DNA of 64,000 bases, taken from IMG/VR virus record IMGVR_UViG_3300025437_000011, positions 44,476-108,475 of that record; one strand, given 5' to 3'. The notes beneath the pieces are model-generated. The model searched no databases. It worked only from the letters and a program-made list of their open reading frames with translations, and was not told where the DNA came from. Source of the stretch: a virus. Each line of letters begins with the position of its first letter. Positions within the stretch are counted from its first letter, which is position 1. A program made the translations under genes and the position numbers. This document shows positions 1 to 64,000 of this stretch, piece after piece.

Positions 1-480
1 AAAAAGTTTTCTCAATACGGATCATTCAAGCTAAATGATTTAAACGACAATAAAGATTGGATTATATATTCCGCAGCACTATCGTTTGATTCTTCCAAGG
101 GTGCAAAATTTTCTACTTGGCTAGGTAATCAGGTAAAGTATTACTGTTTGAATTTAAAAAACAAATCGTCGAAGTATGTTGAAACCGAAGAGTCAACTAT
201 TGAATTTTTAATCAACCAGTATTATAATGAAAATAAATCAACAGACTTGAAGGCGCAAATATTGTATACAGTACAAGATATCCTAGATCAAATTAAAGAT
301 AAGAATATAAAAAACGCAATTCATTATAGATACTTTTCGAACCAAGACCGAATTTTAAATTATTCCGAAATAGGCGAGATACTCAACGTGACACCACAAA
401 CCGTCTTGAACTGGCATAATAAATTTATAGAACTTGCGAAAAAAAAGTTGACTTCCCTTAACAATAGCGATATAATCTAA
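1..480 (+). CDS. RNA polymerase sigma-70-family factor (5'-truncated by window)
   Basis: Frame 1 is open from base 1: ...AALSFDSSKGAKFSTWLGNQVKYY (region 2 FDxxKGxKFSTY motif); C-terminal region-4 HTH LNYSEIGEILNVTPQTV. Confidence 0.85.
   Translation, partial: KKFSQYGSFKLNDLNDNKDWIIYSAALSFDSSKGAKFSTWLGNQVKYYCLNLKNKSSKYVETEESTIEFLINQYYNENKSTDLKAQILYTVQDILDQIKDKNIKNAIHYRYFSNQDRILNYSEIGEILNVTPQTVLNWHNKFIELAKKKLTSLNNSDII
448..476 (+). promoter_or_regulatory. sigma-70-type promoter
   Basis: TTGACT(448)-17 bp-TATAAT(471); ATG at 486. Confidence 0.8.
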
Positions 481-485
481 AACGT

Positions 486-761
486 ATGGAAAACACAAAC
501 ACAAATGGCGATAAGCCAAAGCTAGAAGAGGCCGGGGCACTATGGAAGCGCACCAGCAAGGCAGGGAATACGTATCTTAACGGTTCCTTTAAGACAAAAA
601 CAGGAGAAGAGGTTAAGGTTCTGATTTTTAGTAACTCCTCAAAGCCAGAGGGTTCAAATCAGCCAGACTACAGGGTTTATTTTGATAAGCCACTTGAGGC
701 ATCGGCTCAAAAGCCAGCCGCCAAGAAGGCACCCACAAAGAACGACGATATCCCATTTTAA
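486..761 (+). CDS. DUF736-like putative ssDNA-binding protein with SSB-type acidic tail
   Basis: GALWKRTSKAGNTYL...QPDYRV core; low-complexity linker ending DDIPF. Confidence 0.65.
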   Translation: MENTNTNGDKPKLEEAGALWKRTSKAGNTYLNGSFKTKTGEEVKVLIFSNSSKPEGSNQPDYRVYFDKPLEASAQKPAAKKAPTKNDDIPF

Positions 762-764
762 GCC

Positions 765-1853
765 GTGAGTGTAGCCCTACATCTACCGCTTAACTCAACG
801 TCATTAGGGCAAGTATCCTTTTCTATCCTGCGAGAAATTTACTCTCGCGGGATAGAGACGGTTCTTTTTCCGATTGGTGATGTAGACGCGTCCACGCAAA
901 AACAAGATCCAGATTTTTTTTCTTGGATTCATAATTCGATTCTATCAGCACAAAAAACCCACAATAGAAAAAATCCTATATTTAAACTTTGGCATCTTGC
1001 GGGAAGTCTTGAGAGTTTTTCCGAAAAACAAGTTCTTTTAAGTTTTTATGAACTAGATTCACCTACACCTCTTGAACTTAATATCGTAAAGAATAATGCA
1101 AAAGTTTTATTATCAAGTAATTATGCAGTTAATGTATTTAATAACTTTGGTTGCAATAATGTAGAATTTGTTCCACTAGCATTTGACGCTACTCATTTTA
1201 ATGTAGAAAATCAACAAAAAAACCGAACTGATATTCATTTTGGACTTTGCGGAAAGTTGGAACCACAAAGAAAAAGGCACTTAAAGGCACTGCAGGCTTG
1301 GGTTAAGAAGTACGGTAATAAATCAGGTTACTTTCTCAACTGTGCTATCTTTAATAGATTTTTAGATCCAAACGTTCAATCAAATATCATTAATGAATCC
1401 CTACAAGGCCAAAGATATTGGAACTTAAATTTCTTACCTTTCATGGAAAGTAATGAAATTTATAATAAATTTATTAATAATAATGACATTATTCTTGCGA
1501 CTAGCGGCGGTGAGGGGTGGGGACTTCCAGAATTTCAAAGCGTAGCAATCGGAAAGCATTGCGTCGGAATCAACGCGCATGCCTATAAAGATTGGATGAA
1601 TGAACAAAATTCCGTCTTAGTAAACCCTAACGGAAAAATTCCAGTATATGATGGCCTCTTCTTCCAACAGGGGGGCGAAATTAATCAGGGAAATATTTTT
1701 GATTGGGACGAAAATGATTTCATTAAGGGCATGGAAGAGGCAGAAGCTAGATTCAGAACCAATCCGGTAAATACAGCTGGATTAGAACTACAAGAAAAGT
1801 TTACCTATAAAAAAATGGTAGATTCCATCCTTAACACCCTTAACACTTTATGA
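765..1853 (+). CDS. GT-B glycosyltransferase (GT4-like)
   Basis: GEGWGLPEFQSVAIG resembles the GT4 E-x7-E nucleotide-sugar motif; 362 aa. Confidence 0.75.
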   Translation: MSVALHLPLNSTSLGQVSFSILREIYSRGIETVLFPIGDVDASTQKQDPDFFSWIHNSILSAQKTHNRKNPIFKLWHLAGSLESFSEKQVLLSFYELDSPTPLELNIVKNNAKVLLSSNYAVNVFNNFGCNNVEFVPLAFDATHFNVENQQKNRTDIHFGLCGKLEPQRKRHLKALQAWVKKYGNKSGYFLNCAIFNRFLDPNVQSNIINESLQGQRYWNLNFLPFMESNEIYNKFINNNDIILATSGGEGWGLPEFQSVAIGKHCVGINAHAYKDWMNEQNSVLVNPNGKIPVYDGLFFQQGGEINQGNIFDWDENDFIKGMEEAEARFRTNPVNTAGLELQEKFTYKKMVDSILNTLNTL

Positions 1854-2017
1854 ATCAAAATGAGCTTGAATTAATTAATAACGCGAGAGCATCTATTGAA
1901 AAAGTAATCTTTAAAGATGGAACCGAATACTTCAGAATGCCAAATGGTAATCTCGTGCGATCCACTCCAAGACCCCATAAAATTAGAAAAAAAAATAAAT
2001 TAATTAATAAAAAATAA
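1850..2017 (+). CDS. small hypothetical protein (55 aa, not in ORF track)
   Basis: MNQNELELINNARASIEKV...; ATGA and TAATG overlaps with both neighbours. Confidence 0.6.
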   Translation: MNQNELELINNARASIEKVIFKDGTEYFRMPNGNLVRSTPRPHKIRKKNKLINKK

Positions 2018-2445
2018 TGCCGTTTTATACTTTTCAACATCCCAAAACTGAAGAAATAATCGACATCTTCTTTAAGATGAACGATGAAAAAAAGTATATT
2101 GACGAAAAGGGCATAGCGTGGAACAGGGTATTTTATCCTCCAACTTTTGCATTTGATACCATGATTGACCCCCATGATGAAAAAGCATTTATAAAAAAAA
2201 CCGAAAAGGGTGGCACGGTAGGTGACCTTTTTGATATCTCTAAAGAGATGAGCGAAAGGCGTGGCGGCGACAAAAATGATGAAATCAAAGTAAAGTATAC
2301 CGAAAAGAAAAATAAAGAACTCGACGCTCAAGCACTAACAAACTTAAGAGAAGAAAGAAAGAAGCAGTTTGCAGAGTTTAAAAAATTAGACAAATCAAGA
2401 GTAAAACCAACAAAAAAGAATGTTGGAACTAAAAAAAACAAGTAG
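2017..2445 (+). CDS. hypothetical protein, FmdB-like N-terminus without Cys
   Basis: MPFYTFQHPKTEE...W.RVF pattern. Confidence 0.55.
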   Translation: MPFYTFQHPKTEEIIDIFFKMNDEKKYIDEKGIAWNRVFYPPTFAFDTMIDPHDEKAFIKKTEKGGTVGDLFDISKEMSERRGGDKNDEIKVKYTEKKNKELDAQALTNLREERKKQFAEFKKLDKSRVKPTKKNVGTKKNK

Positions 2446-2528
2446 GCCCCCAAAAATTTTCTTTTCCTATTTTTTAGTTTTCTTTGACCACAAGATGTTG
2501 TAATATACTAACACAACATTCTTATATT

Positions 2529-3500
2529 ATGATCTTTGAAGAACAAATCTCTCGTAAACCAAACTACTACCCTTGGACGGAAGAATTCATTGAGTCAATG
2601 CATAATGGATTCTGGACAGACAAAGAATTCTCCTTTAAATCGGACATCCAACAGTTTAAAGTCAACCTTAATGACCAAGAAAGAGAAATTATCGTAAGAA
2701 CCCTATCAGCCATTGGACAGATAGAAGTAGCCGTAAAGACATTTTGGGCCAAACTTGGAGAAAATCTCCCCCATCCAGCCCTACAAGATCTAGGGTATGT
2801 TATGGCAAATACAGAAGTAATCCATAATAATGCATATGAGAGACTTCTTTCTGTTTTAGATCTAGAGGATATTTTTGAGGAAAACCTCAAACTTGAGTGG
2901 ATTCAGGGTAGAGTAAATTATCTAAGAAAGTATACACACCGTTTTTATAAAGACTCAAAAAAGCAATATCTTTACGCACTGATTCTTTTTACTCTTTTTG
3001 TAGAGAATGTTTCCCTATTCTCTCAATTTTATGTTATTAATTGGTTTGCGCGTTTTAAGAACGTACTCAAGGATACAGATCAACAAGTTAAATATACAAG
3101 AAACGAAGAAAATATTCATGCGCTTGTTGGGATTAAAATTATCAATACAATCCGAAAAGAATATCCTGAGCTATTTGACGACGAGCTAGAAGAAAAAATT
3201 CTTTCCGAAGCCAAAGAAGCACTAAAGTCTGAATCTAAAATTGTTGACTGGATGATTAATGGGATTCAAGAAGAGGGACTAAACGCGCCGCTATTAAAAG
3301 AATTTATTAAAAATCGCATTAATGATTCTCTAAAACAGATTGGCTTCAAGAAAGCATTTGATGTAGATAAGACTCTATTAAAAAAGACCTTATGGTTTGA
3401 TGAAGAATTACTAGGAAACAATATGACGGATTTCTTTCATTCTAGGCCCGTAGAATATTCAAAGAAAAGTCAATCATTTGATGAATCAGACTTGTTTTAA
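2529..3500 (+). CDS. nrdB: ribonucleotide reductase class I beta subunit
   Basis: FWTDKEF, EVIHNNAY (radical Tyr), VENVSLFSQF, EENIH, DFFHSRPVEY. Confidence 0.95.
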   Translation: MIFEEQISRKPNYYPWTEEFIESMHNGFWTDKEFSFKSDIQQFKVNLNDQEREIIVRTLSAIGQIEVAVKTFWAKLGENLPHPALQDLGYVMANTEVIHNNAYERLLSVLDLEDIFEENLKLEWIQGRVNYLRKYTHRFYKDSKKQYLYALILFTLFVENVSLFSQFYVINWFARFKNVLKDTDQQVKYTRNEENIHALVGIKIINTIRKEYPELFDDELEEKILSEAKEALKSESKIVDWMINGIQEEGLNAPLLKEFIKNRINDSLKQIGFKKAFDVDKTLLKKTLWFDEELLGNNMTDFFHSRPVEYSKKSQSFDESDLF

Positions 3501-3526
3501 GACTCAGTCTATAGTATAATACTTTC

Positions 3527-5188
3527 ATGAGTGGAGAAGTAAATACAGATATCTATTGGTTGAATAAAGATTCCAGAAAGTTTCTACAAAGAGGTTATCT
3601 TCTAGAGGATGAATCTCCGGAACAAAGAATCCGCGATATTGCAGAAGCCGCAGAAAAAATTTTAAAGCAACACGAGTTTGCCAATAAGTTTGAAAACTAC
3701 ATGCATAGAGGTTTTTATTCTTTGGCGTCCCCTATTTGGGCGAACTTTGGCAGAAAGCGCGGACTACCCATTTCCTGTTTTGGCTCCCATATTCCAGACA
3801 CAATGGAAGGAATCCTAGAAAAAGTTTCAGAAGTTGGTATGATGACTAAGGGTGGCGGCGGAACTTCAGCATTTTTTGGTGAATTGCGTGGTCGTGGAGA
3901 GTCGATTTCTTCTGGCGGCGAATCAACTGGATCAGTACACTTTATGGAGTTATTTGATAAGTTGATGAATGTAGTTTCGCAAGGAAATGTTCGTCGTGGT
4001 AGTTTCGCTTCTTATCTTCCTATTGACCATAAAGACATAGAAGAGTTCTTAAAAATTCGCAGCGAGGGTAATAGTATTCAAGATCTCTCAATTGGAGTTA
4101 CTATTTCCGATGAATGGATGAAAGATATGATTGATGGAGATAAAGAAAAGCGTAGAATTTGGGGGTTAGTTATCAAGAAACGCTTTGAAAGCGGTTATCC
4201 CTATATTTTCTTTACTGACAATGTAAATAATCAGGCACCACAAGTATATAAAGATAAGGAATTGAAAATCAATCATTCAAACTTATGTACTGAAATTATG
4301 CTTCCAAATCAGGCAGACGAATCATTTGTTTGTGACCTTTCCTCAATGAATCTTGATCGCTGGGAAGAATGGAAAGATACTGATGCAGTAGAGACTATGA
4401 TTTGGTTTCTTGATGCTGTGATGACTGAATTTATCAATAAAACAGAAGGCATGCAATTTATGGATGCACCTAGAAAATTTGCAATACGTCATCGCGCCCT
4501 TGGACTTGGAGTTTTGGGCTGGCACTCACTATTGCAGTCTAAAATGATTCCCTTTGAGTCAATGGAGGCAAAGTTTCTTAATAATACTATTTGGAAAACA
4601 ATTAGAAACAAGGCTGATTTTGCAACACAAAAACTTGCAGAAGTTTATGGCGAACCAGAAGTTTTAAAGGGATATGAAAGAAGAAACACAACAACATTAG
4701 CTATCGCCCCAACTACCTCTTCATCATTTATCCTTGGTCAAGTATCTCCAAGTATTGAGCCTCTAGAAAGTAATTATTTTGTTAAAGATTTAGCAAAAGG
4801 CAAGTTCACACATAAAAACCCTTATTTAAAAAAACTTTTAAAAGAAAAAGGAAAGAACGATGATGATACATGGATGGATATTTTAAAGCACGGCGGATCT
4901 GTTCAACATTTAGACTTCTTAACACAAGAAGAGAAGGATGTGTTTAAAACATTTGCAGAAACATCACAACGCGAAATAGTAATTCAAGCGGCCGGGCGCC
5001 AGAAATATATTGATCAGGGGCAAAGCTTAAATCTTATGATTCCAGCCGGAACTCCACCAAAAGCAGTCAACGAGCTTAATATTTTTGCTTGGGAACAGGG
5101 CATTAAAAGCCTATACTATCAACGTAGCTCTAACCCAGCTAAAGATTTGGCCCGTTCGATTATGACCTGCAAATCTTGCGAAGCTTAA
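3527..5188 (+). CDS. nrdA: ribonucleotide reductase class I alpha subunit (short, no ATP cone)
   Basis: PISCF, SNLCTEI, IAPTTSSS, KSLYY, C-terminal CKSC. Confidence 0.95.
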   Translation: MSGEVNTDIYWLNKDSRKFLQRGYLLEDESPEQRIRDIAEAAEKILKQHEFANKFENYMHRGFYSLASPIWANFGRKRGLPISCFGSHIPDTMEGILEKVSEVGMMTKGGGGTSAFFGELRGRGESISSGGESTGSVHFMELFDKLMNVVSQGNVRRGSFASYLPIDHKDIEEFLKIRSEGNSIQDLSIGVTISDEWMKDMIDGDKEKRRIWGLVIKKRFESGYPYIFFTDNVNNQAPQVYKDKELKINHSNLCTEIMLPNQADESFVCDLSSMNLDRWEEWKDTDAVETMIWFLDAVMTEFINKTEGMQFMDAPRKFAIRHRALGLGVLGWHSLLQSKMIPFESMEAKFLNNTIWKTIRNKADFATQKLAEVYGEPEVLKGYERRNTTTLAIAPTTSSSFILGQVSPSIEPLESNYFVKDLAKGKFTHKNPYLKKLLKEKGKNDDDTWMDILKHGGSVQHLDFLTQEEKDVFKTFAETSQREIVIQAAGRQKYIDQGQSLNLMIPAGTPPKAVNELNIFAWEQGIKSLYYQRSSNPAKDLARSIMTCKSCEA

Positions 5189-5562
5189 TGGAATTAAATA
5201 ATCAGAACTACGAAGAATTGGACTCTACAATAGAGGACAAATTAATGGGAAATTTGCAGTGGTCTATGTTATTTTTTCTATTTAATAGAATATCCAAGGG
5301 AACCAAAGACCCAAATCTTTCAAAAGAGTTTTTTAAGGGATGGAAGAGGTTTACAGCCGCAAACCTAATAAAAAAAGACCTACAAACCATTAACGCAGTG
5401 TTAAATTCTCCTAAAAATATGTTTCACTCCTTATTGAGAAATAGTAATGAAACTCTAGAAAGTACAGAAATATATCAAGAAAAATATAACAGAATAATAA
5501 AAAATATAGAAAATTTCTATTTTAATAGTATTAATTCAGAAAATGACGAGGATGATAGTTAA
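5188..5562 (+). CDS. hypothetical protein
   Basis: TAATG coupling to nrdA. Confidence 0.65.
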   Translation: MELNNQNYEELDSTIEDKLMGNLQWSMLFFLFNRISKGTKDPNLSKEFFKGWKRFTAANLIKKDLQTINAVLNSPKNMFHSLLRNSNETLESTEIYQEKYNRIIKNIENFYFNSINSENDEDDS

Positions 5563-5577
5563 GTGTAATATATTATT

Positions 5578-6042
5578 ATGGAAATAGTAAAGTCATCAAA
5601 ACTCAGCATTAACGAATCGGCAATTGTTGATAGTGCAATCAAGGCAGTTTTTCAAGCACAAAATCAACAGGTTGACTCCTATTTCCCAAATGTATCATAT
5701 TTTATTTCCAATGATCCGAGTGAACATCCAAATTTAATAGTAAACATTAATGCATTAGAGGGTTCGCCGCTAAGTAAAATGAAAGAACTTAATAGAATTT
5801 TTGCCCATATCTTTCCCGGTTCATTTATAGAGCCAAGATATATTCTCGCCGCATATGAGAATCCAGCCATAGAACCTATTATTCAACACGCTCCCGTGGA
5901 GCCCGTGGTGGAAAATTCAATCACTGAAAAAGTTGAAGAACTAAAAAAAGAAGTTACACAATTAGAGACAGAGGTTGCCGATCCCGCTATTAAGATCAAT
6001 ACAGACTTAAATATTGAATCAGAAGGTTCTCATATTAATTAA
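5578..6042 (+). CDS. hypothetical protein
   Basis: ORF preceded by GTGTAAT at 5563. Confidence 0.7.
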   Translation: MEIVKSSKLSINESAIVDSAIKAVFQAQNQQVDSYFPNVSYFISNDPSEHPNLIVNINALEGSPLSKMKELNRIFAHIFPGSFIEPRYILAAYENPAIEPIIQHAPVEPVVENSITEKVEELKKEVTQLETEVADPAIKINTDLNIESEGSHIN

Positions 6043-6083
6043 TTATTTTAAATATACGGTCTCCGGTATATAATACTAGAGAC

Positions 6084-7139
6084 ATGAGCACTGAAATTAA
6101 AAAAGTAATTGTAACCGGAATTACAGGACAGGACGGTAGTTACATGGTTGACTACTTATTAGAAAATACTAACCATGAGATCTATGGAGTGGTTAGGAGA
6201 ACTAGTACATTAAATACTATTAATATTTCTCAATTTCTTGATAATCCTAGATTCCACTTGTTCACCGGAGATTTATCGGATTCCCAAGCTATTGATAATT
6301 TAGTTAGAGAGATTGTCCCTGATTATTTTATTAATTTAGCCGCACAAAGTTTTGTAGGCAGTAGCTGGCAAATCCCCGAACAGACTTTTGACGTTGGCGC
6401 AATGGGTGTATTGAGATGCCTTGAGGCCGTCCGAAAGCATGCGCCAAATTGCCGTTTTTATAATGCCGGATCTAGTGAAGAGCTTGGAAATGTAGATTAC
6501 TCTCCACAAAATGAGAAACACCCCTTAAAACCAAGAAGCCCATACGGTGCCGCTAAAGCCGCCGCTAGACATCTTGTAAAAGTATATAGGGAAAGTTATA
6601 ATCTTTATGCAATTCAAGGGCTATTATATAATCACGAGTCCGAGCGTCGGGGAGAAGAATTTGTTACCAGAAAAATAACTAAAGCTGTTGGCAGAATTAG
6701 AAATTCATTAAATAATAATTTACCATATTTACCCTTAGAGCTTGGAAATCTTGATGCAAAAAGAGACTGGAGTCATGCCCAAGATTTTGTTGATGGGATT
6801 TGGAAGATGTTAAACCAAGAGCAGCCAAGGGAATATATTTTGTCTTCTGGAGAAACACATACAGTTCGTGAGTTTGTAGAAAGGTCACTTGAAATTGCCG
6901 GAATCAAGGGGGAGTGGACAAACGAGGGAGTGAATGAAACCTATATCTATGGAGATGCTGTTTTAGTAAAAATTAACCCCGTATTCTACCGTCCGGCAGA
7001 AGTAGATCTTTTATGGGGAGACTCTACCGAGGCTAGAATTAATTTAGGATGGCTGCCCCAAAACACTTTTACTGATTTAGTAAATAGAATGGTTAAAAAT
7101 GATATAAATAGTATTTTACTTGAGAATGGTCTAAAATAA
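6084..7139 (+). CDS. gmd: GDP-mannose 4,6-dehydratase
   Basis: GITGQDGSY, NLAAQSFV, SPYGAAK, NHESERRGEEFVTRKIT, LGNLDAKRDW, YRPAEVDLL. Confidence 0.95.
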   Translation: MSTEIKKVIVTGITGQDGSYMVDYLLENTNHEIYGVVRRTSTLNTINISQFLDNPRFHLFTGDLSDSQAIDNLVREIVPDYFINLAAQSFVGSSWQIPEQTFDVGAMGVLRCLEAVRKHAPNCRFYNAGSSEELGNVDYSPQNEKHPLKPRSPYGAAKAAARHLVKVYRESYNLYAIQGLLYNHESERRGEEFVTRKITKAVGRIRNSLNNNLPYLPLELGNLDAKRDWSHAQDFVDGIWKMLNQEQPREYILSSGETHTVREFVERSLEIAGIKGEWTNEGVNETYIYGDAVLVKINPVFYRPAEVDLLWGDSTEARINLGWLPQNTFTDLVNRMVKNDINSILLENGLK

Positions 7140-7152
7140 GATTAGAATTTTT

Positions 7153-7341
7153 ATGGATGCAGAAAAGAAATTCAACACCTGTAAATTTAGATCTGAAAAC
7201 GAAGAAGAAAGACTCGTTAAAAAGTGTAGCTGCAAAGGGGGAGGATCAACAACTCTTACTGGATTCTTCTGCAATAAAAGACAAATCTTTAAAATTACAA
7301 AAGAAGTCTGCCAACACTGCCCCCTGTACCAGCATAAATAA
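7153..7341 (+). CDS. small Cys-rich hypothetical protein
   Basis: Six Cys including CSC and CQHC; overlaps next ORF out of frame. Confidence 0.55.
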   Translation: MDAEKKFNTCKFRSENEEERLVKKCSCKGGGSTTLTGFFCNKRQIFKITKEVCQHCPLYQHK

Positions 7342-7678
7342 GCGAGAATTTGTTTTAAAATTCGTTAAAGACTCTTCGGCCATAGTTTGGCCCAAGGAAA
7401 TGAAAATGGTTAATACACTATTTAAAATAGCGCCAGATGATACATTTTGGAGATCTTTAGACTTGGGGTTTAAGCTTAACAGCCTATGCTGGTTCTTATC
7501 AGATGATGGCCGAAGGTTTCTAAATACAGAATATAAGAAGTTTAAATTTGAACCCGTTACGCCAGAAAAATTTCAATTAGAAAAAAATAATATTGTAATT
7601 AACGACAAATTAGGCGAAACTGTAGGAGCACCTATGACAGTGCGCGAATTTTTAACACTATGGCAAAAGAAGAACTAA
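7157..7678 (+). CDS. hypothetical protein
   Basis: 173 aa ORF overlapping recA start; TTGAGA(7120)-17-TAGAAT(7143) upstream. Confidence 0.65.
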   Translation: MQKRNSTPVNLDLKTKKKDSLKSVAAKGEDQQLLLDSSAIKDKSLKLQKKSANTAPCTSINKREFVLKFVKDSSAIVWPKEMKMVNTLFKIAPDDTFWRSLDLGFKLNSLCWFLSDDGRRFLNTEYKKFKFEPVTPEKFQLEKNNIVINDKLGETVGAPMTVREFLTLWQKKN

Positions 7679-8763
7679 AATCATCAGGATCAAGCAAAGC
7701 AGTCCTTAACTCCTTCCTAAAGGACACTAAGGGTGAGCATTATAATTTTGAAGACGAAAAAACATTTAATGTATCTACAGGATCGCTACTACTAGACTCT
7801 GAAATGGGGGGGTCCTTGGAGGTTCCAGCCATTTTACGCTTTACCGGGGTAAGCGGCGGAGGTAAGACCAGTTCGGCACTTCTGATTATGAAAAATTTCT
7901 TAGATACAGTTCCCAACGCCAAGGGCTTCTTGATTAAGGCAGAAGGACGATTAAACTCTAACGTAAAGAACGTTTCTGGAATTAAATTTGTAGATAAGGC
8001 TGATAACTGGGAGAATGGAACATGCTTTGTTCTTAAAACAAATATCTATGAGAATATAGCTACAATTATTCTAGAACTTATTAAGAATAATCCTGATGGC
8101 TCTCGTTATTATTTTTTAATTGATAGTATGGATGCCCTTATTGCAAAAAATGATTCCCTAAAAGGGTTTGAAGATAGTCAAAAGGTAGCGGCGGGAGCAG
8201 TGATCAGTTCACACTTCTTAAAGCAAATTATGTTGCCACTATCTACTTTTGGCCATGTTTGTGCTCTAATCTCACAGGTTCGTTCAAATGTTCAAATTAA
8301 TCCCTATGCAAAGTCAGATCCAAAACTAACCAATAGTTCTGGCGGAAATGCTTTGCAGCACTATGCAGACTGGATTTTTGAATTTCAACCAAGATATAAG
8401 GCAGATCAGATTGTAGAAGATGGCAAAATTATCGGCCATTGGGCGAAGATTCTCCTAAGAAAAACAACAAACGAAAAAGAAGGCACAGAAATTTTATATC
8501 CAATTAGGCACGGAAGAACTGGCGGTAACTCCGTATGGATTGAATACGAAGTAGCAGATATGCTTATTCAATGGGGCTTTGCTAAGAAGGCGGGCGCATG
8601 GATTACCTTTGATGCTGGACTGTTGAAAGATATTAAAGATAATACGAAAATTGATTGTGAAGAAAAAGTTCAGGGTATGGAAAAACTACGCGAAATGCTA
8701 GAAGAAAAGAAAGAAATTTGCAACTATCTTTTTCATAAATTCAAAGGAGCGCTCGCTAAATGA
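7660..8763 (+). CDS. recA: RecA/UvsX-like recombinase
   Basis: STGSLLLD, Walker A GVSGGGKT, LIDSMDAL, ISQVR, SGGNALQHYAD, KAGAW. Confidence 0.9.
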   Translation: MAKEELKSSGSSKAVLNSFLKDTKGEHYNFEDEKTFNVSTGSLLLDSEMGGSLEVPAILRFTGVSGGGKTSSALLIMKNFLDTVPNAKGFLIKAEGRLNSNVKNVSGIKFVDKADNWENGTCFVLKTNIYENIATIILELIKNNPDGSRYYFLIDSMDALIAKNDSLKGFEDSQKVAAGAVISSHFLKQIMLPLSTFGHVCALISQVRSNVQINPYAKSDPKLTNSSGGNALQHYADWIFEFQPRYKADQIVEDGKIIGHWAKILLRKTTNEKEGTEILYPIRHGRTGGNSVWIEYEVADMLIQWGFAKKAGAWITFDAGLLKDIKDNTKIDCEEKVQGMEKLREMLEEKKEICNYLFHKFKGALAK

Positions 8764-9689
8764 GTCTATGCGCAAATATTGCAGTTAGAATAGAAGGCGG
8801 TATTGGTGATCACCTACTAGCAAATAGGTTCGCAGCTTCTATTAGAGAAAAATGTCCAAATTCAAAAATTCATATGTACTCTGATACCGAAGGTGCGCCC
8901 AAGGCGGCAGAGTTACTATTTAAATATTTTCCATATATTTATAATTCTTATGAGATTTTACCTAAAAGACTAAACAAAAATCATACAATTAATTCACAAT
9001 TTGGTAATGAATTATACCCCTCAGATATACGAAATCTGCCCCAGAATTTCTTGGAAAAATTTCGACAAGCAGATAAATTTTATGATTTACATATAGATGG
9101 CTTAAGGTGGCTAGATGAAGATTTTGACTGGTATCGTTATTTTTATTTTTTTCCAAAACCAGTTTTTCAAGCTGAAAAACTAGAAGAAAAGCCCTTTATT
9201 TTAGCCAATCTCTATGCTCGTCCCAATTCGTGCTACGGACTAAATGCTGAAAAAGTCGAAACTATATTAAATAGTTTATCTACCATTAGCAATGTTATCG
9301 TTCCAACAACGGAAGAAAATAAAGCATTCTATAGTTTTAATAAAAACCCCTTAGTTGAAATAAGGGTAGCCGATCTAGATGAGGTGTTTTCCCTATCTAG
9401 TCAGTGCATAGCATTTTTAGGGATAGATTCCGGCATTAGGTGTATGCCCTATTATTTCGGAAAACCCACTTTTTACTTTACTCCCTTCTGCTCTTCTTAT
9501 GGAAGCATAAGTTCGGCACATTTATTGAGATGGGTTATCTTTGAAAAGAATGCCTTCCCGATGGACTTTAGTAGTGATAATGTTTTAAGTATTTTAAATA
9601 CTGCAATAACACATAAAGCCGGAGTTTTACTGCCATATTTACCCTCCAGCACATTCAATAACCATATTATTAAAAGAATCTATGAATAA
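8760..9689 (+). CDS. GT9 (heptosyltransferase-like) glycosyltransferase
   Basis: GGIGDHLL at N-terminus; FLGIDSG...GKPT at C-terminus. Confidence 0.7.
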   Translation: MSLCANIAVRIEGGIGDHLLANRFAASIREKCPNSKIHMYSDTEGAPKAAELLFKYFPYIYNSYEILPKRLNKNHTINSQFGNELYPSDIRNLPQNFLEKFRQADKFYDLHIDGLRWLDEDFDWYRYFYFFPKPVFQAEKLEEKPFILANLYARPNSCYGLNAEKVETILNSLSTISNVIVPTTEENKAFYSFNKNPLVEIRVADLDEVFSLSSQCIAFLGIDSGIRCMPYYFGKPTFYFTPFCSSYGSISSAHLLRWVIFEKNAFPMDFSSDNVLSILNTAITHKAGVLLPYLPSSTFNNHIIKRIYE

Positions 9690-10593
9690 AGTTTTATTTA
9701 TAAACCATAAAAAACAAAAATGCGGAGTTTATCAGTTCGGTAAACTTACTTTTGAGGCAATAAGGTCTAGCAAAATTTTTGATTACAAATACGCAGAAGT
9801 AGAATCATTGCAGGAGTTTCAAAGCGCTTATATTAAAAATAGTCCGCATATAATACTATTTAATTATCATGATCAGACACAACCTTGGCTAACAGAACAA
9901 GTACTGAGTGAGCTACCATCTCATATAAAAAAAATAGCAATCGGTGGACATGATTGTTTTGCTAATTTTGATTCTATAGATATACAAATTATCCCCGATC
10001 CAACAATAACAGAAACAAATAAAATCAAAAAAGTTGATCGTTTAATTTTGGATTACGCCGCTATAGATGGCGTTATTCCTAACTCGGTTGGATCTTTTGG
10101 GTTTGGTTTTTTTGGGAAAGACTGGGGACGAATAATTCATATAGTTAACAGTTCTCCAGACATAAAATTATTAAGATTACATATTCCGTATAGTGATTTT
10201 GCCGACCCAAATGGACATACCTCTACATACATAGCAAACTCATGCCGCCAACTCCTTGATCCTAGGATACATTTAGATATTTCTCATGAGTTCATGAGCA
10301 TTCCTGATTTATTAAAATGGCTTTCAAGACATTCTATTAATATTTTTCCTTACGAAGAAATGAAAGGCAGGGGAATATCTTCTACAATTGATTTTGCACT
10401 TTCATGTAGAAGGCCTATCGGTATTTCTAAATCAGATATGTTTAGACATATATATCATAAACAAGAAATCTTGCTAGACAATAACTCCTTGCCTTCTATT
10501 ATTAATAGCGGAATATCGCCGCTAAAGGATTTTTATAAGTGGGACGCAAATAACCTAACAAATCAGTATGATAAAATACTATCTTCAATTTAA
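9682..10593 (+). CDS. GT-B glycosyltransferase
   Basis: CGVYQFG, SFGFGFFGK, RGISSTIDFALSCRRPI. Confidence 0.65.
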   Translation: MNKVLFINHKKQKCGVYQFGKLTFEAIRSSKIFDYKYAEVESLQEFQSAYIKNSPHIILFNYHDQTQPWLTEQVLSELPSHIKKIAIGGHDCFANFDSIDIQIIPDPTITETNKIKKVDRLILDYAAIDGVIPNSVGSFGFGFFGKDWGRIIHIVNSSPDIKLLRLHIPYSDFADPNGHTSTYIANSCRQLLDPRIHLDISHEFMSIPDLLKWLSRHSINIFPYEEMKGRGISSTIDFALSCRRPIGISKSDMFRHIYHKQEILLDNNSLPSIINSGISPLKDFYKWDANNLTNQYDKILSSI

Positions 10594-10635
10594 TTTGATT
10601 TAGTTATTAAACATATATATTATATATTACACAAT

Positions 10636-10998
10636 ATGGCGAACAGAAGAAAAACTATATTTTGTGATATAGATGGAACTCTAATAAAACACTTCCCCCC
10701 CTCTATTACTGCAAAAAATAAACATTCAATAAAACCACTAAAAGGCACTCTAGATAAATTTTTGCAATGGGAAAGAGAAGGTCACTGTATAGTTTTAATA
10801 ACCGCAAGAAAAGAATGTACCAGAAATCAAACAGAAAAGCAGCTAGCTAATGCAGGGATTTTTTATGATAATTTAATTATGGGCATAGGTTCGGGTGAAA
10901 GATATTTAATAAATGATAAAAAAATAGATAGTGACGCCGATACTGCTTTTGCTATAAATATAGCAAGAAATCAGGGTATAGCCGATGTTTCTATTTAA
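10636..10998 (+). CDS. HAD-family phosphatase
   Basis: CDIDGTL, ITAR, YLINDK. Confidence 0.85.
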   Translation: MANRRKTIFCDIDGTLIKHFPPSITAKNKHSIKPLKGTLDKFLQWEREGHCIVLITARKECTRNQTEKQLANAGIFYDNLIMGIGSGERYLINDKKIDSDADTAFAINIARNQGIADVSI

Positions 10999-10999
10999 A

Positions 11000-11671
11000 A
11001 TGAAAAATAATTATATTATTGGTATTTCTGGCGCGTCTGGAGTAGGAAAGACTACTCTTGCAAATTTAATTTCCTTGCTATTTAATAGAGATGAGGTATT
11101 AATTTTAAGTGGTGATGATTTACACAAATGGGAAAGGCATAGTACAAACTGGAATACATATACACACTTTCATCCCGAAGCAAACAACTTGTCTTTAGGC
11201 TTTTCCGATTTACAAAATTTAAAGAGTGGCAATTCCATAAAAAGAAAAACTTATAATCACGATACGGGATTTTTCGATGAGTATCAGCACTTTAGCCCAA
11301 AACCATATATAATATATGAAGGTCTGCATTCTTTATATGGAGAAGATATTTTAAATTTAATTGACTTAAAAATATTCATAGATACCGATAATGAATTGAC
11401 TAACGAGTGGAAAATTAAAAGAGATATTTTAAAAAGAGGATATACTACACAGCAAGTACAAGAAACAATAATTAGAAGACAGGAGGATAGACTAAAATAT
11501 ATACTTCCACAAAAAAATAACTCTGATGTAGTTTTTACTTTTAAAAAATATCATAATAAAGTTGTTTTAGATTATATATTAATTAACGAACATCATGAGG
11601 ATATAGTAAAAAAAATCAAACATCTACATGATAGTCTGGTTCCAAGTCTTGGTGATGTTACAATTATTTAA
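11000..11671 (+). CDS. phosphoribulokinase/uridine kinase family protein
   Basis: GISGASGVGKTT, GDDLHKWER, HPEANNL, YNHDTG, EGLH. Confidence 0.8.
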   Translation: MKNNYIIGISGASGVGKTTLANLISLLFNRDEVLILSGDDLHKWERHSTNWNTYTHFHPEANNLSLGFSDLQNLKSGNSIKRKTYNHDTGFFDEYQHFSPKPYIIYEGLHSLYGEDILNLIDLKIFIDTDNELTNEWKIKRDILKRGYTTQQVQETIIRRQEDRLKYILPQKNNSDVVFTFKKYHNKVVLDYILINEHHEDIVKKIKHLHDSLVPSLGDVTII

Positions 11672-11716
11672 ACTTTAGACAAATATCCCTGAACAGATTA
11701 TAATTCATATTAATTT

Positions 11717-12556
11717 ATGAAAATTATAATTCCAATGGCCGGAACTGGGGATAGGTTTGTAAAAAAAGGATACAAAGAACCCAAGCCTCTTATTAAGGTA
11801 GCCGGAAAGAGAATTATCGAATATATCTTAGATATGTTTTCCCCAACAGAAGATGAAATTATATTTATTTGCAACAACAAGCATATCGAGGAGACAAATA
11901 TGGAAACTGAGCTTAAAAAGCTAGTACCAAATTGTAAAATTGTTTCCATACCTCCACACAAAAAAGGCCCAGTTCACACCGTAAAATACGCTTTCAATCT
12001 TATTGAAGACGATGAGCATGTTATAGTATCATATTGCGACAATCCGTTAGTATGGGATAGGTCAGATTTTGAGTTAAGTGTAAGCAAACTTGCTCTAGAC
12101 GGTTGCGTCCTAACACACACAGGATTTCATCCACACACATTAAATAATACTAAAATGGCTTTTCTAAAAACCGAAAATGGTTTAATGACAGAAATAAAAG
12201 AAAAAGAATGTTATACAGATAATCCAATGAACGAGCATGCGTCTACTGGTATTTACTATTTTAATACCGGAGCAATTTTGAAAAAATATTTTCAAGAAAT
12301 AATTGATTTGGATATTAACCATAATGGAGAATACTATGTAACGTTAGTATATAACCTATTACAGCGCGATGGTCTAAGGGTTGGGTACTATGATACACCT
12401 CATGTTACGGTTTTTGGCACCCCAGAAGAAGTAGAAAATTTTGAGGCATGGAATAATATTATTACAGGCGGTCAAATAAAAAATGAAAAAGATTTAATAA
12501 ATTGCTATAATTACTGGAAGAATTATCGAAACTTTAATACTAAAAATATTCTATGA
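11717..12556 (+). CDS. sugar-phosphate nucleotidyltransferase
   Basis: IIPMAGTGDRF...PKPLI, EK, NGEYYV, FGTPEE. Confidence 0.85.
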   Translation: MKIIIPMAGTGDRFVKKGYKEPKPLIKVAGKRIIEYILDMFSPTEDEIIFICNNKHIEETNMETELKKLVPNCKIVSIPPHKKGPVHTVKYAFNLIEDDEHVIVSYCDNPLVWDRSDFELSVSKLALDGCVLTHTGFHPHTLNNTKMAFLKTENGLMTEIKEKECYTDNPMNEHASTGIYYFNTGAILKKYFQEIIDLDINHNGEYYVTLVYNLLQRDGLRVGYYDTPHVTVFGTPEEVENFEAWNNIITGGQIKNEKDLINCYNYWKNYRNFNTKNIL

Positions 12557-12996
12557 TAAAAATATCCCATCGTGGTAATATCAACAATATTGACCATACC
12601 AGAGAAAACAGTCCGTCATATATAGACGAGGCAATTCGTATGGGGTATGATGTAGAAATAGATATAAGATTTATAAACGATCAATTATATCTTGGGCATG
12701 ATATACCAGAGTATAAAATTGATATTAACTTCCTAACAAAAAGGAAAGATAACTTATGGGTACATACTAAAGATTTTAAATCCTTAAGTAGATTAATTAG
12801 TTTGCCTTTAAGAATTTTCTTTCACGAAAAAGAAGCACACACTATTATTCATAATACAAATTTAATATGGTCTCATAATCTTAATGAGTCAAATGAAAAT
12901 TCTATTATACCCCTTCTAACAAGACAGTCAATTTCAGAGTCTAGTAAATATATGCACGTATATGGAATATGCTCAGATTTTGTTGGTTTAATTTGA
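12553..12996 (+). CDS. glycerophosphodiester phosphodiesterase-like protein
   Basis: ISHRGN, ENSP, DVEIDI, LGHD, GICSD. Confidence 0.75.
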   Translation: MIKISHRGNINNIDHTRENSPSYIDEAIRMGYDVEIDIRFINDQLYLGHDIPEYKIDINFLTKRKDNLWVHTKDFKSLSRLISLPLRIFFHEKEAHTIIHNTNLIWSHNLNESNENSIIPLLTRQSISESSKYMHVYGICSDFVGLI

Positions 12997-13013
12997 TAAT
13001 ATAAATATATAAT

Positions 13014-13790
13014 ATGGATGCGATAATTCAGGGGCCAATATACGTAAATGACACTCCTAGTGTTATTTATAATTTATTAAATACGTCTTTTATTGATCGG
13101 GTAATCGTTTCTTGCTGGGAAAGTTGCCCAGATATATTTCCCCTTAATGACCGAGTGATAGTTATTAAAAATAAACCCAATGCTAATTCTGGGTATCAAA
13201 ACAGAAACTTACAAATTCAATCTACAAAAGCTGGTTTAGAAAAAGTAACTTCAGAATATTGTGCAAAATTTAGATCTGACCAGATAATTGCAATATCAAG
13301 TTTAGAAATGATGAATAGATTCTTTCATAAGTTTAAAGAATCTAATCTTAGATATACCAATGGTCTCAAACCGAAATCTAAAATTTTTGTTTGTGGAGAT
13401 TTTTGGCCATTACCATTTCATCCAAGAGATCATGTTTATTGGTCGGACACAGAAAGCATGAAAGTTTTATTTAGTTTGCCGTATGATGAATCACCAAAAT
13501 TTGATACGGAGCGCTTTAATGAGGCAACACGCGCAGAAACATATATTGGTAGTTACTATTATGCAAAATTTAATAGTGAGATCTATAAAATGATCGAACA
13601 GCAAGGTACTTACCTATGGGATAACGCCCCCAAAAGAAACGAGGCATTAGAACTATCACTTTCGATGAAAGACGAAGTTTTTAAAGTATTCCCAAGAATT
13701 GAGATGACTTGGCCCAAATATAATATCTACGGATATAAATATAATGAGCAATCAGTATGGGAAAGATGGCACGATGAAAAATGGGACTAA
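13014..13790 (+). CDS. WavE-like LPS synthesis / glycosyltransferase
   Basis: IIQGP, NRNLQIQSTKAGL, KFRSD, FHPRDH. Confidence 0.75.
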   Translation: MDAIIQGPIYVNDTPSVIYNLLNTSFIDRVIVSCWESCPDIFPLNDRVIVIKNKPNANSGYQNRNLQIQSTKAGLEKVTSEYCAKFRSDQIIAISSLEMMNRFFHKFKESNLRYTNGLKPKSKIFVCGDFWPLPFHPRDHVYWSDTESMKVLFSLPYDESPKFDTERFNEATRAETYIGSYYYAKFNSEIYKMIEQQGTYLWDNAPKRNEALELSLSMKDEVFKVFPRIEMTWPKYNIYGYKYNEQSVWERWHDEKWD

Positions 13791-13895
13791 TATGAAGACA
13801 GTTTTTATTACTACATATTCTTCCAGAAGAAATTTTAAAGAAAAAAGTTTATTTTAGATTTAAATTATTGTATACTGTAGTATATAAACACGCTT

Positions 13896-15140
13896 ATGAA
13901 TATCAAATATAGACAAACTTGCAGAATTTGTGGGAACCCTAATTTAGCACCAGTAATAGACTTGGGGAACCAGTATTTTCAAGGGTCTTTTATTAAAGAT
14001 GGCGTTACACCTCCTGCCACAAGAAAAACGCCCAACTTGATTGTTCGATGCGATACATCTAAATTCGAAGATGCGTGTGGTCTAATACAAACGCGTCATT
14101 CCGTCCCTGCTGATATATTATACAGCAACTATTGGTATCAGTCTGGTATCAGTAATACAATGAGAACTCATCTTAAAAATATTGTAGACGAATGCCTTAA
14201 AATTACCAATCTCTCCGAGGGTACTGTTCTAGATATAGCGTCAAATGACAACACTCTTTTAAGAAACTACCCCACAACTTTTAAAAAAGTTGGCGTTGAC
14301 CCCTCTGATATTGCAGGAAAACAAACTGATGAAGACATAAGAGTTATCAATACTGTTTTTCCTACGGAGAAACTTACAAATGAAAAGTTTGATATTGTAA
14401 CTTCCATAGCATGTTATTATGACGTTGAAGATCCAAAGTTTTTTGCTGAACAGGTGAGAGATCATTTAAATAATGATGGTATCTGGGTTTTTGAAGTTGC
14501 CTATTGGCCGCTAATGTTATCTAACCTATCTTATGATAGTATTGTTAATGAACATATTATTCACTATCACCTCGCCCCACTGGAGATCATGATGAATAAA
14601 ATAGGACTAAAAATTTTTAATGCAAGGAAAACCACTACAAATGGTGGAAGCATAATGGTATATATTTGCAAGTCTGAAAATACGAAATATGATCTAAAGG
14701 AAAACAAGGAGCGCCTCTTGACATTAAGACTAGAAGAATTTAATTCGGCTCTGGATGAGGAAAGCACTTATGTACTTTTTAGAGAAAAAGTCGAACAACA
14801 AAAAAATGATTTGCAATCTTTAATTAAAAAGATCCAAGCCGAAGGTAAAACCGTGCACATCTATGGTGCATCAACAAAACTTAACACCATTTTAGGATAT
14901 TGCGACCTTGGCCCAGAGTCAATAGAATATGCGGCAGAACGTAGTCCAGATAAATTTGGCGCAAAAACCATTAGCGGAATTAAACTTATTTCCGAAGAGG
15001 AGAGTCGCGCAATGAAACCAGATTATTATTTAGTTGGCCCATATCATTTTAAAGAAGAAATTCTAGCAAGAGAACAAGATACCATAAATTCTGGCACAAA
15101 GTTTATTTTCCCACTACCCACTGTGACAATAGTTGGATGA
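13896..15140 (+). CDS. NDP-sugar C-methyltransferase
   Basis: CRICG zinc site, DIASNDNTLL, DSIVNEH, GGS, YGASTK. Confidence 0.85.
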   Translation: MNIKYRQTCRICGNPNLAPVIDLGNQYFQGSFIKDGVTPPATRKTPNLIVRCDTSKFEDACGLIQTRHSVPADILYSNYWYQSGISNTMRTHLKNIVDECLKITNLSEGTVLDIASNDNTLLRNYPTTFKKVGVDPSDIAGKQTDEDIRVINTVFPTEKLTNEKFDIVTSIACYYDVEDPKFFAEQVRDHLNNDGIWVFEVAYWPLMLSNLSYDSIVNEHIIHYHLAPLEIMMNKIGLKIFNARKTTTNGGSIMVYICKSENTKYDLKENKERLLTLRLEEFNSALDEESTYVLFREKVEQQKNDLQSLIKKIQAEGKTVHIYGASTKLNTILGYCDLGPESIEYAAERSPDKFGAKTISGIKLISEEESRAMKPDYYLVGPYHFKEEILAREQDTINSGTKFIFPLPTVTIVG

Positions 15141-15496
15141 TGAAAATAAATCTACCAGAAGGTTATATATTTGATATACTTTCAATTTACCAAATAAAAT
15201 ATTCTAAATCAGCGCAATCTGAAGGTAATCTTAATTTAAGAAATTTTAATAATTTATTAAATGAAATAAAATCTCAGATAGGAAATAATCAAACTGATAT
15301 TATAATTAATAGCCAAGAATATGCCAATTTATTAAAAGCTAATTTAGAAACATTTGAATTAGTTGACGCAGTTAAAGTTAACCCATGCCTCGGAAAGGAA
15401 GTTGATGAATCTAACTATAATAGATTTTTAGCAAAAAAAACCCTACAAGAAAAATATTTTAATTCAACATATTCAGAAACCAAAATAGGTTATTAG
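15137..15496 (+). CDS. hypothetical protein
   Basis: ATGA overlap; DILSIYQIK...NYNRF pattern. Confidence 0.65.
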   Translation: MMKINLPEGYIFDILSIYQIKYSKSAQSEGNLNLRNFNNLLNEIKSQIGNNQTDIIINSQEYANLLKANLETFELVDAVKVNPCLGKEVDESNYNRFLAKKTLQEKYFNSTYSETKIGY

Positions 15497-15498
15497 AA

Positions 15499-15912
15499 AT
15501 GAAGTTTAAAAATATATACGGCAGAGAGGTTAATAAAAATATTACTCCCTATATTGTTGATTGGCAAGAAGTTAGAGGAAGTAAAGCCCAGTTTAATGTT
15601 AAAAAATTTCTAGAACAGTTTTGGGTTGGTCATATTGTGTGTGAAGAATTTCCAGTGGCCGGGTCAAGAATGCGTTGCGACCTGATTAATTTTACAAAAA
15701 AAATTGCCGTGGAGACTCATGGGCAACAGCATGATAAGTTCGTGCCATTCTTCCATAAAACTAGAACAAACTTTAAAAAGAGCTTTAAGCGTGATCTGGT
15801 TAAGTATAACTGGTTAGAATTAAATGGTTTTAAGGTTATAGAGATTTTTGATAACGAAATCACCAATTTAAGCCAAGAATGGATAAAAGAAAAGTTTGAT
15901 ATTGAAATTTAA
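15499..15912 (+). CDS. PD-(D/E)XK endonuclease (Vsr/DUF559-like)
   Basis: EEFPV...CDL...AVETHGQQH...RDLVK...LELNGF. Confidence 0.75.
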   Translation: MKFKNIYGREVNKNITPYIVDWQEVRGSKAQFNVKKFLEQFWVGHIVCEEFPVAGSRMRCDLINFTKKIAVETHGQQHDKFVPFFHKTRTNFKKSFKRDLVKYNWLELNGFKVIEIFDNEITNLSQEWIKEKFDIEI

Positions 15913-15936
15913 ATCAAACCGTGGTATCATTGTAGA

Positions 15937-16545
15937 ATGAATACCTTTTATATAGGAATAAGTGGAGTAGCCAGAGCGGGTAAAGATAGTTTTTCTGATA
16001 TGTTATTGGACAGAATAAAGGCATCGGGCTTTAACGTCAAGCGACTATCTTTGGCAACCCCACTAAAGAATGACTGTAAGCACTTTATAAGTGAAAAGTT
16101 GGGACTTGATGTGTGGACAAACAATACTGAAGAAAAATCTATTTTTAGAGAGCTTTTGGTTTGGTATGGCAAGGTAAAGCGCCAGCAGACGCAGGGCAAA
16201 TATTGGACTTCCCTATTAGAAAATGAAGTAGAGATTGCGCCACCAGAGGTTTGTATTATTTCCGATATTCGTTACCAACAATATGAAGAGGATGAAGTTC
16301 ATTGGCTAAAGAATAAAATGAATGGCGTTTTAATTCATGTTGAGAGAACAGATATAGATGGAAAGGTAGTTCCTCCTGCCAATATGGATGAGACAATTAA
16401 TGATTCAATCGTTAAAGAGCATGCAGACTATCGTGTTTCGTGGCCAACAGTTGGTGCCGAAGATCTTTATACTCTCGACATCTATGCAAAAAAGGCTTAT
16501 GATTCTGTAATCCGAGAAAAACTATATGCAGCAAAAAATTCGTAG
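15937..16545 (+). CDS. deoxynucleoside monophosphate kinase
   Basis: GISGVARAGKD, LATPLK, RELLVWYG, ISDIRY. Confidence 0.8.
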   Translation: MNTFYIGISGVARAGKDSFSDMLLDRIKASGFNVKRLSLATPLKNDCKHFISEKLGLDVWTNNTEEKSIFRELLVWYGKVKRQQTQGKYWTSLLENEVEIAPPEVCIISDIRYQQYEEDEVHWLKNKMNGVLIHVERTDIDGKVVPPANMDETINDSIVKEHADYRVSWPTVGAEDLYTLDIYAKKAYDSVIREKLYAAKNS

Positions 16546-18016
16546 TGTTAATGTAGAAAAGCATGTTCTGGCCGGGTTCATTAAGCACCCGCAGTCATAT
16601 CATGATGTGGCTCACTTTATCAATGAGCAAGACTTTACGAATGGTCACAAGACTATTTTTGGTGTGATTAAAAATCAAATTATTCACAACCAGCCACTTG
16701 ATCCAGTCATTCTTTCAGAGAAGATTAAGAACTTGGGAATTAGCTTTAATAAGCCTGATTTCAATATTTTTGATTATATTGAGAGCCTGACCTTCCTAAA
16801 GATTAGTCAGAAGTCTCTGCTTGAAGCATGCAAGGAGTTAAAGACAGTTACTATTCGCAGGGAAATTTGTGAGACCTCTCAACAGATTCAAGAGGCAATG
16901 GCAAATGCTGGAGATCAGAGTCCAGACAAGATTATTAGCTTGGCCGATAAGATGTACAATGATAAGATTAGTGCATATGATTTAGATGTTAAACCAGAAG
17001 ATCTTTTTGCCAATATTGAACAGATGATCGAAGAGAGGGCAAATGCCCCTGTTGATGAATTGGGATATATCACTCCATATAAGAATTTTAATCAGATGTA
17101 TGGTGGATTGCGGCCGGGCGAGTTATATGCTTGGGTTTCTAGACCAAAGCATGGTAAGTCAACAATTCTAAATGATATTGCAACCAAAGCAACAATCATT
17201 AATCCAAAGATGAGGGCACTTGTTTTAGATACTGAAATGCAAACGAATGTAATGAAGTTTCGTATTGCAAGCGCTATTACTGGAATTCCAATGTGGTATT
17301 TAGAGACTGGTAACTTTAAGAATAATAAAGAATTACTTGCAAGATGGAACAGTAAAAAGACTGAGCTTTCCCTAATTCAAGGAAGGGTTAACCATATGCA
17401 AGTTGCTGGAAAACCAGTCGAAGAAATTGAATCAATCATTCAGCGTTGGTATCTGAGCGAAGTCGGAAGAGGTAATCCCGCAATCGTGGTTTATGATTAC
17501 ATAAAGCTAACAGGAGAGGCTGGTAATGGAAATAAACAGGAATATCAATTAATTGGAGATAAGGTTGATTCATTAAAGAACCTATCAGTTCGCTTGAATA
17601 TTCCACTTCTTACAGCTTGTCAGTTAAATCGTAGCGCTGAGAATGGTACTGATGATAGTTCCGCAATCGCGCAGAGTGACCGTCTACAATGGTTTGCCGC
17701 TTATGTTGGAATCTTTAGAAGGAAGACCCTTGAGGAACAGGCAGAAGATGGCGCACATTATGGAACCCATAAGATGATTGAATTAGCGGCACGTTACCAA
17801 GGTAAGCATGCTCATGGTCATAGCGACCTTGTTAAAGTTCGGGAGGGTAATCAAGTTAAATATAAGAAAAACTTTATTTCTTTTGAGGTTAATAACTTTA
17901 ACGTAACCGAGAAAGCAACCCTTCAAGATATTGTTGATTCTAAAAATGGAATTAAAGTTGACGTATTCGACAGAGACTATAAGGAAGAAGATGGGGAGGA
18001 TGACAACCTACTATGA
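16526..18016 (+). CDS. dnaB: replicative DnaB-like helicase
   Basis: GGLRPGEL, SRPKHGKS, DTEM, YDYIKL, CQLNR. Confidence 0.9.
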   Translation: MQQKIRSVNVEKHVLAGFIKHPQSYHDVAHFINEQDFTNGHKTIFGVIKNQIIHNQPLDPVILSEKIKNLGISFNKPDFNIFDYIESLTFLKISQKSLLEACKELKTVTIRREICETSQQIQEAMANAGDQSPDKIISLADKMYNDKISAYDLDVKPEDLFANIEQMIEERANAPVDELGYITPYKNFNQMYGGLRPGELYAWVSRPKHGKSTILNDIATKATIINPKMRALVLDTEMQTNVMKFRIASAITGIPMWYLETGNFKNNKELLARWNSKKTELSLIQGRVNHMQVAGKPVEEIESIIQRWYLSEVGRGNPAIVVYDYIKLTGEAGNGNKQEYQLIGDKVDSLKNLSVRLNIPLLTACQLNRSAENGTDDSSAIAQSDRLQWFAAYVGIFRRKTLEEQAEDGAHYGTHKMIELAARYQGKHAHGHSDLVKVREGNQVKYKKNFISFEVNNFNVTEKATLQDIVDSKNGIKVDVFDRDYKEEDGEDDNLL

Positions 18017-18915
18017 ACTTAGTCGATATATTGAGAAATGCTGGTTGCAAGCCAACTAATCATGGAACATATATAACCTGTGCCGGAAAGTATCGTGGCG
18101 GCGATGACCCAACCTCTGTTGCCGTATATCCACAAACCGGAACTGTTCATGATTTTGTTACTAGTAAAACCATGTCTATTGAGGAATTTCTAAAGAAAAC
18201 CTTAAATCTAAAATCTCAAGATCAATTAAATAAAATACTATCTGGAACAAAAGAATATTATTCTTCCTGTTTTGCTGAACAGGATAATGATGATCCGTTT
18301 AATAAAACAACTAAATATTATTCAAGTGATGATATGCTTTCATTAGAGTGGGATCATTCTTACTGGAATGGTAGAAATATTTCCGATCAAACAGTAACCG
18401 CCTTTCAGGGCGGAGTTTGCAAGTCTGGAAAGATGGAGAATAGATATGTATTCCCAATTTTTAATTCAAGAAAAAAGATTGAAGGATTCTCTGGCAGAGA
18501 TATTACTGGAAAGTCAAAAATTAAGTGGAAGCATATTGGCAAAAAAAGCGACTGGGCTTATCCTCTATATTTTAGTCATAAGTATGTAACAGAACATGAT
18601 GAAATTATTTTAGTTGAGAGTATTGGAGATATGCTATCCTTATGGCAATGTGGGATTAGGAATATTGCAATAACATTCGGAACAGACATAGGTTCCGGAT
18701 TATTAAAAGCAGTCTTGCGTTTAGATCCAAAAAAGATTATTATTGCCACTAATAACGATGAGAACCAAGCTGGACAAAAAGCGGCGCAAAAGATCAAGTC
18801 AAAATTAATCGAGTTTTTTGATGAATCTCAAATTCAAATCTATCATCCGATCAAAAATGATTTTGGTGAACAAACCGAAGAAGAAAACTTAGCATGGTTA
18901 GAAAATATTAAATAA
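18013..18915 (+). CDS. dnaG: DNA primase (TOPRIM)
   Basis: RYVFPI, GFSGR, LVESIGD, ATNND...AGQKAA. Confidence 0.85.
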   Translation: MNLVDILRNAGCKPTNHGTYITCAGKYRGGDDPTSVAVYPQTGTVHDFVTSKTMSIEEFLKKTLNLKSQDQLNKILSGTKEYYSSCFAEQDNDDPFNKTTKYYSSDDMLSLEWDHSYWNGRNISDQTVTAFQGGVCKSGKMENRYVFPIFNSRKKIEGFSGRDITGKSKIKWKHIGKKSDWAYPLYFSHKYVTEHDEIILVESIGDMLSLWQCGIRNIAITFGTDIGSGLLKAVLRLDPKKIIIATNNDENQAGQKAAQKIKSKLIEFFDESQIQIYHPIKNDFGEQTEEENLAWLENIK

Positions 18916-18916
18916 T

Positions 18917-19405
18917 ATGAGACTTTCATTTGATGAATATGGAGCGCTTTTAGCCCTTGTAATTAAAAGCAGGTCAGAAGACCCTCACACACAGGTCGGA
19001 GGAGTAGCTTTTAATAATGAGAAAAGAATTAAATCAACTGGATATAATGGATTAAAATCTGGAATGATAATGCCCGAATGGATGAGACTAGAACATAATC
19101 GTGCCGAGAAGGGCGATTTGATGATTCATTGTGAAAGTAATTTGTGTTCAGGACTCACCAAAGGAGAATGCGATACTATATATTTAACTATTAGTCCATG
19201 CATAAAATGCTGTCAAAATATTGCGGCTTTAGATATTAAAAGAGTTATATATATCAAAGAATATACAAAATGTAATAAATATAAAGAGTTTCTATCCTTT
19301 CATGGTATAGGATATAGAGAACTCTCAGATCAAGAAAAACAAAATATTAAAAACTACTTAATAGATCATAATAATTTTCTTGAATTAGCCTTAAATAATG
19401 TGTAA
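18917..19405 (+). CDS. dCMP deaminase
   Basis: RSEDPHTQVG, TGYNG, HCESN, SPCIKC. Confidence 0.9.
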   Translation: MRLSFDEYGALLALVIKSRSEDPHTQVGGVAFNNEKRIKSTGYNGLKSGMIMPEWMRLEHNRAEKGDLMIHCESNLCSGLTKGECDTIYLTISPCIKCCQNIAALDIKRVIYIKEYTKCNKYKEFLSFHGIGYRELSDQEKQNIKNYLIDHNNFLELALNNV

Positions 19406-19413
19406 TATTGTAC

Positions 19414-20346
19414 ATGACTAAAACTCCAATTAAAAACTTATCTCAGACGATAAGGTCTTCTATAATAGACGATTATAAGTTAAATTATCTAACTCTAGAT
19501 AAATTGGCAGAGAAGTATAATTATAGTAATGTTGCTATAAGTAATTTTTTAAACTCTCAAAAAGTTAACAGAAGGAGTTTAACTGATTGTCATAGAAAAT
19601 ATTCTATTAATGAAAATTATTTCTCAAAAATAAACACAGAAGAAAAAGCCTATTTTTTAGGACTTTTATATGCCGATGGTTACCTAAATGAAAAACGACA
19701 TGCAATTTCACTGCAACTTCAGGAAAAAGATCGGGCAATACTAGATACCTTAAATAAATCTATAGGGTCTTCTCGCCCACTATTGTTTATTAATTCCAAG
19801 AAATATAATCCAAATTCATCCAACTGCTACAGGTTAAATATAACTAATAAAAAAATTACTGAAGATTTGCTTAATATTGGTATTTTTCAAAATAAAAGTT
19901 TATCATTAAAATTTCCTTCACGCAAAATAATTAGTAACCGTTTTTTGAATCATTTTATTCGCGGCTATTTTGATGGCGATGGATCCCAGTCTCTTTACTT
20001 TCCAAAGAGAAATAACCGTTCTAATAAATCAATGCAATCAGATATAAAAATATTATCTACTATTGAGTTTATTACCGAAGCTATTTTTAGAATGCAATCA
20101 GTAAATTCAAATTTGCAATTTTCAGTTACAAAAAGATTTAAAGACAATATAAATTGTTATAATTTAGTGGTTTCCGGAAATGCACAAGTTTTAGAATTTA
20201 TGTCGTATATATACAATAAATCTTCTATATATTTAAACAGAAAAAAGCAAAGATTTGAAGAATTTAAATCTATAGTTGCTAGTGGTAAAAATTGCAAAGC
20301 AAAGCAAAAACTAAATCTTATAAACACAAAGGCGGCTTCTGTATGA
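19414..20346 (+). mobile_element. free-standing LAGLIDADG homing endonuclease with N-terminal HTH
   Basis: AYFLGLLYADG and FIRGYFDGDGS motifs; C-terminal YLNRK. Confidence 0.9.
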
Positions 20347-21338
20347 GCGAAGAACTGGTGAGGCTTTCTGCAAGCCGTATTAAGACCCTGCAATCATGTA
20401 GCTGGAGTTATTACTCTAACTATGTATTAAAGTTGCCACAAAAGAATAATTCTGGCGCAATGCGTGGAACTATTGCCCATCTAATATTTGAAGTACTATC
20501 TAACCCAAGGCATAGTAAATATGTAAATAAAATTATAAAAGCTGGAACATGCAAGAAAGTAAAGCCTGTATGGAAATTGATTTTCAAAAATGCAAAGAAA
20601 ATGAAGCTTGATCTAGATGAGATTGTTAAACCTATCAAAAAAGAGGGCGAAATGACAAATCTAAAATGCATTGATACGATGATTCAAGTTGGTCTTAAGT
20701 ACGATTTTATTAATGAGCAAAAACTAATTGGTAGTGAGTGGGCATTTGATATTACCAACGAAAGCCCTAAGTATAGAATTTTAGGATTCGTTGATCGTCT
20801 TGTTGAAGACGATGGAACACTAATTATTCGTGACTACAAAAGTAGCAAAAAAACATTTAGTGGAGAGGAGCTAGAAAGCAATCTTCAGTCTATGATGTAT
20901 TCATTGGCCGCTAGAAATAAGTATCCAGATTACAAGAATGTTAATGTTAAATTTTTATTCCTAAGATATCCAGATGCCCCAGAACAGGAATCTCCAGAGT
21001 TTAGCGAGATTGAACTGGCGGGATTTGAACACTATCTTGAGTATATCAGTAATCAATTACAGAATTTTACGGAAGAAAAGGGTAAGGCAAATTTTGCTAA
21101 ACACGACTTTGCAAAAAAGTGGATGTGTCAAACCAAGTCGGGCTGGAAGTGTCCGTATCTCGACGCTATGGAATACAAGGCTCTAGTAGACAAAGATGGT
21201 AAGCTTATTAAATGTATTTTTAATACCGAAGAGTTTAAAGTAGAAGAAATTAAAGAGGGCTATAAGGTAGAAGTTCGTAACTATGAGGGGTGCCCGGCAT
21301 GGAAGAAGAAAGAAATGAAAGATCCGTTTGACTTTTGA
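20343..21338 (+). CDS. PD-(D/E)XK nuclease (Cas4/AddB-like)
   Basis: LSASRI..C, GTIAH, GFVDRL, IRDYKS, QSMMY, C-terminal Cys residues. Confidence 0.85.
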   Translation: MSEELVRLSASRIKTLQSCSWSYYSNYVLKLPQKNNSGAMRGTIAHLIFEVLSNPRHSKYVNKIIKAGTCKKVKPVWKLIFKNAKKMKLDLDEIVKPIKKEGEMTNLKCIDTMIQVGLKYDFINEQKLIGSEWAFDITNESPKYRILGFVDRLVEDDGTLIIRDYKSSKKTFSGEELESNLQSMMYSLAARNKYPDYKNVNVKFLFLRYPDAPEQESPEFSEIELAGFEHYLEYISNQLQNFTEEKGKANFAKHDFAKKWMCQTKSGWKCPYLDAMEYKALVDKDGKLIKCIFNTEEFKVEEIKEGYKVEVRNYEGCPAWKKKEMKDPFDF

Positions 21339-21362
21339 GGAAAGTTTGTATAGAATGGTGGA

Positions 21363-21923
21363 ATGCAATACATATGCGTTAACCAAATCAATGAACACGG
21401 TCTCAGAAAATTTCGCCAAGACTTTTGGAACCTAGAAAGAAATTCTCCACAACCAATTATTCCTATCATTATTGATAGTTATGGCGGCGATGTTTATTCT
21501 GTATTTGGAATGATTAGCCTTATCAAGGCAAGCCAAAAGAATATTGCTACAATTTGTGACTCTAAGGCCATGAGCGCCGGGGCACTACTGCTATCTTCGG
21601 GAACAAAAGGACTGAGATTTGCCAGTGAGTTTTCCCATATTATGATTCATGAGGTTCTAACTGGCAATCCACACGCAAAGATTAGTGATATTAATATTGA
21701 CACTAACCATGCAATGGCGCTAAACAAGCAAGTTTTCTCAATTCTAGACAAGAATTGCGGACAAAAGCCCGGCTACTTCGTTAAGCTTGTAGATACAAAC
21801 AAGAATAGTAATTTATATTTAACTTCCAAACAGGCCAAAAAGTATGGTATAGTTGACCATGTGGATGTTCCAAAGCTAGAGATCAATACAGAGTTTTCGA
21901 TTATGCGTTCCAATCTTCTTTAA
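21363..21923 (+). CDS. clpP: ClpP-like protease
   Basis: IDSYGGDV, AMSAG (catalytic Ser), IMIHE, AKKYGIVD. Confidence 0.85.
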   Translation: MQYICVNQINEHGLRKFRQDFWNLERNSPQPIIPIIIDSYGGDVYSVFGMISLIKASQKNIATICDSKAMSAGALLLSSGTKGLRFASEFSHIMIHEVLTGNPHAKISDINIDTNHAMALNKQVFSILDKNCGQKPGYFVKLVDTNKNSNLYLTSKQAKKYGIVDHVDVPKLEINTEFSIMRSNLL

Positions 21924-22670
21924 ATGACACTGCCAATCTTCAGATCTAACTATTCTTTAACCTCTATACTTACTCTTGATAAGTATCAGAAGTGGCAGGA
22001 GAGAAAACCAAATCGTGCAGATTCTATCATTAATATCTGTTGCGATCTTGGACAGTCTGATGTTTTTATTGCAGAAAATAATTTAAGCGGATTAGTAGAA
22101 GCTTATGAGAATGCTAGCTCTGCCGGATTAAATTTACGCTATGGTTATCGTGTAACCGTTTGTGCTAATCTGGAATATAAAACTCCAGATTCACAGAAAA
22201 CTGAAAATAAATTAATTATCTTTGCAAAGAAGAATAGTTTTTCAGACCTAATCAAACTTCATAACCTATCAACTTCTGTTGGCAATTACGAAGGCAAGCC
22301 AAGACTAGACTATCAAACAATCAAAAAGAATTGGACAAAAAATCTGTTGATGGTTATCCCATTCTATGATTCATATATTTTTAATAATTTATTACATGGT
22401 AGCGAATGTATTCCCGATATAGATTTTGCAGATCCATATATTTGCATTGAAAATAATAATTTACCGTTTGACAGTTTAGTTAGAGATCAAATTCTTTCAA
22501 GCGTAAAATATAATCAGATTGACTCGAAAACAGTTTACTATAAGGACAAAAAAGATTTTAATGCTTATATGACCTATCGTTGCATTCTAAACCGAACAAC
22601 ATTCCAGAAGCCAGAGTTGGCACACTTTGGCAGTAATGAGTTTTGTATGGAGGCTATTTATGCAAGATAA
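21924..22670 (+). CDS. DNA polymerase III alpha, stand-alone PHP domain
   Basis: RSNYSLTSIL, LIIFAK, KPRLD, IENN, VYY; matches the DnaE N-terminal PHP domain. Confidence 0.75.
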   Translation: MTLPIFRSNYSLTSILTLDKYQKWQERKPNRADSIINICCDLGQSDVFIAENNLSGLVEAYENASSAGLNLRYGYRVTVCANLEYKTPDSQKTENKLIIFAKKNSFSDLIKLHNLSTSVGNYEGKPRLDYQTIKKNWTKNLLMVIPFYDSYIFNNLLHGSECIPDIDFADPYICIENNNLPFDSLVRDQILSSVKYNQIDSKTVYYKDKKDFNAYMTYRCILNRTTFQKPELAHFGSNEFCMEAIYAR

Positions 22671-23292
22671 TCTTTTAAGATTTAAAAAGGATCAAAAGTA
22701 TCTAGTTTTTGATACGGAAACTGAAAGCTTGAACTTGGTTAATTCTAGACCTTGGCAAATTTCTTGGGCAATTGCGCAAGGTGATAAGATTCTTAAACAC
22801 GAAGATCGTTTTGTTTATTGGGATAACCTAAAAATGTCGGATGGTGCGGCGAAGATTACCCGATTTGATCGCGCAAAATGGAACAGTAAAGCAGAAGATC
22901 CAAAGACAGTTTTAGAAGCATTTGACAAGTATCTTTATAATCCAGAATATTTAATTATTGGTGCAAACTTATTTGGTTTTGATATTTATCAGCACAATAA
23001 CGCTAGAAGAGAGATCGGGTTAAAAACTGATTATTCTTATATTAATAGGATTATTGATGTTCAGGCTCTTCAAAAAGGAATTTTTTTAGGATTAAAAACA
23101 GTTCCCGAAAACAGGACTGCTTGGCACTATCAAATGCAAAACTTCCGCCAAAGAGGGCTAAAAACTTCAGTAAAACACCTTTGTTCAGTATATGATATTG
23201 ACTATGATGAAAATAAAGCGCATGATGCAGTATATGATAATAATCTAGTTTTCTCTATTTTTAGAAAGCAGATTTATTCTATTGAAGTATGA
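22660..23292 (+). CDS. DEDDh 3'-5' exonuclease (DnaQ/epsilon-like)
   Basis: FDTETE, GANLFGFD, AHDAVYD. Confidence 0.85.
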   Translation: MQDNLLRFKKDQKYLVFDTETESLNLVNSRPWQISWAIAQGDKILKHEDRFVYWDNLKMSDGAAKITRFDRAKWNSKAEDPKTVLEAFDKYLYNPEYLIIGANLFGFDIYQHNNARREIGLKTDYSYINRIIDVQALQKGIFLGLKTVPENRTAWHYQMQNFRQRGLKTSVKHLCSVYDIDYDENKAHDAVYDNNLVFSIFRKQIYSIEV

Positions 23293-25826
23293 ACGATAAA
23301 TTTTTAAAAGAATTCGGAAAAGTAAAGATTAACAAAGTTAATCTTGTCCGTTTACCAGAGATCTCTCTTAACCAAACAGAGAAACAGGTAGTCTCAAAAA
23401 ATACAGAGACGAACGATGAATTTCTAAAACAATTAATTAATGATGGATGGAGAAAGTTTAGAGATAAGGTTTCAGAGGATAAAAAACAAGTCTACTTGGA
23501 TAGACTGAAGGAAGAGTTTTCTATTGTACAAGACTTGGGGTTTGTTGATTACTTCCTATTAGTTTGGCGCGTTATTAATAAAGCACGAGAACTTGGGGCT
23601 TTTATTGATTGGGGGCGCGGAAGTGCCGCTGGCAGTTTGATTTTCTTTTTACTTGGTGTAACAGGCGTAGACCCTGTAGATAAAAAGTTATTCTTTACGC
23701 GATTTATTTCCAAAGTTCGTGCAAAGAAAGAAGTTATTGATGGAGTTACTTATATTCAAGGTGACCTTGCGCCTGATGTTGATATTAACTTGGGCGGCGT
23801 TCGAGAAGAGATTATTCAATGGTTAAAAGAGTGCTATCCTAATAAGGTTGGCAAAATTGCCGCCCTATCCACTTTCTCTGGAAAGATTCTAGTTAAAGAT
23901 GTTTTTAAAATTATTAATGAAGCCAATGAAGAAATGGCAGTTGATCTCGCTGACACAATCGGAAAGACATTCGGAGTTGTTGAAGATATTGAAGACTCTT
24001 ATAAGAACAGTGAAAAATTTAAGCTATGGGCAGATACTTATCCAGATTCATATGCAATCGCATTAAAATTACGCGATCTTATTCGTGGAAAGTCAACCCA
24101 TGCTAGCGGTTATTTTATTTCTTATTATCCATTAGACAAGTTTGTTCCGACCGAATTAAACAAAGATGGTGAGATTTCTATCTCTTATGAGATGAATACT
24201 GCCGCAAAGTTTGGAATTAAGCTAGATCTTCTCGGCTTAACAAGTAATGAAATTATTAAGGATGTATTTGATAGGATTCCAGAGAAGCTAGAAGACATTG
24301 ATCTTGATGCTAATCCAGAAGTTTATAAACATCTTCAAAGCGATAATCTTAAACCATACGGCCTATATCAAATTAGCGCAGATTGCGCCTATAGGGTATG
24401 TCAAAAAATTAAACCAGCCAATATTCAAGAATTGAGTGATGTGAACGCTATAGCGCGACCTGGCGCCTTGGCATATGAAGATAAATATGTTTGCATGTCT
24501 GGTGAGCCTCCACATGAGAAATTGGCGCACATTTTCAAAGACAGTAGAAATCTACCTCTTTATCAAGAGCAACTAATTCAATCCCTAGTTGCGGTTGGAT
24601 TTACTCCTGATGAAGGTGAGTATATCCGAAGAATTGTCGGAAAGAAAAAGAGAGAAGAGATGCCGAAGTGGAAAGAGAAGGTATTTGAGACCTGTAACAA
24701 GAATGGTTTTGGCGATGCAGTTGCGGAGGCTATTTGGAAGGTCATGATTGATTCTGCCGACTATTCATTTAATTTGAGTCATAGCTATTCAGTTGCTTAC
24801 CTCGGCGCTCTAACTGTATATTTAAAGTATAAATATCCATTAGAATTCTATACGGCTTGTCTGAATGCTAGCCAACGTCTTCCAGATCCTATGGATGAAA
24901 TTAGGCGAATTCAGCAGGAGCTTCCGCATTTTGGAATTCAACTTCTACCGCCGCATCTTCTAAAGTCCGATATGAACTTTAAGATTGATGGTAAGAATAT
25001 TCGTTTCGGACTGAGCGCAGTCAAGGGTATTTCGGATAGCGCAATGGAAAAGCTGGTAAAGTTTCGTGGAGAATATGATAGTAAGATTGATTGTTTAGTA
25101 GCGGCAAAACAGGCCGGACTAAATATCGGTGTTCTATCCTCTCTGATTCAAGCCGGGGCATTAGATGAACTTGGAACCAAGAGAACAAGGCTTGTTCTTG
25201 AGGCCCAAACCTATAACTTACTAACAGATCGTGAAAAGCGTCTAGTTAAAACAATTCATGACGAAACCGAAGAGAAAGATATTCTTAATATTGTCAAGAT
25301 ACTAAATGAAAAGCAACAGATAAAAGATAGCCGCTTTGAAACAATTAAGTCAAAATATAATACATATAAAGATATTTATATGTTAAATTCCAGAAATGAG
25401 GAGATTACTAATTACTTCTATGAAAAGAACTGTCTTGGATTTAGTTATAGCCAAAACTTAACAACTATCTTTAAAAAGAAAAATACTGATTTTACAACAA
25501 TTCGTAATATACTAGAACATAAGAAGGAAAACGATAAGGTTATCATGGTTGGGCAAATCATTGAAAGCAAAACCTCTAAATCCAAAAATGGAAATAAATT
25601 CTTTAGGGCAGTTGTTGCAGATGATACAGGAACCATTACCACTCTACTTTTCGATGGTAAACAGGGGCTTTTTGAGGAATGTAAGGATGACAATGGTGGA
25701 AACTTTCCAGAAGAGAACGATATTGTTGCGATTAAGGGAAGAAGAAAGGGTACGGATGCCATTTTCGCTGACAAGATTGTGGTTCAAGACTGTAAGATAT
25801 ATAAAAACATGCGTGATTTAAAATGA
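23289..25826 (+). CDS. dnaE: DNA polymerase III alpha catalytic core (no PHP)
   Basis: GRGSAAGS, PDVDIN, STHASG, KLDLLGL, YQEQ, YSFNLSH, IRFGLSAVKG, C-terminal OB fold. Confidence 0.95.
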   Translation: MNDKFLKEFGKVKINKVNLVRLPEISLNQTEKQVVSKNTETNDEFLKQLINDGWRKFRDKVSEDKKQVYLDRLKEEFSIVQDLGFVDYFLLVWRVINKARELGAFIDWGRGSAAGSLIFFLLGVTGVDPVDKKLFFTRFISKVRAKKEVIDGVTYIQGDLAPDVDINLGGVREEIIQWLKECYPNKVGKIAALSTFSGKILVKDVFKIINEANEEMAVDLADTIGKTFGVVEDIEDSYKNSEKFKLWADTYPDSYAIALKLRDLIRGKSTHASGYFISYYPLDKFVPTELNKDGEISISYEMNTAAKFGIKLDLLGLTSNEIIKDVFDRIPEKLEDIDLDANPEVYKHLQSDNLKPYGLYQISADCAYRVCQKIKPANIQELSDVNAIARPGALAYEDKYVCMSGEPPHEKLAHIFKDSRNLPLYQEQLIQSLVAVGFTPDEGEYIRRIVGKKKREEMPKWKEKVFETCNKNGFGDAVAEAIWKVMIDSADYSFNLSHSYSVAYLGALTVYLKYKYPLEFYTACLNASQRLPDPMDEIRRIQQELPHFGIQLLPPHLLKSDMNFKIDGKNIRFGLSAVKGISDSAMEKLVKFRGEYDSKIDCLVAAKQAGLNIGVLSSLIQAGALDELGTKRTRLVLEAQTYNLLTDREKRLVKTIHDETEEKDILNIVKILNEKQQIKDSRFETIKSKYNTYKDIYMLNSRNEEITNYFYEKNCLGFSYSQNLTTIFKKKNTDFTTIRNILEHKKENDKVIMVGQIIESKTSKSKNGNKFFRAVVADDTGTITTLLFDGKQGLFEECKDDNGGNFPEENDIVAIKGRRKGTDAIFADKIVVQDCKIYKNMRDLK

Positions 25827-25892
25827 TTTTTTAAACCCTTGGGGGTAATATGGAAATAGGGGTGTAATTTAAGTATAATAACTTTAAATAAT

Positions 25893-26666
25893 ATGTCTGT
25901 ACCTCTAACCCCTCCCAAAGTTGACGGTGAACTTCCAGAAAAAATGGTTCTCCCACAACCAAAAGCCGCAGAAAGGCGCGGTGATTTCGTAAAGCGTTGT
26001 TGTGGTGGAGCTAAAATTGGTGAGTATAGCAAGTGGGCAGACCCTAATAGAATTATTGTTGATTGTCTAGCAGAGTGGAGCAAGGCAAAACTACATGCCG
26101 CCGCAGTAGTTGGTAGCGGAGATAATGAAGTTATTATTCCTACTGTCACGCTAGATCAGCAGAGGGAGTCTGGAACACCAGCTTCTGAAGCTCCAGTTGA
26201 CCAGACGCCAACCTATACTCAAAAAAAAACTCCCAATTTGAGTTTAAAGGCCGCTCTTCCAGAGGAGGACGAAAAGAATGAGGCCTCAGATAACGAACAA
26301 GAAAAAATCACACCTAATTTTTTAGTTACTCTATTAAATTCAGCAACAACAGCACACATTCTTCATTTACAAACAAGAAGCTATGCACAGCACAAAGCTT
26401 TAAATACTCTCTATTCAGAGCTTCCAGACCTAGCAGATGACTTAATTGAGGCATATCAAGGCAAATACGGTATTGTGGCTAATTATCCAGCACAATCGGT
26501 AACAACACCATCTGACGCACTAGGCTTTGTTCAAGAATTAAGAGCATTTGTTGAAACAAATAGATATGTTGCCCTAAAGCAATCTGATACAGAATTACAA
26601 AATATTACTGACAATATTGTCGAACTTCTTGACAGTACTATCTACAAACTAACCTTTCTTAAATAA
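25893..26666 (+). CDS. two-domain protein with C-terminal ferritin/Dps-like domain
   Basis: AHILHLQTRSYAQHKALNTLY...DDLIEAYQGKYG...YKLTFL. Confidence 0.7.
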   Translation: MSVPLTPPKVDGELPEKMVLPQPKAAERRGDFVKRCCGGAKIGEYSKWADPNRIIVDCLAEWSKAKLHAAAVVGSGDNEVIIPTVTLDQQRESGTPASEAPVDQTPTYTQKKTPNLSLKAALPEEDEKNEASDNEQEKITPNFLVTLLNSATTAHILHLQTRSYAQHKALNTLYSELPDLADDLIEAYQGKYGIVANYPAQSVTTPSDALGFVQELRAFVETNRYVALKQSDTELQNITDNIVELLDSTIYKLTFLK

Positions 26667-26674
26667 TTAAAATT

Positions 26675-27760
26675 ATGCCACTACCAACTCCAAAAGGAAA
26701 AGAACAAAAGGGTGCATTCGTTTCCCGTTGCATCAAAATCCTAAATGACAATAAAGACCTAAAAACCCCACAGCAAAGAATTGCTGTTTGCTATCATCAG
26801 TGGGAAGAAGCGAAAGCTTCAGCTGATGTTATCGTTGGTAGTGGAGATCAAGAAACAATTTTAAATCTTCAAAGCCGAAAAGAAGAAGATGTATTTCCAG
26901 CCCCCAAGTGGACAGCTGGCGCTAAAGGTCAGCGTTTTGGTGGAAAGAAACGCTCGGAGCTAAAGGATAGCGACTTTCTATATCCAGAAGACCGTAGCTT
27001 TCCAATCGTAACCCCAAAAGATGTTCATGATGCCGCAAGAAGTTTTGGCCGCAGTAAAGGTAAGAACTACGAAGATTTCAAAAAGAGACTAGTTCGCAAA
27101 GCTCGCTCAAAGGGGCCAGCTTTCGTTGCCGAACTTCCAGATACCATTAAGCAAGAACATAATATTAAAGCATCTGAGGGTGAACCATTAGCCTCACAAT
27201 ACGCAGATAAGGCCGCAGAAATGCTAACAGAAACAAGTGTATGTGCTGCCACAATTCTTGCCGCAACAGAAAATGAGGCCTTCCATGCCAAACTAACTGA
27301 GCCTTGGGTTTTCACAAAGATTACTATTGCCAAAATTAGCTCATGTGCATATCGCTATCATTTAGAATATGGCGATATCAAGGCAGACGAAGAAGGTGTT
27401 CGTGAAGAAATTGTTGAAATGATAAAAGAGTCTGCTAAAGAAATTTATACAAACGCTCAAGCCGCTTTGGCCCTAATTAACAATCCAGAAAAGCAAGCCG
27501 AAGTTGTCAAGCCTTGGGTATTTGAGAGAATTGTAATTGCAAAATCAATGGCTTGTATCGTAAAAAACCATCTTCTATATGGAGAAGATCCAGAAGCCAC
27601 AGAATATCCCGCAGAGCAAGATCCTAATAATCCAGAAGTTTCCGTTGCGGATGACGAAACAAACATGACTGGCGATACTGGAGAAGATCCAAATAATATA
27701 AGAGAAAATTATTTACGCCACAATGTTTTTGATAATAAGTGGGGCGCAGATACTTACTAA
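26675..27760 (+). CDS. multi-domain probable head-associated protein
   Basis: N-domain paralogous to the upstream gene; KRSELKDSDF..P..RSFPI module; two PWVF repeats. Confidence 0.6.
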   Translation: MPLPTPKGKEQKGAFVSRCIKILNDNKDLKTPQQRIAVCYHQWEEAKASADVIVGSGDQETILNLQSRKEEDVFPAPKWTAGAKGQRFGGKKRSELKDSDFLYPEDRSFPIVTPKDVHDAARSFGRSKGKNYEDFKKRLVRKARSKGPAFVAELPDTIKQEHNIKASEGEPLASQYADKAAEMLTETSVCAATILAATENEAFHAKLTEPWVFTKITIAKISSCAYRYHLEYGDIKADEEGVREEIVEMIKESAKEIYTNAQAALALINNPEKQAEVVKPWVFERIVIAKSMACIVKNHLLYGEDPEATEYPAEQDPNNPEVSVADDETNMTGDTGEDPNNIRENYLRHNVFDNKWGADTY

Positions 27761-27769
27761 TTTATTAAA

Positions 27770-28417
27770 ATGTTTGAAGTAATTTCTACGGTTGAATATA
27801 AAGATTCAGCACTTCACCAAAGAGTCAAAGAAAAAGCCGACAAGCTATTCCCTAAAAATAGTTATACAAAAAATCTTTGGATTTTACGCGAATACAAAAA
27901 GCGCGGAGGAGAAGTTAAGTATCAGGGGGAAAAACCCAAGAGTGGCACTATAAAAAAACAGGTAACTAGTGAGAGCTATGATGGCAGAAAACAAGATTAT
28001 CTATTCAAGGTACGCTTTGAGAATTTTGAATTAGCTAGTGAAAAGAAAAAGGTTCATTTAAACAAACCATTCAGAACTCCGGGCCAAAGAAAAAAGTTTG
28101 CCGTTTACGTTAAGAATGACAAGGGAAATATTGTTCTTGTAAGATTTGGTGATCCAAAAATGGAAATAAAAAGGGATGACCCAAAGCGCCGCAAAAGTTT
28201 TCGCGCTAGACATCACTGTGAGAACCCCGGTCCAAAATGGAAGGCCCAATACTGGGCATGCCAGACTTGGCGCGCGGATAAGAGCGTTAAAGAAGTAGCT
28301 GGCGAAGAAGAGATTAATTGGTTTATGATTCCAACACAAGAGCAATTATTTGGGACAGAATTGCCTCCTTTTGATATTGAAGAAATTGATGATTGTTGCT
28401 GGGACTGTATTGATTAA
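27770..28417 (+). CDS. basic conserved phage protein, probably virion-associated
   Basis: LNKPFRTPG..KKFAVYV...VRFGDP...RRKSFRARHHC...YWAC. Confidence 0.65.
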   Translation: MFEVISTVEYKDSALHQRVKEKADKLFPKNSYTKNLWILREYKKRGGEVKYQGEKPKSGTIKKQVTSESYDGRKQDYLFKVRFENFELASEKKKVHLNKPFRTPGQRKKFAVYVKNDKGNIVLVRFGDPKMEIKRDDPKRRKSFRARHHCENPGPKWKAQYWACQTWRADKSVKEVAGEEEINWFMIPTQEQLFGTELPPFDIEEIDDCCWDCID

Positions 28418-28464
28418 TTAATTTAATTGACAGATTTATAAGTTATTAGTATACTCCTGTAACA

Positions 28465-28755
28465 ATGAAAGTTACATGGAAAGTTGAAGGCGCAGCTGGA
28501 TGGCACAAAACCATTAGGGAAGATATTCTAACTTCACCTATGGAAATAGCCACGAAAGTAATTGAATCCATTAATACAAATGATACATGCCGATTAGGCC
28601 TAGTACTAATGGTAACGCACGACCAAATGGACTCGATAGATCAAACTTTTATTTGTCATGTGCCAACCGTTCTTGCAAATGCTGGCTTTTATAGAGAAGC
28701 GAATCAACTTCAAGAAATGATTGACAATCTATTAAAAAATCCTCAAGATTTATAA
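28465..28755 (+). CDS. hypothetical protein
   Basis: TTGACA(28427)-17-TATACT upstream. Confidence 0.7.
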   Translation: MKVTWKVEGAAGWHKTIREDILTSPMEIATKVIESINTNDTCRLGLVLMVTHDQMDSIDQTFICHVPTVLANAGFYREANQLQEMIDNLLKNPQDL

Positions 28756-29004
28756 ATGAAGAAACTATTTGTAATAATTGGACTTTTATTGTTAATTCCC
28801 ACGCTAAAAGCAGATCCATGTAGAACTGAAACAGTTTTTATTGCAACTGGTGATTCAAATGGACAATCGCAAGATAAGGCTGTCAATGACATGAATCTTT
28901 CTGGTTGTAACGCTAAACTTTTAGAAATGAAAACCGAAAAAATTGGAGAAAATAAATATATCACCATTATTCGCGCTAAAATTGAGCCAAAAGACGGATA
29001 TTAA
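28756..29004 (+). CDS. secreted hypothetical protein
   Basis: Signal peptide MKKLFVIIGLLLLIPTLKA. Confidence 0.65.
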   Translation: MKKLFVIIGLLLLIPTLKADPCRTETVFIATGDSNGQSQDKAVNDMNLSGCNAKLLEMKTEKIGENKYITIIRAKIEPKDGY

Positions 29005-29008
29005 TTAA

Positions 29009-30259
29009 ATGACCGAGCTTCTCTCATTCGAAGAATATCAAAGAGTATTAAATTCTTTGGTTTACCATCATGCAGTATTTTATCAATTTTGGAGACTAGT
29101 AAAACCTTCATATTCAGAAGAGATTGACACTGCATGCGTTAGCTTTAACCAAGATGGTAAATGTGTAGATTTTCTCATTAATAAAGATTTCTGGAATGAA
29201 ATAGGAGAAGAAAAGAAAAAATTCGTTATATGTCATGAATGCATGCATGTTATTAATTCACACGGTAAAAGAATTAATAAAAAATTTCAAGAACATGCGG
29301 ATCAAGCAAATTGCGCAATGGATGTGGTAGTTAATGAATCGCTTGTTAAATATTTTGGTTTTGATCGAAAAGAAATTGACTCTAACAAAGAATATATTTG
29401 GTTTGATAAACTTTTTAAAGGACAAAAAGACATTCTAAAAGATAATAGTTTTGAATATTATTTAAATAAAATTATCGAGAAGAATATTCAAATACCAAAT
29501 AGCGGTTCCGGATTAATTAATGGGCATGAAGGATTAGATATTCCCAAAGAATTTGCCCAAGAAATCATTAATGCACTTTCAGATGAAGAAGCAGATGTTC
29601 TTAAAAATATTGCCGAACGCGCCGAACAAGGCAAAAAAGAATCAACGGGAAAGCTTGCGGGAACGCAAGCTGGAAGCCTAGTTAAAACATTAGACAAAAA
29701 ACCACCCAAGAAAAAATCTAAATGGGAAACTATTATTAAAAAATTCGTTAAAAGTTTTGGAAAAGAAGAATCAGAAGAATCTCATTGGCTAGCCAAAGAC
29801 CGAAGAATGCATAATTTAAACTTTAATATATTTCTTCCTTCTGAGATAGAATATGAGGTAAGAAAAACAAATAAAGATAAAATTAAAACATACTTCTTTA
29901 TGGATACAAGCGGATCTTGCGCTGGACTAGCACAACGTTTTTTTGATGCGGCTAATAGTATAGATAAAGATAAATTTGATGTTGAATATTACTGTTTTGA
30001 TACACAAGTTTATAAGGTAAATCTTAAAGATAAAAAATTGTTTGGTTTTGGCGGCACCAGTTTTCGTTGCATAAGTGATTTTGTTTATAAACATAAAAAT
30101 GAAAAACCATTTGTTTGGGTTCTAACTGATGGGTATGGTGATTTCCCGCCAATTCCAGATAAAGAACAGGAAAAATGGAGTTGGTTTTTAACCAAAGACG
30201 GTTGTGAAAGATACATCCCAAGAGCATGCAAAACATACTTACTGGAAAATTTTGAGTAG
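29009..30259 (+). CDS. metallopeptidase-like plus VWA protein (DUF2201 type)
   Basis: HECMH, ANCAMD, MIDAS DTSGS, GGTSF, LTDG. Confidence 0.85.
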   Translation: MTELLSFEEYQRVLNSLVYHHAVFYQFWRLVKPSYSEEIDTACVSFNQDGKCVDFLINKDFWNEIGEEKKKFVICHECMHVINSHGKRINKKFQEHADQANCAMDVVVNESLVKYFGFDRKEIDSNKEYIWFDKLFKGQKDILKDNSFEYYLNKIIEKNIQIPNSGSGLINGHEGLDIPKEFAQEIINALSDEEADVLKNIAERAEQGKKESTGKLAGTQAGSLVKTLDKKPPKKKSKWETIIKKFVKSFGKEESEESHWLAKDRRMHNLNFNIFLPSEIEYEVRKTNKDKIKTYFFMDTSGSCAGLAQRFFDAANSIDKDKFDVEYYCFDTQVYKVNLKDKKLFGFGGTSFRCISDFVYKHKNEKPFVWVLTDGYGDFPPIPDKEQEKWSWFLTKDGCERYIPRACKTYLLENFE

Positions 30260-30291
30260 ACATTCCTGTAAAAATACATTATTATTCATAC

Positions 30292-31326
30292 ATGGATCAA
30301 CCTCTAGAACAAATCGAAAAAAAGCTTGTTCAATATTTTAAATTGGGCAAAAACGTCCTCCTTGTAGGAAAACATGGGACTGGCAAAACTAGTCTAATCC
30401 AAAAAGTATTTGGAGAGCAGTGTAAAAACTGGCTTTATTTTTCTGGTTCTACTCTTGATCCTTGGGTAGATTTTGTTGGCGTACCGAAAGAAATAGAAAA
30501 AAATGGAGAAAATGTTCTTTCATTTGTTCTTCCCGAAAAGATGACCGACCCAACAGTTGAAGCTATTTTTATTGATGAATACAATAGAAGTCATAAAAAA
30601 ATCAGAAATTCCGTTATGGAGTTAATTCAATTTAAAAGCATTAATGGACGTAAATTTCCAAACCTAAAAGTTGTTTGGGCCGCTATTAACCCCTCGGAAG
30701 ATGAGGACGAATCTTATGATGTAGAACAACTAGATCCCGCACAAGAAGACCGCTTTCAAATTAAAATAAAAGTACCGTACAGTCCAGATTTTGAATATTT
30801 TAAAACAAAATTTGGTAATAAAATAGCTGTATCCGCACTTGAATGGTGGAATGGCCTCCCAAAAGAAGGCAAGAACCTTGTTTCACCAAGAAGATTAGAC
30901 TATGCGCTAGAACTTTATAAAGAGGGTGGTGATATTTATGATGTGCTAAACGAGCGCACAAATCCCACTAAATTACTTGTAACCCTACAAGTAGGTAGCC
31001 TAGAGGTTAAAATGAAAGAATTCTTTGAAACAAAGAATGGAAAGGAAACCAAGAAATTTTTCTTATCAGAAAATAACTTTCAAGGAGCCCTGCCAATTAT
31101 GAAACGAAATAAAGAATACCTACAGTTTTTCTTACCGCTTCTCAATAATGAAAGATTGTCCGCTATATTCTTTTCTGATATAAAAACTCAAAAATATATT
31201 CTAGAGAATTCACAACTCTTCAAAGAACCCTTGGAAGAAATTTCTAGACTAAAAGCTATTGATCCGACAATTTTAGCGCAAATTAATCATGCGCTAAAGA
31301 AAATAGGTAACGTTACTTATTTTTAA
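30292..31326 (+). CDS. MoxR-like AAA+ ATPase
   Basis: GKHGTGKT, FIDEYNR, AAINP, LDPAQEDRF, SPR. Confidence 0.85.
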   Translation: MDQPLEQIEKKLVQYFKLGKNVLLVGKHGTGKTSLIQKVFGEQCKNWLYFSGSTLDPWVDFVGVPKEIEKNGENVLSFVLPEKMTDPTVEAIFIDEYNRSHKKIRNSVMELIQFKSINGRKFPNLKVVWAAINPSEDEDESYDVEQLDPAQEDRFQIKIKVPYSPDFEYFKTKFGNKIAVSALEWWNGLPKEGKNLVSPRRLDYALELYKEGGDIYDVLNERTNPTKLLVTLQVGSLEVKMKEFFETKNGKETKKFFLSENNFQGALPIMKRNKEYLQFFLPLLNNERLSAIFFSDIKTQKYILENSQLFKEPLEEISRLKAIDPTILAQINHALKKIGNVTYF

Positions 31327-31743
31327 TTATTTTGCACCCTCAGATGGGGGCAAATTATGGACATTTCTTTCTAAGTATATAACCCTATTGTCGATATTAT
31401 CAACTTGTTTTTGAATACTAACCATAATAGTATTATATGCCTTTAACTGCTCACTATATGAAACCTGTTGATTTATAATGGTTTCTAGTTTTGCTTGTGT
31501 TATTTCAAATCTTTTTTCAGCCTGATCATCTTGCTTCCTGTCATTTTCTACCTGAGCTTTTACATACTCTCCAAACTTATCATTAGTTACATAATGTTGA
31601 CCCATCCAAAGGGTCGCGTAACTGAACATCATAAAAGCTACTAGCATTATAGCTGGCTTTACATAGGCACCATACCATTTATCAGATTTATGCTCTGGAA
31701 TATTTGTAAATGGATTTAAGCTGGATAATGGATCAATGGCCAT
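31327..31743 (-). CDS. single-TM coiled-coil protein
   Basis: Hydrophobic AIMLVAFMMFSYATLW followed by heptads; ATGTAAA motif 14 nt upstream. Confidence 0.65.
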   Translation of the reverse strand: MAIDPLSSLNPFTNIPEHKSDKWYGAYVKPAIMLVAFMMFSYATLWMGQHYVTNDKFGEYVKAQVENDRKQDDQAEKRFEITQAKLETIINQQVSYSEQLKAYNTIMVSIQKQVDNIDNRVIYLERNVHNLPPSEGAK

Positions 31744-31876
31744 GTCTATATTTACATTTAATTTTTATTTTCGACAGAAAATGTCTACATATATTGATAA
31801 AAATCGAATTCAGAAAATATTTATACTAGGAAATTTTTAAATTGAATTCCCGTTAATTAACTATTATACTCTGGAA

Positions 31877-32413
31877 ATGCACTATCAAACCAAAGTTAAG
31901 GAGTTTATGACCACATTCGGACAGGCCTGTCCCGCAAAACCAGAAGTTCCAGAACTTAATACAAGGATTTTACGGGTAAAATTGCTCTTAGAGGAGGTTT
32001 TAGAGCTTGCCGAGGCCAGTGGATTAAAGGTTACCGACTCATTGGGCCATGATATTAGCCTATCACTCTTAAAAAATGGCAAAATTGAAATTGTAAATAA
32101 CCCAGAAATCACTCCAGACCTAGTTGGAGTAGCAGATGCGATTGCAGACATTTCCTACGTTAATTACGGCGCGGCATTGGCCTATGGAATTGATATCGAA
32201 TCAGTAGAGAATGAGGTTCACTCTTCTAATATGACCAAACTCTTCACAACAGAGGAAGTTGACCAGTTAGACAGACAAAAATTTACCTATAGTCCAGTTA
32301 AATTGTCGGGCAAGTGCCTACTAGTTAAAAACAATGACGGAAAGGTTCAGAAAAGCCCATCCTATACTCCAGCCGATATTTCAACCCTTATTAATAAGCA
32401 AATCAATGGATAA
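31877..32413 (+). CDS. MazG-like NTP pyrophosphohydrolase
   Basis: LLEEVLEL, ADAIAD, EVHSSNMTK, DGKVQK. Confidence 0.85.
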   Translation: MHYQTKVKEFMTTFGQACPAKPEVPELNTRILRVKLLLEEVLELAEASGLKVTDSLGHDISLSLLKNGKIEIVNNPEITPDLVGVADAIADISYVNYGAALAYGIDIESVENEVHSSNMTKLFTTEEVDQLDRQKFTYSPVKLSGKCLLVKNNDGKVQKSPSYTPADISTLINKQING

Positions 32414-33026
32414 CAGTGTAGAATTAATCGGTTGGTATGGCGGCGATACTGTTAATGCCTGTAGCGCATGGACTAGCACCAGTCGAGAGCTTACCGAAGA
32501 CAAGAAAGCTAGAGTCCCGGCGCTGTTAAGTATGCTAGCTGAAAATGGTCACGAGACACCTTTTGAAAAGTCAACTGTTCATTTTTTGGTTAATACCGAC
32601 ATAGCTAGCCATATTCACCTCCTAAAACATAGGATTAGTTCGCTTAATGCTGAAAGCGCAAGATATAAAGAATTAAAAGAAGATAAATACTTTATTCCAA
32701 GTGACTGGCCGCTTTATTGGCAACAAGCTTTGGAGGACTACACGAATAAGGGAAATGATTTATATCATGAATGCCTAACAAAACTAGAAGAGGCCGGAAT
32801 AGACAGAAAAAGGGCAAAAGAATCTGCCCGTTTCTTCAAAACATACAACTCACAAATTCAAGCAGATGTAATGTTTAATTTTCGGAGCTTTGTTAATTTT
32901 CAAAAATTAAGAAATTCTGAACATGCACAAGTAGAAATTAGAGATATTGCTCAAAAAATGCTTGAACAAGTCAAAAATATAGAAGGAAACCCGTTTGAAC
33001 ATACGTTAGCGGCATTTCGACTTTAA
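32406..33026 (+). CDS. thyX: flavin-dependent thymidylate synthase
   Basis: GHETPFE, KHRISSLNAESARY, AKESAR, LRNSEHAQVEIR. Confidence 0.92.
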   Translation: MDNSVELIGWYGGDTVNACSAWTSTSRELTEDKKARVPALLSMLAENGHETPFEKSTVHFLVNTDIASHIHLLKHRISSLNAESARYKELKEDKYFIPSDWPLYWQQALEDYTNKGNDLYHECLTKLEEAGIDRKRAKESARFFKTYNSQIQADVMFNFRSFVNFQKLRNSEHAQVEIRDIAQKMLEQVKNIEGNPFEHTLAAFRL

Positions 33027-33074
33027 TAGTAAAGTTGATTAACTAATCTTATTTATATATAATAAGTATTAGAA

Positions 33075-33542
33075 ATGTTAGAAGAAAGCAATACTGAAGT
33101 AATTAGGGGCCTAGACGTATCGGTGATGTTTTGCGCCGGGCCAAAGGGGTTAGTACAATTTGTAGGAAATAAAAAAGATAAATATTTTTATAATATCTTC
33201 TGTTTTTATATAGAAGAAACAGATCATTACATAGTTTTTGTTAAGATGTTTAAATCCTTAAAAAGAAAACAAAAAAATGGTACTTATTTTAATTTAGCCA
33301 ATTCGACAAGTAAAGTCTTAAATACGAAAGAACAAACTTATGACTTTTTAAATAATTTTTTAAATTCTCTTGAAGAACATGATCGTTTTATCAACGAAGA
33401 GATACTAAGAGAAAGTAAAATTAATGCAATAGAGGCAATTAATTCTATTAATCAATGGGAAAAACACATGGTAGATTATTTTAATGACTTAATTCCCGAT
33501 ACTAACAAGAAAAATAAATGGAATTTACTAAAACTATTTTAG
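33075..33542 (+). CDS. hypothetical protein
   Basis: 155 aa ORF. Confidence 0.6.
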   Translation: MLEESNTEVIRGLDVSVMFCAGPKGLVQFVGNKKDKYFYNIFCFYIEETDHYIVFVKMFKSLKRKQKNGTYFNLANSTSKVLNTKEQTYDFLNNFLNSLEEHDRFINEEILRESKINAIEAINSINQWEKHMVDYFNDLIPDTNKKNKWNLLKLF

Positions 33543-33889
33543 TTTTGTAGCACAGCGTAAGCAAAGATAGTTCCCGCACCACCAGTTGCGATAATTCTAA
33601 TATTTGGAACTGGAGAGTTCATTAGAGCGGGTGCCTGATAGCCGGGCACAACACCTGTAAAAGAATATAAAGGAACACCATCATTCACCGAACCCGGTGA
33701 AAAACTAGGATCATATTGTGATAAAAGAGTCTGAGTTTGAACATTTAGAGTTGTACCAGTAACCCCAGCACCACTAGCATAAGCAATAATAAGAGTATTT
33801 CTTGATTGTGCAATATTTGACCATGCCCCAGTAAAGGGAATACTTTGACCAGTAGCAAGTATAGTGGCGCTTGTCCATTCTGAATTCAT
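33539..33889 (-). CDS. probable virion structural protein (T/G/S-rich)
   Basis: Start at MNSEWTSATI; GTGTAAT 14 nt upstream. Confidence 0.6.
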   Translation of the reverse strand: MNSEWTSATILATGQSIPFTGAWSNIAQSRNTLIIAYASGAGVTGTTLNVQTQTLLSQYDPSFSPGSVNDGVPLYSFTGVVPGYQAPALMNSPVPNIRIIATGGAGTIFAYAVLQN

Positions 33890-33946
33890 AATTAAAATTA
33901 CACCTAAATTTGACAAAAAACCCAAAAACAGCTAGAATGATTAATA

Positions 33947-34300
33947 ATGAAAAAAATAATCCAACCCGAACAAGCCGAAGAGGCAATTTATTTTTCTGAT
34001 TTTACCGGAAAACCTTTTATGGATGGCCTTCCACCCCCAGTTAAAGTAAAATTTAATTTTAATTTTGGCTCTGCCTATGACGGAGCATCCTTTTCTTTAG
34101 ACTTATCAGATGAAGATACCGAAGGATTAATCAGTATAATTAGACAAAAGCTATCCGAAGACGCGAAAAAGCAATTAGGAAAGAAATTGCATTATCTAGA
34201 TTTACAACTAGAAGACGATATACAATCTAAATCTTACTCTGCTTGTGAGTATACATCCAACTCAAGACTAGTTTTATTAAAGCTATTAGGACTAGCTTAA
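33947..34300 (+). CDS. hypothetical protein
   Basis: TTGACA(33910)-17-TAGAAT upstream. Confidence 0.7.
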   Translation: MKKIIQPEQAEEAIYFSDFTGKPFMDGLPPPVKVKFNFNFGSAYDGASFSLDLSDEDTEGLISIIRQKLSEDAKKQLGKKLHYLDLQLEDDIQSKSYSACEYTSNSRLVLLKLLGLA

Positions 34301-34600
34301 AGACACAAGAGTAGGCTTTTCTTCCTGTTTGTAGTTTCTTGTTTGCAAGATTAAATCTAAAATAGTTAACTTAAAATCTTCCTGTTTTTCCTCTGGAAGA
34401 GAATTTCCGAAAAAATCAATAATTAGTTGGCACATTGCGTTAATCATATAGCCATTAAAACTAAAATCTGAAAGTTGCTTACAAGCTAAACTTTTTCCAT
34501 TTTCTGTCATTCCTATTTCTAGGAGAGGGGTAATTTTTGGTTCGTCTTCCGAAAGAACTGGTTGCGCATCGACATCAATTGTTACTGGCTGATCATTCAT
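34292..34600 (-). CDS. hypothetical protein
   Basis: Last gene of a minus-strand run. Confidence 0.6.
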   Translation of the reverse strand: MNDQPVTIDVDAQPVLSEDEPKITPLLEIGMTENGKSLACKQLSDFSFNGYMINAMCQLIIDFFGNSLPEEKQEDFKLTILDLILQTRNYKQEEKPTLVSLS

Positions 34601-34609
34601 AATTATATA

Positions 34610-35506
34610 TTAATTACTTAACCTTATAAATCCATTAATTTTTATAAAAATAGCCTCAAGTCCCAATAAACAATATTGAACAAAAGATATTAACGATAAT
34701 TTCCAATTATTTATTAATATCCATAAATATAGACTATTGCCATTCATTTTACATATCCTATTTATCTTGGAAACATATTTTAACATATATTCATCTCTAG
34801 TATCAGTGGAATTATAAGCAGTGATTAAAGATCTTTTTCCGGCCGCAATATTTGACCTTCGTGTTTTTGCGAGGCCATGATTCCAAACTGAGCCTTTTGA
34901 AAGTTTTTCATGCAGATCCTCTTCACTTTTAAGCATATAATGATTGATGCAAAGAATACTATCACGAGTAGACATGTATACGCTATTTTCATAGAAGCTT
35001 ATTCTATGGGGTGAACCCAAATCATTTTCATTAATTTTTTGATTTTTAATTATACTCTTACATTGAGGCTTGGGCGCAATAGAGTGTTTCATTAAATAAT
35101 TTTCCAAAACTAATCCCTGCGGCTTTGTTATATGACCATTTGTCCCAAAAATAACCCAAGGAACCCAAAAGCAATCTACTTTATTTTTATTTAAATAATT
35201 AATCAATGTTCCACGTTTTTTATATACGACGAACTCATCAACGTCAATAAATGCAGTCCATATAGATTCATTTCTATAATTCTCTACATAATGCTTATAT
35301 GCTAATTTTTGTTGCCAATCATTAAGCGGCCACTTTATATAAGTTATAATACTTTTATATTTTTTTAGTATTGGTAGCAAGTCATCAGTTGAATTGTTAT
35401 CATAAATATAAAAATGATCAAAACCAATCATTACATGATAAATAATCCACTCTTCTAGAAATGCCGCTTCATTTTTTAAAATGATACAGGCAGAAATTTT
35501 GTTCAT
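34610..35506 (-). CDS. GT-A glycosyltransferase (GT92/GT2-like)
   Basis: KNEAAFLEEWIIYH, YDNNSTD, FIDVDEF, INHY. Confidence 0.85.
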   Translation of the reverse strand: MNKISACIILKNEAAFLEEWIIYHVMIGFDHFYIYDNNSTDDLLPILKKYKSIITYIKWPLNDWQQKLAYKHYVENYRNESIWTAFIDVDEFVVYKKRGTLINYLNKNKVDCFWVPWVIFGTNGHITKPQGLVLENYLMKHSIAPKPQCKSIIKNQKINENDLGSPHRISFYENSVYMSTRDSILCINHYMLKSEEDLHEKLSKGSVWNHGLAKTRRSNIAAGKRSLITAYNSTDTRDEYMLKYVSKINRICKMNGNSLYLWILINNWKLSLISFVQYCLLGLEAIFIKINGFIRLSN

Positions 35507-36171
35507 AGAATTTCCTTGGTTTTTTTAATAATTTCTTGAAGAATTATTTTTTTTGCAGAGTCTTTAATATGAGTAGTATCTTTATCTTTTAATTTAAAAC
35601 AGAATATATCTCTGTAATCAATACCGTGAAATAGTTTTGTTACATTAATATAATTCTTACAATTTTTCTCCATTATCTCATCTAAAATTTGTCTTTCATC
35701 TATATATCCCTCAATAGTCTCCACATCGTAGAAATTAGAATTTATATGACTAAAAAATAAAATTGGTTTATTGATTCTTTTCTCTAATTTTTTTATATCG
35801 TTCATCAAATCTTCTGGCGTTTGATTTATTCTAATAGCACATGGTCTCGGACGATTTTCTCTTTCACGATTTATTTGATAATAAATATTATCCAAATTAA
35901 TTAATTTTAAGGAAGAAATTTCTATGATAACAATATCAGATTCATCTAAACATTTTTTATATGAAATGGCATTAAATTTTTCTGGATGGTACATTAAGCA
36001 TTTTGGGTGTGGCAAGCTTTCTATATTTAAGTGCCCATCAAATAAATCTAAATATGTAAATATTTCCTTTGAAGTATGGGTTAAATCATAGTTTTTTTGA
36101 AACAAATAATTTTCATTATTAAACTTATTGAAAACAGTTCGGCATGAACCAAACTGAAAGAATTTAATCAT
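35503..36171 (-). CDS. SGNH/GSCFA-like protein (paralog of 58002)
   Basis: FGSCR, HTSKE, IEISSLK, DTTH. Confidence 0.55.
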   Translation of the reverse strand: MIKFFQFGSCRTVFNKFNNENYLFQKNYDLTHTSKEIFTYLDLFDGHLNIESLPHPKCLMYHPEKFNAISYKKCLDESDIVIIEISSLKLINLDNIYYQINRERENRPRPCAIRINQTPEDLMNDIKKLEKRINKPILFFSHINSNFYDVETIEGYIDERQILDEIMEKNCKNYINVTKLFHGIDYRDIFCFKLKDKDTTHIKDSAKKIILQEIIKKTKEIL

Positions 36172-36182
36172 ATTGATTATAG

Positions 36183-36575
36183 TTATACATTGTTATAATC
36201 TACAAATCTTTTTGGCAAAATAACATTATCTGGGGCCTGTTTGAACATGGGCGCAATATCTTTAATAGAATACCCCGCCAGACCACAACCAATCTCAGTA
36301 ACAAAGAAGTTTAAGTTTTTTCTTTTATTGGCAACAATCAAAAATGCCTGAACATATTGGCTGATATTATGCAAAGGAAGTGTTTTTATATTTTCATCTT
36401 TGGTTGGTATGGCGAAACTCTGACCATATAGACCGAAAGCTTCGCCAAGAACTGCGCCGAACCTTTCGCGCGCTAACTTTGCAGCCCCGGCGCCATGAAT
36501 TCCCGCCTCATTACTTCCGAATACGAAAATCTCGTTCGGCCCTAAATCTGTTATTCGGTCTGGTGTGTATCTCAT
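36183..36575 (-). CDS. conserved phage protein, macro-domain-like
   Basis: EIFVFGSNEAGIHGAGAA, AIPT, FFVTEIGCGLAG. Confidence 0.75.
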   Translation of the reverse strand: MRYTPDRITDLGPNEIFVFGSNEAGIHGAGAAKLARERFGAVLGEAFGLYGQSFAIPTKDENIKTLPLHNISQYVQAFLIVANKRKNLNFFVTEIGCGLAGYSIKDIAPMFKQAPDNVILPKRFVDYNNV

Positions 36576-36728
36576 ATTCTAAGTTTTTTTTCTTCAATGA
36601 TTTCTGGACTCTTTTCTAGAACATCGGCCACTATACCGATAAGTTCTTCGGGTGTAAAATGGCTTTTATCTTCCAGAAGATCCGAGATTCTATTTATTTC
36701 TCTCATATATAGTGAAAAAAGCTTTTTT

Positions 36729-37610
36729 CTATTTATCTTTAGGTTTTTCATTTTGTTTATTTAATTGCTCGTAGATTTTATCGTATGCACCATATTCAAT
36801 ATTGTTCAAAAATTTTTTGACTTGTTTTTGGCGCTGTTGGTAATAGAAGTTTGGATAATCAGTATCAATCACACTGAAATTCCCTTCTTCATCTATTTCT
36901 AGAACCTGACTTAAACCGCAATCTACATTAATATTTACTGCACTCTTGAAATCAGGATCGTCCCAAATACTAATCCTACCCATAGTTGGAGTATGACCAT
37001 ATACTTGTCTAAAACTGGGAATTAAAACTGTCTCTCTTTGACTATCTAACCAAAGGATTCCGCCCTGTTTATGTGATCCTCCACGGCAACGACCCACCGC
37101 GCCGATAGTTTCATTCCAAATTCTACTATTATAATCATCTCTAGCCTTAGAAAGCTTGTCCGACATAACGTCATCATTCATTCCTTTAATAGGATGCTCA
37201 AACCAATAGGGATGAATACCCGCATGGGTAAACCAAAATCCATTTTCAAAATGCGCGAACGTGAGTTTATCCCAATCTTGGGTAAGCATAACACGATTAA
37301 TAGCGTCATCTTTTTGCATCGAGTAACCTGAACAGTTATAAATATTTTGAAGCGAACCGTTAGAGTCCTTCACGTAATTCAGATACGAATAATTAATATC
37401 GTGATTACCCATAATGTGAACACGATTAGGTTTTTGCAGTGAAGACTTTAACCATTGCGCGGTTTGGAGTGCATCTTGTGCAGTATCACCAAAGTCGTCA
37501 AAATAGTCGCCCACAAAAACAATACGATGGGTTTTCTCATAGAGAGAGGCAATTTGTTCAGCCTCGGCCCAGTGATTATGAATATCACCTATGACAATAA
37601 TTTTATTCAT
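36729..37610 (-). CDS. calcineurin-like metallophosphoesterase
   Basis: GDIH, GDYFD, GNHD, HAG, GHT. Confidence 0.9.
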   Translation of the reverse strand: MNKIIVIGDIHNHWAEAEQIASLYEKTHRIVFVGDYFDDFGDTAQDALQTAQWLKSSLQKPNRVHIMGNHDINYSYLNYVKDSNGSLQNIYNCSGYSMQKDDAINRVMLTQDWDKLTFAHFENGFWFTHAGIHPYWFEHPIKGMNDDVMSDKLSKARDDYNSRIWNETIGAVGRCRGGSHKQGGILWLDSQRETVLIPSFRQVYGHTPTMGRISIWDDPDFKSAVNINVDCGLSQVLEIDEEGNFSVIDTDYPNFYYQQRQKQVKKFLNNIEYGAYDKIYEQLNKQNEKPKDK

Positions 37611-37802
37611 TTTAAGAGATAGATTAAAAAGTTAACGATTGCGAACCAAACAAGTAGTGACAATGCTATAATTGCGAACCAAACAAAGAATTTTTCAAAA
37701 TTTATCATTTGAATCTGATTATATAAAGGTTTGCACAAAAAAACAAGAGAAAATAATTGTTTGACCAAAGATAAAAAATTAATTACTATTACCCTCAACG
37801 CT

Positions 37803-37970
37803 ATGTATCAAATACTATCCATAAAAGAAATTAGCCCAAATGGAGAGATCCAGTTCACGGAAGAAGAACTGCAAACCCTACAATGGAAAGAGGGAGACGA
37901 TATAGAGATAACACTTGAACAGGATGGAACTATTTTCTTGAATAAAAAACCGAGAAATACCGACATTTAA
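37803..37970 (+). CDS. AbrB/MazE-like small DNA-binding protein
   Basis: LQWKEGDDIEI pattern. Confidence 0.5.
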   Translation: MYQILSIKEISPNGEIQFTEEELQTLQWKEGDDIEITLEQDGTIFLNKKPRNTDI

Positions 37971-37986
37971 ACTGTAAATTATAAAG

Positions 37987-38574
37987 ATGGATCATCTAAA
38001 GAACGAAACGGTTCTAGTTTTAAACCGTAACTGGCAAGCAATTCATGTGAAGAACCCGGCCGAAGCAATAACAATGATGTATTCAGATAATGCCACAGCA
38101 CTAGATATTCGTGGCGAGGATCATATGGTTCCGCTTCGTTGGAATGACTGGATTAAACTCCCAATTGATGAAGAGAGGGAAGATTTTATTCAAACTGTAA
38201 ACGGTAAGATTAAAATTCCAAAAGTTTTAGTTCTTTGCCGCTACGATAAAGTTCCAAGAAAGCGTCCGAAGTTTTCTCTTAAAGGCGTATGGGAGCGGGA
38301 TAATGGTACTTGCCAATATACCGGAAAAAAATTACACCCACATGACGCAAATATTGACCATGTAATTCCACGCTCTCGTGGTGGAAAAACCGATTGGAGT
38401 AATTGCGTCCTATCGCATAAAGAAATTAATTCAAAAAAAGCAGACAGAACTCCAGAAGAGGCCGGGCTCAAACTGTTGAGAAAACCTGCTGATCCCAAAG
38501 AGCTTCCAGCTACATTCTATATTAGAAACAAACATAATGTTCGGGAGTGGGATTTATTTTTAAATTTTAATTGA
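37987..38574 (+). CDS. HNH endonuclease
   Basis: VLVLN, RDNGTCQYTG, IDHVIPRSRGG..W.N, N..KADRTPEEAG. Confidence 0.9.
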   Translation: MDHLKNETVLVLNRNWQAIHVKNPAEAITMMYSDNATALDIRGEDHMVPLRWNDWIKLPIDEEREDFIQTVNGKIKIPKVLVLCRYDKVPRKRPKFSLKGVWERDNGTCQYTGKKLHPHDANIDHVIPRSRGGKTDWSNCVLSHKEINSKKADRTPEEAGLKLLRKPADPKELPATFYIRNKHNVREWDLFLNFN

Positions 38575-38605
38575 TTAAAGAATCAAACTAGCGTAAGATT
38601 CCTAA

Positions 38606-39343
38606 ATGGACACAAAAACTGTTAGGCTTTTAAATAAACGTTTGGCTGGGCCACGTTTTCTAAAATACGTTGATGTAAGAGATGTTGATGATTATTTTAA
38701 TTTGCCCCTAGATCAGCGCGAACGTTGGGGTTTTTATCGTAAACCGTTTGCTCTTCCAATGGACGGCTCTATTTTGGAACGCGATAAGCCACTAACAATT
38801 ACCAAAGGTTGGACAGCTTGGGAAAATGAAATTAAAAAGCAATACCCCGTTCAGTGGTTCTTTCGTGAGTGGTTCTTAAGTTGGGACAATCCAGCCTATG
38901 CCTTCCTTAAAGGATTATATTTTGATTATAATAATTTGAAGGGTACAGTAAAACGTTTTATTAAACCTTTTTACCCACGTTTTCGCAAGGCATGTCCTCG
39001 TCATAAATATTCTGACATTTCAGAACTTACACGGGAAATTAACTTCGCATTAATTCTAGATTTCTGGTATGAAGAAATGGTAGATGGAGTTGTTGATTGG
39101 CAGGATAACAATGCACATAAACAATTCTTTAAGCAGATCAAGGCCGCAGTTAAATATATTGAAGTTGACCGTCCAAAGCTAGAAGCACAATCGGATTCAG
39201 CACTAACTATTGCAACAAATAAAAAGAAGGGAACTTTTGAACAGCGTTATGGGAAACATCAGGCCCTTGAAAACAAGACGCGCGAGAAAGACACTGAACT
39301 TCTCGTTTGGATGATGCAACAAAGAGAAATGTTTTGGACATGA
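38606..39343 (+). CDS. hypothetical protein
   Basis: TTGATT(38571)-17-TAAGAT upstream; 245 aa. Confidence 0.7.
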   Translation: MDTKTVRLLNKRLAGPRFLKYVDVRDVDDYFNLPLDQRERWGFYRKPFALPMDGSILERDKPLTITKGWTAWENEIKKQYPVQWFFREWFLSWDNPAYAFLKGLYFDYNNLKGTVKRFIKPFYPRFRKACPRHKYSDISELTREINFALILDFWYEEMVDGVVDWQDNNAHKQFFKQIKAAVKYIEVDRPKLEAQSDSALTIATNKKKGTFEQRYGKHQALENKTREKDTELLVWMMQQREMFWT

Positions 39344-40344
39344 GTAAAATTTTAATTATCGAATCTACTAGCAAGACCAAGCCGCTTGCAGAAGACTTTA
39401 GCGATACTAGTATCGTTCATTGTAGAAACTCTATTATCCTAAAGAATTATCTAGGGGCCGACCTACTGGATGGTGAATATAAATTACCACAAATCGTTAA
39501 TAATAAGTATGATGTGATTATTTGTTGCTATGCTTCGCCCTATATGCCGCATATTCCATATCGGCAAATTATAGATAATAACCCCGGCGCTAGACTTGTT
39601 TGGCTAGTAAACGATCATGACCTAGAGGATAATCAGCTTCTTCGTTACGCTATTTTACAGGGTAGAACTTACGACATGATTTGCAACAATCCGAGAGGTG
39701 GTTATCGTCATTGGATTCTAGGAAAGAATATTGAAGGAAAGAAGTTAAATGACTTTATTATTAACTGGCACACAACTAATTTAAACTCTCTTATCTTTAG
39801 GGACACTAGACATCTTCCCGTTCGTGAGAATAAAAATGGTTTTATTTACTATGGAACCTACAGGAAACACCGAGCAGATGATTTTAAAGCCTTTTTACGA
39901 AAGGGCATGACAGTCTCTAGTAGCATTAAGCATTGGAAGAAGTACGAGGCAATTGGTTGCGATTCCGAATTTATTCGCCCCCTAACTTGGCAAAAAGATA
40001 ACGAAGACTTGAGAAACTATCAATACAGTCTTTATTTGGAAGATAAACACACGCATGATAATTATGCGTTCCTAGCTAATCGTTTTTATGAGGCGCTAAT
40101 GTGCGATGTTGTTACTCTATTTGCGCCCAATACAATTAATACTGTTGATCGTGCAGTAAATAGTGGACTAGAAATTCCCGCTTCAGTTATCCTACCAGAT
40201 AACTCTTACAATGGAAAAGTTCAGAAGTTCATTGAATCTCTAGATTTTAATTCGTTTATTAAATACCAAAGAGACAATTACTTTGACCAAATTTTGGCGG
40301 AGCGTGAAATGGTACTTTATGGAATTAAAGATTTTTTAAGTTAA
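39340..40344 (+). CDS. T4 beta-glucosyltransferase-like (GT63) putative DNA glycosyltransferase
   Basis: Collinear motifs KILII, YDVII, VWLVND, IYYGTYR..R, DKHTHDNY...RFYEALMCD resemble T4 BGT as recalled. Confidence 0.6.
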   Translation: MSKILIIESTSKTKPLAEDFSDTSIVHCRNSIILKNYLGADLLDGEYKLPQIVNNKYDVIICCYASPYMPHIPYRQIIDNNPGARLVWLVNDHDLEDNQLLRYAILQGRTYDMICNNPRGGYRHWILGKNIEGKKLNDFIINWHTTNLNSLIFRDTRHLPVRENKNGFIYYGTYRKHRADDFKAFLRKGMTVSSSIKHWKKYEAIGCDSEFIRPLTWQKDNEDLRNYQYSLYLEDKHTHDNYAFLANRFYEALMCDVVTLFAPNTINTVDRAVNSGLEIPASVILPDNSYNGKVQKFIESLDFNSFIKYQRDNYFDQILAEREMVLYGIKDFLS

Positions 40345-41828
40345 CCGATATAAGCAACAGTCCAGTTATCGTTACCATCAAAAATAATCGTTCCGGCTAA
40401 TACAGATAGTTTCAGGGTATCTCCTACACCCAATCTTGAAATAGTACTTACACCAGCATGATTCATAGATGTATTATTACCAAACTCTAACATGGCTTGA
40501 ACTGTAGTTGAGCTAGCACCGAGACCACTTTTTATAACAACTGCCTGACTTATAGCATTAAGACTATTACTGTTTGTTCTTGCAACCAAATGAACAGAAT
40601 AAAGTCCAGATATTGGTGCAGTAAAAATACCATTTGATTGGTTTAAAGAGTTTCCCTGCTGATAGTCTAAAGTCCAATTACCACTAGTTAATGTAGTGGT
40701 TGCGGAAACTGCGCCACCGTTACCTACAACACGAAATGCCGGACGCATGGGCATAGTCACAACCCCAAGTGGCAGATTTAAATTGCCACTTAAGTCAACT
40801 TGCATTAATTCTGTACCGCCAGATTCGTTTAGGTTTTTAGTAATGCGCCAATACTGTTTATTTGACGAACTATTATAATAAGAATCAATACCAAAATTTT
40901 TATTTCCAGAATAATAAAATAGCGTGCCCGGCGTGTCGGTCGTACCATTATCAAACATCAAGTCTCCAACATTATAACCAGCTTTTGCAAAAGTATTTTT
41001 CCCCAAAGTTGTTCCACCAGTTATAGGTAAATAACCAGTAAGAGAATTTTGAAGAGCAAAACCACTTGGATTTGACGCAGGATAAAATTGTCCAGTTTGT
41101 GAAGTTGTTACATAACTAGGAAGCGTATATGAAAAACTATTTCCAGTAGCAGAATAGCCCGGCACAAAACTCGTAACATCCCAAGTATTACTTCCACTAT
41201 TATATATAGCCCCAAAAACATCCGTAGACCCAACACCCGTACTTGCAACTAAACTTGTTGAGGCAGGAATACGGAAACCCGTTCCTAAAGATATAGGATT
41301 ATTACCCGACCCACCCTGAGTTATTCTCCAAATTTTCTTTTGACCATCAAAAAATGACCCACTGGGACTCTGTATTGTATACGAACCAGTAATTGTAGTA
41401 TTGGTTGTTACAGATATTTGATTAGCAAAAGCTAACCCACTACCATTAATATAAACTCCATTAGAAAAATTTCCACTTCCAATTACATCTAAATCATAAA
41501 CTGGAGAATTATTCTGAATACCAACCTTCCATCCTGCGGCTGGATTTAATAATAAATTATTATTTGGATAAATTGTAACATTTCCCGCCGCTCCGATTCC
41601 AAATCCGCCATACGAATTACCAATGTTAGTAGAATCTATATTAAAATATAAAGGCGTTTGGTTAATACCTATCGAACCGTTTGCCAATTGTTTTCCAGTA
41701 ATAAATCCAGAGGGATTAGAAAGTGCATAATAAAGTGATGCGGCGGTGCCAGTAGTTAAAAAAGATCCCGTATTGATCGACTGTGATGATGCAGTTGATG
41801 GATTATTTAATGTATTAAAAAATGGCAT
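40341..41828 (-). CDS. tail fibre / receptor-binding protein with C1q-like tip
   Basis: VGIQNNSPVYDLDV fibre motif; PAFRV...GIFTAPISGLY...GDTL C1q pattern. Confidence 0.75.
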   Translation of the reverse strand: MPFFNTLNNPSTASSQSINTGSFLTTGTAASLYYALSNPSGFITGKQLANGSIGINQTPLYFNIDSTNIGNSYGGFGIGAAGNVTIYPNNNLLLNPAAGWKVGIQNNSPVYDLDVIGSGNFSNGVYINGSGLAFANQISVTTNTTITGSYTIQSPSGSFFDGQKKIWRITQGGSGNNPISLGTGFRIPASTSLVASTGVGSTDVFGAIYNSGSNTWDVTSFVPGYSATGNSFSYTLPSYVTTSQTGQFYPASNPSGFALQNSLTGYLPITGGTTLGKNTFAKAGYNVGDLMFDNGTTDTPGTLFYYSGNKNFGIDSYYNSSSNKQYWRITKNLNESGGTELMQVDLSGNLNLPLGVVTMPMRPAFRVVGNGGAVSATTTLTSGNWTLDYQQGNSLNQSNGIFTAPISGLYSVHLVARTNSNSLNAISQAVVIKSGLGASSTTVQAMLEFGNNTSMNHAGVSTISRLGVGDTLKLSVLAGTIIFDGNDNWTVAYIG

Positions 41829-41832
41829 AATT

Positions 41833-42957
41833 TTAAGCGTACCATATTACGCCAGCCGCACTATTTATTGTCGCACTGGCATAGAGTGCATTTTGTGGAA
41901 CTACTGGAAATTCATATCCTTGGCCCGGCGCATAGTTCATAGAGTTTCCAGAAAGTGCTGGGTTTTGATTTGAAATATAAACCGTTCCAGTTGAAAGATT
42001 TTGAAATGCAAACATTTTAATTGCAGTACCTACAGGGAATACTATTGCTGTTCCAGTATTAATTGTCACCCCACTAAAAGATATATTTCCAGTAGGATAA
42101 TTTGTAATACCTATATTATTATTGCCAGGCGGTAATGGTGAATTTGGAGACAAGGCAACAACCTCGGCAGTATCCCCGGTCCCGGCTGCTGTTAGGGCTG
42201 GTTTAATAGTAATTAAATTTCCAGAAGGATCAGTCGGCTGTATTTTACCGATTAAATTGTATCCTACTGGAAGAGAATTATCCAACATTACATTACTGGT
42301 AGATGAAGACTGATTAACAACAAAAGCAACCTGAAATGGGGCAGTTCCCGTTAATCCATTTGCACGAAATCTAATAGCTTTAATAGCACTTGTATTGATT
42401 TGGCCTATTGTCGGATTAGATGTCGCGGCATATGATGTGACAGAAGCACCATTTGTTAAAGAAACATAACTTGTTGCAAGCCATGTCGAACCGTCAATTG
42501 ATCCTTCAATATTTATAGTCCCAGCACTAACATTTGTAGACACAGATTGAAATGCAAGTGTTGAATAATTTGTAGTATTAACAACGTAACTACCAGTGTT
42601 AACATTAATTATTACTCCAGTGCCTCCAGATAAGTCTGGATTAGTATACCCAATATAATTAGATCCAGATGGTAAAACTCCGCTCAATCCAACCACTGTT
42701 GGCGGATTATATGGATTAATTCCATTATCATAATAAATAGCCAAAAGATCTGAATTTGTAATTGTTGGCGATCCAGCCAAAGTGAGGATACTGTTCGTGC
42801 CTTGAGTATATAAGGAAGGTGGTATTCCTCCAATCTGATAAAGTATCGACCCCTGAGTCGCATCGGCAATTAGGAGAATTTGCGATGTCGGAACATTAAC
42901 GCCAGACATAGTAATGGCATTTCCATTAATTGAGTATGTATTACAGAGTGTTTTCAT
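41833..42957 (-). CDS. virion structural protein (T/G/S/N-rich)
   Basis: Composition and position in the tail block. Confidence 0.65.
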   Translation of the reverse strand: MKTLCNTYSINGNAITMSGVNVPTSQILLIADATQGSILYQIGGIPPSLYTQGTNSILTLAGSPTITNSDLLAIYYDNGINPYNPPTVVGLSGVLPSGSNYIGYTNPDLSGGTGVIINVNTGSYVVNTTNYSTLAFQSVSTNVSAGTINIEGSIDGSTWLATSYVSLTNGASVTSYAATSNPTIGQINTSAIKAIRFRANGLTGTAPFQVAFVVNQSSSTSNVMLDNSLPVGYNLIGKIQPTDPSGNLITIKPALTAAGTGDTAEVVALSPNSPLPPGNNNIGITNYPTGNISFSGVTINTGTAIVFPVGTAIKMFAFQNLSTGTVYISNQNPALSGNSMNYAPGQGYEFPVVPQNALYASATINSAAGVIWYA

Positions 42958-42961
42958 TATA

Positions 42962-44449
42962 TTATCCTAGCGCTATTGCGTATGCGATGGCATTTAAGTT
43001 AGCTTTATTTACACTTATAAAACCGGATGGGTTAGAATTTGGATAAAATGATCCAGTTTGGGAATTAGGCAAATAGGTTGAGGCATCATAACCACTCAGG
43101 CCAGTTAGTTGCGCATAAGTGGCATATGAAGAAAGATTAACGCCCGTTATAAACCCGCTCGGATTGGAGGCGGGATAAAACGCACCCGTTTGGCCCGTTG
43201 TAATATATCCACTTGGGTTGGAATTTAATGGATAATAATTTCCAGTTGAGGCCGCTCCAGTTGAAACTGTAACACCATTATATTGAAGCGTTCCAGTAAA
43301 GTTATAAGAACCACCCAAAACTTGTGTTCCAGTTGTATATACTATTCCACTTGGAAGAGTAACTGCCGATGCCTCTCCGCTCAATAGGACTCCAGTTCCA
43401 TTTACGGTTGGGCGAACAGTAAATGCGGCACTAGAAGTTGTTACAAAATTGCCAGTATTAATTCCTGTAATAAAACCACTAGGATTATTCCTTGGATAAT
43501 AAGCCGAAAGGTCAACCCCAGTAATAAAAGCCGAAGGATTACTTGCCGGATAAAATAGTCCAGTTTGAGAAGTGCTTATGAAGGAACCAGTTTGTGATTT
43601 TGGTACATAAGTTAGAGCATCATATCCACTAACTCCAGTTAACTGTGCATAAGTAGCATAATTATTGGTTAGGGTTCCACTTAATGAATTTATTGATGAG
43701 GCAAGCGTAGATCCAGTAGTAGAAAGATTTGACGTTAATGTGGAAATTGAAGATGAAAGTGTTGACCCTGTTGTTGCCAAATTAGTCGCAACTGTCGCAA
43801 TGTTAGTACTTAATGTTTGTCCAGTTGTATAAACATTTGTAATTGTGGCAAAAGTATTATTTGAATAACCGCTTAAAGAATTAATTGAACTATATAAGTT
43901 TGAACCAGAAGTAACTAAATTTCCACTCAAAGAATTAATTTGACCTTGAAGATTAGATCCAGTTGTAGCTAAATTTGTACTGATTGTACTCTCATTTGTA
44001 GTAAGCGTCCCACTTAGAGAAAAAATTCTAGAAGACAATACTGATCCTGTTGTGGCTAAATTAGTTGCAAGCGTAGAACCAGTAGTAGCTAAATTTGTAG
44101 TAAGTCCAGAAATTTGTAGCTGAATTCCCGAACCGCTAGCGACAAAAGCCGCTACGGTTTCATAGTAACCTGTTAAAGTTCCGCTTAGAGATGAAATGGA
44201 AATATTTGCAGAATTAATTCCAGATTGAAGAACTCCACTTATACCAATTTGACTAACATTGTCTACATTTCCCAGTCCAACATCTGATGAATTTAATGAA
44301 ACGTATCCTTGTTTACCATTAACAGCAAAAACCCCCGCCCCTTGCGACGAAACAACATTAACAACAGGTTGCGTCGGTGGTTGAACGGTTACATTTGTTT
44401 GTATAACCGCTGGTGGCGTTGTGGTTACATTGACATTAATTTCGGCCAT
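42962..44449 (-). CDS. tail fibre-like repeat protein
   Basis: VNGKQG..DVGLGNVDN; NLATTGS repeats; NPS-[GA]-[FY]-I repeats; ends AYAIALG. Confidence 0.75.
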   Translation of the reverse strand: MAEINVNVTTTPPAVIQTNVTVQPPTQPVVNVVSSQGAGVFAVNGKQGYVSLNSSDVGLGNVDNVSQIGISGVLQSGINSANISISSLSGTLTGYYETVAAFVASGSGIQLQISGLTTNLATTGSTLATNLATTGSVLSSRIFSLSGTLTTNESTISTNLATTGSNLQGQINSLSGNLVTSGSNLYSSINSLSGYSNNTFATITNVYTTGQTLSTNIATVATNLATTGSTLSSSISTLTSNLSTTGSTLASSINSLSGTLTNNYATYAQLTGVSGYDALTYVPKSQTGSFISTSQTGLFYPASNPSAFITGVDLSAYYPRNNPSGFITGINTGNFVTTSSAAFTVRPTVNGTGVLLSGEASAVTLPSGIVYTTGTQVLGGSYNFTGTLQYNGVTVSTGAASTGNYYPLNSNPSGYITTGQTGAFYPASNPSGFITGVNLSSYATYAQLTGLSGYDASTYLPNSQTGSFYPNSNPSGFISVNKANLNAIAYAIALG

Positions 44450-44450
44450 A

Positions 44451-44867
44451 TTATAGTGTGTAGCTTCCTACTAAATTAACATTATCGTATACATTTAAAT
44501 TTCCAGCAATATAAGTATTAGCGACAGAACCTGAAACTACCTGAACAGCATAATAATAGGCTCCGGCGCGCATCATCATTTGGGAGCCTGAAAGTTGATT
44601 TAAAATTGCATAATTACCACTTGGCCCAGTAATTGAAATTGTTCCATTTGATGTTGACCATTGGTACGCAACAGTCTGCCATTGACCATTATAATCAATA
44701 TTATCTTGATATAAATTTGTCTCTGTATACTGTGTTCCTAAAGTTCCAATAATAGATAATCCACTCAAATTTATAGGATTATTATTTACATCTGTAAAAA
44801 TAAAGGTGATAGGGCCATAACTATCGCCCCTATAGGCATCAGGTAAATTATAAAGCGTAGGAATCAT
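44451..44867 (-). CDS. baseplate/fibre-attachment protein (BppU N-domain-like)
   Basis: RGDSY..F...PINLSG...GAYYYAVQV...GNLNV. Confidence 0.6.
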   Translation of the reverse strand: MIPTLYNLPDAYRGDSYGPITFIFTDVNNNPINLSGLSIIGTLGTQYTETNLYQDNIDYNGQWQTVAYQWSTSNGTISITGPSGNYAILNQLSGSQMMMRAGAYYYAVQVVSGSVANTYIAGNLNVYDNVNLVGSYTL

Positions 44868-44965
44868 AGGAAGAAGAATTTCCTATAATTACACCCAAAA
44901 GAGGTGTCAAAATAAATTTTAAAAAAATACTTGCCAAAACCTTAAAATAGTCCGAATATAGCCAT

Positions 44966-45484
44966 ATGACAACAGCAACAAACCAAAAGACACTTCAACT
45001 ATCATGGTTAGAGCCCGGTGACCGCTTTGAAATCCCTTCTATTTCTGATACTATGCGTAATTTAAGAGTAATTTCTACCAACGAGTCCTCTACTAGTGTA
45101 GAGGGCGAGCGCAGAAATGGTATTAATGACCCTTGGGTTGCTTTTAGATTCCCAATCGCTAATACTGTACGAGTTGTTCTCGTAGAAAAAAATGCCCCAA
45201 AAATTACTGATTTTAAGAAGAAAGATATGAACACAGAGGAGCAAAATACAGAGATAACGCCCCCACGACGCAGGGGAAGGCCAGCAAAGCAGTCCAAGCC
45301 ACTTAATGAGCTTGGCGGCACAAAGGGAGACTTTACAGTGAAGGATCTCGTTGAGAAGAACGGAATGAAGGAGTACGACGCGCATAATTTAGTCAGAAGC
45401 GCCATTAAACAGGGCACAGCCACTGTTGTTAGAGAGGAGTCGGGCGGCAGGGGTAAACCAAGGAAAGTTTACCGCCTAGTGTAA
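44966..45484 (+). CDS. putative DNA-binding protein (AT-hook plus winged helix)
   Basis: RRRGRPAK; FTVKDL...GRGKPRKVYRL. Confidence 0.6.
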   Translation: MTTATNQKTLQLSWLEPGDRFEIPSISDTMRNLRVISTNESSTSVEGERRNGINDPWVAFRFPIANTVRVVLVEKNAPKITDFKKKDMNTEEQNTEITPPRRRGRPAKQSKPLNELGGTKGDFTVKDLVEKNGMKEYDAHNLVRSAIKQGTATVVREESGGRGKPRKVYRLV

Positions 45485-45495
45485 TTAGATTAACT

Positions 45496-45566
45496 TACCC
45501 TTTGGTGTAATGGTAGCACAACAGACTTTGACTCTGTTTGTCATGGTTCGAGTCCATGAGGGGTAG
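45496..45566 (+). tRNA. tRNA-Gln(TTG)
   Basis: TACCCTT/AGGGGTA acceptor; ACAGA-CT TTG AC-TCTGT; GGTTCGA. Confidence 0.9.
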
Positions 45567-45978
45567 TTTTTTTCAATAATTCTTTAATTTCTTCTATTTG
45601 TTTTAGAATCTCAGCCCTTTCTTCTTTTGCTTTTACAATATAATCTAGGGCAGTTTTATCTATACGAATATCTTCCACTAATTTTTTAAGAATAATATTT
45701 GCCTCTTCATCTAGAGCAAGATCGTGAAGTAAATGACTTCGGTCTTTTTCTGCCTGTCTGGTAGATGACATTAAAATTAGGGGGGTAGCATATGCCGCCT
45801 CAAAAGATAAAAATAAATTTAAAAGAATAAATGGATATGGATCAAAATGTACTAGTCCCAAAAGATTAGCTATAATCCAGAGAGTGAGTATACTAGACTG
45901 GATAACAATAAAAGTCCAACTACCAATAAATTCAGCAATTTTGTCCGCCAATTTAATACTTAATTCTTTTAGTTTCAT
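45541..45978 (-). CDS. DUF1003 membrane protein
   Basis: LADKIAEFIGSWTF, FDPYPFILLNLFLS..AAYATPLILMS. Confidence 0.85.
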   Translation of the reverse strand: MKLKELSIKLADKIAEFIGSWTFIVIQSSILTLWIIANLLGLVHFDPYPFILLNLFLSFEAAYATPLILMSSTRQAEKDRSHLLHDLALDEEANIILKKLVEDIRIDKTALDYIVKAKEERAEILKQIEEIKELLKKTTPHGLEP

Positions 45979-46015
45979 ATTGACTATTTGTTAAATCTAT
46001 TTTACACTTCTCTAA

Positions 46016-46711
46016 ATGAAAGTTAATTACAAACTTAAGGAGATACATCCCCGAATCTTTTTGGTTACGATAAAGGATACCTATGATCTTGCGATGACAT
46101 TTTGCCGTTTACAGGAATATTATGAGTCGCCTTTTAAGCAGATTAGAAATAAAACATTCACAATGACCGAGTTCCAAAGATTGTATGCAAAGGAATTTGG
46201 TGATGGAATTTTTAGTTACCCTGCCGATTGGGCGGGATTTAACGTGCCGGGCGCCGTTTTTGATGATTTCATGAGTATAAATTTTGATGACTGGGGTAAT
46301 GAGTATGATTTTACTATAGCAGATATACATTGGACAGTAACCAAGGAAGAGGAAGAATTCAATGACGAAAATCCCTATTATATTATAGCGGCCGGGCCTG
46401 ATGATCGGGAAACTATCAATCATGAAATTTGCCATGCCCTATACTATTTAGACCAACAATACAAAGAAAAGGTTGACCTTATAATTTCTGAATTAAATGT
46501 TTCACTATTCTCACATTTCAAAACCGGACTATTAAATAAAGGTTACTCAAAAGGTGTTATTGTTGATGAAATTAATGCTTATATCTGCTTTGACTCTAGT
46601 ACTATTTTCGGTGGTCTATATAAAATGAATAAAAAAGAAAAGAAAAATTTTAACGAGATCCAAACAAAGCTAAAGGTTCTTTTTGAAACAACCCTTTCAG
46701 CTAGAAAATAA
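46016..46711 (+). CDS. hypothetical protein with HExxH motif
   Basis: RLQEYYES, WAGFN, HEICHA, DEINAY. Confidence 0.65.
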   Translation: MKVNYKLKEIHPRIFLVTIKDTYDLAMTFCRLQEYYESPFKQIRNKTFTMTEFQRLYAKEFGDGIFSYPADWAGFNVPGAVFDDFMSINFDDWGNEYDFTIADIHWTVTKEEEEFNDENPYYIIAAGPDDRETINHEICHALYYLDQQYKEKVDLIISELNVSLFSHFKTGLLNKGYSKGVIVDEINAYICFDSSTIFGGLYKMNKKEKKNFNEIQTKLKVLFETTLSARK

Positions 46712-46747
46712 GCGGTTCCGCGACCAATTTATGGTGTAAATTCCCGT

Positions 46748-46957
46748 ATGGATGCACCCAAAATTGACCACAATATTGAAAGATGGGTTGCCTTTTGCCA
46801 AAATGAAGAGGCCGCAGAAAAAGAACTACAAGATAAACTTCTTATTGTTGCACAAAAGAAGCTAATTGTCAGTGCAAAAAAACAGTTAGTCGATTCTAAA
46901 TCGCATCCACATAATTTGTATATTTATAAGTTTACTATTTTTACTGCGCCAAAATAA
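46748..46957 (+). CDS. hypothetical protein
   Basis: GTGTAAA 14 nt upstream. Confidence 0.6.
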   Translation: MDAPKIDHNIERWVAFCQNEEAAEKELQDKLLIVAQKKLIVSAKKQLVDSKSHPHNLYIYKFTIFTAPK

Positions 46958-46999
46958 AGTTTGACTTATGGGTAAGTTTAGGTTATTATCCTAATTAGT

Positions 47000-47080
47000 G
47001 CACGAGTAGCATAGCGGCGATTGCACCACATTTACACTGTGGTATTTCCATCGGGGGTTCGAGTCCCTCCTCGTGTACCA
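47000..47080 (+). tRNA. tRNA-Val(TAC)
   Basis: CCACA-TT TAC AC-TGTGG; encoded CCA. Confidence 0.88.
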
Positions 47081-47100
47081 ATTTTAGTGTAATTAATCCT

Positions 47101-47529
47101 ATGCCAATTATAACAGTAGATTTTGATCATACTCTCGCCTATGAAGATACAACTATGCAGGGTGGTTGGATATATATTGGTAGTGGCATTCTTATGCCAA
47201 TAGAAAAAGTTTGTAATTTAGTTAGACAAAAAGCAAGAGAGGGCTATCAAGTTGACATTGTAACATTCAGAAAAGATGAACATATTAAAGAAGTTCGTGA
47301 GTTTATAAGATCAAATAATCTCCCAATTACAAATGTTTACAATACAGATGGTGAATCTAAAACACCAATTCTCAAACGTTTAAATTCTCAACTGCACATT
47401 GATGATGTACTTTCAGTTGTGATTTCTGCGGAAAAAGCTGGCATTCCCTGTCTTCTTGTTAATGGTAATGGCGAATATAATAATAATTCTACCGCCGACT
47501 TGTTTAATAAATTGGATGTCAATTATTGA
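47101..47529 (+). CDS. HAD-family hydrolase
   Basis: DFDHTL, VTFR, HIDD. Confidence 0.8.
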   Translation: MPIITVDFDHTLAYEDTTMQGGWIYIGSGILMPIEKVCNLVRQKAREGYQVDIVTFRKDEHIKEVREFIRSNNLPITNVYNTDGESKTPILKRLNSQLHIDDVLSVVISAEKAGIPCLLVNGNGEYNNNSTADLFNKLDVNY

Positions 47530-47659
47530 ATTGTTTATAATAAAAATATATTTTTAATAAAAATTTTCATATAATTCGGTGTATGGAAATAAAGTCTCAA
47601 TCAACCGAATCAAATCCAACTACTCAAGGGAATAGTTAAGATATTAGTAAGTAAAATTT

Positions 47660-48520
47660 GTGACCGATAAAACAATATATTTTTATATTGATCCCAAATA
47701 TGGATCTGCTTACTTAAGGGGCTGGCAAGTAAGACAAAAGCTTCGCCAGTTGGGGTATAATGCGAGAATCATCACTCGTCCAAACCCAAACATTAGGGAC
47801 TCCATAATTTTTTGTGTTAAAACTCGTATATTAAATACTCAAATTTTTGATACCAGCAACTTTATTATTTGGGATTCGGTAGATTTTATTGACAGAGAAA
47901 AAAGACTGAGTGATTTTACACGTTTAGCAGATGTTGCTGATATAGTTGTTTATCATAATACAGTTCTTCCTCATTATTTTAAATCAGAGCATAACATTGA
48001 AAAGGAATATAGAATAATTCCGCACCATTGGGATGCCAGAATTCAAAATACTAAACCTCACGAAGATAAATTTTCGATTGGATACATAGGAAATGATATA
48101 TCTAGCATCCATTTGAATTTAATTCAAAATAAATATTTTATCATTGGTAAAAATTTCCTAGGTAAGCACTTCGTAGATGAACTTAATAAATATAGTTGTC
48201 ATTTTGATATAAAAGATCCAGATCATTTTAAATTTAAAACTTGTTCGGCAATGAAACTCTCAACAGCCGCCGCTGTTAATAAATGCATTATTTTAAATAA
48301 AACATGGTCAAATCTAGACCTATTACCAGAAAATTCTATACTTTTTACCGAAGACAGTAGCGAAGAGGCGGCTAGAAGTAAAATAGAAGAAATAGCTTCT
48401 ATTTATCAAACACCTGAATGGGATCATATCCTGATCGACTTACAGAAGATTAAAGAAAAAACTTCCTTGGATAATATCATTAAATTATACGAAAATATTA
48501 TTATTGAAAATGCAAACTAA
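47660..48520 (+). CDS. putative GT-B glycosyltransferase
   Basis: GSAYLRG, IPHHWD, IGYIG, KLSTAAA. Confidence 0.55.
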   Translation: MTDKTIYFYIDPKYGSAYLRGWQVRQKLRQLGYNARIITRPNPNIRDSIIFCVKTRILNTQIFDTSNFIIWDSVDFIDREKRLSDFTRLADVADIVVYHNTVLPHYFKSEHNIEKEYRIIPHHWDARIQNTKPHEDKFSIGYIGNDISSIHLNLIQNKYFIIGKNFLGKHFVDELNKYSCHFDIKDPDHFKFKTCSAMKLSTAAAVNKCIILNKTWSNLDLLPENSILFTEDSSEEAARSKIEEIASIYQTPEWDHILIDLQKIKEKTSLDNIIKLYENIIIENAN

Positions 48521-49175
48521 AGTAATCACATCAATAGTCGGAGACGGACGGGACTGGTTACATACCCCAATGCCGGAAGATAATGTAGAGTTTGTAGCAT
48601 ACACAAATCAATTTGCGCCGCATTGGACAATAAAATCACCTTGCGATATTTTTTCGGAGCCAAAAAAGAATGCTAAAATTCATAAGATTCTTTTACATAA
48701 ATATGAGGATTGCGATTACTCGATTTGGATTGATGGAAATGTAAATTTATTGCAACCTGTGAATAAAATTATTGCAGATCTTTTGGGGGATAATGACCTA
48801 GCAATTACGCAACATCCCAATAGAAATAATTTATTTGAAGAGGCTGAACATATAAAAATAAAAAAAGTAGAATATCCGCATATTGTAGACAGGCAGTTAG
48901 AAAGATACAGAAATCAAAAAGAAGAAATTATACAAGAAAATAAACTTTATTTTGCAACTGTCTTGATAAGAAAACATTCTAAAAAAATTAATCGGTTTAA
49001 TGATGCTTGGTGGGCGGAAATTTGTACAAACTCATTTCGTGACCAAATTTCTCTTCCGTATGTTCTTCGTCAATTTTCTGACCTTAAAATTAATACGTTT
49101 AATTTAGAAACAATGAACAGATATTTTCATAGAAAAGACCATCCAAGAATTACATATGGCAACAATGAAATATAA
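48510..49175 (+). CDS. DUF616-type glycosyltransferase
   Basis: SIWIDGN, HPNR, WWAEI, RDQISLPY. Confidence 0.8.
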   Translation: MQTKVITSIVGDGRDWLHTPMPEDNVEFVAYTNQFAPHWTIKSPCDIFSEPKKNAKIHKILLHKYEDCDYSIWIDGNVNLLQPVNKIIADLLGDNDLAITQHPNRNNLFEEAEHIKIKKVEYPHIVDRQLERYRNQKEEIIQENKLYFATVLIRKHSKKINRFNDAWWAEICTNSFRDQISLPYVLRQFSDLKINTFNLETMNRYFHRKDHPRITYGNNEI

Positions 49176-49224
49176 TTGTAAAAATTGGAGATGCCGATTA
49201 AATCAAGGTGTAATCAATATATTC

Positions 49225-49297
<73 letters not shown>

Positions 49298-49340
49298 GAT
49301 TTTTCTTGTTATTGATAGCAATAAGTCATAGAATCTTAAA

Positions 49341-49589
49341 ATGCTGAAGCGAGATAATTGGACAAATGATGAGGTGATTAAGATCTTAGAAGGTCGAAAG
49401 ATTGTTATTGGAAAGAAGGAGAGATCAGACAAGCAACTGGCTTATTTAAAAGCTTATAATGATGGTATCGAACAAGCTATTATTCAATTCTATGACTTCA
49501 AGGCAGATCCCGAAATATCTTATAGTGCAATGGCTTACGAGACAAATAATAAGCAAATCTATGTCATCTCTGAACCAATGCCGCAATGA
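49341..49589 (+). CDS. hypothetical protein
   Basis: TTGTTA(49306)-17-TAGAAT-6-ATG. Confidence 0.65.
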   Translation: MLKRDNWTNDEVIKILEGRKIVIGKKERSDKQLAYLKAYNDGIEQAIIQFYDFKADPEISYSAMAYETNNKQIYVISEPMPQ

Positions 49590-49774
49590 CAAAAAGGGAA
49601 TATAAGAAAAAGTTAAACGCACTAACAAATGAGCGCGATAAACTATCAGTTCTAATTGAAAAATCTAATCAATATTTGGATAACCTTAAACAAAATTACA
49701 ACATGTTGGGCGATAAAATAGAAGAACTTAATAATAAATATGCGAAAAATTCCAGCCCTAATGAACATGATTGA
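49586..49774 (+). CDS. small coiled-coil protein
   Basis: ATGA overlap. Confidence 0.55.
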   Translation: MTKREYKKKLNALTNERDKLSVLIEKSNQYLDNLKQNYNMLGDKIEELNNKYAKNSSPNEHD

Positions 49775-50246
49775 AATAACCGATATTCCGCAATATATTC
49801 TTGTTGACGCTATTAAACGTAGTAAAAAATTAGGACGTTTGCATAATTCAATAACAAAAGGTGCAGGAAATATTGTTGGTTATATTGGGCAAGCTTTGGT
49901 GGCCCGGCACTTAAAGGCGAATGAGCCAGATACTTATGAATATGATGTAGAAAAAGATGGCGTTCGTTATGAGGTAAAAAGCAAGAGTTGTACAAGCAAG
50001 CCCCGTCCAGATTATGATTGTTCAGTTAGCAAAGCAAACACGGAACAAGAGTGTGATTATTATGTTTTTGTTCGGGTTATGCAAGATTTCTCAAAAGCAT
50101 GGATTTTAGGAAAAAAGAAACCAAAAAAATATTTTAAAGAAGCTAGATTTTGTAAAAAAGGAGAGAAGGATGAGAAGAGTCATTTAGGATGGAAATTCAA
50201 AGGTGATTGTTACAATTTAGATATTGCATCCCTAGATCCATTATAA
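49740..50246 (+). CDS. putative PD-(D/E)XK nuclease-like protein
   Basis: YDV...YEVKSK, CDYYVF. Confidence 0.55.
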   Translation: MRKIPALMNMIEITDIPQYILVDAIKRSKKLGRLHNSITKGAGNIVGYIGQALVARHLKANEPDTYEYDVEKDGVRYEVKSKSCTSKPRPDYDCSVSKANTEQECDYYVFVRVMQDFSKAWILGKKKPKKYFKEARFCKKGEKDEKSHLGWKFKGDCYNLDIASLDPL

Positions 50247-50251
50247 TTAAT

Positions 50252-50374
50252 ATGAGCGAACAAAAATCTACAGGCGCAGGAAAGGGCGATAAACCCCGCC
50301 CCACAGACAAAAAAACATGGGATAAAAATTTTGATTCGATCAAATGGCCTTCAAAAGAGAAGAAGAAGGCTTGA
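50252..50374 (+). CDS. 40-aa basic peptide (not in ORF track)
   Basis: MSEQKSTGAGKGDKPRPTDKKTWDKNFDSIKW... Confidence 0.6.
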   Translation: MSEQKSTGAGKGDKPRPTDKKTWDKNFDSIKWPSKEKKKA

Positions 50375-50405
50375 CTTTTTTGCCCAAAAGAATTATTTTA
50401 ATGAA

Positions 50406-50966
50406 ATGCATAACGCATTTCTAATAGCTGATCCACACTTCTCCCATGAGGGGGTTTGTAAGTTCCTTCGTGATGATGAGACAAAACTACGCCCTTGGGA
50501 TAATGCCACCGACATGGATGAAGCGATGATTGAGAACTGGAACAAGGTTGTTCGGCCAGTTGATAAAGTCTATGTTTGTGGCGACCTAGTAATGAAGGCC
50601 AAAAAGCAGATTGGTATTATGAATAGACTGAACGGTAAAAAGGTTCTAATAAAGGGCAATCATGATATCGGTGAGCTAAAGGTTTATCTTCCATATTTCT
50701 ATGATATTCGAGCATTTCATATCTTAGATAACTTTGCTATTACCCATATTCCTATTCATCCAGATTGCTTGGCTAGGTTTAGAGGTAACATTCATGGACA
50801 TATTCATCAGAGAAAAGTTATGATGTTGGATGGAGATGAGTTCAGAGTGCCAGATCCAAGGTACTTTTGCATCTCTGCCGAGCAGATTAATTATACTCCT
50901 ATTGAGTGGAATGATCTTAGAAAAAAGTTCTATAGTCAATTGGGACTTGAGATTAACAATAATTAA
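50406..50966 (+). CDS. metallophosphoesterase
   Basis: ADPHFSH, NWN, GDL, GNHD, THIP, HGHIH. Confidence 0.9.
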   Translation: MHNAFLIADPHFSHEGVCKFLRDDETKLRPWDNATDMDEAMIENWNKVVRPVDKVYVCGDLVMKAKKQIGIMNRLNGKKVLIKGNHDIGELKVYLPYFYDIRAFHILDNFAITHIPIHPDCLARFRGNIHGHIHQRKVMMLDGDEFRVPDPRYFCISAEQINYTPIEWNDLRKKFYSQLGLEINNN

Positions 50967-50969
50967 ACT

Positions 50970-51212
50970 ATGTTGATAACAAATATTAAATTACTAATTA
51001 TTTCCGTTCGGCAACTGGGGATAGTAACGGGATTGCGATATTTCCGTTGCTATCTTCGTGCATTAAAACATCCAGAGTTTACTTTGGAGTGGGCGGAATC
51101 TTGTGAAAAATATGCAAGAAAATTAGAATTCTTCAATGCTGATGATCCCGTAGCTATTGCCGCTAGAAATTGGGCACAAACCCTCAGGGAGTACGCCAAA
51201 TGCAAAAATTAA
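50970..51212 (+). CDS. hypothetical protein
   Basis: 80 aa ORF. Confidence 0.55.
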   Translation: MLITNIKLLIISVRQLGIVTGLRYFRCYLRALKHPEFTLEWAESCEKYARKLEFFNADDPVAIAARNWAQTLREYAKCKN

Positions 51213-51213
51213 T

Positions 51214-51999
51214 TTATTTACTATGTAAAATTTCAATTAATATTTCATGCAATTTATTATTATCTTCCTTTAACTCTTTAATTTTATTTTTAAACGGTTT
51301 AAAAAAAATTTGCAGATTATCACCATATTGCGTTATGGCTTCCATAAATCTAAACGAAACCCTATCTTTCAGATGTAGAGTTATTAATTTATTATAATCA
51401 ATAAATAGCACATCGTCTTCTTCCCTGTGCATATTTAAGTTATTAACCAAATTAATTGGTTCGCTATTTTGCTGATTATAGCAATAAACATTCATAGCTA
51501 AAGTTACATCGCTATAACGAACATCTCTAATACTGAAATTATTATTTAAAATAAACTCCCCAAGTTTAAAAAATGTTTTTGCATTCATGAGTATACCAGA
51601 ACCGCCATGAATATGAGGTATAGTGCCAAATTCTTGAGTATCAGATGGTGAAACTCTACCATGTATTTCTAAAGCATCCTTAGAGAGCATAGGTAAAAAA
51701 TTTAGTAATTCTTTTTTATTAATATATGTATCATCATCACCAATAAAATACCAGTCAAATTCGCTATGAGAATGATAATCAAAAATATATAAAAGCTTAT
51801 TTATACAAGAAAGATAATCATCCGTATTAGAAAGTTTAACAATCGGAATTTTATCGAAAGTATTAAAACCGCCTATAAGAAAAATTTTAGAATTCAACTC
51901 TTTATTTAAATGCTTATCTATATGCGCATAAAGAGGAATTGTTCTTTTTTCATGGAACCCCTTACATACCAAAAAATTATAGCAAATATTTTCGGACAT
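51214..51999 (-). CDS. Fringe-like (GT31) glycosyltransferase
   Basis: DWYFIGDDDTY, GGSGILM, SDVTL, ITLH. Confidence 0.8.
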   Translation of the reverse strand: MSENICYNFLVCKGFHEKRTIPLYAHIDKHLNKELNSKIFLIGGFNTFDKIPIVKLSNTDDYLSCINKLLYIFDYHSHSEFDWYFIGDDDTYINKKELLNFLPMLSKDALEIHGRVSPSDTQEFGTIPHIHGGSGILMNAKTFFKLGEFILNNNFSIRDVRYSDVTLAMNVYCYNQQNSEPINLVNNLNMHREEDDVLFIDYNKLITLHLKDRVSFRFMEAITQYGDNLQIFFKPFKNKIKELKEDNNKLHEILIEILHSK

Positions 52000-52036
52000 A
52001 GGATTTATTACACATTATTGTTTTTGTAAAAACAAT

Positions 52037-52065
52037 TTGACAACCCGAACAAATTGTAATATTAT
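52037..52065 (+). promoter_or_regulatory. sigma-70 promoter for the tmRNA/tRNA operon
   Basis: TTGACA-17-TATTAT, followed by GTGTAAT (52087) and boxA-like GATCTTTGACAG (52126). Confidence 0.7.
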
Positions 52066-52164
52066 AAGAGAGTAAGAAATTACTGCGTGTAATTAACTTA
52101 CTAGGAGAATCCATTTTTCCTTAACGATCTTTGACAGTAAAATCTAATTAATGAAATATTTTAT

Positions 52165-52602
52165 GGGGGCGTATAGTTTCGACTCTTAAAATAGATTATT
52201 ATTGCATGTAGTGGTTGATCGTCCGGCCACTTTAAAAGACGATTAAAAAACTAAACGCAAAAGTTATTACTAATGCAGTTGAGGCAGTTAAGTCAGCAAT
52301 GACAAACGTTGTAGAGTTCTTCTGTGAGGAAGAGAGCTACGCGCTAGCCGCCTAAACGCCAAAGCAGATCCTATTAAAGCTTTGGAAAATAAAATAGGTT
52401 GAGCCAATCATGTGTCGCTCATTAAATAATCATGAGGGTGCTTGTAGACTCTTCACTATAAGAGGTAGGACTCTAAACATAGATAGGTTAATAACACCTT
52501 GTTACCTAAAGTCAACGGAAGTACGAAGTTATTGAAGCATGTATAGATATAATAATTGAACTTTAAGAACACAGGGGGTGCGATTCCCCCTCGCCTCCAC
52601 CA
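52165..52602 (+). ncRNA. ssrA: tmRNA
   Basis: 5' GGGGGCG..TTCGAC, 3' CGCCTCCACCA with G3:U70; tag ORF 52257-52355 ending YALAA*. Confidence 0.93.
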
Positions 52603-52685
52603 ATATGCCTAGGTAGCACCTAGGATGAAGGGCATGAGCGAGGAAAGGCCAAATAGATAAAAATAAAGCTCGCACAATTTTTTAC

Positions 52686-52764
52686 GCCAGTGTGGCTCAG
52701 CGGCGACAGCGCCACTTTTGTAAAGTGGAATACAACACCGGGGGTTCGAGTCCCTCCACTGGCT
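52686..52764 (+). tRNA. tRNA-Thr(TGT)
   Basis: GCCAGTG/CACTGGC; CCACT-TT TGT AA-AGTGG. Confidence 0.88.
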
Positions 52765-52962
52765 CACTTTTCGACTCTCACGAACGGCATTTCAAAATTA
52801 TCTTGATATACCAATCAAATAGTGTAATAATCAGTTCATAGTCGATAAACTTCGACAAATGATCTTTGATAGTAAAATTTAATTTTACCTTCTCTAGTTT
52901 AAAAGTAAAACAGTTCTTTGATAAGGAACGGAACAAGGAGCGTTACCTTGGAGAAGGATTTT

Positions 52963-53037
52963 TGAAGTGTAGCTCAATGGTTGAGCGCTTGGCTGTTAAC
53001 CAGGTGGCTGTAGGTTCGAGTCCTACCACTTCAGCCA
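52963..53037 (+). tRNA. tRNA-Asn(GTT)
   Basis: TGAAGTG/CACTTCA; CT GTT AA; encoded CCA. Confidence 0.92.
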
Positions 53038-53040
53038 TTT

Positions 53041-53216
53041 TCGAGGGCGGCGTGGAAACCATAGACACGCGGCGCAGATTGATTACAGATGGGGGGCGAT
53101 TGCTTCAACCGAGACCCTTCCTATCCGTTGGATCGACAAACATCGTTTGCGTCGGAATAAGAATATGCGGAGGTTGAAGTCTGCATGCGCGGAAGTAATG
53201 TACTGCCCCTCAAACA
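53041..53216 (+). ncRNA. tRNA-like RNA with an expanded (about 115 nt) domain replacing the anticodon arm
   Basis: GAGGG/CCCTC acceptor-like stem, GCGTG/CACGC D-like arm, internal GCAGATT/AGTCTGC and CTTCAACC/GGTTGAAG helices. Confidence 0.55.
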
Positions 53217-53313
53217 ATTTCAGCTAAAGATTCTGTAGTGGTAGTGCTGAACTACCGTCCGAAGACTACAGAACACGTTTGCGAGGTGTTCGTCAAAACC
53301 CGCCCAATTTCAT

Positions 53314-53389
53314 GCGGATGTGGCTCGACAAGAAAGGCAACGGTCTCCAAAACCGTCAAATGTAGGTGCGATACCTACCATCCGTGCCA
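53314..53389 (+). tRNA. tRNA-Trp(CCA)
   Basis: ACGGT-CT CCA AA-ACCGT; TGCGA T-loop; encoded CCA. Confidence 0.85.
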
Positions 53390-53395
53390 ATTTAT

Positions 53396-53474
53396 GCGTA
53401 GTTTCCGTAGAGGAATGAGACGGAGGTGATCTAGACATTGCCGTTAATTAGCTCAATACTAACGCTACGCTCCA
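53396..53474 (+). tRNA. divergent tRNA-like gene, anticodon ambiguous (CTA possible)
   Basis: GCGTAGT/GCTACGC-TCCA; CCGT/ACGG D-stem; TTAG-CTCAATA-CTAA T-arm. Confidence 0.5.
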
Positions 53475-53607
53475 ATTAACATACTCGGTAGTTCCCTCTC
53501 CCTGATTGAAAGGTTGGGTGTAAGGTGATCGGGTTTTTGGTACATACAAAACTTAGACATAATTCGGGACGCCGAAGGTTTTAAGGACAAAAGTACCATC
53601 CATTTTT

Positions 53608-53683
53608 AGCAGGGTAGACAAGTGGTTAAGTCGTCACGCTCATAACGTGAAGATCGTGGGTTCAAATCCCGCCCCTGCCACCA
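53608..53683 (+). tRNA. tRNA-Met(CAT), initiator-like
   Basis: A1:C72 mismatch, TTCAAAT T-loop, CT CAT AA. Confidence 0.85.
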
Positions 53684-53776
53684 ATTTATTCGGTAGCTTC
53701 GGCGCAGAGGTAGCGAATGTGTAAGAGGCAAGGGCTTTCGCTGAATTATGCCTCCTCTTTACCGAATAATATTTTT

Positions 53777-53850
53777 GGGCTATTAACATAAAATTAATGT
53801 ACCGCACTTCCAATGCGGAAAAATCGGGGAAGTACCGATATAGCCCTCCA
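53777..53850 (+). tRNA. tRNA-Gly(TCC), atypical D and T loops
   Basis: CCGCA-CT TCC AA-TGCGG; T-loop GGAAGTA; TCCA end. Confidence 0.75.
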
Positions 53851-53856
53851 ATTTTT

Positions 53857-53930
53857 GGGGGTATAATGTAACGGTAGCCTGAGACCTTGCCAAGGTTTAC
53901 GAGAGGGTTCGATTCCCTCTACCCCCTCCA
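53857..53930 (+). tRNA. tRNA-Gly(GCC)
   Basis: GGGGGTA/TACCCCC; TT GCC AA. Confidence 0.9.
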
Positions 53931-53931
53931 T

Positions 53932-54005
53932 GCTTCAGTAGTGAACTGGATTCATCACGAAACGCTACGGACGTTTAGAACAAGGTTCGATTCCTTGCTG
54001 AAGCA
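53932..54005 (+). tRNA. tRNA-Arg(ACG)
   Basis: GCTTCAG/CTGAAGC; AAACG-CT ACG GA-CGTTT. Confidence 0.88.
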
Positions 54006-54049
54006 TTTTCTTTAATTATATTTTATAGTCACATACCCTATATAACCCA

Positions 54050-54817
54050 ATGAGTCCCAAAATAGCCTTCATATTTCTTATCTATGATAAAATTAATCAA
54101 GAAAGAATATGGTATGATTTTTTTAAAGATATTAATCCGGAATTATATTCTATCTATATTCACTATAAAATAGAAATGCCGCAGCAACCATTACTATTTT
54201 TTGAAAAATTTAAATTAAATAATTGCATACAAACCAAATGGGGCGAAGTATCCTTAGTAAAGGCGCAAAATCTTGCAATCAAAGAAGCCCTAAAAGATCC
54301 CTTAAATAAAAAATTTATAACAGTTAGTGGCGCATGTATTCCTATAAAAAACTTCAATCAAATATATAAAAAGATTATAGAAAATGAAAATAGCTATTTT
54401 AATGAAAGCATAGCCAGAAATAATTTGGCTAGAAATTCTCCGTTATTTGAAAAAATAATACCGTTCAAAGCATCCCAGTGGATGATTCTTAGCAGAAAAC
54501 ATGCAATTTATTGTACTCTTAGCGATAAATTAGTTGACTTATTTATTAAAGTTCCAATTTTTGCAGATGAATATTTTTATATTACATTATTAAAAAATCA
54601 TCCTATATTTTCATCAGAAATTATAAACTATCCCGTTACAAATACTAAGTGGAATATTAAAAATAAAATGCATCCTATAGAACATATAGATATTTCCCAA
54701 TCCTCATTAAATGAAATTTTTTTATCTGAAAGTTTTTTTGCTAGAAAATTTAATCAAAATTGTAAAGTAGGGCAAATAGATTTATATTCTTATGTAAATT
54801 TATCGACAATACATTGA
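54050..54817 (+). CDS. core-2/I-branching (GT14) glycosyltransferase
   Basis: KIAFIFL, YSIYIH, TKWGEVSLV, SGACIP, KASQW, ADEY, FARKF. Confidence 0.85.
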   Translation: MSPKIAFIFLIYDKINQERIWYDFFKDINPELYSIYIHYKIEMPQQPLLFFEKFKLNNCIQTKWGEVSLVKAQNLAIKEALKDPLNKKFITVSGACIPIKNFNQIYKKIIENENSYFNESIARNNLARNSPLFEKIIPFKASQWMILSRKHAIYCTLSDKLVDLFIKVPIFADEYFYITLLKNHPIFSSEIINYPVTNTKWNIKNKMHPIEHIDISQSSLNEIFLSESFFARKFNQNCKVGQIDLYSYVNLSTIH

Positions 54818-54906
54818 AATCAAATTCTAGTTTATAAAATTAAAAATAATCAATAATTTTAATTGACTATATAAACAAAGTCAATTATTATACGTATCTA
54901 TAATAC

Positions 54907-54981
54907 GTTCCCATAGTGTAACGGTCAGCACAAATCCCTTTCACGGATTTAGTAGGGGTTCGAATCCCCTTGGGAATGCCA
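54907..54981 (+). tRNA. tRNA-Glu(TTC)
   Basis: AATCC-CT TTC AC-GGATT; encoded CCA. Confidence 0.9.
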
Positions 54982-55025
54982 ATTTAAATTGATTTCTGAA
55001 TAAAAAAGTGTAACAATATACAAAT

Positions 55026-55103
55026 GCGTCAGTGCCTGAGAAGCCCAAAGGAAGAGTCTGCAAAACTCTAAAGTCACAGGTGCAAATCCTGTCTGACGCT
55101 CCA
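55026..55103 (+). tRNA. tRNA-Cys(GCA)
   Basis: AGAGT-CT GCA AA-ACTCT; U73, CCA. Confidence 0.88.
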
Positions 55104-55108
55104 CTTTT

Positions 55109-55348
55109 ATGAAATTCATAATTATATTTTTATTGCTTTCTTGTACGTTAATTGCACAAGAACATGATCCAAAACCGGTCATGGATTCTGTATATAATAA
55201 TATAGATATTATCAATAAACATTTACAGGAAAATTATAAACTAGATTTGGGGAAAAAATTAAATATAGTTTTAACTGGAGAAATGGTTCAAGATTTTAAT
55301 AAGCAATTAAATAATAGAACTTATACTAATTTTAAAATAGAATTTTAA
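55109..55348 (+). CDS. secreted hypothetical protein
   Basis: Signal peptide [16 protein letters not shown]. Confidence 0.6.
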
Positions 55349-55350
55349 AT

Positions 55351-55438
55351 GGATAGATGGCAGAGTGGTCTATTGCACTAGTCTTGAAAACTGGAGGACT
55401 GAAAGGTTCCGTGGGTTCGAATCCTACTCTATCCGCCA
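55351..55438 (+). tRNA. tRNA-Ser(TGA)
   Basis: Long variable arm; CT TGA AA; GCCA end. Confidence 0.92.
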
Positions 55439-55466
55439 CTTTACAAAAGAATGTGTAATAAAAGAA

Positions 55467-55631
55467 ATGTTAGATCCTCTAGAATCTGCACTTTGGGGCT
55501 TCTTACTTTTTCCGTATCTTTTTTATTACATTTTTGAACGCTGGGGAAAAATATTCGGAACTATTATTTCATTGACTTTCCTAACAATTATTGGTATGCT
55601 CATAGCATGGATAACACTACAGACGACATAA
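55467..55631 (+). CDS. small two-TM membrane protein
   Basis: True start at MLDPLES; GTGTAAT 14 nt upstream. Confidence 0.55.
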
Positions 55632-56071
55632 AAGAGAAGGACAGGCTAGATCTCTATAGAGAAGAGATTGAGCATCGGGAGAACCTTATTAAAAAAGCTT
55701 TAGAATTATGGTATGATCTGATTGGCGGCGACCATCACAAAGATCGTGATTGTCATTTTTACATTGAACGTGAGTATTCTACTTACAGGCCCGGCACTTG
55801 GAGCGTATACCATAATGGATATATTCTTAAAGATTACAAGGAAGAGTTCCCAACTTTTGAACAGGCACTACAAGGTTTGTTGACTTTTCTTTTAGAAAAG
55901 ATTGCAGAAGAAATCTCTTTAACACTCCAGCATTTTGATGATCTCGTTCAGCAGGGCGAGCGTAAACCAGAAGACAAGGAAATTTGGCAAAAGTATATGA
56001 AGCGTCTGGAAATCATAGTTCTCTCTCAATACTATGATGTAGAGAAAGAAGAGAAGGATGTAATTAAATAA
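55607..56071 (+). CDS. hypothetical protein
   Basis: DHHKDRDCH motif; TTGACT(55572) promoter. Confidence 0.7.
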   Translation: MDNTTDDIKEKDRLDLYREEIEHRENLIKKALELWYDLIGGDHHKDRDCHFYIEREYSTYRPGTWSVYHNGYILKDYKEEFPTFEQALQGLLTFLLEKIAEEISLTLQHFDDLVQQGERKPEDKEIWQKYMKRLEIIVLSQYYDVEKEEKDVIK

Positions 56072-56074
56072 GAA

Positions 56075-56299
56075 ATGGACACTGATTCTCTATATCGCCG
56101 TCTAGATACTATCGAGTGGATGATGACCTTGCCACCCGGAGAAAATGATTTCAAAATTGAAGCGGCAATTAATAATTGCAAGGAAGAGGGGCGCTCACAA
56201 AAAGACATAATTCAGTTTATTAATTTAGCGTTCAGAACAGAAGTTGACGATTTTATTATCTGGTTAGACTCAATGAACTGTAAGCCGATCAAGCCATAA
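56075..56299 (+). CDS. hypothetical protein
   Basis: Tightly packed ORF. Confidence 0.6.
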   Translation: MDTDSLYRRLDTIEWMMTLPPGENDFKIEAAINNCKEEGRSQKDIIQFINLAFRTEVDDFIIWLDSMNCKPIKP

Positions 56300-56300
56300 A

Positions 56301-56537
56301 ATGCAAAACGTAATTACGGAAACATATTTAATTGAGATTAAAATGCCGGACACAGAAAAATGGCTAGATGTGGGATTAAATAGTCGTTGGAAAACTCTTG
56401 AAGAAGCCGAACAGGAAATGCAGAAAATAGCTTCTCCCTATGGAGACCAATATAATTTCAGAGTCGGTCATATTGTTTGCACCCAAACAATCTTGAAAGA
56501 AATTACTGGTGAACGAAAAATTACCTTGCTAGAATAA
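56301..56537 (+). CDS. hypothetical protein
   Basis: Tightly packed ORF. Confidence 0.6.
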   Translation: MQNVITETYLIEIKMPDTEKWLDVGLNSRWKTLEEAEQEMQKIASPYGDQYNFRVGHIVCTQTILKEITGERKITLLE

Positions 56538-56560
56538 ACAAATTATTTTAGAATAAAAAA

Positions 56561-57163
56561 ATGGGAATGTTTAATTATATATTTTGCCGTAAGAAGTTAC
56601 CACTTTGCACCTTAACCAAAGGTTTGAAAGTTGACTGGAAAAACATGGACTTTCAAACGAAAGACATGGATTGCCTAATGAACACTTATGAAATAACCCC
56701 TAGGGGCCGTCTTCGTCAGCGGAAAAACCGTTGGTTCTGGAAGGATGAAGAACCTTCCGAGCAAGACAAGGAACCGGAATGGATTAACTCTGATTATACT
56801 GGAAGTATTAATTTTTACGCTACTGTATATTCTGAACCTGGATATATTGATATTGCTTGGGAAAATATAACCGAACAGGTTATTGAAGATTGTGACGTAA
56901 TAGAATATTGGGTAGAGTTTGTAGCGATTTTTTACAAAGGAAAACTCGAAGAATTAGAGTGGTATAAAACCGACGCGCACCCAGTAAAGGAACAGTTAAT
57001 TAATGAAAAAAGATGGTATGAAGAAAGGCTCGCAAAAGATCGCCTTATTCAAAATAGAATTAAAAGAGTTCTACGAAAGGTGCCGGGCTATAGGCAGCTA
57101 ACTCAATCCCTACGAAAGTTTGTTGAATTCCAAAGTAAGATAGTTAATAAACTATATTATTAA
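56561..57163 (+). CDS. conserved hypothetical phage protein
   Basis: MGMFNYI.C...FQTKD..C.M..YEI motif. Confidence 0.7.
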   Translation: MGMFNYIFCRKKLPLCTLTKGLKVDWKNMDFQTKDMDCLMNTYEITPRGRLRQRKNRWFWKDEEPSEQDKEPEWINSDYTGSINFYATVYSEPGYIDIAWENITEQVIEDCDVIEYWVEFVAIFYKGKLEELEWYKTDAHPVKEQLINEKRWYEERLAKDRLIQNRIKRVLRKVPGYRQLTQSLRKFVEFQSKIVNKLYY

Positions 57164-57678
57164 AAAGGAAGAACGTAGAAGCGTGTTGTTCCGCTATGAT
57201 TCGGAACATATCTGCCGCCCATATAATTAGCGTTGCCACTCTGTTCAACAGAAACAACAACAGAGCCGGGCCCTATAATGTGCGCATAATTACCAGAAAT
57301 TGTTGCGACTTCCGTATCCCAACTAGTAAAATGGACTGGAAGTCCGACGTTTGATTCGCCACTCAACAAATAAGTAGTATGCCCACCAGTTGCGTCTGGA
57401 ACGATAGTAGGAGGATATTGAACTAATTTTTGTGTGCCCCTATAAATAAATATACCAGTCCAAGCACGACCATGAAAAGTTCCTTCGGAATCAAAAAAAT
57501 CAGCAAAAATAGTTGCCCTACCAGCCGAAGTAATATTAATATAATTTCCACTACAAACATGAATAGGCTCAATAGTAGTAGTTGAATATACTGGAGTTAA
57601 TCCCTCGATATCAGTTACCGCTTCAACTTGAAAAGGAGGATTACCAAAGGTTTGAGAGGGGATTGGATTAAATTGCAT
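57160..57678 (-). CDS. Ig-like repeat protein, probably virion-associated
   Basis: Two repeats with GLxx(V)xxxS...VATISGN...G...V...QSGNANY pattern; GTGTAAT upstream. Confidence 0.6.
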   Translation of the reverse strand: MQFNPIPSQTFGNPPFQVEAVTDIEGLTPVYSTTTIEPIHVCSGNYINITSAGRATIFADFFDSEGTFHGRAWTGIFIYRGTQKLVQYPPTIVPDATGGHTTYLLSGESNVGLPVHFTSWDTEVATISGNYAHIIGPGSVVVSVEQSGNANYMGGRYVPNHSGTTRFYVLPF

Positions 57679-57802
57679 ATATAAAAATATTACACTTAAA
57701 AATTTGTATTGTTAAAGATAATAAACTAATTGATAAGGGTTATCTAAAAATATTTATAAAACACAGCTTGACACGCTATCAAAATAATTCTACAATTTAA
57801 AA

Positions 57803-57985
57803 ATGAAGACCATTAAAAGATACGATCCCTACCTTTCAGATTGCGGAGAAGCAGACCTAGAAGAGAGCCCAAGCGGTGACTGGGTTTCCTACTACAAGTA
57901 TGCTGACCTTTACAAGAAATACATTCGGGCACGTTCCGCCCTGAATAAGGTTAAAATTAAAAAAGAAATTAAAAAGAACCAATAA
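57803..57985 (+). CDS. hypothetical protein
   Basis: TTGACA(57768)-17-TACAAT-6-ATG. Confidence 0.65.
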   Translation: MKTIKRYDPYLSDCGEADLEESPSGDWVSYYKYADLYKKYIRARSALNKVKIKKEIKKNQ

Positions 57986-58001
57986 GCTGGTATAATAAAT
58001 A

Positions 58002-58718
58002 ATGAAGAATATCCTGCAGTTTGGTACTTGTAGAACACACCAGTTAACTTCGTTTAACAACGAAGAGATTACATTCACGAATCTTCTACCAAGAGTCCAC
58101 ACAACAAAGGAGGCTATTCAATATTTAGAGAAACGTCATAAATATAAGGGGCCTATTGATTTTATAATGATCGAGATTTCAACCCTAAAACTTTTTGAAA
58201 AGGATGGTAAATATTTTTACGGGGGCAGTGAAGAGGCAAAGGATATTAATCCAACAATTCAAACAGAAGAAATATTCAAGCAAGATATTGAAGAATTTTA
58301 TAAAGCCTTAGATATACCCCTGTTATTTGTTGGTCATTTAGATTTAGATTTTTATGATATACATGATGGGCATATAAGTAGACAACGTAAAATTATAGAT
58401 AATTATATTCAAAAGTATTGTCATAATTACCTTATATTTAGGGACTTATATAAAGATTATGATTATCACCAATTAGTCAAAGCACCAAAAGATACGCATC
58501 ATTTAAATCATTTTGCTTATGAGTTACTGTACGATGCTGTTGTTAATAAAATAAATAGTATGGAACCGATAAAATATAATCCGGTTAGAAATATTATTAC
58601 TTCCGCACTTTCTTCTTGCGAACAGGTTATCGACTGGAATAAACAGCCTGATGGCTCAATTATAGCCAATCTTCCATCTGCTAACTATAAAATTACTATC
58701 GAAGAACAACTATCCTAA
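58002..58718 (+). CDS. SGNH/GSCFA-like protein (paralog of 35503)
   Basis: FGTCR, HTTKE, IEISTLK, DTHH. Confidence 0.55.
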   Translation: MKNILQFGTCRTHQLTSFNNEEITFTNLLPRVHTTKEAIQYLEKRHKYKGPIDFIMIEISTLKLFEKDGKYFYGGSEEAKDINPTIQTEEIFKQDIEEFYKALDIPLLFVGHLDLDFYDIHDGHISRQRKIIDNYIQKYCHNYLIFRDLYKDYDYHQLVKAPKDTHHLNHFAYELLYDAVVNKINSMEPIKYNPVRNIITSALSSCEQVIDWNKQPDGSIIANLPSANYKITIEEQLS

Positions 58719-58723
58719 AAATT

Positions 58724-58936
58724 ATGTTAATTCAAATTATTAAAGTATCCGCCGCTATTATTTTGGGGACAATAGCATTTGGAATAGTCTTATTCTTCGT
58801 TCATTTTTTGTTTAGCTTACTGCTTGCAATGATTCAGGGGATTCGAGAAGGCTGGCGGGAAATTTTGCATGAAAATAGAGTGTCGTCATTTAAGGAATTG
58901 GTAGCAAAGAAAAGGAAAGAAAAAGGAAAACAATAA
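58724..58936 (+). CDS. membrane protein
   Basis: N-terminal TM segment. Confidence 0.55.
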   Translation: MLIQIIKVSAAIILGTIAFGIVLFFVHFLFSLLLAMIQGIREGWREILHENRVSSFKELVAKKRKEKGKQ

Positions 58937-59244
58937 TGCAGCCAAAACGTCCCGGTCAATTTGCATGGAAAGTTTGTGCGGCAATTTTTGCGCCCATTCT
59001 GGCAATAGCACTGGGAATAATTCTTGCCGTACACCTTTCTGATGATGGGCCAGTTCATTATTACCAAATAGAAAGATTAAATCTTGATGGTAAGGTTCAA
59101 CAAGTTTACTTCTCAAAGGGGCGGTTTCCTTGGGCCGGGGAGCATGAGGTATCGTTTCGTTCGTATCCCTCTGGAAATTTTATACATATTAGTGCAAACT
59201 ATACCGTAGAGGATATTGGAACTAATGCGCCCGAAACCCTATAA
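58936..59244 (+). CDS. membrane-anchored hypothetical protein
   Basis: TM segment; TAATG coupling. Confidence 0.55.
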   Translation: MQPKRPGQFAWKVCAAIFAPILAIALGIILAVHLSDDGPVHYYQIERLNLDGKVQQVYFSKGRFPWAGEHEVSFRSYPSGNFIHISANYTVEDIGTNAPETL

Positions 59245-59249
59245 TAATA

Positions 59250-59432
59250 ATGAATGAAAACTCTTTTAATTTAATTAATGACTTTACAATGCTATTTCTT
59301 GCCATTGGATTTATTGGATTTTTATTCATGATCTCTCCGGGCTTCAGAAAAATGCTTAAGAGAAACAAGAAAATTCGCGCAAAACACAGAAGATTAAAGG
59401 AAAACTCAAAAGCAAGAGACTTTCAAATATGA
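59250..59432 (+). CDS. small membrane protein
   Basis: TM segment plus basic tail. Confidence 0.5.
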   Translation: MNENSFNLINDFTMLFLAIGFIGFLFMISPGFRKMLKRNKKIRAKHRRLKENSKARDFQI

Positions 59433-59695
59433 AAACAGAACAGGATGATATTGATTATTTAAGGGCATTTTCCGCAGATGTTATTGCATCGTTAACATTG
59501 GCGCAAAACTATGACTTGAAAAAAGTAGCCTATGCTATTGATAACCTATTGAATGAAGAGTTCGGAACTCTGATTTCTACCAAAGAGAATAAAAGTAAAT
59601 TTAAATGTGCCGGGGGCGACCATCGCTATAATTATGACCTATTTGATACTTCAAAAGAGAAGTATTGCATAGATTGTGGGTGCCGGGCCACTTGA
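59429..59695 (+). CDS. hypothetical protein with C-terminal zinc-ribbon-like motif
   Basis: C..GDH...CIDCG. Confidence 0.55.
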   Translation: MKTEQDDIDYLRAFSADVIASLTLAQNYDLKKVAYAIDNLLNEEFGTLISTKENKSKFKCAGGDHRYNYDLFDTSKEKYCIDCGCRAT

Positions 59696-59751
59696 CTTGT
59701 CCCCCAAAAAAGGACACAATACAAGAAATCAATACTTTTAAAAAGGACACA

Positions 59752-59970
59752 ATGAAAAAATTAAAATGCGTATGGTGTTGCAAGGACACCGAAACCATTC
59801 CTTGTCAAAATTGTGGTAAAACCGATACGGTTTGTGATCCCTATGTGGAGCATCAACCTTATTGGAGTCGTTATACTATTCATTTGGTAGAATGTTCCAT
59901 ATGTGGCAGGACTACCACTTATGATAAACAAACCAATCATCCTTGCCCACCTAAATCTTATGAAGAATAA
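59752..59970 (+). CDS. small zinc-finger protein
   Basis: CVWC, CQNC, CSIC. Confidence 0.55.
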   Translation: MKKLKCVWCCKDTETIPCQNCGKTDTVCDPYVEHQPYWSRYTIHLVECSICGRTTTYDKQTNHPCPPKSYEE

Positions 59971-60223
59971 AAAGAAAAAGAAAGAAAAATTCAATTACGA
60001 ACTCATTCGTAATGCAGAGCAGTTCTTGTCAGATCTGAACAATGCAACGATTGAAAAACTTCATTTTGAAGTGGAGAACGAAAAATATTACGAGACTCCT
60101 GATTGGCTACAGAATCGTTATAATCAAGCCATGCAGGATCTTGGTCGTTGGATAGTTAGGGAATATCAAGAAGATGATGATTATATGAATGCCTTAGGAT
60201 CTACTGGTGATACAGATTTTTAA
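59960..60223 (+). CDS. hypothetical protein
   Basis: Start at MKNKKKK. Confidence 0.55.
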   Translation: MKNKKKKKEKFNYELIRNAEQFLSDLNNATIEKLHFEVENEKYYETPDWLQNRYNQAMQDLGRWIVREYQEDDDYMNALGSTGDTDF

Positions 60224-60304
60224 TTTTGTAATCTTCGCACTACATATTTCAGAGATATGTATAAGGATGTTGACAATTTAGACAAAAGCATATAGAATAC
60301 TGTG

Positions 60305-60565
60305 ATGAATAAAAGTAAAATAATTAATGATTCAGAGGACTATAAAGGTACTGATGATGAATTAAAAGATTTTTTTTCTACTCATCATATCGTAGAAAAG
60401 AATTGTGAGTTTCATGCATTTAATGGTTATCGAACTGATAGATACATTGTAGAATCTGATAATGATAAAACAAAATATGAATTAAGAGTTAACTACAATC
60501 CAATGGATGAAACATTTACTCTTATTACTGGACCAAATAAAATTGAAATTAACTACAATATATAA
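60305..60565 (+). CDS. hypothetical protein
   Basis: TTGACA(60270)-17-TAGAAT-6-ATG. Confidence 0.65.
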   Translation: MNKSKIINDSEDYKGTDDELKDFFSTHHIVEKNCEFHAFNGYRTDRYIVESDNDKTKYELRVNYNPMDETFTLITGPNKIEINYNI

Positions 60566-60567
60566 CC

Positions 60568-61236
60568 ATGCCTAAGAAAAAAGAACATAAGAAAGTCACT
60601 GTTACCTTTGACGAAAGACATCTTCCTGTTATCGCAAGAGCATTGGAAGTATTCATGCGTATGCGTAGTGGTCAGATAACTATGGCATTGGATGAGTGCT
60701 ATGCTGACAAGCAGACCGAGATGCTCAAGGATGAGAACTATGATCACTTCAATGATAATAAAGATATTGAAGCTCTTATTAGAAAGGTATATTTCAAGGA
60801 TCTTGGTTCTCCTAATGCCGCATGGGGAGTTGGTCAGTATGGATTTGGAGGAGAGGAAGCCTATATGATTTGGAAGACTCTTAGACAATACATGGCATAT
60901 GAAAGAAACGGAGGATATGCTGGTTCTGGTCGTGACTTTGATACTACTTGGGGAAACTATTCCGAAGTCCCTAATCCAGTTGTTCAAGGTTTTAGTACTA
61001 GGAAGTTTTTTGTTGCTCCCAAGAGTTTGCAAAAGGAACTTTATATATTGGTTGATAATGGAGCTTATAAAGAATATAAAGAAGCTTTTGATCTAATTGA
61101 TAAGAAATGGAAGACTTTACCTAAAGGTGACAAGTATGAGATTGGAATTAAAAAAGAATACGATGGTGATGATATACCAGTTCCAATTGTTGGTGTATGG
61201 GTAACAGCACCAAGAAAGAAAGAGGAGGGTTGGTAA
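60568..61236 (+). CDS. hypothetical protein
   Basis: 222 aa; ALEVFMRMRSGQ. Confidence 0.7.
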   Translation: MPKKKEHKKVTVTFDERHLPVIARALEVFMRMRSGQITMALDECYADKQTEMLKDENYDHFNDNKDIEALIRKVYFKDLGSPNAAWGVGQYGFGGEEAYMIWKTLRQYMAYERNGGYAGSGRDFDTTWGNYSEVPNPVVQGFSTRKFFVAPKSLQKELYILVDNGAYKEYKEAFDLIDKKWKTLPKGDKYEIGIKKEYDGDDIPVPIVGVWVTAPRKKEEGW

Positions 61237-61237
61237 T

Positions 61238-61627
61238 ATGCAAAGAGAAATTAAATTCAGATTTTGGGATCATGATCTAAAAAAATTCATTGAAGATTCT
61301 AATGCTGATCCACATATTTGCTGGAATGGTACTGTATATTGCCATGAAAGACAAAAAGAAGGTGGAGATGTTCTTGTATCTGGTATTAGAAACCTTACTG
61401 TTCAGCAATACACTGGTATCAAAGATAAGAATGGAGTTGAGATCTATGAAGGAGACATCATCAAATATCCAATTCCAGTAGGATGGTCAACAAATAGTCT
61501 TCATAGGGAGAATTATAGAGTTGATGAAGTAAAGTTTGTTACAGGTTGCTTCATTCCACATATTTGGAGAACAGTTGTTGATGACTGTGAAGTAATTGGT
61601 AATGTATTTGAGAAGGATAAAATCTAA
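61238..61627 (+). CDS. YopX-family protein
   Basis: REIKFRFWD, QYTGIKDKNGVEIYEGDI, EVIGNVFE. Confidence 0.9.
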   Translation: MQREIKFRFWDHDLKKFIEDSNADPHICWNGTVYCHERQKEGGDVLVSGIRNLTVQQYTGIKDKNGVEIYEGDIIKYPIPVGWSTNSLHRENYRVDEVKFVTGCFIPHIWRTVVDDCEVIGNVFEKDKI

Positions 61628-61631
61628 TAAT

Positions 61632-62135
61632 ATGAAAACAATCTTAGCATTCCTTTTAATGTCTGTATCACTTTGTGCTGCTTCATCCTTTAGTGGTGGT
61701 GGATGTAGAAGCTCATTTAGTAGTACAAGAAGTATGTCATTAAGCTCCAGTAGAAGTTCTTTTAGTTCATCATCTAGTAAGAGCTTTAGTAGTTCATCTT
61801 CAGCTAAGTCTTTTAGCCCAAGTTACAGACCTAACTCATATAGTGCTTACAGATCATATAGCTATAGACCATATGCCTATAGACCTGTAACATTTGTTCC
61901 TTATTCCTATTCTAATCCTTTTAATAATGTATGGTTCTGGATGTATATGATGCATAATAATAGTGTATTTGATCATCATAGTGATTTAGAGAACTGGGAT
62001 GGTAATGCTGATCAGAATGATAAACCTACATATGAAGGTGGATCTGACTTAAATGAGTCCATACTTTACACATTTATTGGAGTAATGGCAGTTTTTGTTG
62101 TGGTTATTATTATAATTGGAGTTTTAAACCTATGA
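61632..62135 (+). CDS. Ser-rich membrane-anchored protein
   Basis: Signal peptide, poly-Ser tract, WFWMY, C-terminal TM. Confidence 0.7.
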   Translation: MKTILAFLLMSVSLCAASSFSGGGCRSSFSSTRSMSLSSSRSSFSSSSSKSFSSSSSAKSFSPSYRPNSYSAYRSYSYRPYAYRPVTFVPYSYSNPFNNVWFWMYMMHNNSVFDHHSDLENWDGNADQNDKPTYEGGSDLNESILYTFIGVMAVFVVVIIIIGVLNL

Positions 62136-62344
62136 TCGTAGCACTTACAATTACATTCTCATCCATTTGGATTCCTATCATCCTATCCATTGCTCTTGCC
62201 ATCTTTGGTGGTAAAAACCTAAATGATGCAAGTGATGGTTCTCTTTTTGGAGACTTTGGTTTAGCATTACTTGGAATCTTTTGCTTCATCTGTGCCTTTT
62301 TTGTCTGGACACTTTACTTCACTGTGTTATACTTTTTGAAATGA
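62132..62344 (+). CDS. two-TM membrane protein
   Basis: Hydrophobic; ATGA overlaps. Confidence 0.6.
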   Translation: MIVALTITFSSIWIPIILSIALAIFGGKNLNDASDGSLFGDFGLALLGIFCFICAFFVWTLYFTVLYFLK

Positions 62345-62748
62345 AATACAAAGATACTATATTTGCAATTGACTTTGATGGTACTTGTGTTACTCATGAA
62401 TTTCCTAAGGTAGGAAGGTTTGTAGGTGCACAAAAGGTTCTTAAGAGACTTGTAGATGAAGGAGCTAGGCTTATTCTTTGGACAATGAGGAGTGATGGAA
62501 GAGAGGGACAAGAGTATGCCAATCCTCTTACTGATGCTGTTAATTGGTTTAATGAAAATCAGATTCCTTTGTTTGGTGTTAATGAGAATCCAGAGCAAAA
62601 GACTTGGACAGGTTCTCCTAAAGCATATGCTCATATCTATATTGATGATGCAGCATTAGGCATCCCTCTTGTTAAAGGACTTAATGGTGAAAGACCTTAT
62701 GTTGATTGGGATAAGGTAGAAGAATTGTTATTTGGAGATATTCAATAA
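62341..62748 (+). CDS. HAD-family hydrolase
   Basis: AIDFDGTCV, LILWTMR, VNENP, YIDD. Confidence 0.85.
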   Translation: MKYKDTIFAIDFDGTCVTHEFPKVGRFVGAQKVLKRLVDEGARLILWTMRSDGREGQEYANPLTDAVNWFNENQIPLFGVNENPEQKTWTGSPKAYAHIYIDDAALGIPLVKGLNGERPYVDWDKVEELLFGDIQ

Positions 62749-62749
62749 T

Positions 62750-62911
62750 ATGGACAACACAAACATTAACATTAGACTCTTTGGTTGGCATCTTCAGCTT
62801 GAGATTGGTAAATGGCTTCCAACAATTAGCTATAATGGGTATCATAAGGAGAGTAACTACTCAGATGGATACTTTAAGATCTATAACTTCTATGGATATA
62901 GACAAGATTAA
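62750..62911 (+). CDS. small hypothetical protein (53 aa, not in ORF track)
   Basis: MDNTNINIRLFGWHLQ...; fills the gap between neighbours. Confidence 0.55.
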   Translation: MDNTNINIRLFGWHLQLEIGKWLPTISYNGYHKESNYSDGYFKIYNFYGYRQD

Positions 62912-62912
62912 T

Positions 62913-63176
62913 ATGATTAAAAGAAACCTACACAGTCCATTAAAGATTGAGATTGTGCTCAAAGCACATTATCATCCAAAGTATATGATCAACAGATGGA
63001 ATAAAGCAGAAGTTGAGGTTGCTAGTCAATTACTAAAAGATCATATCTTAGTAAGATTTGCTGAACATGATTCTGATGCTGATCAACTTACACTCACAGA
63101 AAAAGGAAAAGCTTTTGTTGAAATGATTCTCAATACACCTTATCCTATTCAGAGTTGGACTGATCCTAGAAATTAA
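62913..63176 (+). CDS. hypothetical protein (winged-helix-like LTEKGK)
   Basis: Start at MIKRNLH. Confidence 0.55.
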   Translation: MIKRNLHSPLKIEIVLKAHYHPKYMINRWNKAEVEVASQLLKDHILVRFAEHDSDADQLTLTEKGKAFVEMILNTPYPIQSWTDPRN

Positions 63177-63177
63177 T

Positions 63178-63300
63178 ATGACTCCACAAACTAGAGATTT
63201 AATTTTAGAGCTTTGCTTTTGGTGTCCCTTTCTATTTGTCTTAGGAATAGGGGCTGGGTTACTTGCATTAGCTATGCTTGGATTCTTTGATAGAGATTAA
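63178..63300 (+). CDS. 40-aa membrane peptide (not in ORF track)
   Basis: MTPQTRDLILELCFWCPFLFVLGIGAGLLALAMLGFFDRD. Confidence 0.5.
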   Translation: MTPQTRDLILELCFWCPFLFVLGIGAGLLALAMLGFFDRD

Positions 63301-63303
63301 TTT

Positions 63304-63570
63304 ATGAACATTATACAAGAAAACAAATTAGATGAAATATCTAAAAAGATTGATGAGCTTCAAAAGCAAATCAATTACCAGAATGAATGTATTATGGATC
63401 AGTCTATGATTATCCAAAAGCTAATTGAGAAGCTTGTAGTCATTCCAACCTATACATCTACTCCAAGTATTGATCCTCATTTTGGAAAAGACATTCCTTA
63501 TGTTCCATATAAAGGACCAGATTGTAAAGTAAGTGCAGATTCTTTACCAGATAGAGAATGGTATGGTTAA
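63304..63570 (+). CDS. hypothetical coiled-coil protein
   Basis: 88 aa ORF. Confidence 0.6.
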   Translation: MNIIQENKLDEISKKIDELQKQINYQNECIMDQSMIIQKLIEKLVVIPTYTSTPSIDPHFGKDIPYVPYKGPDCKVSADSLPDREWYG

Positions 63571-63602
63571 TTTTCTTGACACCTCCTCCTAAAGCATATA
63601 GA
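63568..63602 (+). repeat. 35-bp promoter repeat, copy 1
   Basis: TAATTTTCTTGACACCTCCTCCTAAAGCATATAGA, identical to 63875-63909. Confidence 0.9.
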
Positions 63603-63613
63603 CTATAAGAATC

Positions 63614-63877
63614 ATGAAAAACAAACTATACTTGTATCTCATCTCACAGAATGTCAACAATGACTATGACACTTATGATTCAGCAGTTGTTGCGGCTCCT
63701 AATCCAAAAGCTGCAAAGCTAATACATCCTAATGTTAATTATGTGTTGTCAGAACTAGATTGGACAACAGATCTTACTTGGTGCAATTCACCTAATTATG
63801 TAAATGTGAAGTGTATTGGTATAGCATCTAAAGGTCAAAAAGTAGGTGTTGTTTTATCTTCTTATAATGCTGGATAA
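63614..63877 (+). CDS. hypothetical phage protein
   Basis: LYLISQ..N.DYDTYDSAVVAA...S.NAG. Confidence 0.7.
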   Translation: MKNKLYLYLISQNVNNDYDTYDSAVVAAPNPKAAKLIHPNVNYVLSELDWTTDLTWCNSPNYVNVKCIGIASKGQKVGVVLSSYNAG

Positions 63878-63909
63878 TTTTCTTGACACCTCCTCCTAAA
63901 GCATATAGA
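63875..63909 (+). repeat. 35-bp promoter repeat, copy 2
   Basis: TTGACA(63883)-17-TAGAAT(63906)-6-ATG(63918). Confidence 0.9.
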
Positions 63910-63917
63910 ATAAGATT

Positions 63918-64000
63918 ATGACTGAACCTTTATTTCCTAGAGTTGGATTAAAGCAAGTATTGTCTGAAAAAGATAGAACAGAACAATTGCAAATGAATTC
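63918..64000 (+). CDS. hypothetical protein (3'-truncated by window)
   Basis: MTEPLFPRVGLKQ... Confidence 0.55.
   Translation, partial: MTEPLFPRVGLKQVLSEKDRTEQLQMN

Follow-up and report, generated by a model that had tools for sequence, protein, structure and literature searches.

Background

To our knowledge, the well-understood cases of phage DNA glycosylation always start at a base to which a ThyA homologue or a TET/JBP dioxygenase has already added a hydroxyl or hydroxymethyl group. The T4 DNA beta-glucosyltransferase (BGT; PF09198) belongs to a CAZy family found in phages only, and the T4 alpha-glucosyltransferase (AGT; PF11440), a retaining enzyme of about 400 aa, also acts on DNA. GT-B enzymes of uncultured phages which resemble T4 BGT by Foldseek (E 1e-5 to 1e-7) were described from metaviromes by Pyle et al. 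(bioRxiv 10.1101/2023.12.21.572611), in clusters together with ParB, dCMP deaminase, terminase and secondary sugar enzymes; the enzymes tested there need a co-encoded methyltransferase and dioxygenase, or ThyS, and glycosyltransferase contigs having neither ThyS nor 5mYOX were considered less likely to act on DNA. The genes of ParB and dCMP deaminase have been tied to clusters for hypermodification of phage DNA (bioRxiv 10.1101/2023.12.21.572611; 10.1101/2025.08.14.668559). The arabinosyl-5-hydroxycytosine transferases of RB69 and DLP3 (PMC13326640) are likewise phage GT-B enzymes working on DNA, which occur together with genes for nucleotide-sugar supply (a kinase and an NTP-transferase), need a 5hodCMP synthase of ThyA homology and have BshA, MshA and sucrose-phosphate synthase as their best structural matches.

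Here we analyzed a glycosyltransferase gene (GT) in a stretch of 64,000 nt, called the window, which covers positions 44,476-108,475 of the IMG/VR record IMGVR_UViG_3300025437_000011 (whole record 108,475 bp). On the evidence of family profiles and a predicted structure, the encoded protein is a compact stand-alone enzyme of the GT-B (Leloir) type and a remote homologue of T4 BGT. Uncultured freshwater phages hold many members of its family: hmmsearch finds 689 representative clusters (about 690 when clustered at 50% identity), and in IMG/VR a member is carried by at least 372 loci; fused, longer forms of GT were searched for and none was found.

With T4 BGT the protein shares the GT-B fold, the phage-only distribution and the size (334 vs 351 aa, the similar length which had been predicted). 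Unlike T4 BGT, it has only 13-15% identity to that enzyme, no match to PF09198 and different conserved residues in the N-terminal domain, its family is found in freshwater phages of the DnaE type and in small siphovirus-like ones, and no gp42-type ThyA homologue is adjacent to it. AGT, a DNA-acting GT-B enzyme, is second in structural likeness to GT, about 308 residues being aligned, whereas it has no detectable sequence similarity to GT and its match is clearly below that of BGT. Nucleotide-sugar supply genes of the RB69/DLP3 kind are present elsewhere in the window, whereas the best structure for GT is BGT and the 5hodCMP synthase is absent from the record. The neighbours listed by Pyle et al. 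were counted as a likeness to the GT family; the family is, however, without a methyltransferase/5mYOX pair or ThyS in 49 of 50 records, and it therefore falls in the class of about 65% "orphan" enzymes which those authors left unexplained.

Organization of the locus

The features are collected in Table 1. GT lies in a single open frame (39307-40344, plus strand) with an alternative TTG start at 39307, and its ATG overlaps the stop of the upstream reading frame as ATGA. A scan for promoters and terminators around the gene gave chance level only.

Table 1. Positions of the glycosyltransferase gene, its parts and its neighbours, numbered from the first letter of the window
Feature	Position	Strand	Basis or remark
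BGT-like GT-B glycosyltransferase CDS	39340..40344	+	334 aa + stop; ORF list
GT N-terminal (acceptor-side) Rossmann domain, residues 1-160	39340..39819	+	hhalign residue map
GT C-terminal (nucleotide-sugar donor) domain, residues 161-334	39820..40341	+	hhalign of domain alone
Codon of His27 (N-domain)	39418-39420		
Codon of Asp92 (N-domain)	39613-39615		
Codon of R175 (C-domain)	39862-39864		motif YYGTYRKxR
Codon of R178 (C-domain)	39871-39873		motif YYGTYRKxR
Codon of R248 (C-domain)	40081-40083		motif EDxHTHxNYxxLANRFYE
Codon of E251 (C-domain)	40090-40092		motif EDxHTHxNYxxLANRFYE
245-aa helical protein, candidate GT partner	38606..39343	+	ATGA overlap, translational coupling to GT
HNH endonuclease	37987..38574	+	PF13395, PF01844, phrog_16726
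Calcineurin-like metallophosphoesterase	36729..37610	-	PF00149
ThyX	32334..33026	+	PF02511
MazG-like NTP pyrophosphohydrolase	31877..32413	+	PF01503; overlaps ThyX
Convergent tail-fibre-like gene	40341..41828	-	ORF list; weak C1q hint only
DnaE-type polymerase	23289-25826		
CG-free segment	61,001-64,000		

The HNH endonuclease, the 245-aa protein and GT form a run on the same strand, which is kept at the loci of the three closest relatives. The 245-aa protein has no match in Pfam, PHROG or NCBIfam; among its 54 homologues, one stands directly 5' of a GT homologue in each of the loci L096-L101, while in the 13 loci L115-L127, which are very distant, both genes share a strand, the GT homologue lying 3 kb upstream, and at the other 30 loci no GT is seen within 6 kb. 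Its AF2 model (pLDDT 87.5) retrieved nothing by Foldseek at E 1e-3 or better, and the wide VIA structure search gave generic helical hairpins only, at Z of about 8. Prediction of a complex between this protein and GT gave a score of 0.00, which is no evidence either way.

A metallophosphoesterase gene is a recurring neighbour of GT homologues, one also lying about 0.8 kb downstream of the GT in nine loci of the distant branch. The original prediction of a DnaE-type phage carrying ThyX agrees with the genes in Table 1. ThyX also stands 2-6 kb from GT homologues in other lineages and is absent from nine near-complete genomes which bear GT; together with MazG it gives a context of nucleotide metabolism, a candidate association with GT only. 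The 3' end of the tail-fibre-like gene and the GT stop overlap by 4 nt, which marks a module boundary beside GT, and the position of this gene is not conserved in other lineages.

Relation to T4 beta-glucosyltransferase

Plain sequence and HMM searches gave no match of GT in Pfam (E up to 0.1), PHROG or NCBIfam, and only noise among PDB sequences by phmmer and hmmsearch, where no BGT chain was matched; PF09198, the HMM of the BGT family, found nothing in the six frames of the record. The comparison of profiles was done by hhalign between the alignment of the GT family (45 homologues) and the T4 BGT family profile, and gave a probability of 96.4% with E 1.4e-9 over 309 columns, residues 3-327 being aligned with 1-352, i.e. 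end to end. This similarity between the profiles is well beyond chance. The C-terminal domain alone reached 96.7% (E 4.6e-10) against BGT and the N-terminal domain alone 26% (E 7e-4) against the BGT N-domain; judged by sequence, the donor half is firmly BGT-like and the acceptor half weakly so.

The AF2 (AlphaFold) model of GT has a pLDDT of 94.4, and its best four PDB matches by Foldseek are all T4 BGT (TM 0.64-0.70). By VIA-align the model matches T4 BGT at Z 22.6 and 22.0, with rmsd 3.0 over 302 residues at the higher score, and AGT comes second at Z 18.7 and 18.5; among 48,161 representative chains BGT is ranked first and AGT second, the generic GT-B enzymes following at 16.6 or less. PF09198 is also the nearest named family in the ESM Atlas. 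The best structural match is thus a DNA enzyme and not a surface-glycan GT-B enzyme, and therefore the outcome which the original prediction had named as speaking against it did not appear. The proposal of a T4 BGT-like gene at this place, which had been drawn from a comparison of peptides, is borne out by these structures and by the profile comparison. All the T4 peptides named in it (KIAII, NDYDRLIVVNSS, IYYLFTD, IYGGSFRSGQR and IGDKNYNDNFITLRVWETMASD) are present in the b-gt product (351 aa) of NC_000866, from which the T4 sequence was taken, and the profile alignment pairs window and BGT peptides exactly as proposed, in collinear order.

At the level of residues, hhalign pairs D92 of GT with D100 of BGT, R175 with R191, R248 with R269, E251 with E272, T173 with S189 and D235-K236 with D258-K259. 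Asp100 of BGT is its catalytic base, going by the titles of the D100A structures in PDB and, reportedly, by Lariviere et al. 2003, and Arg191, Arg195, Arg269 and Glu272 are reported to bind UDP (Morera et al.). All 45 family sequences have D or E at position 92, and R175, R248 and E251 are invariant in the family alignment. R178 is placed one position off Arg195 of BGT, and at the position of Glu22, which is invariant in the BGT N-domain, there stands His27, a residue kept in 90% or more of the GT family. GT thus has the GT-B fold, a BGT-like Arg/Arg/Glu constellation in the sugar-binding half and an acidic residue at the catalytic-base position of BGT. The isoelectric point was also tried as a proxy for DNA binding by GT and carried no information, because the true BGT family itself covers pI 5.2-9.1.

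Search for acceptor-making enzymes

Enzymes which could prepare a base for the sugar were searched for in the whole record and in related IMG/VR records, nine of the latter being at least 90% complete. The ThyA family (PF00303) has no match in the record itself and one in 49 related records, while the same profile finds gp42 beside bgt in T4 and ThyA homologues beside true BGT in ATCCB and VPE25. The TET/JBP family (PF12851) has none in 50 records, a count to be read with the facts that no positive control responded and that divergent 5mYOX are known to escape this profile. The absence of a hydroxymethylase or TET gene, noticed earlier for the window, thus extends in these searches to all 108,475 bp of the record. 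The 2OG-Fe(II) oxygenase family PF13640 is not matched in 16 records (the record itself and its 15 nearer relatives), and the C5-methyltransferase family PF00145 is not matched in the record. Unlike the MT/5mYOX clusters, which hold a C5-cytosine methyltransferase together with a TET/JBP dioxygenase, the GT record is without matches to PF00145 and PF12851.

Gene contexts in related phages

GT moves between unrelated phage backbones and its neighbours change; a universal partner gene was sought by hhalign among the neighbour clusters, and none is common to all lineages. In Cronobacter phage S13 the GT homologue is placed between uvsY and uvsW, the gene upstream of it (S13_056) being unrelated to the 245-aa partner of the window. 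In the loci L009 and L014 it stands between ERF or RecT, a DUF2800 nuclease and a DnaB or DnaC-like loader, and in two lineages a dCMP-deaminase gene lies just upstream. In a distant branch, whose GTs are about 30% identical to that of the window, 32 of 80 loci have a gene with a ParB_N domain directly 5' and a terminase downstream; PF02195 (ParB_N) was not found in the record or in the nearer lineage, so that the ParB adjacency, which resembles the ParB-coupled DNA modification modules of phages, occurs in the distant branch only. In one locus, L202, the GT homologue is preceded at about 420 nt by a divergent homologue of ThyA, and sugar-tailoring genes are also present.

Proposed function and alternatives

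We give an even chance to the reading that GT glycosylates a nucleobase of double-stranded phage DNA; since the phage encodes no gp42-like enzyme which could make it, the acceptor is not 5-hydroxymethylcytosine as in T4. DNA as the target is made plausible by the gene contexts in relatives. The donor would be an NDP-hexose of the host, in the simplest case UDP-glucose, and its sugar would reach the nucleobase by an inverting transfer once the phage DNA has been replicated; the acceptor base may be flipped into the cleft between the domains in the manner of BGT, and the sugar may shield the phage genome from host nucleases. In favour of DNA we counted the hhalign homology, BGT and AGT as top structures, the aligned residues, the ESM Atlas, the DNA-related contexts and the published ties of ParB and dCMP deaminase genes to hypermodification. 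Counted on the other side were the lack of a match to any hydroxylated-pyrimidine maker, the weak acceptor domain, the many glycan genes, the tail-fibre neighbour, the want of a neighbour conserved across all lineages and the view of Pyle et al. on contigs having neither ThyS nor 5mYOX.

No closer relative of T4 BGT is known than the GT family, which occurs in DNA-handling neighbourhoods and is almost never found with a partner for a hydroxylated base. If GT acts on DNA, this points to an unknown acceptor or hydroxylase and to widespread hypermodification in freshwater phages. A bolder form of the DNA reading, which we consider unlikely, is that this BGT-like family glycosylates DNA without any hydroxy(methyl)pyrimidine made by ThyA or TET, through a new acceptor chemistry or an undiscovered hydroxylase, and that in the sister branch a ParB-like clamp would guide the enzyme on its way along the DNA, shortly before packaging. 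Direct glycosylation of a canonical base would be an example of such chemistry, and the coupled 245-aa protein would be one candidate for the hydroxylase.

It is possible, although somewhat improbable, that GT is of BGT-like stock and has a non-DNA acceptor, such as a virion surface protein (tail fibre, capsid) or a glycan of the host envelope; it would then be one among many genes for glycosylation in this phage. A pathway for nucleotide sugars and several further glycosyltransferases are encoded in the window (its other glycan genes are a GDP-mannose dehydratase, NTP-transferase, WavE, C-methyltransferase, GT2 and a TOD1/MUCI70-like gene), GT is convergent with tail-fibre-like genes, and in the related lineage that was recovered most often it lies at the edge of the tail module. 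Sulfotransferase genes adjoin the GT homologues in L115 and L202, and both the weakly BGT-like N-domain and the 49 of 50 records without a hydroxylated-base pathway agree with such an acceptor. Against it, the two DNA glucosyltransferases are closest in structure, clearly above the surface-glycan GT-B enzymes, and in small, near-complete genomes GT is accompanied by ParB and terminase or by recombination/replication genes. If a non-DNA acceptor were nevertheless the true one, the BGT scaffold would have been recruited to other targets, and caution would therefore be needed in annotating a "DNA glucosyltransferase" from the fold alone.

We consider it quite unlikely that GT modifies some other cellular target early in infection (a host protein, RNA/tRNA or a small nucleotide signal) for take-over or counter-defence. 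GT is a stand-alone gene, mobile among unrelated backbones, often placed in early or replication regions and without a co-encoded acceptor-making enzyme, which would suit such a role; it is, however, without known precedent in the structural clade of BGT and AGT, and the ParB_N coupling and the terminase adjacency point to DNA.

The original prediction had gone further, to a hypermodification of cytosine after replication, possibly sequence-specific, which would also explain the CG-free segment and in which a methyltransferase, a TET enzyme and GT would act in turn, and this part, although GT is BGT-like and a CG-free segment of 3 kb exists, is very improbable, since PF00145 is not matched in the record, PF12851 is matched neither there nor in 49 relatives, and the co-occurrence of GT with CG-free zones which had been suggested as a check was found in none of the four other whole GT-bearing records (89%, 98%, 48% and 46% complete) and nowhere in 1.74 Mb of related loci. 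No DNA homologue of the segment was found in these four records or in a fifth related record. GT was also considered as the cause of the segment and set aside, as a glycosyltransferase gives no mechanism for the removal of CG over 3 kb. The segment itself is real, as had been described: it has 3 CG where about 83 are expected, and it lies 21 kb from GT, at the contig end.

The gene and the phage that carries it

The source record was recovered from freshwater metagenomes in IMG/VR as a linear sequence of 108,475 bp, estimated to be 70% complete, of which the window is bases 44476-108475. The phage encodes DnaB, primase, a separate PHP domain and a DnaE-type polymerase, together with ribonucleotide reductase, ThyX and a MazG-like gene of nucleotide metabolism. 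The ATG of the glycosyltransferase gene and the TGA of the partner ORF directly upstream share the sequence ATGA, which is a translational-coupling arrangement. A dense set of glycan genes, a weakly TviD-like ORF among them, occupies 6084-15140, 34610-36171 and 48504-49175.

Features of the window and of related loci (window positions unless a locus is named)
Feature	Position	Strand	Remark
GDP-mannose 4,6-dehydratase	6084-7139		
PRK/uridine-kinase-like kinase and NTP-transferase	10985-12556		
WavE	13014-13790		
Sugar C-methyltransferase	13896-15140		
LAGLIDADG-domain ORF	19408-20346		between primase and PD-(D/E)XK nuclease
PHP domain	21924-22670		encoded apart from DnaE core
DnaE polymerase core	23289-25826		
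GT2	34610-35506		
Partner ORF, 245 aa	38606-39343	+	TGA overlaps glycosyltransferase start
Open frame containing glycosyltransferase	39307-40344	+	ORF call
Glycosyltransferase CDS (P0001, 334 aa)	39340-40344	+	ATG at 39340; ORF call and translation
Tail-fibre-like gene	40341-41828	-	convergent; 4-nt overlap with glycosyltransferase 3' end
TOD1/MUCI70-like gene	48504-49175		
CG-free segment	61,001-64,000		last 3 kb of contig
S13_057, phage S13 homologue	L001 5869-6720		between uvsY and uvsW
Hypermodification candidate cluster	L202 3148-13245		IMG/VR record G037; ThyA homologue, BGT-like glycosyltransferase and tailoring genes
CsgF-to-cyclase operon	L067 12655-17852		downstream of glycosyltransferase
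ParB-glycosyltransferase pair	L233 9393-10906		
ParB-glycosyltransferase pair	L224 1456-3000		

Relationship to T4 beta-glucosyltransferase

Ordinary sequence searches are blind to the relationship between P0001, the glycosyltransferase protein, and T4 DNA beta-glucosyltransferase (BGT): P0001 had no match in Pfam, PHROG or NCBIfam, and PDB sequences were matched neither by the protein alone nor by a profile of 45 sequences. The five BGT peptides given in the original prediction are nevertheless all present in the real T4 b-gt product. Their proposed pairing was reproduced exactly, end to end, when the alignment of 45 homologues was compared with a profile built on the true BGTs of seven phages, which infect Acinetobacter, Serratia, Salmonella, Enterococcus or Lactobacillus or are T4-like (probability 96.4%, E 1.4e-9, 309 columns, full length).

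The AlphaFold2 model of P0001 (pLDDT 94.4, pTM 0.91) was searched with Foldseek, and the four best matches were all T4 BGT. Re-alignment with VIA-align of the top 1,000 Foldseek matches gave Z 22.6 for BGT (rmsd 3.0, 302 residues), 18.7 for T4 DNA alpha-glucosyltransferase and 16.6 for the best generic GT-B enzyme; over all 48,161 representative chains the values were 22.0, 18.5 and 16.6. The gene thus encodes a divergent BGT-like GT-B enzyme, as had been observed.

Residues were paired from the same profile alignment and their conservation was taken from the 45 sequences. Asp92 (D or E in 45/45) corresponds to Asp100 of BGT, the position mutated in the D100A structures among the Foldseek matches. 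Arg175, Arg248 and Glu251, all invariant, correspond to Arg191, Arg269 and Glu272, while Thr173 pairs with Ser189, Asp235-Lys236 with Asp258-Lys259, and Arg178 approximately with Arg195, offset by one position. Glu22 is invariant in the T4 BGT family, whereas the present family has His27 there instead (at least 90% conserved). The donor-binding C-domain alone matched BGT at 96.7% (E 4.6e-10) and so accounts for the signal, against 26% (E 7e-4) for the acceptor-side N-domain alone. Homology to BGT is established, and the donor chemistry of P0001, though not its acceptor, can be inferred.

Extent of the family

The gene founds a large unannotated phage family, with 121 homologues in a 90%-clustered collection and 372 loci in IMG/VR. 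When 1.84 billion representatives were searched exhaustively with the profile, 689 clusters were found at E <=1e-3 and 214 at <=1e-30. Nearly all members are stand-alone proteins of 300-340 aa, and a search for fused forms found none. The only cultured phages with a homologue are the T4-like Straboviridae Cronobacter S13, Cronobacter LPCS28 and Citrobacter Ci1, in which it is 29% identical, shortened to 283 aa by loss of the first ~75 residues, and placed between uvsY and uvsW. S13 lacks a BGT, and its sole ThyA is of the canonical td type; it may serve as a tractable cultured model.

Search for acceptor-making enzymes

It had been claimed that hydroxymethylase and TET genes are absent and that ThyX is present, and this holds over the whole source record: ThyX (PF02511) was found, with no ThyA family member (PF00303) and no TET/JBP (PF12851). 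C5-methyltransferase (PF00145) was also absent from the record, and 2OG-Fe(II) oxygenase (PF13640) was absent from the record and found in 0/15 nearer relatives. ThyA was found in 0/15 nearer relatives, two of which are genomes 89% and 98% complete, and in 1/34 relatives of the distant branch (0/8 of those at least 90% complete). This search was sensitive, since its controls were recovered: T4 gp42 beside bgt, and in both Enterococcus phage VPE25 and Lactobacillus phage ATCCB a homologue no more than ~1 kb from the true BGT gene. TET/JBP was found in 0/49 related records. For this family, in the source record as in the relatives, no positive control was recovered, and PF12851 is known to miss divergent dioxygenases of phages (10.1101/2025.08.14.668559). 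ThyX occurs in some related records and in 0/9 near-complete genomes. The family thus lacks the tie to a known hydroxy(methyl)pyrimidine maker that was seen for all true BGTs examined. The usual route through hydroxymethylcytosine is excluded.

Gene neighbourhoods

No neighbour is universal across the loci. The run of HNH, partner and glycosyltransferase is kept in the three closest relatives. The partner family (54 homologues) matched no known family and no informative fold; its members are aromatic-rich and helical, with motifs YPxQWFFREW, PRxRKxxPRH and NFALILDFWYEE. Six loci have the partner directly upstream of the glycosyltransferase. In another 13, very distant and with a partner 30-36% identical, a glycosyltransferase homologue precedes the partner by 3 kb on the same strand, and the partner abuts ThyX and a UvdE endonuclease. 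The other 30 showed no glycosyltransferase within 6 kb. The partner family thus recurs near BGT-like glycosyltransferases and, in a very distant lineage, beside ThyX.

In the most frequently recovered related lineage, a freshwater one, a dCMP-deaminase-like gene lies just upstream of the glycosyltransferase, where the tail module adjoins. Downstream, a single operon carries CsgF, CsgG, a FecR-domain protein and a CHASE2-adenylate/guanylate cyclase, an unusual phage cargo. Two other loci, L009 and, in the 98% complete genome, L014, place the gene between ERF or RecT, a DUF2800 nuclease and either DnaB or a DnaC-like loader. In the distant branch (about 30% identical to P0001) a ParB N-terminal-domain gene (PF02195, 36.5 bits) is directly upstream in 32/80 loci, with a small HTH protein and the large terminase downstream; many phages carry ParB-methyltransferase genes at this position. 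Four such genomes, at least 91% complete, yielded no ThyA, TET or ThyX.

In one locus, L202, a glycosyltransferase 33% identical to P0001 is preceded at ~420 nt by a divergent ThyA homologue that keeps both its catalytic Cys and a dUMP-type Asn. Also present are a radical-SAM gene, an NAD-dependent sugar epimerase and two genes each of the sulfotransferase and asparagine-synthase-like kinds. The locus is a candidate new pyrimidine hypermodification cluster, and its gene set hints that 5hmU-type DNA may bear a sugar that is sulfated or amidated.

Possible targets of the enzyme

The chances that the enzyme glycosylates DNA are about even. This reading is favoured by a specific relationship to the two DNA glucosyltransferases that alone have known structures, by the conserved catalytic and donor residues, and by neighbourhoods with ParB and terminase, with replication modules or with a ThyA cluster. 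Genes for terminase, dCMP deaminase and ParB are reported to lie typically beside those for phage DNA glycosylation (10.1101/2023.12.21.572611). It is disfavoured by the absence of an acceptor-making enzyme from 49/50 records and by the divergent acceptor domain, and about 65% of glycosyltransferase contigs, those without ThyS or 5mYOX, were judged less likely to be DNA-acting (10.1101/2023.12.21.572611). The adjoining tail-fibre genes and the richness of the window in other glycan genes also count against DNA, and a virion or host glycan is a possible, though less likely, target. That the enzyme acts on another cellular target is improbable. Glycosylation of DNA with no known hydroxylase would, if true, be of high interest.

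The CG-free segment

The segment is real (3 CG against ~83 expected), with an abrupt loss of CG and normal GC dinucleotides, but its proposed link to the glycosyltransferase fails. Four other records bearing the gene, searched whole, have no CG-free zone, nor was one found in 1.74 Mb of related loci, and five related records hold no DNA homologue of the segment. The glycosyltransferase offers no mechanism for the CG loss, and the gene and the segment are best regarded as independent observations. The 61.2-63.5 kb piece appears as a separate contig in two runs, public contigs did not demonstrate a bridged junction, and the segment may be a chimeric join or a foreign insert.

Follow-up and report, generated by a model that had tools for sequence, protein, structure and literature searches.

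A stretch of about 170 nt lying between the tRNA-Asn and tRNA-Trp genes of a phage tmRNA/tRNA array is probably the gene for a structured non-coding RNA, a member of an undescribed and narrow family that travels together with one tRNA-Asn lineage, as a cassette, within the tmRNA/tRNA operon of a group of freshwater phages. The family is new relative to Rfam and to phage records; the 10,006 candidate structured RNAs, some of them tRNA-like, that a 2023 survey obtained from IMG/VR and RNA-virus sequences (PMC10690425) lie outside that comparison. Sequence comparison establishes the core of the predicted fold, in which a hairpin (53050-70) is followed directly by a 7-bp helix (53071-77/53147-53) that closes a 69-nt multi-hairpin domain, and likewise establishes that conservation is higher in the element than in the DNA around it. 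An earlier note on this DNA had proposed a structured non-coding RNA gene on the + strand within the tRNA operon, and this proposal is upheld by the homologs, by the covariation of helix H2 and by base composition.

Genomic Setting

The window, by which we mean the whole stretch of 64,000 nt that was analyzed, comes from a 108-kb viral contig of IMG/VR, which is about 70% complete, has a G+C content of 30-40% and carries genes for a DnaE-type polymerase, a DnaB helicase, a ribonucleotide reductase and a UvsX-like recombinase. An array on the + strand (45.5-55.4 kb) contains a tmRNA gene (52165-52602) and 12-13 tRNA genes, the tRNAs alternating with small ORFs, glycosyltransferase-like genes and several G+C-rich non-tRNA spacers. 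CCA is encoded by the tRNAs neighbouring the element as well as by the tmRNA. The array also holds at least four other structured modules and a tRNA-like gene with a CUA anticodon, and degenerate tRNA-like genes lie at 52888-52958 (17.7 bits) and at 53396-53474 (uncalled under default ARAGORN settings). The modules of the array are set apart by short A/T-rich runs, such as CCATTTTC, CAATTTC and CCAATTTAT, and the variable slots of such arrays are occupied by homing-endonuclease-like ORFs.

The element (Table 1) was said in the earlier note to come directly after tRNA-Asn (52963-53037), and the gap is indeed only 5 nt; it lies 440 nt downstream of the tmRNA gene and upstream of tRNA-Trp, on the same strand as all of these. 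Its G+C content is 0.53, a tRNA-like level, against 0.30-0.40 across the window. The window alone has an extra structured module of about 90 nt (about 53220-53307) between the element and tRNA-Trp; in the three homologous contigs described below, the order is tRNA-Asn, TTTTC, element, 9 nt and tRNA-Trp.

Table 1. Features of the element and of its immediate neighbours, in window coordinates.
Feature	Position	Strand	Evidence or remark
tRNA-Asn(GUU), CCA encoded	52963..53037	+	ARAGORN and Rfam, 70.2 bits
Spacer TTTTC, A/U-rich, from tRNA-Asn CCA to element	53038..53042	+	Same letters in all homologs
Structured RNA element, ~170 nt, 53% G+C	53043..53212	+	Homolog conservation, composition, + strand G-U pairs
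GAGGG, 5' strand of acceptor-like stem; partner CCCTC 53207-11	53043..53047	+	Present, invariant
Hairpin H1, D-like, GCGTG / 11-nt loop / CACGC	53050..53070	+	In every predicted fold
H2, 5' strand GGCGCAG	53071..53077	+	Compensatory changes with 53147-53
G-run TGGGGGGCG; partner CCTTCC 53116-21 (H7) or YGCCCCTCA 53204-12 (H3)	53090..53098	+	Alternative predicted pairings
CTTCAACC, 5' strand of inner helix H4	53103..53110	+	Perfect 8-bp complement of 53172-79, invariant
Predicted hairpins ATCC-GTT-GGAT (53123-33) and CGA-CAAACA-TCG (53134-45)	53123..53145	+	MFE and consensus folds; sole change T53128C, in first loop
H2, 3' strand TTGCGTC	53147..53153	+	Compensatory changes with 53071-77
GGTTGAAG, 3' strand of H4	53172..53179	+	Invariant; X20 changes 53169 and 53171 just outside
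T-like arm GCGG / 10-nt loop AAGTAATGTA / CYGC	53189..53206	+	No T-loop consensus TTCRANY
C-rich 3' end YGCCCCTCA, then A/T-rich trailer, no CCA encoded	53204..53212	+	Sequence
tRNA-Trp(CCA), next operon gene after element	53314..53389	+	ARAGORN and Rfam

Homologs and Distribution

Scans with exact and degenerate patterns, of which five were run on viral contigs, one on metagenomes and one on 185,579 prokaryotic genomes, located homologs in the IMG/VR contigs L002 (13294-13465) and L003 (6962-7133) and in the metagenome contig L012 (1289-1460); L010 and L011, which duplicate L002 and L003, and the chance matches L040-L042 were pruned from the output, and the element was not found in the prokaryotic genomes. 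The element of the window is 94-98% identical to these three, and no homolog falls below 94%. The block made up of tRNA-Asn and the element is 92-94% identical to those of L002 and L003 (94-95% for the element by itself), and the surroundings diverge more: identity is 68-78% for the flanking protein genes, 71-75% for tmRNA and 77-89% for tRNA-Trp. Contigs covering the element also occur in three further DNA studies among the public runs; small word shares seen in many runs were left out as habitat evidence.

The element travels with one tRNA-Asn lineage (that of the window, L002, L003 and L012). It is absent from L004/L028, the phage with the closest proteins (89% identity for the 168-aa neighbour and 93% for DNA polymerase); in L004 an endonuclease-like ORF fills the slot of the element, and tRNA-Asn is of a different lineage and is located elsewhere. 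A search with the covariance model R1 of the whole records of 24 related phages and of L004 and L005 gave spurious AT-rich matches only, of at most 14 bits, and blastn found no match to the element among 50,697 phage records. Judged by this distribution, the family is real, has a narrow range and shows the behaviour of an accessory cassette. Because the element is missing from 24 related phages, including the closest one with its DNA polymerase 93% identical, the RNA would be dispensable. The high identity of the element could partly reflect recent exchange of the cassette of tRNA-Asn and element between phages.

A freshwater metatranscriptome run (X20) contains a 157-nt contig that spans 53052-53208 and nothing beyond. 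This contig agrees with a discrete transcript as a weak hint, strand and ends not being readable from contigs and DNA carry-over being possible.

Helix H2 and Hairpin H1

The alignment A1 consists of the window, L002, L003 and L012, and further versions of the element were taken from contigs of public runs (X6, X14 and X20). In A1 the window differs by two 4-nt blocks lying 73 nt apart, GCAG at 53074-77 being replaced by ATAT and TTGC at 53147-50 likewise by ATAT. Both versions of the blocks are mutually complementary, and they extend to a 7-bp helix, H2, with 100% pairing in A1; sliding either partner abolishes the pairing. The earlier note had suggested a covariation check on homologs, and conserved covarying homologs do exist, with double changes at three of the seven pairs of H2. 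Four versions of the helix, all fully paired, occur in total: GGCGCAG/TTGCGTC in the window, GGCATAT/ATATGTC in L002, L003 and L012, GGCATAT/ATATGCC in X14, a pond metagenome in which T53152C turns a G-U pair into G-C, and GGCATAG/CTATGTC in X20. The pair 53077:53147 thus occurs as G-U, U-A and G-C, the last supplied by the freshwater RNA library X20. At the level of sequence comparison, the long-range helix H2 is proven by compensatory change.

H2 encloses 69 nt (53078-53146), not the domain of about 115 nt that had been proposed earlier on the basis of a closing helix GCAGATT/AGTCTGC. That helix is refuted, because the GCAG of its 5' strand becomes ATAT in L002, L003 and L012 with AGTCTGC fixed, so that two of its seven pairs, both of them G-C, are lost in three of the four sequences. 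The D-like hairpin of the earlier note fares better: as H1 it abuts H2 and recurs whenever the element is folded, and a loop change (C59T) is tolerated. Its backing by sequence change is weak, a single switch from G-C to G-U (G50-C70, in L003 and L012). The G-U pairs of H1 and H2 make sense on the + strand only.

The remaining substitutions fall in loops or junctions (53059, 53128, 53154, 53169, 53171 and 53202) or are switches between G-C and G-U (53070, 53152 and 53204), the exceptions being C53121A in X6 and a single-base deletion at 53211; this tally leaves out four differences of X20 and the uncovered parts of the run contigs. Since the four versions of H2 are always complementary and the other changes are nearly all loop changes or switches, selection has acted on RNA structure after divergence. 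H2 is the one helix with real covariation; the rest of the fold, pseudoknot and tRNA-like frame included, is an unproven model.

Probable Pseudoknot and Closure of the Molecule

All motifs listed in the earlier note are present where it had placed them: GAGGG 53043-47/CCCTC 53207-11, GCGTG 53050-54/CACGC 53066-70, GCAGATT 53074-80/AGTCTGC 53178-84, CTTCAACC 53103-10/GGTTGAAG 53172-79 and GCGG 53189-92/CTGC 53203-06. Across the homologs, the acceptor-like, inner (H4) and T-like stems are invariant or vary just from G-U to G-C. H4, if formed, would be a pseudoknot, because CTTCAACC lies inside H2 and GGTTGAAG outside it, and in the model this pseudoknot with H2 is probable.

From the modelling we infer that the molecule would be closed in one of two exclusive ways, both involving the G-run and the C-rich 3' end. 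In model A, closure is by GAGGG/CCCTC together with the arm GCGG/CYGC, and H7, formed by the G-run bases 53091-96 and CCTTCC 53116-21, lies inside. In model B, TGGGGGGCG (53090-98) would pair with YGCCCCTCA (53204-12) to form H3, a helix of nine pairs that stacks on H4, and H2 becomes the pseudoknot. The duplex of model B is predicted at -15.9 kcal/mol, against -7.0 and -2.8 kcal/mol for the two stems of model A; neither closure is favoured by energy, because the nested parts amount to -52.2 kcal/mol for A and -54.6 kcal/mol for B before pseudoknot terms. X6 carries an extra G after 53090 as well as C53121A, which costs H7 its outermost pair in the original register; H7 survives by a one-base register shift whereas H3 would bulge, a weak point that speaks for model A. 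A53202G (L003 and L012) makes a C-G pair in a 5-bp arm abutting H3, which is a weak point speaking for model B. T53204C changes a G-U pair of the T-like arm to G-C, yet it suits H3 equally and is compatible with both closures. The MFE of the whole element is -55.4 kcal/mol (z = -0.83 versus shuffled sequences), and sub-domains have z from -0.0 to -1.3; the folding energy of the element is no better than chance.

Relation to tRNA and tmRNA

Is the element a genuine tRNA mimic? In that case its acceptor/T-like minihelix would be seen by RNase P, the CCA-adding enzyme or an anticodon nuclease, and it would serve as a decoy shielding phage or host tRNAs. This is an unlikely reading. The layout, consisting of a 7-nt 5' strand, the D-like hairpin, an abutting stem, a long "variable" segment and a 4-bp arm abutting a 5-bp terminal stem followed by an unpaired A, is tRNA-like, its pairs are all retained in the homologs, and the species 1 RNA of T4 provides a precedent with a true T-arm and terminal stem. 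The details depart from tRNA: the T-like arm has 4 bp with the 10-nt loop AAGTAATGTA and lacks a T-loop/D-loop elbow motif, the GG elbow partner in the D-loop being missing; the terminal stem has only 5 bp; the 3' end reads CCCTC-A-AAC (or AAT) without CCA; and the 7-nt anticodon-like loop is missing, an anticodon-like GTT loop at 53127-29 reading GCT in homologs. The tRNA covariance model (RF00005) has no match on 53043-53212, and ARAGORN, run at 70-80% thresholds with introns of up to 200 nt, gave nothing on the + strand, so that a tRNA gene, with or without an intron, was rejected. Moreover, the 3' strand could pair more strongly elsewhere, in H3, and the stems concerned in the mimicry show no covariation.

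The tRNA-like shape described in the earlier note thus stands in part. A stem does close a large insert straight after the D-like hairpin, but T-loop and CCA are lacking, the closing helix was wrongly chosen, and the 5-bp acceptor-like stem faces a stronger 9-bp competitor (duplex energies of -7.0 vs -15.9 kcal/mol). Its idea of a decoy for anticodon nucleases is speculation, as the 7-nt loop is absent. The same holds for a Y-RNA-like scaffold: TROVE/Ro (PF05731), RtcB and CCA-adding enzyme genes are absent from the 108-kb record, itself only about 70% complete. The Rfam search advised in the earlier note, YrlA included, found no family on the element at gathering thresholds or even at E<=10 (801-nt search), and on this result and the lack of a Ro (TROVE) gene in the record (~70% complete) Y RNA and YrlA were rejected. 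With the YrlA/Y RNAs of the Ro/Rsr system the element shares the concept of a modular phage-encoded RNA with a tRNA-like part, but not the long bulged terminal stem.

The earlier note had dismissed a second tmRNA, correctly in that Rfam gave no match (E<=10) and the similarity to the phage's own tmRNA is non-significant. Local alignments to three phage tmRNAs scored 18-19 against a shuffled mean of ~17 (sd ~2.2), and a tmRNA fragment was rejected as well; the only candidate tag frame, ending in ...FASE, is overlapped by H2, and the block changes within it are non-conservative. The best thermodynamic fold of the element echoes the Y-shape of the tRNA-like domain of tmRNA (RF00023), with a G-rich terminal helix of 7-9 bp, then a short single-stranded segment, a long helix that closes off the interior and, ahead of the 3' strand, a hairpin. 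Unlike tmRNA, the element is devoid of CCA, T-loop and Rfam match, has a covarying helix in the tag frame and possesses a 48-nt 5' extension that pairs into the interior. Descent from the neighbouring tmRNA or tRNAs was also considered, ACAG-GGGGG-GCGATT and a tmRNA-like 5' end having been spotted; homology to them is rejected because the alignment scores are no better than those of shuffles.

It is very unlikely that the element is a decaying, functionless remnant of a tRNA- or tmRNA-like gene whose identity among phages stems from recent horizontal transfer of the tRNA-Asn cassette. Degenerate tRNA-like genes do exist in the array (52888-52958, 17.7 bits; 53396-53474), the element is tied to one tRNA-Asn lineage and missing in close relatives, and a 19-nt stretch of it is 68% similar to T-arms. 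These points are outweighed by the four complementary versions of H2, with the other substitutions nearly all in loops or G-U/G-C switches, by a similarity to phage tmRNA and tRNAs that lies within the shuffled null and by the presence of variants in several independent studies.

Other Identities Considered

For theta ribozymes, which are HDV-like, a role in processing the 3' trailers of phage tRNAs has been proposed (PMC10879173), and the element likewise sits right after a phage tRNA. It is nevertheless highly improbable that the element works in cis, as a processing element or a small self-cleaving ribozyme that fixes where tRNA-Asn ends or where tRNA-Trp begins, instead of acting in trans as a stable RNA. 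One possible order of its helices (H2 5', H3 5', hairpin 53134-45, H2 3', hairpin 53164-86, H3 3') mimics the HDV-like nested double pseudoknot with a 7-bp first helix, "P1", although of these only H2 is supported. The first pair of this "P1" is G53071-C53153 in all seven sequence versions, so that the conserved G-U of the cleavage site is missing; the would-be L3 (CAAACA) has no CC to form P1.1; "P2" and "P3" are split by a 35-nt insert; and Rfam ribozyme models are silent at E<=10. On these grounds membership of the HDV-like/theta class was rejected, the element being also three times the size, with large inserts. Cleavage at 53070/71 would leave tRNA-Asn with 33 extra nt, and the RNA-library contig is unbroken over both 53070/71 and 53090/91.

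Finally, the possibility that the element is no RNA but functions as DNA or codes for protein (for example as a recombination site, a homing-endonuclease target or a short ORF) can practically be dismissed: mechanical ORFs overlap it on either strand (+, 52866-53177; -, 53083-53217) and homing-endonuclease-like ORFs are found in variable slots of arrays, but the + strand ORF passes through tRNA-Asn, the compensatory changes are 73 nt apart, the G-U pairs are valid for the + strand alone, and the element is regarded as non-coding because natural variants carry single-base indels (the extra G after 53090 and the deletion at 53211) and the block changes are non-conservative in any frame.

Several further candidates were rejected. 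A small ORF after GGAGG 53170 (ATG 53185) is unconserved, T53204C changing Leu to Pro and the frame entering tRNA-Trp in L002. A CsrA-type sponge would rely on GGA motifs, of which the element has five where a rough estimate predicts about 4, and two of the five are lost in X20. A group I intron had been excluded in the earlier note for its size, rightly: the element has 170 nt, against at least 200 nt for a P3-P7 core, lies outside any gene and has no Rfam match.

Relation to Known Phage RNAs

By position, the structured RNA element is of the same kind as the stable RNAs of phage tRNA clusters, being a non-tRNA gene on the tRNA strand flanked by tRNAs. In T4, rnaC (species 1 RNA, 139 nt) and rnaD (species 2 RNA, 119 nt) likewise lie inside the tRNA cluster, straight after a tRNA gene and on the same strand, are of similar size and are annotated as stable. 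With its terminal stem and arms, rnaC is tRNA-shaped with large inserts; it has a canonical T-arm, GGGTTCGAATCCC, which is missing in the element. The species 1 and 2 RNAs of T4 are experimentally stable and are processed out of the T4 tRNA cluster, whereas the element is known here from sequence alone. When R1 was run with filters off on the T4 tRNA region, the best score was 5.6 bits, and no similarity was found by sequence or by covariance model. In T5 (GenBank AY543070), eight misc_RNAs described as stable or tRNA-like (RNA1, RNA2, RNA3, RNAI, III, IV, 2H and X) lie amid the tRNAs; RNA3 ("tRNA-like") is immediately downstream of tRNA-Asn, as the element is, and RNA2H is 172 nt long. On the T5 tRNA region the best R1 score was 6 bits, and blastn against all phage records gave nothing. 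By analogy, the element may be regarded as a non-homologous counterpart of the T4 and T5 tRNA-cluster stable RNAs and as a new family in which one helix is proven and a pseudoknot is probable.

ROOL is about 580 nt in size. GOLLD, often over 800 nt, and ROOL are pseudoknotted phage or prophage RNAs that often lie beside tRNA islands (PMC12286853) and form multimeric cages. Both are several times larger than the element, and their Rfam models are unmatched in the window; membership of either was rejected.

Biogenesis, Function and Significance

The element would be co-transcribed with the tRNAs of the array. Its 5' side would be freed by 3' processing of tRNA-Asn; on its 3' side, the RNase P cut at tRNA-Trp would set the boundary of the spacer, and exonucleases would then trim it to the terminal helix. 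Release by tRNA processing is the simplest mechanism because the element has a tRNA-like G+C content and is flanked by genes whose maturation cuts on both sides. The product may then persist as a stable RNA of about 170 nt, as do T4 species 1 and 2 and the RNAs of the T5 tRNA region.

What would such an RNA do? Its likeliest action, which we put forward tentatively and as a guess, is that of a mimic or scaffold binding a protein, from host or phage, that belongs to tRNA or translation metabolism. A more elaborate proposal is quite unlikely: a pseudoknotted RNA in which a tRNA-like outer frame presents the 69-nt domain as a four-way junction, locked to the "variable" segment by CTTCAACC/GGTTGAAG, and which would represent either a new class of effector (a decoy for a tRNA-directed defence nuclease or for a tRNA-processing or -modifying enzyme) or a new class of ribozyme maturing the phage's own tRNA operon.

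That phage tRNA clusters encode stable RNAs was recognized as early as the T4/T5 era, and phage tRNA arrays are now linked to the evasion of tRNA-cleaving host defences. The present element is of moderate importance, because by itself it is another orphan RNA with a narrow distribution. Every further conserved family that has a proven helix nevertheless offers a handle on the role of tRNA-cluster RNAs, and this one is small enough for direct biochemistry.

Further modules of the array

Besides the element, the array contains several small modules (table below). Downstream of tRNA-Trp, ARAGORN calls a tRNA-like gene under relaxed settings only; it has an acceptor stem of 7 bp and the sequence TCCA. 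In the extended anticodon stem of its homolog on L012, a metagenome contig carrying the element, two double compensatory changes (T-A to C-G and G-C to U-G) surround a conserved T-CTA-G loop, and sequence comparison therefore identifies it as a conserved CUA-anticodon, putatively amber-reading, tRNA-like RNA. It has no counterpart in L003, an IMG/VR contig with the element, or in L004, the closest phage by protein identity, which lacks the element.

The spacer module that follows has neither a tRNA call nor an Rfam match. Since it is about 85% conserved across contigs that share about 75% identity in their protein genes, it probably represents one more structured RNA in the array.

Between the element and tRNA-Trp, a second structured module combines a long hairpin with a T-arm-like GCGAG...CCGC and a 3′ end CCCA. 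In a pond-metagenome variant, the inner stem shows compensatory changes (T53242C with A53254G, and A53243C with T53253G) and the outer stem is re-registered. The module is absent from L002 (IMG/VR, with the element), L003 and L012; the L004 counterpart differs in its hairpin. The extra module of about 110 nt in L012 has a closing pair GACTG/CAGTC and a T-loop-like motif, GGTTCGAT, inside, and is bounded on both sides by the same A/T-rich spacers as other array modules.

Features of the array in the window and in related contigs
Feature	Window	Other contigs
27-nt direct repeat	52123-52149; 52858-52884
ARAGORN 'tRNA-Ile(gat)'	52888-52958
Second structured module (hairpin)	53220-53307 (53231-53273)	L004 13300-13385, upstream of tRNA-Trp
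tRNA-like gene	53396-53474	L012 1665-1743
Spacer module	53477-53607	L003 7212-7340; L004 13520-13650; L012 1790-1881
Extra module, after tRNA-Trp		L012 1545-1655
Endonuclease-like or zinc-finger ORFs		L004 12560-13160 (-); L002 13600-14094
Glycosyltransferase-like, TOD1/MUCI70-like	48504-49175
Glycosyltransferase-like, Fringe-like (weak)	51214-51999 (-)
Glycosyltransferase-like, Core-2/I-branching enzyme family (E 1.6e-31)	54050-54817

Upstream sequences and neighboring genes

The two copies of the direct repeat, 89% identical, precede the tmRNA and the tRNA-Asn unit, respectively, and each follows a promoter-like site (52131-52160 for the first, 52803-52831 for the second). In L003 the second copy is conserved at 95%; the repeats are probably operon leader signals. 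The 'tRNA-Ile(gat)' is tRNA-like but degenerate: it scores only 17.7 bits in Rfam, and its T-arm is similar to the one in tRNA-Arg (53978-54009), except that the T-loop is spoiled. In L003 and L012 the stretch from the same promoter-like region to tRNA-Asn does not contain it. Glycosyltransferase-like genes are interspersed with the tRNA genes in the window, unusual company for a tRNA array.

Possible cassette turnover

Variable slots of the array in L004 and L002 are filled by endonuclease-like or zinc-finger ORFs, and that of L004 occupies the position held by tRNA-Asn and the element in the window. This pattern is consistent with homing endonucleases driving the turnover of cassettes, as with T4 segB and the T5 heg genes. 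The tRNA arrays of this phage and its relatives look like assemblies of interchangeable cassettes.

Follow-up and report, generated by a model that had tools for sequence, protein, structure and literature searches.

The question raised by this locus is why the closing part of a lake phage contig should be nearly devoid of a single dinucleotide, CG. The analyzed window (the whole stretch of DNA, 64,000 nucleotides) comprises the last 64 kb of a 108,475-bp contig (G000), and the CG-free zone is, thus, seen only up to the contig end. Within the window are genes for a class I RNR, a DnaB-like helicase and a phrog_405 DNA polymerase.

CG depletion at the contig end

Positions 60965-64000 contain three CG (61161, 62137 and 63693) vs. 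85.3 expected from base composition (observed/expected ratio, o/e, 0.04), with a Poisson P of ~1e-32, or ~4e-28 when scaled to the backbone o/e of 0.87. This confirms both the depletion and the three positions given in an earlier sequence-only reading of this DNA. Elsewhere in the contig, CG o/e varies between 0.5 and 1.15 per kb, and the two longest CG-free gaps of the whole contig (1556 and 976 bp) both fall within this segment, the next one being 273 bp long. The G+C content is flat across the boundary (0.34 in the CG-free segment vs. 0.35). The lack of GGCC, also pointed out in that reading, is real but weightless, as only 0.5–2.5 copies are expected. The features of the region are as follows:

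60270..60298, + strand: degenerate cassette promoter copy (TTGACA-17-TAGAAT) within CG-normal DNA, separated from the ATG at 60305 by 6 nt
60302..60565, + strand: 87-aa ORF, function unassigned, CG-normal (CG at 60391 and 60431)
60568..61236, + strand: 222-aa anchor gene of no known family, containing the CG boundary (last CG at 60963)
61189..61236, + strand: last 48 nt of the anchor gene, with 100% identity among four phage contigs
60965..64000, + strand: CG-free segment, proximal part of the cassette array, running to the contig end
61238..61627, + strand: YopX-family protein, 129 aa, 0 CG, start codon 1 nt past the anchor stop
61632..62135, + strand: Ser-rich 167-aa protein of no known family, with hydrophobic N- and C-terminal segments (by eye)
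62132..62344, + strand: 70-aa hydrophobic protein of no known family
62341..62748, + strand: small HAD-like phosphatase (phrog_1238; PDB 2obb, E 1e-9)
62835..63176, + strand: 113-aa cassette gene with 82–88% identity to its counterparts in G001 and G002, all three having 0 CG
63304..63570, + strand: 88-aa cassette gene with 59–61% identity to its counterparts in G001 and G002 and 52% to that in G003, 0 CG
63576..63605, + strand: cassette promoter copy 1, differing from the 30-nt consensus at one position, with 8 nt between it and the ATG at 63614
63614..63877, + strand: 87-aa cassette gene (phrog_5444, function unassigned)
63883..63912, + strand: cassette promoter copy 2, matching the 30-nt consensus exactly, with 5 nt between it and the ATG at 63918 (6 nt from the -10 hexamer)
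63918..64000, + strand: next cassette gene, 5' part only, interrupted by the contig end

The depletion is independent of gene identity, as previously proposed. All three codon phases are purged, and codons ending in a pyrimidine show a ratio of 141 T to 1 C before G vs. 245 T to 90 C when any other base follows. Arginine in CG-free genes is coded entirely by AGR, at a normal Arg frequency, and the 64 ± 7 CG expected from the proteins and backbone codon usage compare with two observed. A generic purge of restriction sites is not seen: CG (strictly, VCG) alone is banned, while the palindromes GATC, AGCT, TGCA and CTAG show no depletion, all being at expectation in the CG-free segment. Classical restriction-site avoidance depletes specific 4–6 bp palindromes, whereas here every CG context is lost, with TCGA, itself a palindrome, the least depleted. 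The cassette DNA is held almost CG-free by selection on DNA words at the dinucleotide level. Since the arrays described below are lower in CG than any backbone carrying them, this selection acts on the array itself.

The anchor gene and a likely joint at the boundary

The boundary lies within the ORF 60568-61236, where that reading had placed it, with nine CG in the first 397 nt and one in the last 272 nt (vs. 6.8 expected, P ~0.02 taken alone). The ~10 CG that the anchor gene keeps are mostly at conserved positions in the first 400 nt, and the same split is found in three homologues from other contigs. Anchor homologues adjoin arrays in G001, G002, G003 and G005. The anchor protein has no match in PDB, Pfam, PHROG or Atlas, and its predicted structure (pLDDT 56 from five sequences) is of too low confidence for a fold search.

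Logan contigs from two other runs begin at or near the anchor 3' end (61189 and 61211); together with the identical 48-nt end, this makes the anchor 3' end a likely recombination joint. A joint at this position would account for the location of the CG boundary within an ORF. The half of the anchor gene that retains CG is, in G000, probably co-transcribed with the CG-free genes.

Promoters and array architecture

The arrays consist of small co-oriented genes, many of them headed by an identical 30-nt sigma-70-type promoter located 5–10 nt from the ATG. The repeated promoters noted earlier are, thus, real, with 30-mers at 63576 and 63883 and the degenerate copy at 60270. They match the sigma-70 consensus at 10–11 of 12 positions. 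The ATG following copy 2 is so close to its -10 hexamer that the mRNA is predicted to be leaderless. Beyond G000, the 30-mer is present in nine copies in G002 (0–1 mismatch) and 15 copies in G001 (0–4 mismatches), as well as in L089, L185 and L189; in its exact form, it occurs in 29 stretches of ~20 viral contigs. A 600-bp stretch with o/e < 0.2 follows 38 of 47 promoter copies (vs. 8.4% of all windows), and a few isolated copies drive CG-containing genes or sit in CG-normal DNA. None of 185,579 species genomes contains an exact match to the 24-nt promoter core. A terminator scan revealed no hairpin beside the promoter copies, the sole match in the zone (at 62647) being inside the HAD gene. 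To judge by promoter type, the cassette genes are probably expressed early.

Distribution and exchange among freshwater phages

The promoter and cassettes recur in ~20 otherwise weakly related freshwater phage contigs, in CG-free arrays of 2.5–27 kb bordered by CG-normal DNA; no long non-coding repeat region is seen at the array borders. Most of these contigs were seen with CG-normal flanks and none was seen to be CG-free throughout, with o/e values of 0.03–0.1 for arrays vs. 0.37–0.87 for backbones. Two of the phages, G001 and G006, are CG-poor genome-wide (o/e ~0.4). The gene starting at 63918 likewise sits within CG-free arrays (5.5–9.5 kb total) in other metagenome contigs; lengthening of G000 by means of these contigs was dropped, as they represent other phages.

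G000 (144 ORFs) shares 28 ORFs with G002, 7 with G001 and 11 with G003. With so few genes in common, the view of these four phages as close relatives was rejected in favor of a shared mobile module, as opposed to a conserved position. Cassettes of G000 are 52–88% identical to their homologues in G001–G003, reaching 94–97% between some relatives, and codons for identical residues differ in 7–20% of cases in cassettes vs. ~50% in RNR genes. The cassette order varies between contigs at 79–99% nucleotide identity, and branch points of the assembly graph lie at the promoters and 61189, with loose ends at 63461-63921. As far as contig comparison goes, this demonstrates an exchange of cassettes among co-occurring freshwater phages through recombination at the promoters and the anchor 3' joint.

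Among 346 substitutions between cassette orthologues, ~14 new CG would be expected and ~5 are seen. CG poverty of homologues wherever they lie, which the sequence-only reading had named as counting against a positional effect, applies to the close homologues, which are CG-free throughout (as is the whole cassette pool), but not to the distant ones, which are CG-normal. Later arrivals in the arrays (such as homing-endonuclease-like genes and a NAMPT gene) still contain CG, and endonuclease-like genes on the opposite strand within the arrays retain it as well. In G005, the CG-free DNA forms a patchwork interrupted by CG-normal blocks of 1–4 kb, and not one terminal block. In contig L111, two YopX paralogues are surrounded by a less pronounced CG-poor island (o/e ~0.2) that lacks the repeated promoter; this island was excluded from the argument. 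Genomes of crAss001-like gut phages are wholly CG-free (o/e 0.01–0.03), and they harbor the nearest out-group relatives of the HAD gene (55–62% aa identity), annotated as polynucleotide kinase/phosphatase. A literature search retrieved no report of CG-free phage islands or CG-free crAss001-like genomes; one paper that surfaced, PMC13037316, coincides in nothing but the acronym 'CPGD'.

Residual CG context

In 78.5 kb of pooled arrays compared with backbones, o/e amounts to 0.016 for VCGB, 0.10 for sites with TCG on one strand and 0.25 for TCGA (0.87, 0.69 and 0.48, respectively, in backbones). Residual CG is symmetric under reverse complement, with 5'-T and 3'-A equally enriched (e.g., 24 ACGA vs. 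19 TCGT), which suggests a reader of VCG on double-stranded DNA. CCGG is absent from the arrays, and it is common among the residual contexts of crAss001-like phages. A description of the bias as YCGR vs. RCGY (McrBC-like) was dropped, since the larger set shows a T-specific bias in which CCGG does not occur and the banned half-site is VCG.

We tentatively propose, with somewhat less than even confidence, that lake bacteria or phages have a factor reading VCG on both strands of double-stranded DNA, and that an immediate-early phage gene pool has been rewritten without VCG to survive it. A related pressure may stand behind the genome-wide absence of CG in gut crAss001-like phages. A 3-bp VCG specificity would be shorter than that of any restriction system known to us, and we know of no bacterial defence enzyme with a 2–3 bp CG specificity.

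Possible origins of the CG-free arrays

The explanation that we prefer is a hyperplastic early-gene cassette array purged of CG. Its descriptive part (a cassette array, its exchange and selection against CG) is held with high confidence; the statement as a whole, including the mechanism, appears somewhat favored on balance. The agent would be a factor reading VCG on double-stranded DNA, with a host defence nuclease or DNA binder as the likeliest candidate. The array would be more exposed to it than the rest of the genome, since the array has to remain whole and serve as a template for host RNA polymerase during the first minutes of infection, ahead of phage countermeasures; genome entry that is stepwise or driven by transcription, as known for T5 and T7, could provide the route. 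In our analysis, a leading, first-delivered end remains the best candidate mechanism, as the sequence-only reading had suggested. The contig ends within arrays reflect fragmentation of the assembly graph by promoter repeats and common cassettes, and are not mapped termini; k-mer depth in Logan contigs showed no clean twofold step of the kind that a terminal repeat would give. Against the preferred explanation stand the patchwork in G005 and the probable shared transcript in G000, which a nuclease that kills by a single cut at any place in the entered DNA should not tolerate. The isolated promoter copies that drive CG-containing genes and the lack of a known bacterial defence enzyme with such a short CG specificity weigh against it as well.

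Some of these observations would also fit a compositional legacy, i.e., a recent import of cassettes from a wholly CG-free phage reservoir, where the ban would have been selected, leaving a zone without positional or functional meaning in this phage. Such an import would agree with the much greater likeness of cassettes than of backbones between phages and their limited synonymous divergence, with a boundary that coincides with a recombination joint within both an ORF and an operon, with isolated promoter copies in CG-normal DNA, with the CG-poor genomes of G001 and G006, and with the existence of wholly CG-free phages carrying a relative of the HAD gene. We nevertheless consider it unlikely, if worth keeping in view: CG-normal flanks prevail, no contig was seen to be CG-free throughout, arrays are always below their own backbone, divergence of the cassettes produced fewer CG than expected, and the crAss001-like candidates are gut phages related in one gene and differing in residual contexts. 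Selection could alternatively act on transcripts, with a host or phage RNase or RNA sensor reading CG in the earliest mRNAs and each unit being purged separately. The ban does track promoter-headed units, it may be patchy along the DNA, and the opposite-strand endonuclease-like genes do keep CG. What makes this improbable is the strand symmetry of the residual context, as for a double-strand reader, along with the CG-bearing anchor part that probably shares an mRNA with CG-free genes and the CG poverty of some phage backbones in all gene classes.

Self-modification of C or G in CG by the phage, with early genes kept free of targets for the sake of host RNA polymerase or to escape type IV nucleases, would explain a ban limited to units read by the host polymerase and would tolerate the patchwork; G001, moreover, carries an N6/N4 methyltransferase. 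However, G000–G003 (two of them 93–100% complete) lack a C5-MTase (PF00145), for which controls matched, and a dCMP hydroxymethylase/ThyA-like protein (PF00303), and no TGT/DpdA was found in G000 or the relatives searched. TET/JBP (PF12851) had no match in the phages searched, the control genomes likewise giving none. The ORF 39340-40344, previously taken as BGT-like, has no Pfam, PHROG or PDB match. Hypermodification by MTase, TET and glycosyltransferase needs a C5-cytosine MTase, and T4-type glucosylation of hmC requires a dCMP hydroxymethylase plus a beta-glucosyltransferase; with neither the C5-MTase nor the dCMP hydroxymethylase found in G000–G003, this earlier suggestion is unsupported and, in our estimate, quite improbable. 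Mutational decay, whether by host CG methylation and 5mC deamination or by a context-specific deaminase acting fastest in heavily transcribed DNA, is even harder to accept. The 82 CG lost from 60965-64000 do equal the excess of TG + CA (81), but AG and CT are raised as well, the unchanged Arg frequency with exclusive AGR usage calls for transversions or two-step changes, the abrupt boundaries fall within a transcription unit, and the VCGB o/e is far below any mutational CpG decay known to us. A chimeric assembly or a sequencing artefact at 60.9–61.2 kb, to which the location at a contig end and the nearby graph branching might point, is practically negligible. The check for continuity called for in that reading gave a 5.2-kb Logan contig that bridges 56464-61660 (4.5 kb and 0.7 kb on either side) and may derive from the source sample, the order of anchor gene followed by CG-free genes recurs in G001, G002 and G003, and contigs from other metagenomes show this type of junction. 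Runs X2, X5 and X6 have read cover only from ~60.8–61.2 kb onward; holes of this type prove nothing and are not used as evidence for a cassette occurring apart from the G000 backbone.

Relation to known phage systems

In T5, only the first-step-transfer DNA is open to restriction (PMC10644984). The pre-early region of T5/BF23 is without host-nuclease words, which do occur in the remainder of the genome, where protection comes later (Davison and Brunel 1979, cited in PMC10644984). The arrays resemble this first-step-transfer DNA as a block of small takeover genes with strong host-type promoters and absent target words, the order of expression being predicted here. They differ in that T5 avoids particular 6-bp sites, whereas here a 2–3 bp word is banned across 2.5–27 kb; in that the T5 block has been mapped as a terminal repeat and contains an injection stop signal, whereas the arrays are known from contig fragments; and in being patchy at times and exchanged among weakly related phages.

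A second likeness is to PeSL cassettes in hyperplastic regions of T4-type phages, where an early promoter is repeated between small accessory ORFs (PMC2839356, PMC4122927). Both systems share a conserved early promoter between small ORFs and gene swaps with junctions at the repeats. However, the PeSL promoter is joined to a stem-loop terminator, no half of which was found beside the promoter here; the promoter of the arrays abuts the ATG, giving predicted leaderless mRNAs; the backbone, with its DnaE-type polymerase, does not appear to be T4-like; and a dinucleotide ban is no part of the PeSL description. The host-takeover module of the Bacillus phage SPO1 comprises about two dozen small early genes with many strong host-type early promoters in one block, much like the arrays, but it sits in a mapped 13-kb terminal repeat, and we know of no report of an absent dinucleotide there.

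Implications

A near-total ban confined to a mobile and apparently first-expressed gene set, common to many weakly related phages, would represent the footprint of a strong agent. This footprint gives the specificity of the agent (VCG on both strands, with TCGA largely spared), which can be searched for in host genomes. Within the phage, it is the cassettes that would meet the host without protection, which makes them a good place to search for anti-defence genes. CG-free islands with repeated promoters account for assembly breaks in these phages, and such islands could mark the early-gene regions of uncultured phages.

CG depletion at the contig end

The window is the final 64 kb of a 108,475-bp IMG/VR contig (CheckV completeness 70%), and its last stretch, positions 60965-64000 (the zone), holds three CG dinucleotides (61161, 62137, 63693) vs. 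85.3 expected from base composition (observed/expected ratio, o/e, 0.04; Poisson P ~1e-32 to 4e-28). The abrupt CG-poor zone proposed in the sequence-only reading is thus borne out by the binned CG o/e, which ranges from 0.58 to 1.14 in all other 1-kb bins of the window, while the absence of GGCC, also noted there, is statistically not significant. G+C content does not shift between the zone and the rest; the zone contains the contig's two longest runs without CG (1556 and 976 bp), and the third longest is 273 bp. A search across the 108,475-bp contig, the start of which is CG-normal, revealed no further CG-poor parts.

The CG boundary lies inside a 222-aa ORF of no known family (60568-61236, the anchor gene). 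A chimeric assembly at this point, named earlier as a possible refutation, was looked for and is ruled out: a 5198-nt Logan contig of metagenome run X1, possibly the source sample, spans 56464-61660, and the same junction recurs in other viral contigs. The anchor ORF has ~80%-identical homologues in four such contigs, with CG-poor DNA directly 3' of it in all three that reach far enough, and this recurrent order is more telling against a chimera than the bridging contig. The homologues compared (viral contigs G001-G003) have ~9-13 CGs each; most occupy shared positions in the 5'-most 400 nt, and the final third has few. The gene ends in a 48-nt stretch, with its first base at 61189, that is identical in four genomes, and Logan contigs begin at 61189 or 61211. 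The runs holding window sequence are freshwater lake metagenomes; in one of them, X5, a contig connects 60953 with 61189 and represents a variant in the population, with the variable C-terminal part of the anchor gene replaced.

Promoter-headed arrays as a mobile mosaic

The zone is part of an array, a run of small co-oriented cassette genes, many of them headed by the same 30-nt element, TTGACACCTCCTCCTAAAGCATATAGAATA, which has a degenerate copy at 60270 and two copies in the zone:

63576-63605, + strand: cassette promoter copy, match to the 30-nt element
63883-63912, + strand: cassette promoter copy, match to the 30-nt element

By its sequence, the element is a predicted consensus-like -35/17/-10 promoter ending 5-8 nt upstream of ATG, so that the mRNAs would be leaderless or nearly so. 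The spacer in both copies holds CACCTCCTCC, which resembles the 3' end of 16S rRNA and whose opposite strand resembles a Shine-Dalgarno run; either likeness may be due to chance.

The 30-mer occurs in nine copies in G002 (0-1 mismatch) and 15 in G001 (0-4 mismatches), as well as in the L089 stretch and metagenome contigs L185 and L188/L189, almost all of these copies lying within CG-free DNA; an exact-match scan placed it in 29 stretches of ~20 viral contigs (11-226 kb). The promoter arrays form blocks with 0-2 CG per 500 bp and CG-normal DNA on both sides. The 600 bp following the promoter have o/e < 0.2 for 38 of 47 copies vs. 8.4% of all windows, and a few isolated copies head CG-containing genes. 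Contigs with the gene that is cut by the window end are CG-free over 5.5-9.5 kb in total, after which CG returns; viral contig G004 has a CG-free block at positions 4-31 kb, and the CG-free DNA of viral contig G005 is a patchwork at positions 1.4-30.5 kb. A 4-kb CG-poor island in an unrelated 68-kb viral contig (L111:8500-12500, o/e ~0.2) surrounds two YopX paralogues and lacks the repeated promoter.

The phage contig of the window (G000) has 28 of 144 ORFs in common with G002, 7 with G001 and 11 with G003, and the zone genes are syntenic with, and 52-88% identical to, their homologues in these contigs. Throughout its genome, G001 (IMGVR_UViG_3300032236_001631; L219) is poor in CG (o/e 0.37). 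Among the G001/G002/G003 relatives, some cassettes reach 94-97% identity, and cassettes recur in differing orders at 79-99% nucleotide identity. At identical residues, 7-20% of codons differ in the zone genes vs. ~50% in the shared RNR genes; therefore, the cassettes separated far more recently than the backbones, and their proteins change fast or in patches. The proteins of cassettes 61238-63570 are only 62-86% identical to their G001/G002 orthologues even though so few identical-residue codons differ, and the changes occur in clusters; the combination points to replacement patch by patch or to diversifying selection, which would be expected of arms-race genes. A likely recombination joint explains the position of the CG boundary within an ORF, and contigs terminate in arrays because repeats break assembly, not because of genome termini: in the Logan assemblies, loose ends accumulate at the promoter repeats (63461-63921), and contigs begin within the 48-nt stretch shared by four genomes. 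Among described architectures, the PeSL cassette system of T4-type phages (PMC2839356, PMC4122927) comes closest; a stem-loop half is absent beside the promoter here.

The interruptions of the arrays include the following genes:

L223:534-1349, 11567-12385, 13071-14003 and L224:10572-11291 (G005), opposite strand: ORFs with weak HNH / endonuclease VII PHROG hits
L220:15491-17032 (G004): nicotinamide phosphoribosyltransferase (NAMPT) gene, CG o/e 0.54

The four G005 ORFs are CG-normal paralogues (35-51% identical) inside CG-free arrays, two of them flanking a 37%-identical anchor-gene homologue, and are likely homing endonucleases; the NAMPT gene breaks up a 27-kb CG-free array. Both look like later insertions.

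A selected ban on a DNA word

Within eight zone genes, CG is absent from all three codon phases, with a single NCG codon in total. Arg frequency is 3.6% vs. 3.5% in the backbone, with AGA/AGG as the only Arg codons. When the next codon starts with G, pyrimidine-ending codons have T in 141 cases and C in one, vs. 245 T and 90 C when it starts with another base. Re-coding the zone proteins with backbone codon usage predicts 64 +/- 7 CGs, compared with 2 observed, and GATC, AGCT, TGCA, CTAG, AATT and other 4-bp palindromes occur about as often as expected across 18.6 kb of pooled zone DNA. The depletion is a ban on a DNA word, reflecting neither codon usage nor amino-acid content.

Selection acts on the arrays as such. 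Their CG o/e is 0.03-0.1, with carrier backbones at 0.37 (G001) to 0.87 (G000). Among array orthologues, 346 substitutions would have created ~14 new CGs at random and ~5 exist, a shortfall providing modest support since orthologue pairs are not independent. An alternative would be that the arrays are imports from wholly CG-free phages. Such DNA is found in crAss001-like Bacteroides gut phages, where every examined stretch of 6.7-31 kb (Kehishuvirus loci L007-L038, L040, L044-L046 and L088, found via the HAD-phosphatase gene of the zone) is nearly CG-free (o/e 0.01-0.04; PhiCrAssBcn24, 14 CG vs. 957 expected over 31 kb), with AG and CT elevated; the literature searched contained no report of CG-free crAss001-like genomes. 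However, their residual CGs (mostly TCGA, CCGG, ACGA and ACGG, with CCGG common) have contexts unlike those of the lake arrays. Of the promoter-bearing contigs, most of which were read only in part, none was seen to be CG-free throughout. Homologues that are CG-poor wherever they lie, named earlier as a possible refutation, are seen among the close ones, which belong to the CG-free cassette pool; distant homologues of the zone genes in other phages are CG-normal.

Possible reader of the word and mechanism

The pooled arrays (78.5 kb) hold 159 CGs, and their context counts take in homologous cassettes and are, thus, not fully independent. Depletion is strongest for VCGB, in which the base 5' of CG is not T on either strand (o/e 0.016 in arrays vs. 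0.87 in backbone), followed by TCG on one strand (0.10 vs. 0.69) and TCGA (0.25 vs. 0.48). In the residual array CGs, 5'-T and 3'-A are similarly enriched, and reverse-complement contexts are similar in count (ACGA 24, TCGT 19). This grading by the number of VCG half-sites, together with strand symmetry, fits a double-stranded-DNA reader better than an RNA reader. We consider it highly probable that a selected, strand-symmetric (V)CG ban is confined to the promoter-headed mobile cassette array.

Modification of C by the phage itself, the other explanation offered in the sequence-only reading, finds no support in the gene searches. Pfam searches of G000-G003 (two of them 93-100% complete) yielded no C5-methyltransferase, TGT/DpdA or thymidylate-synthase-like hydroxymethylase, and no TET/JBP match, the controls for the latter being uninformative. 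No Pfam, PHROG (E <= 1e-5) or PDB sequence match (E <= 10) was obtained for the supposed BGT-like (T4 beta-glucosyltransferase-like) gene at 39340-40344, nor any Pfam match for the partner upstream of it (38606-39343). The only N6/N4 DNA methyltransferase among these four contigs is in G001 (14353-15168), just past its arrays.

A simple leading-end picture, with the array as the end of the genome that enters first, is countered by the patchwork of CG-free DNA in G005, by the CG-carrying half of the anchor gene, which probably shares a transcript with the CG-free genes, and by the repeat-induced nature of the array-end contig breaks. T7-like transcription-driven entry would be compatible with the dense co-oriented host promoters. 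The nearest model for exposure of the array is first-step transfer in T5/BF23, where restriction reaches first-step-transfer DNA only (PMC10644984). An exposure-window mechanism, for and against which we find the case evenly balanced, would make the array an immediate-early region functioning as naked DNA, which would be transcribed by the host polymerase before counter-measures exist.
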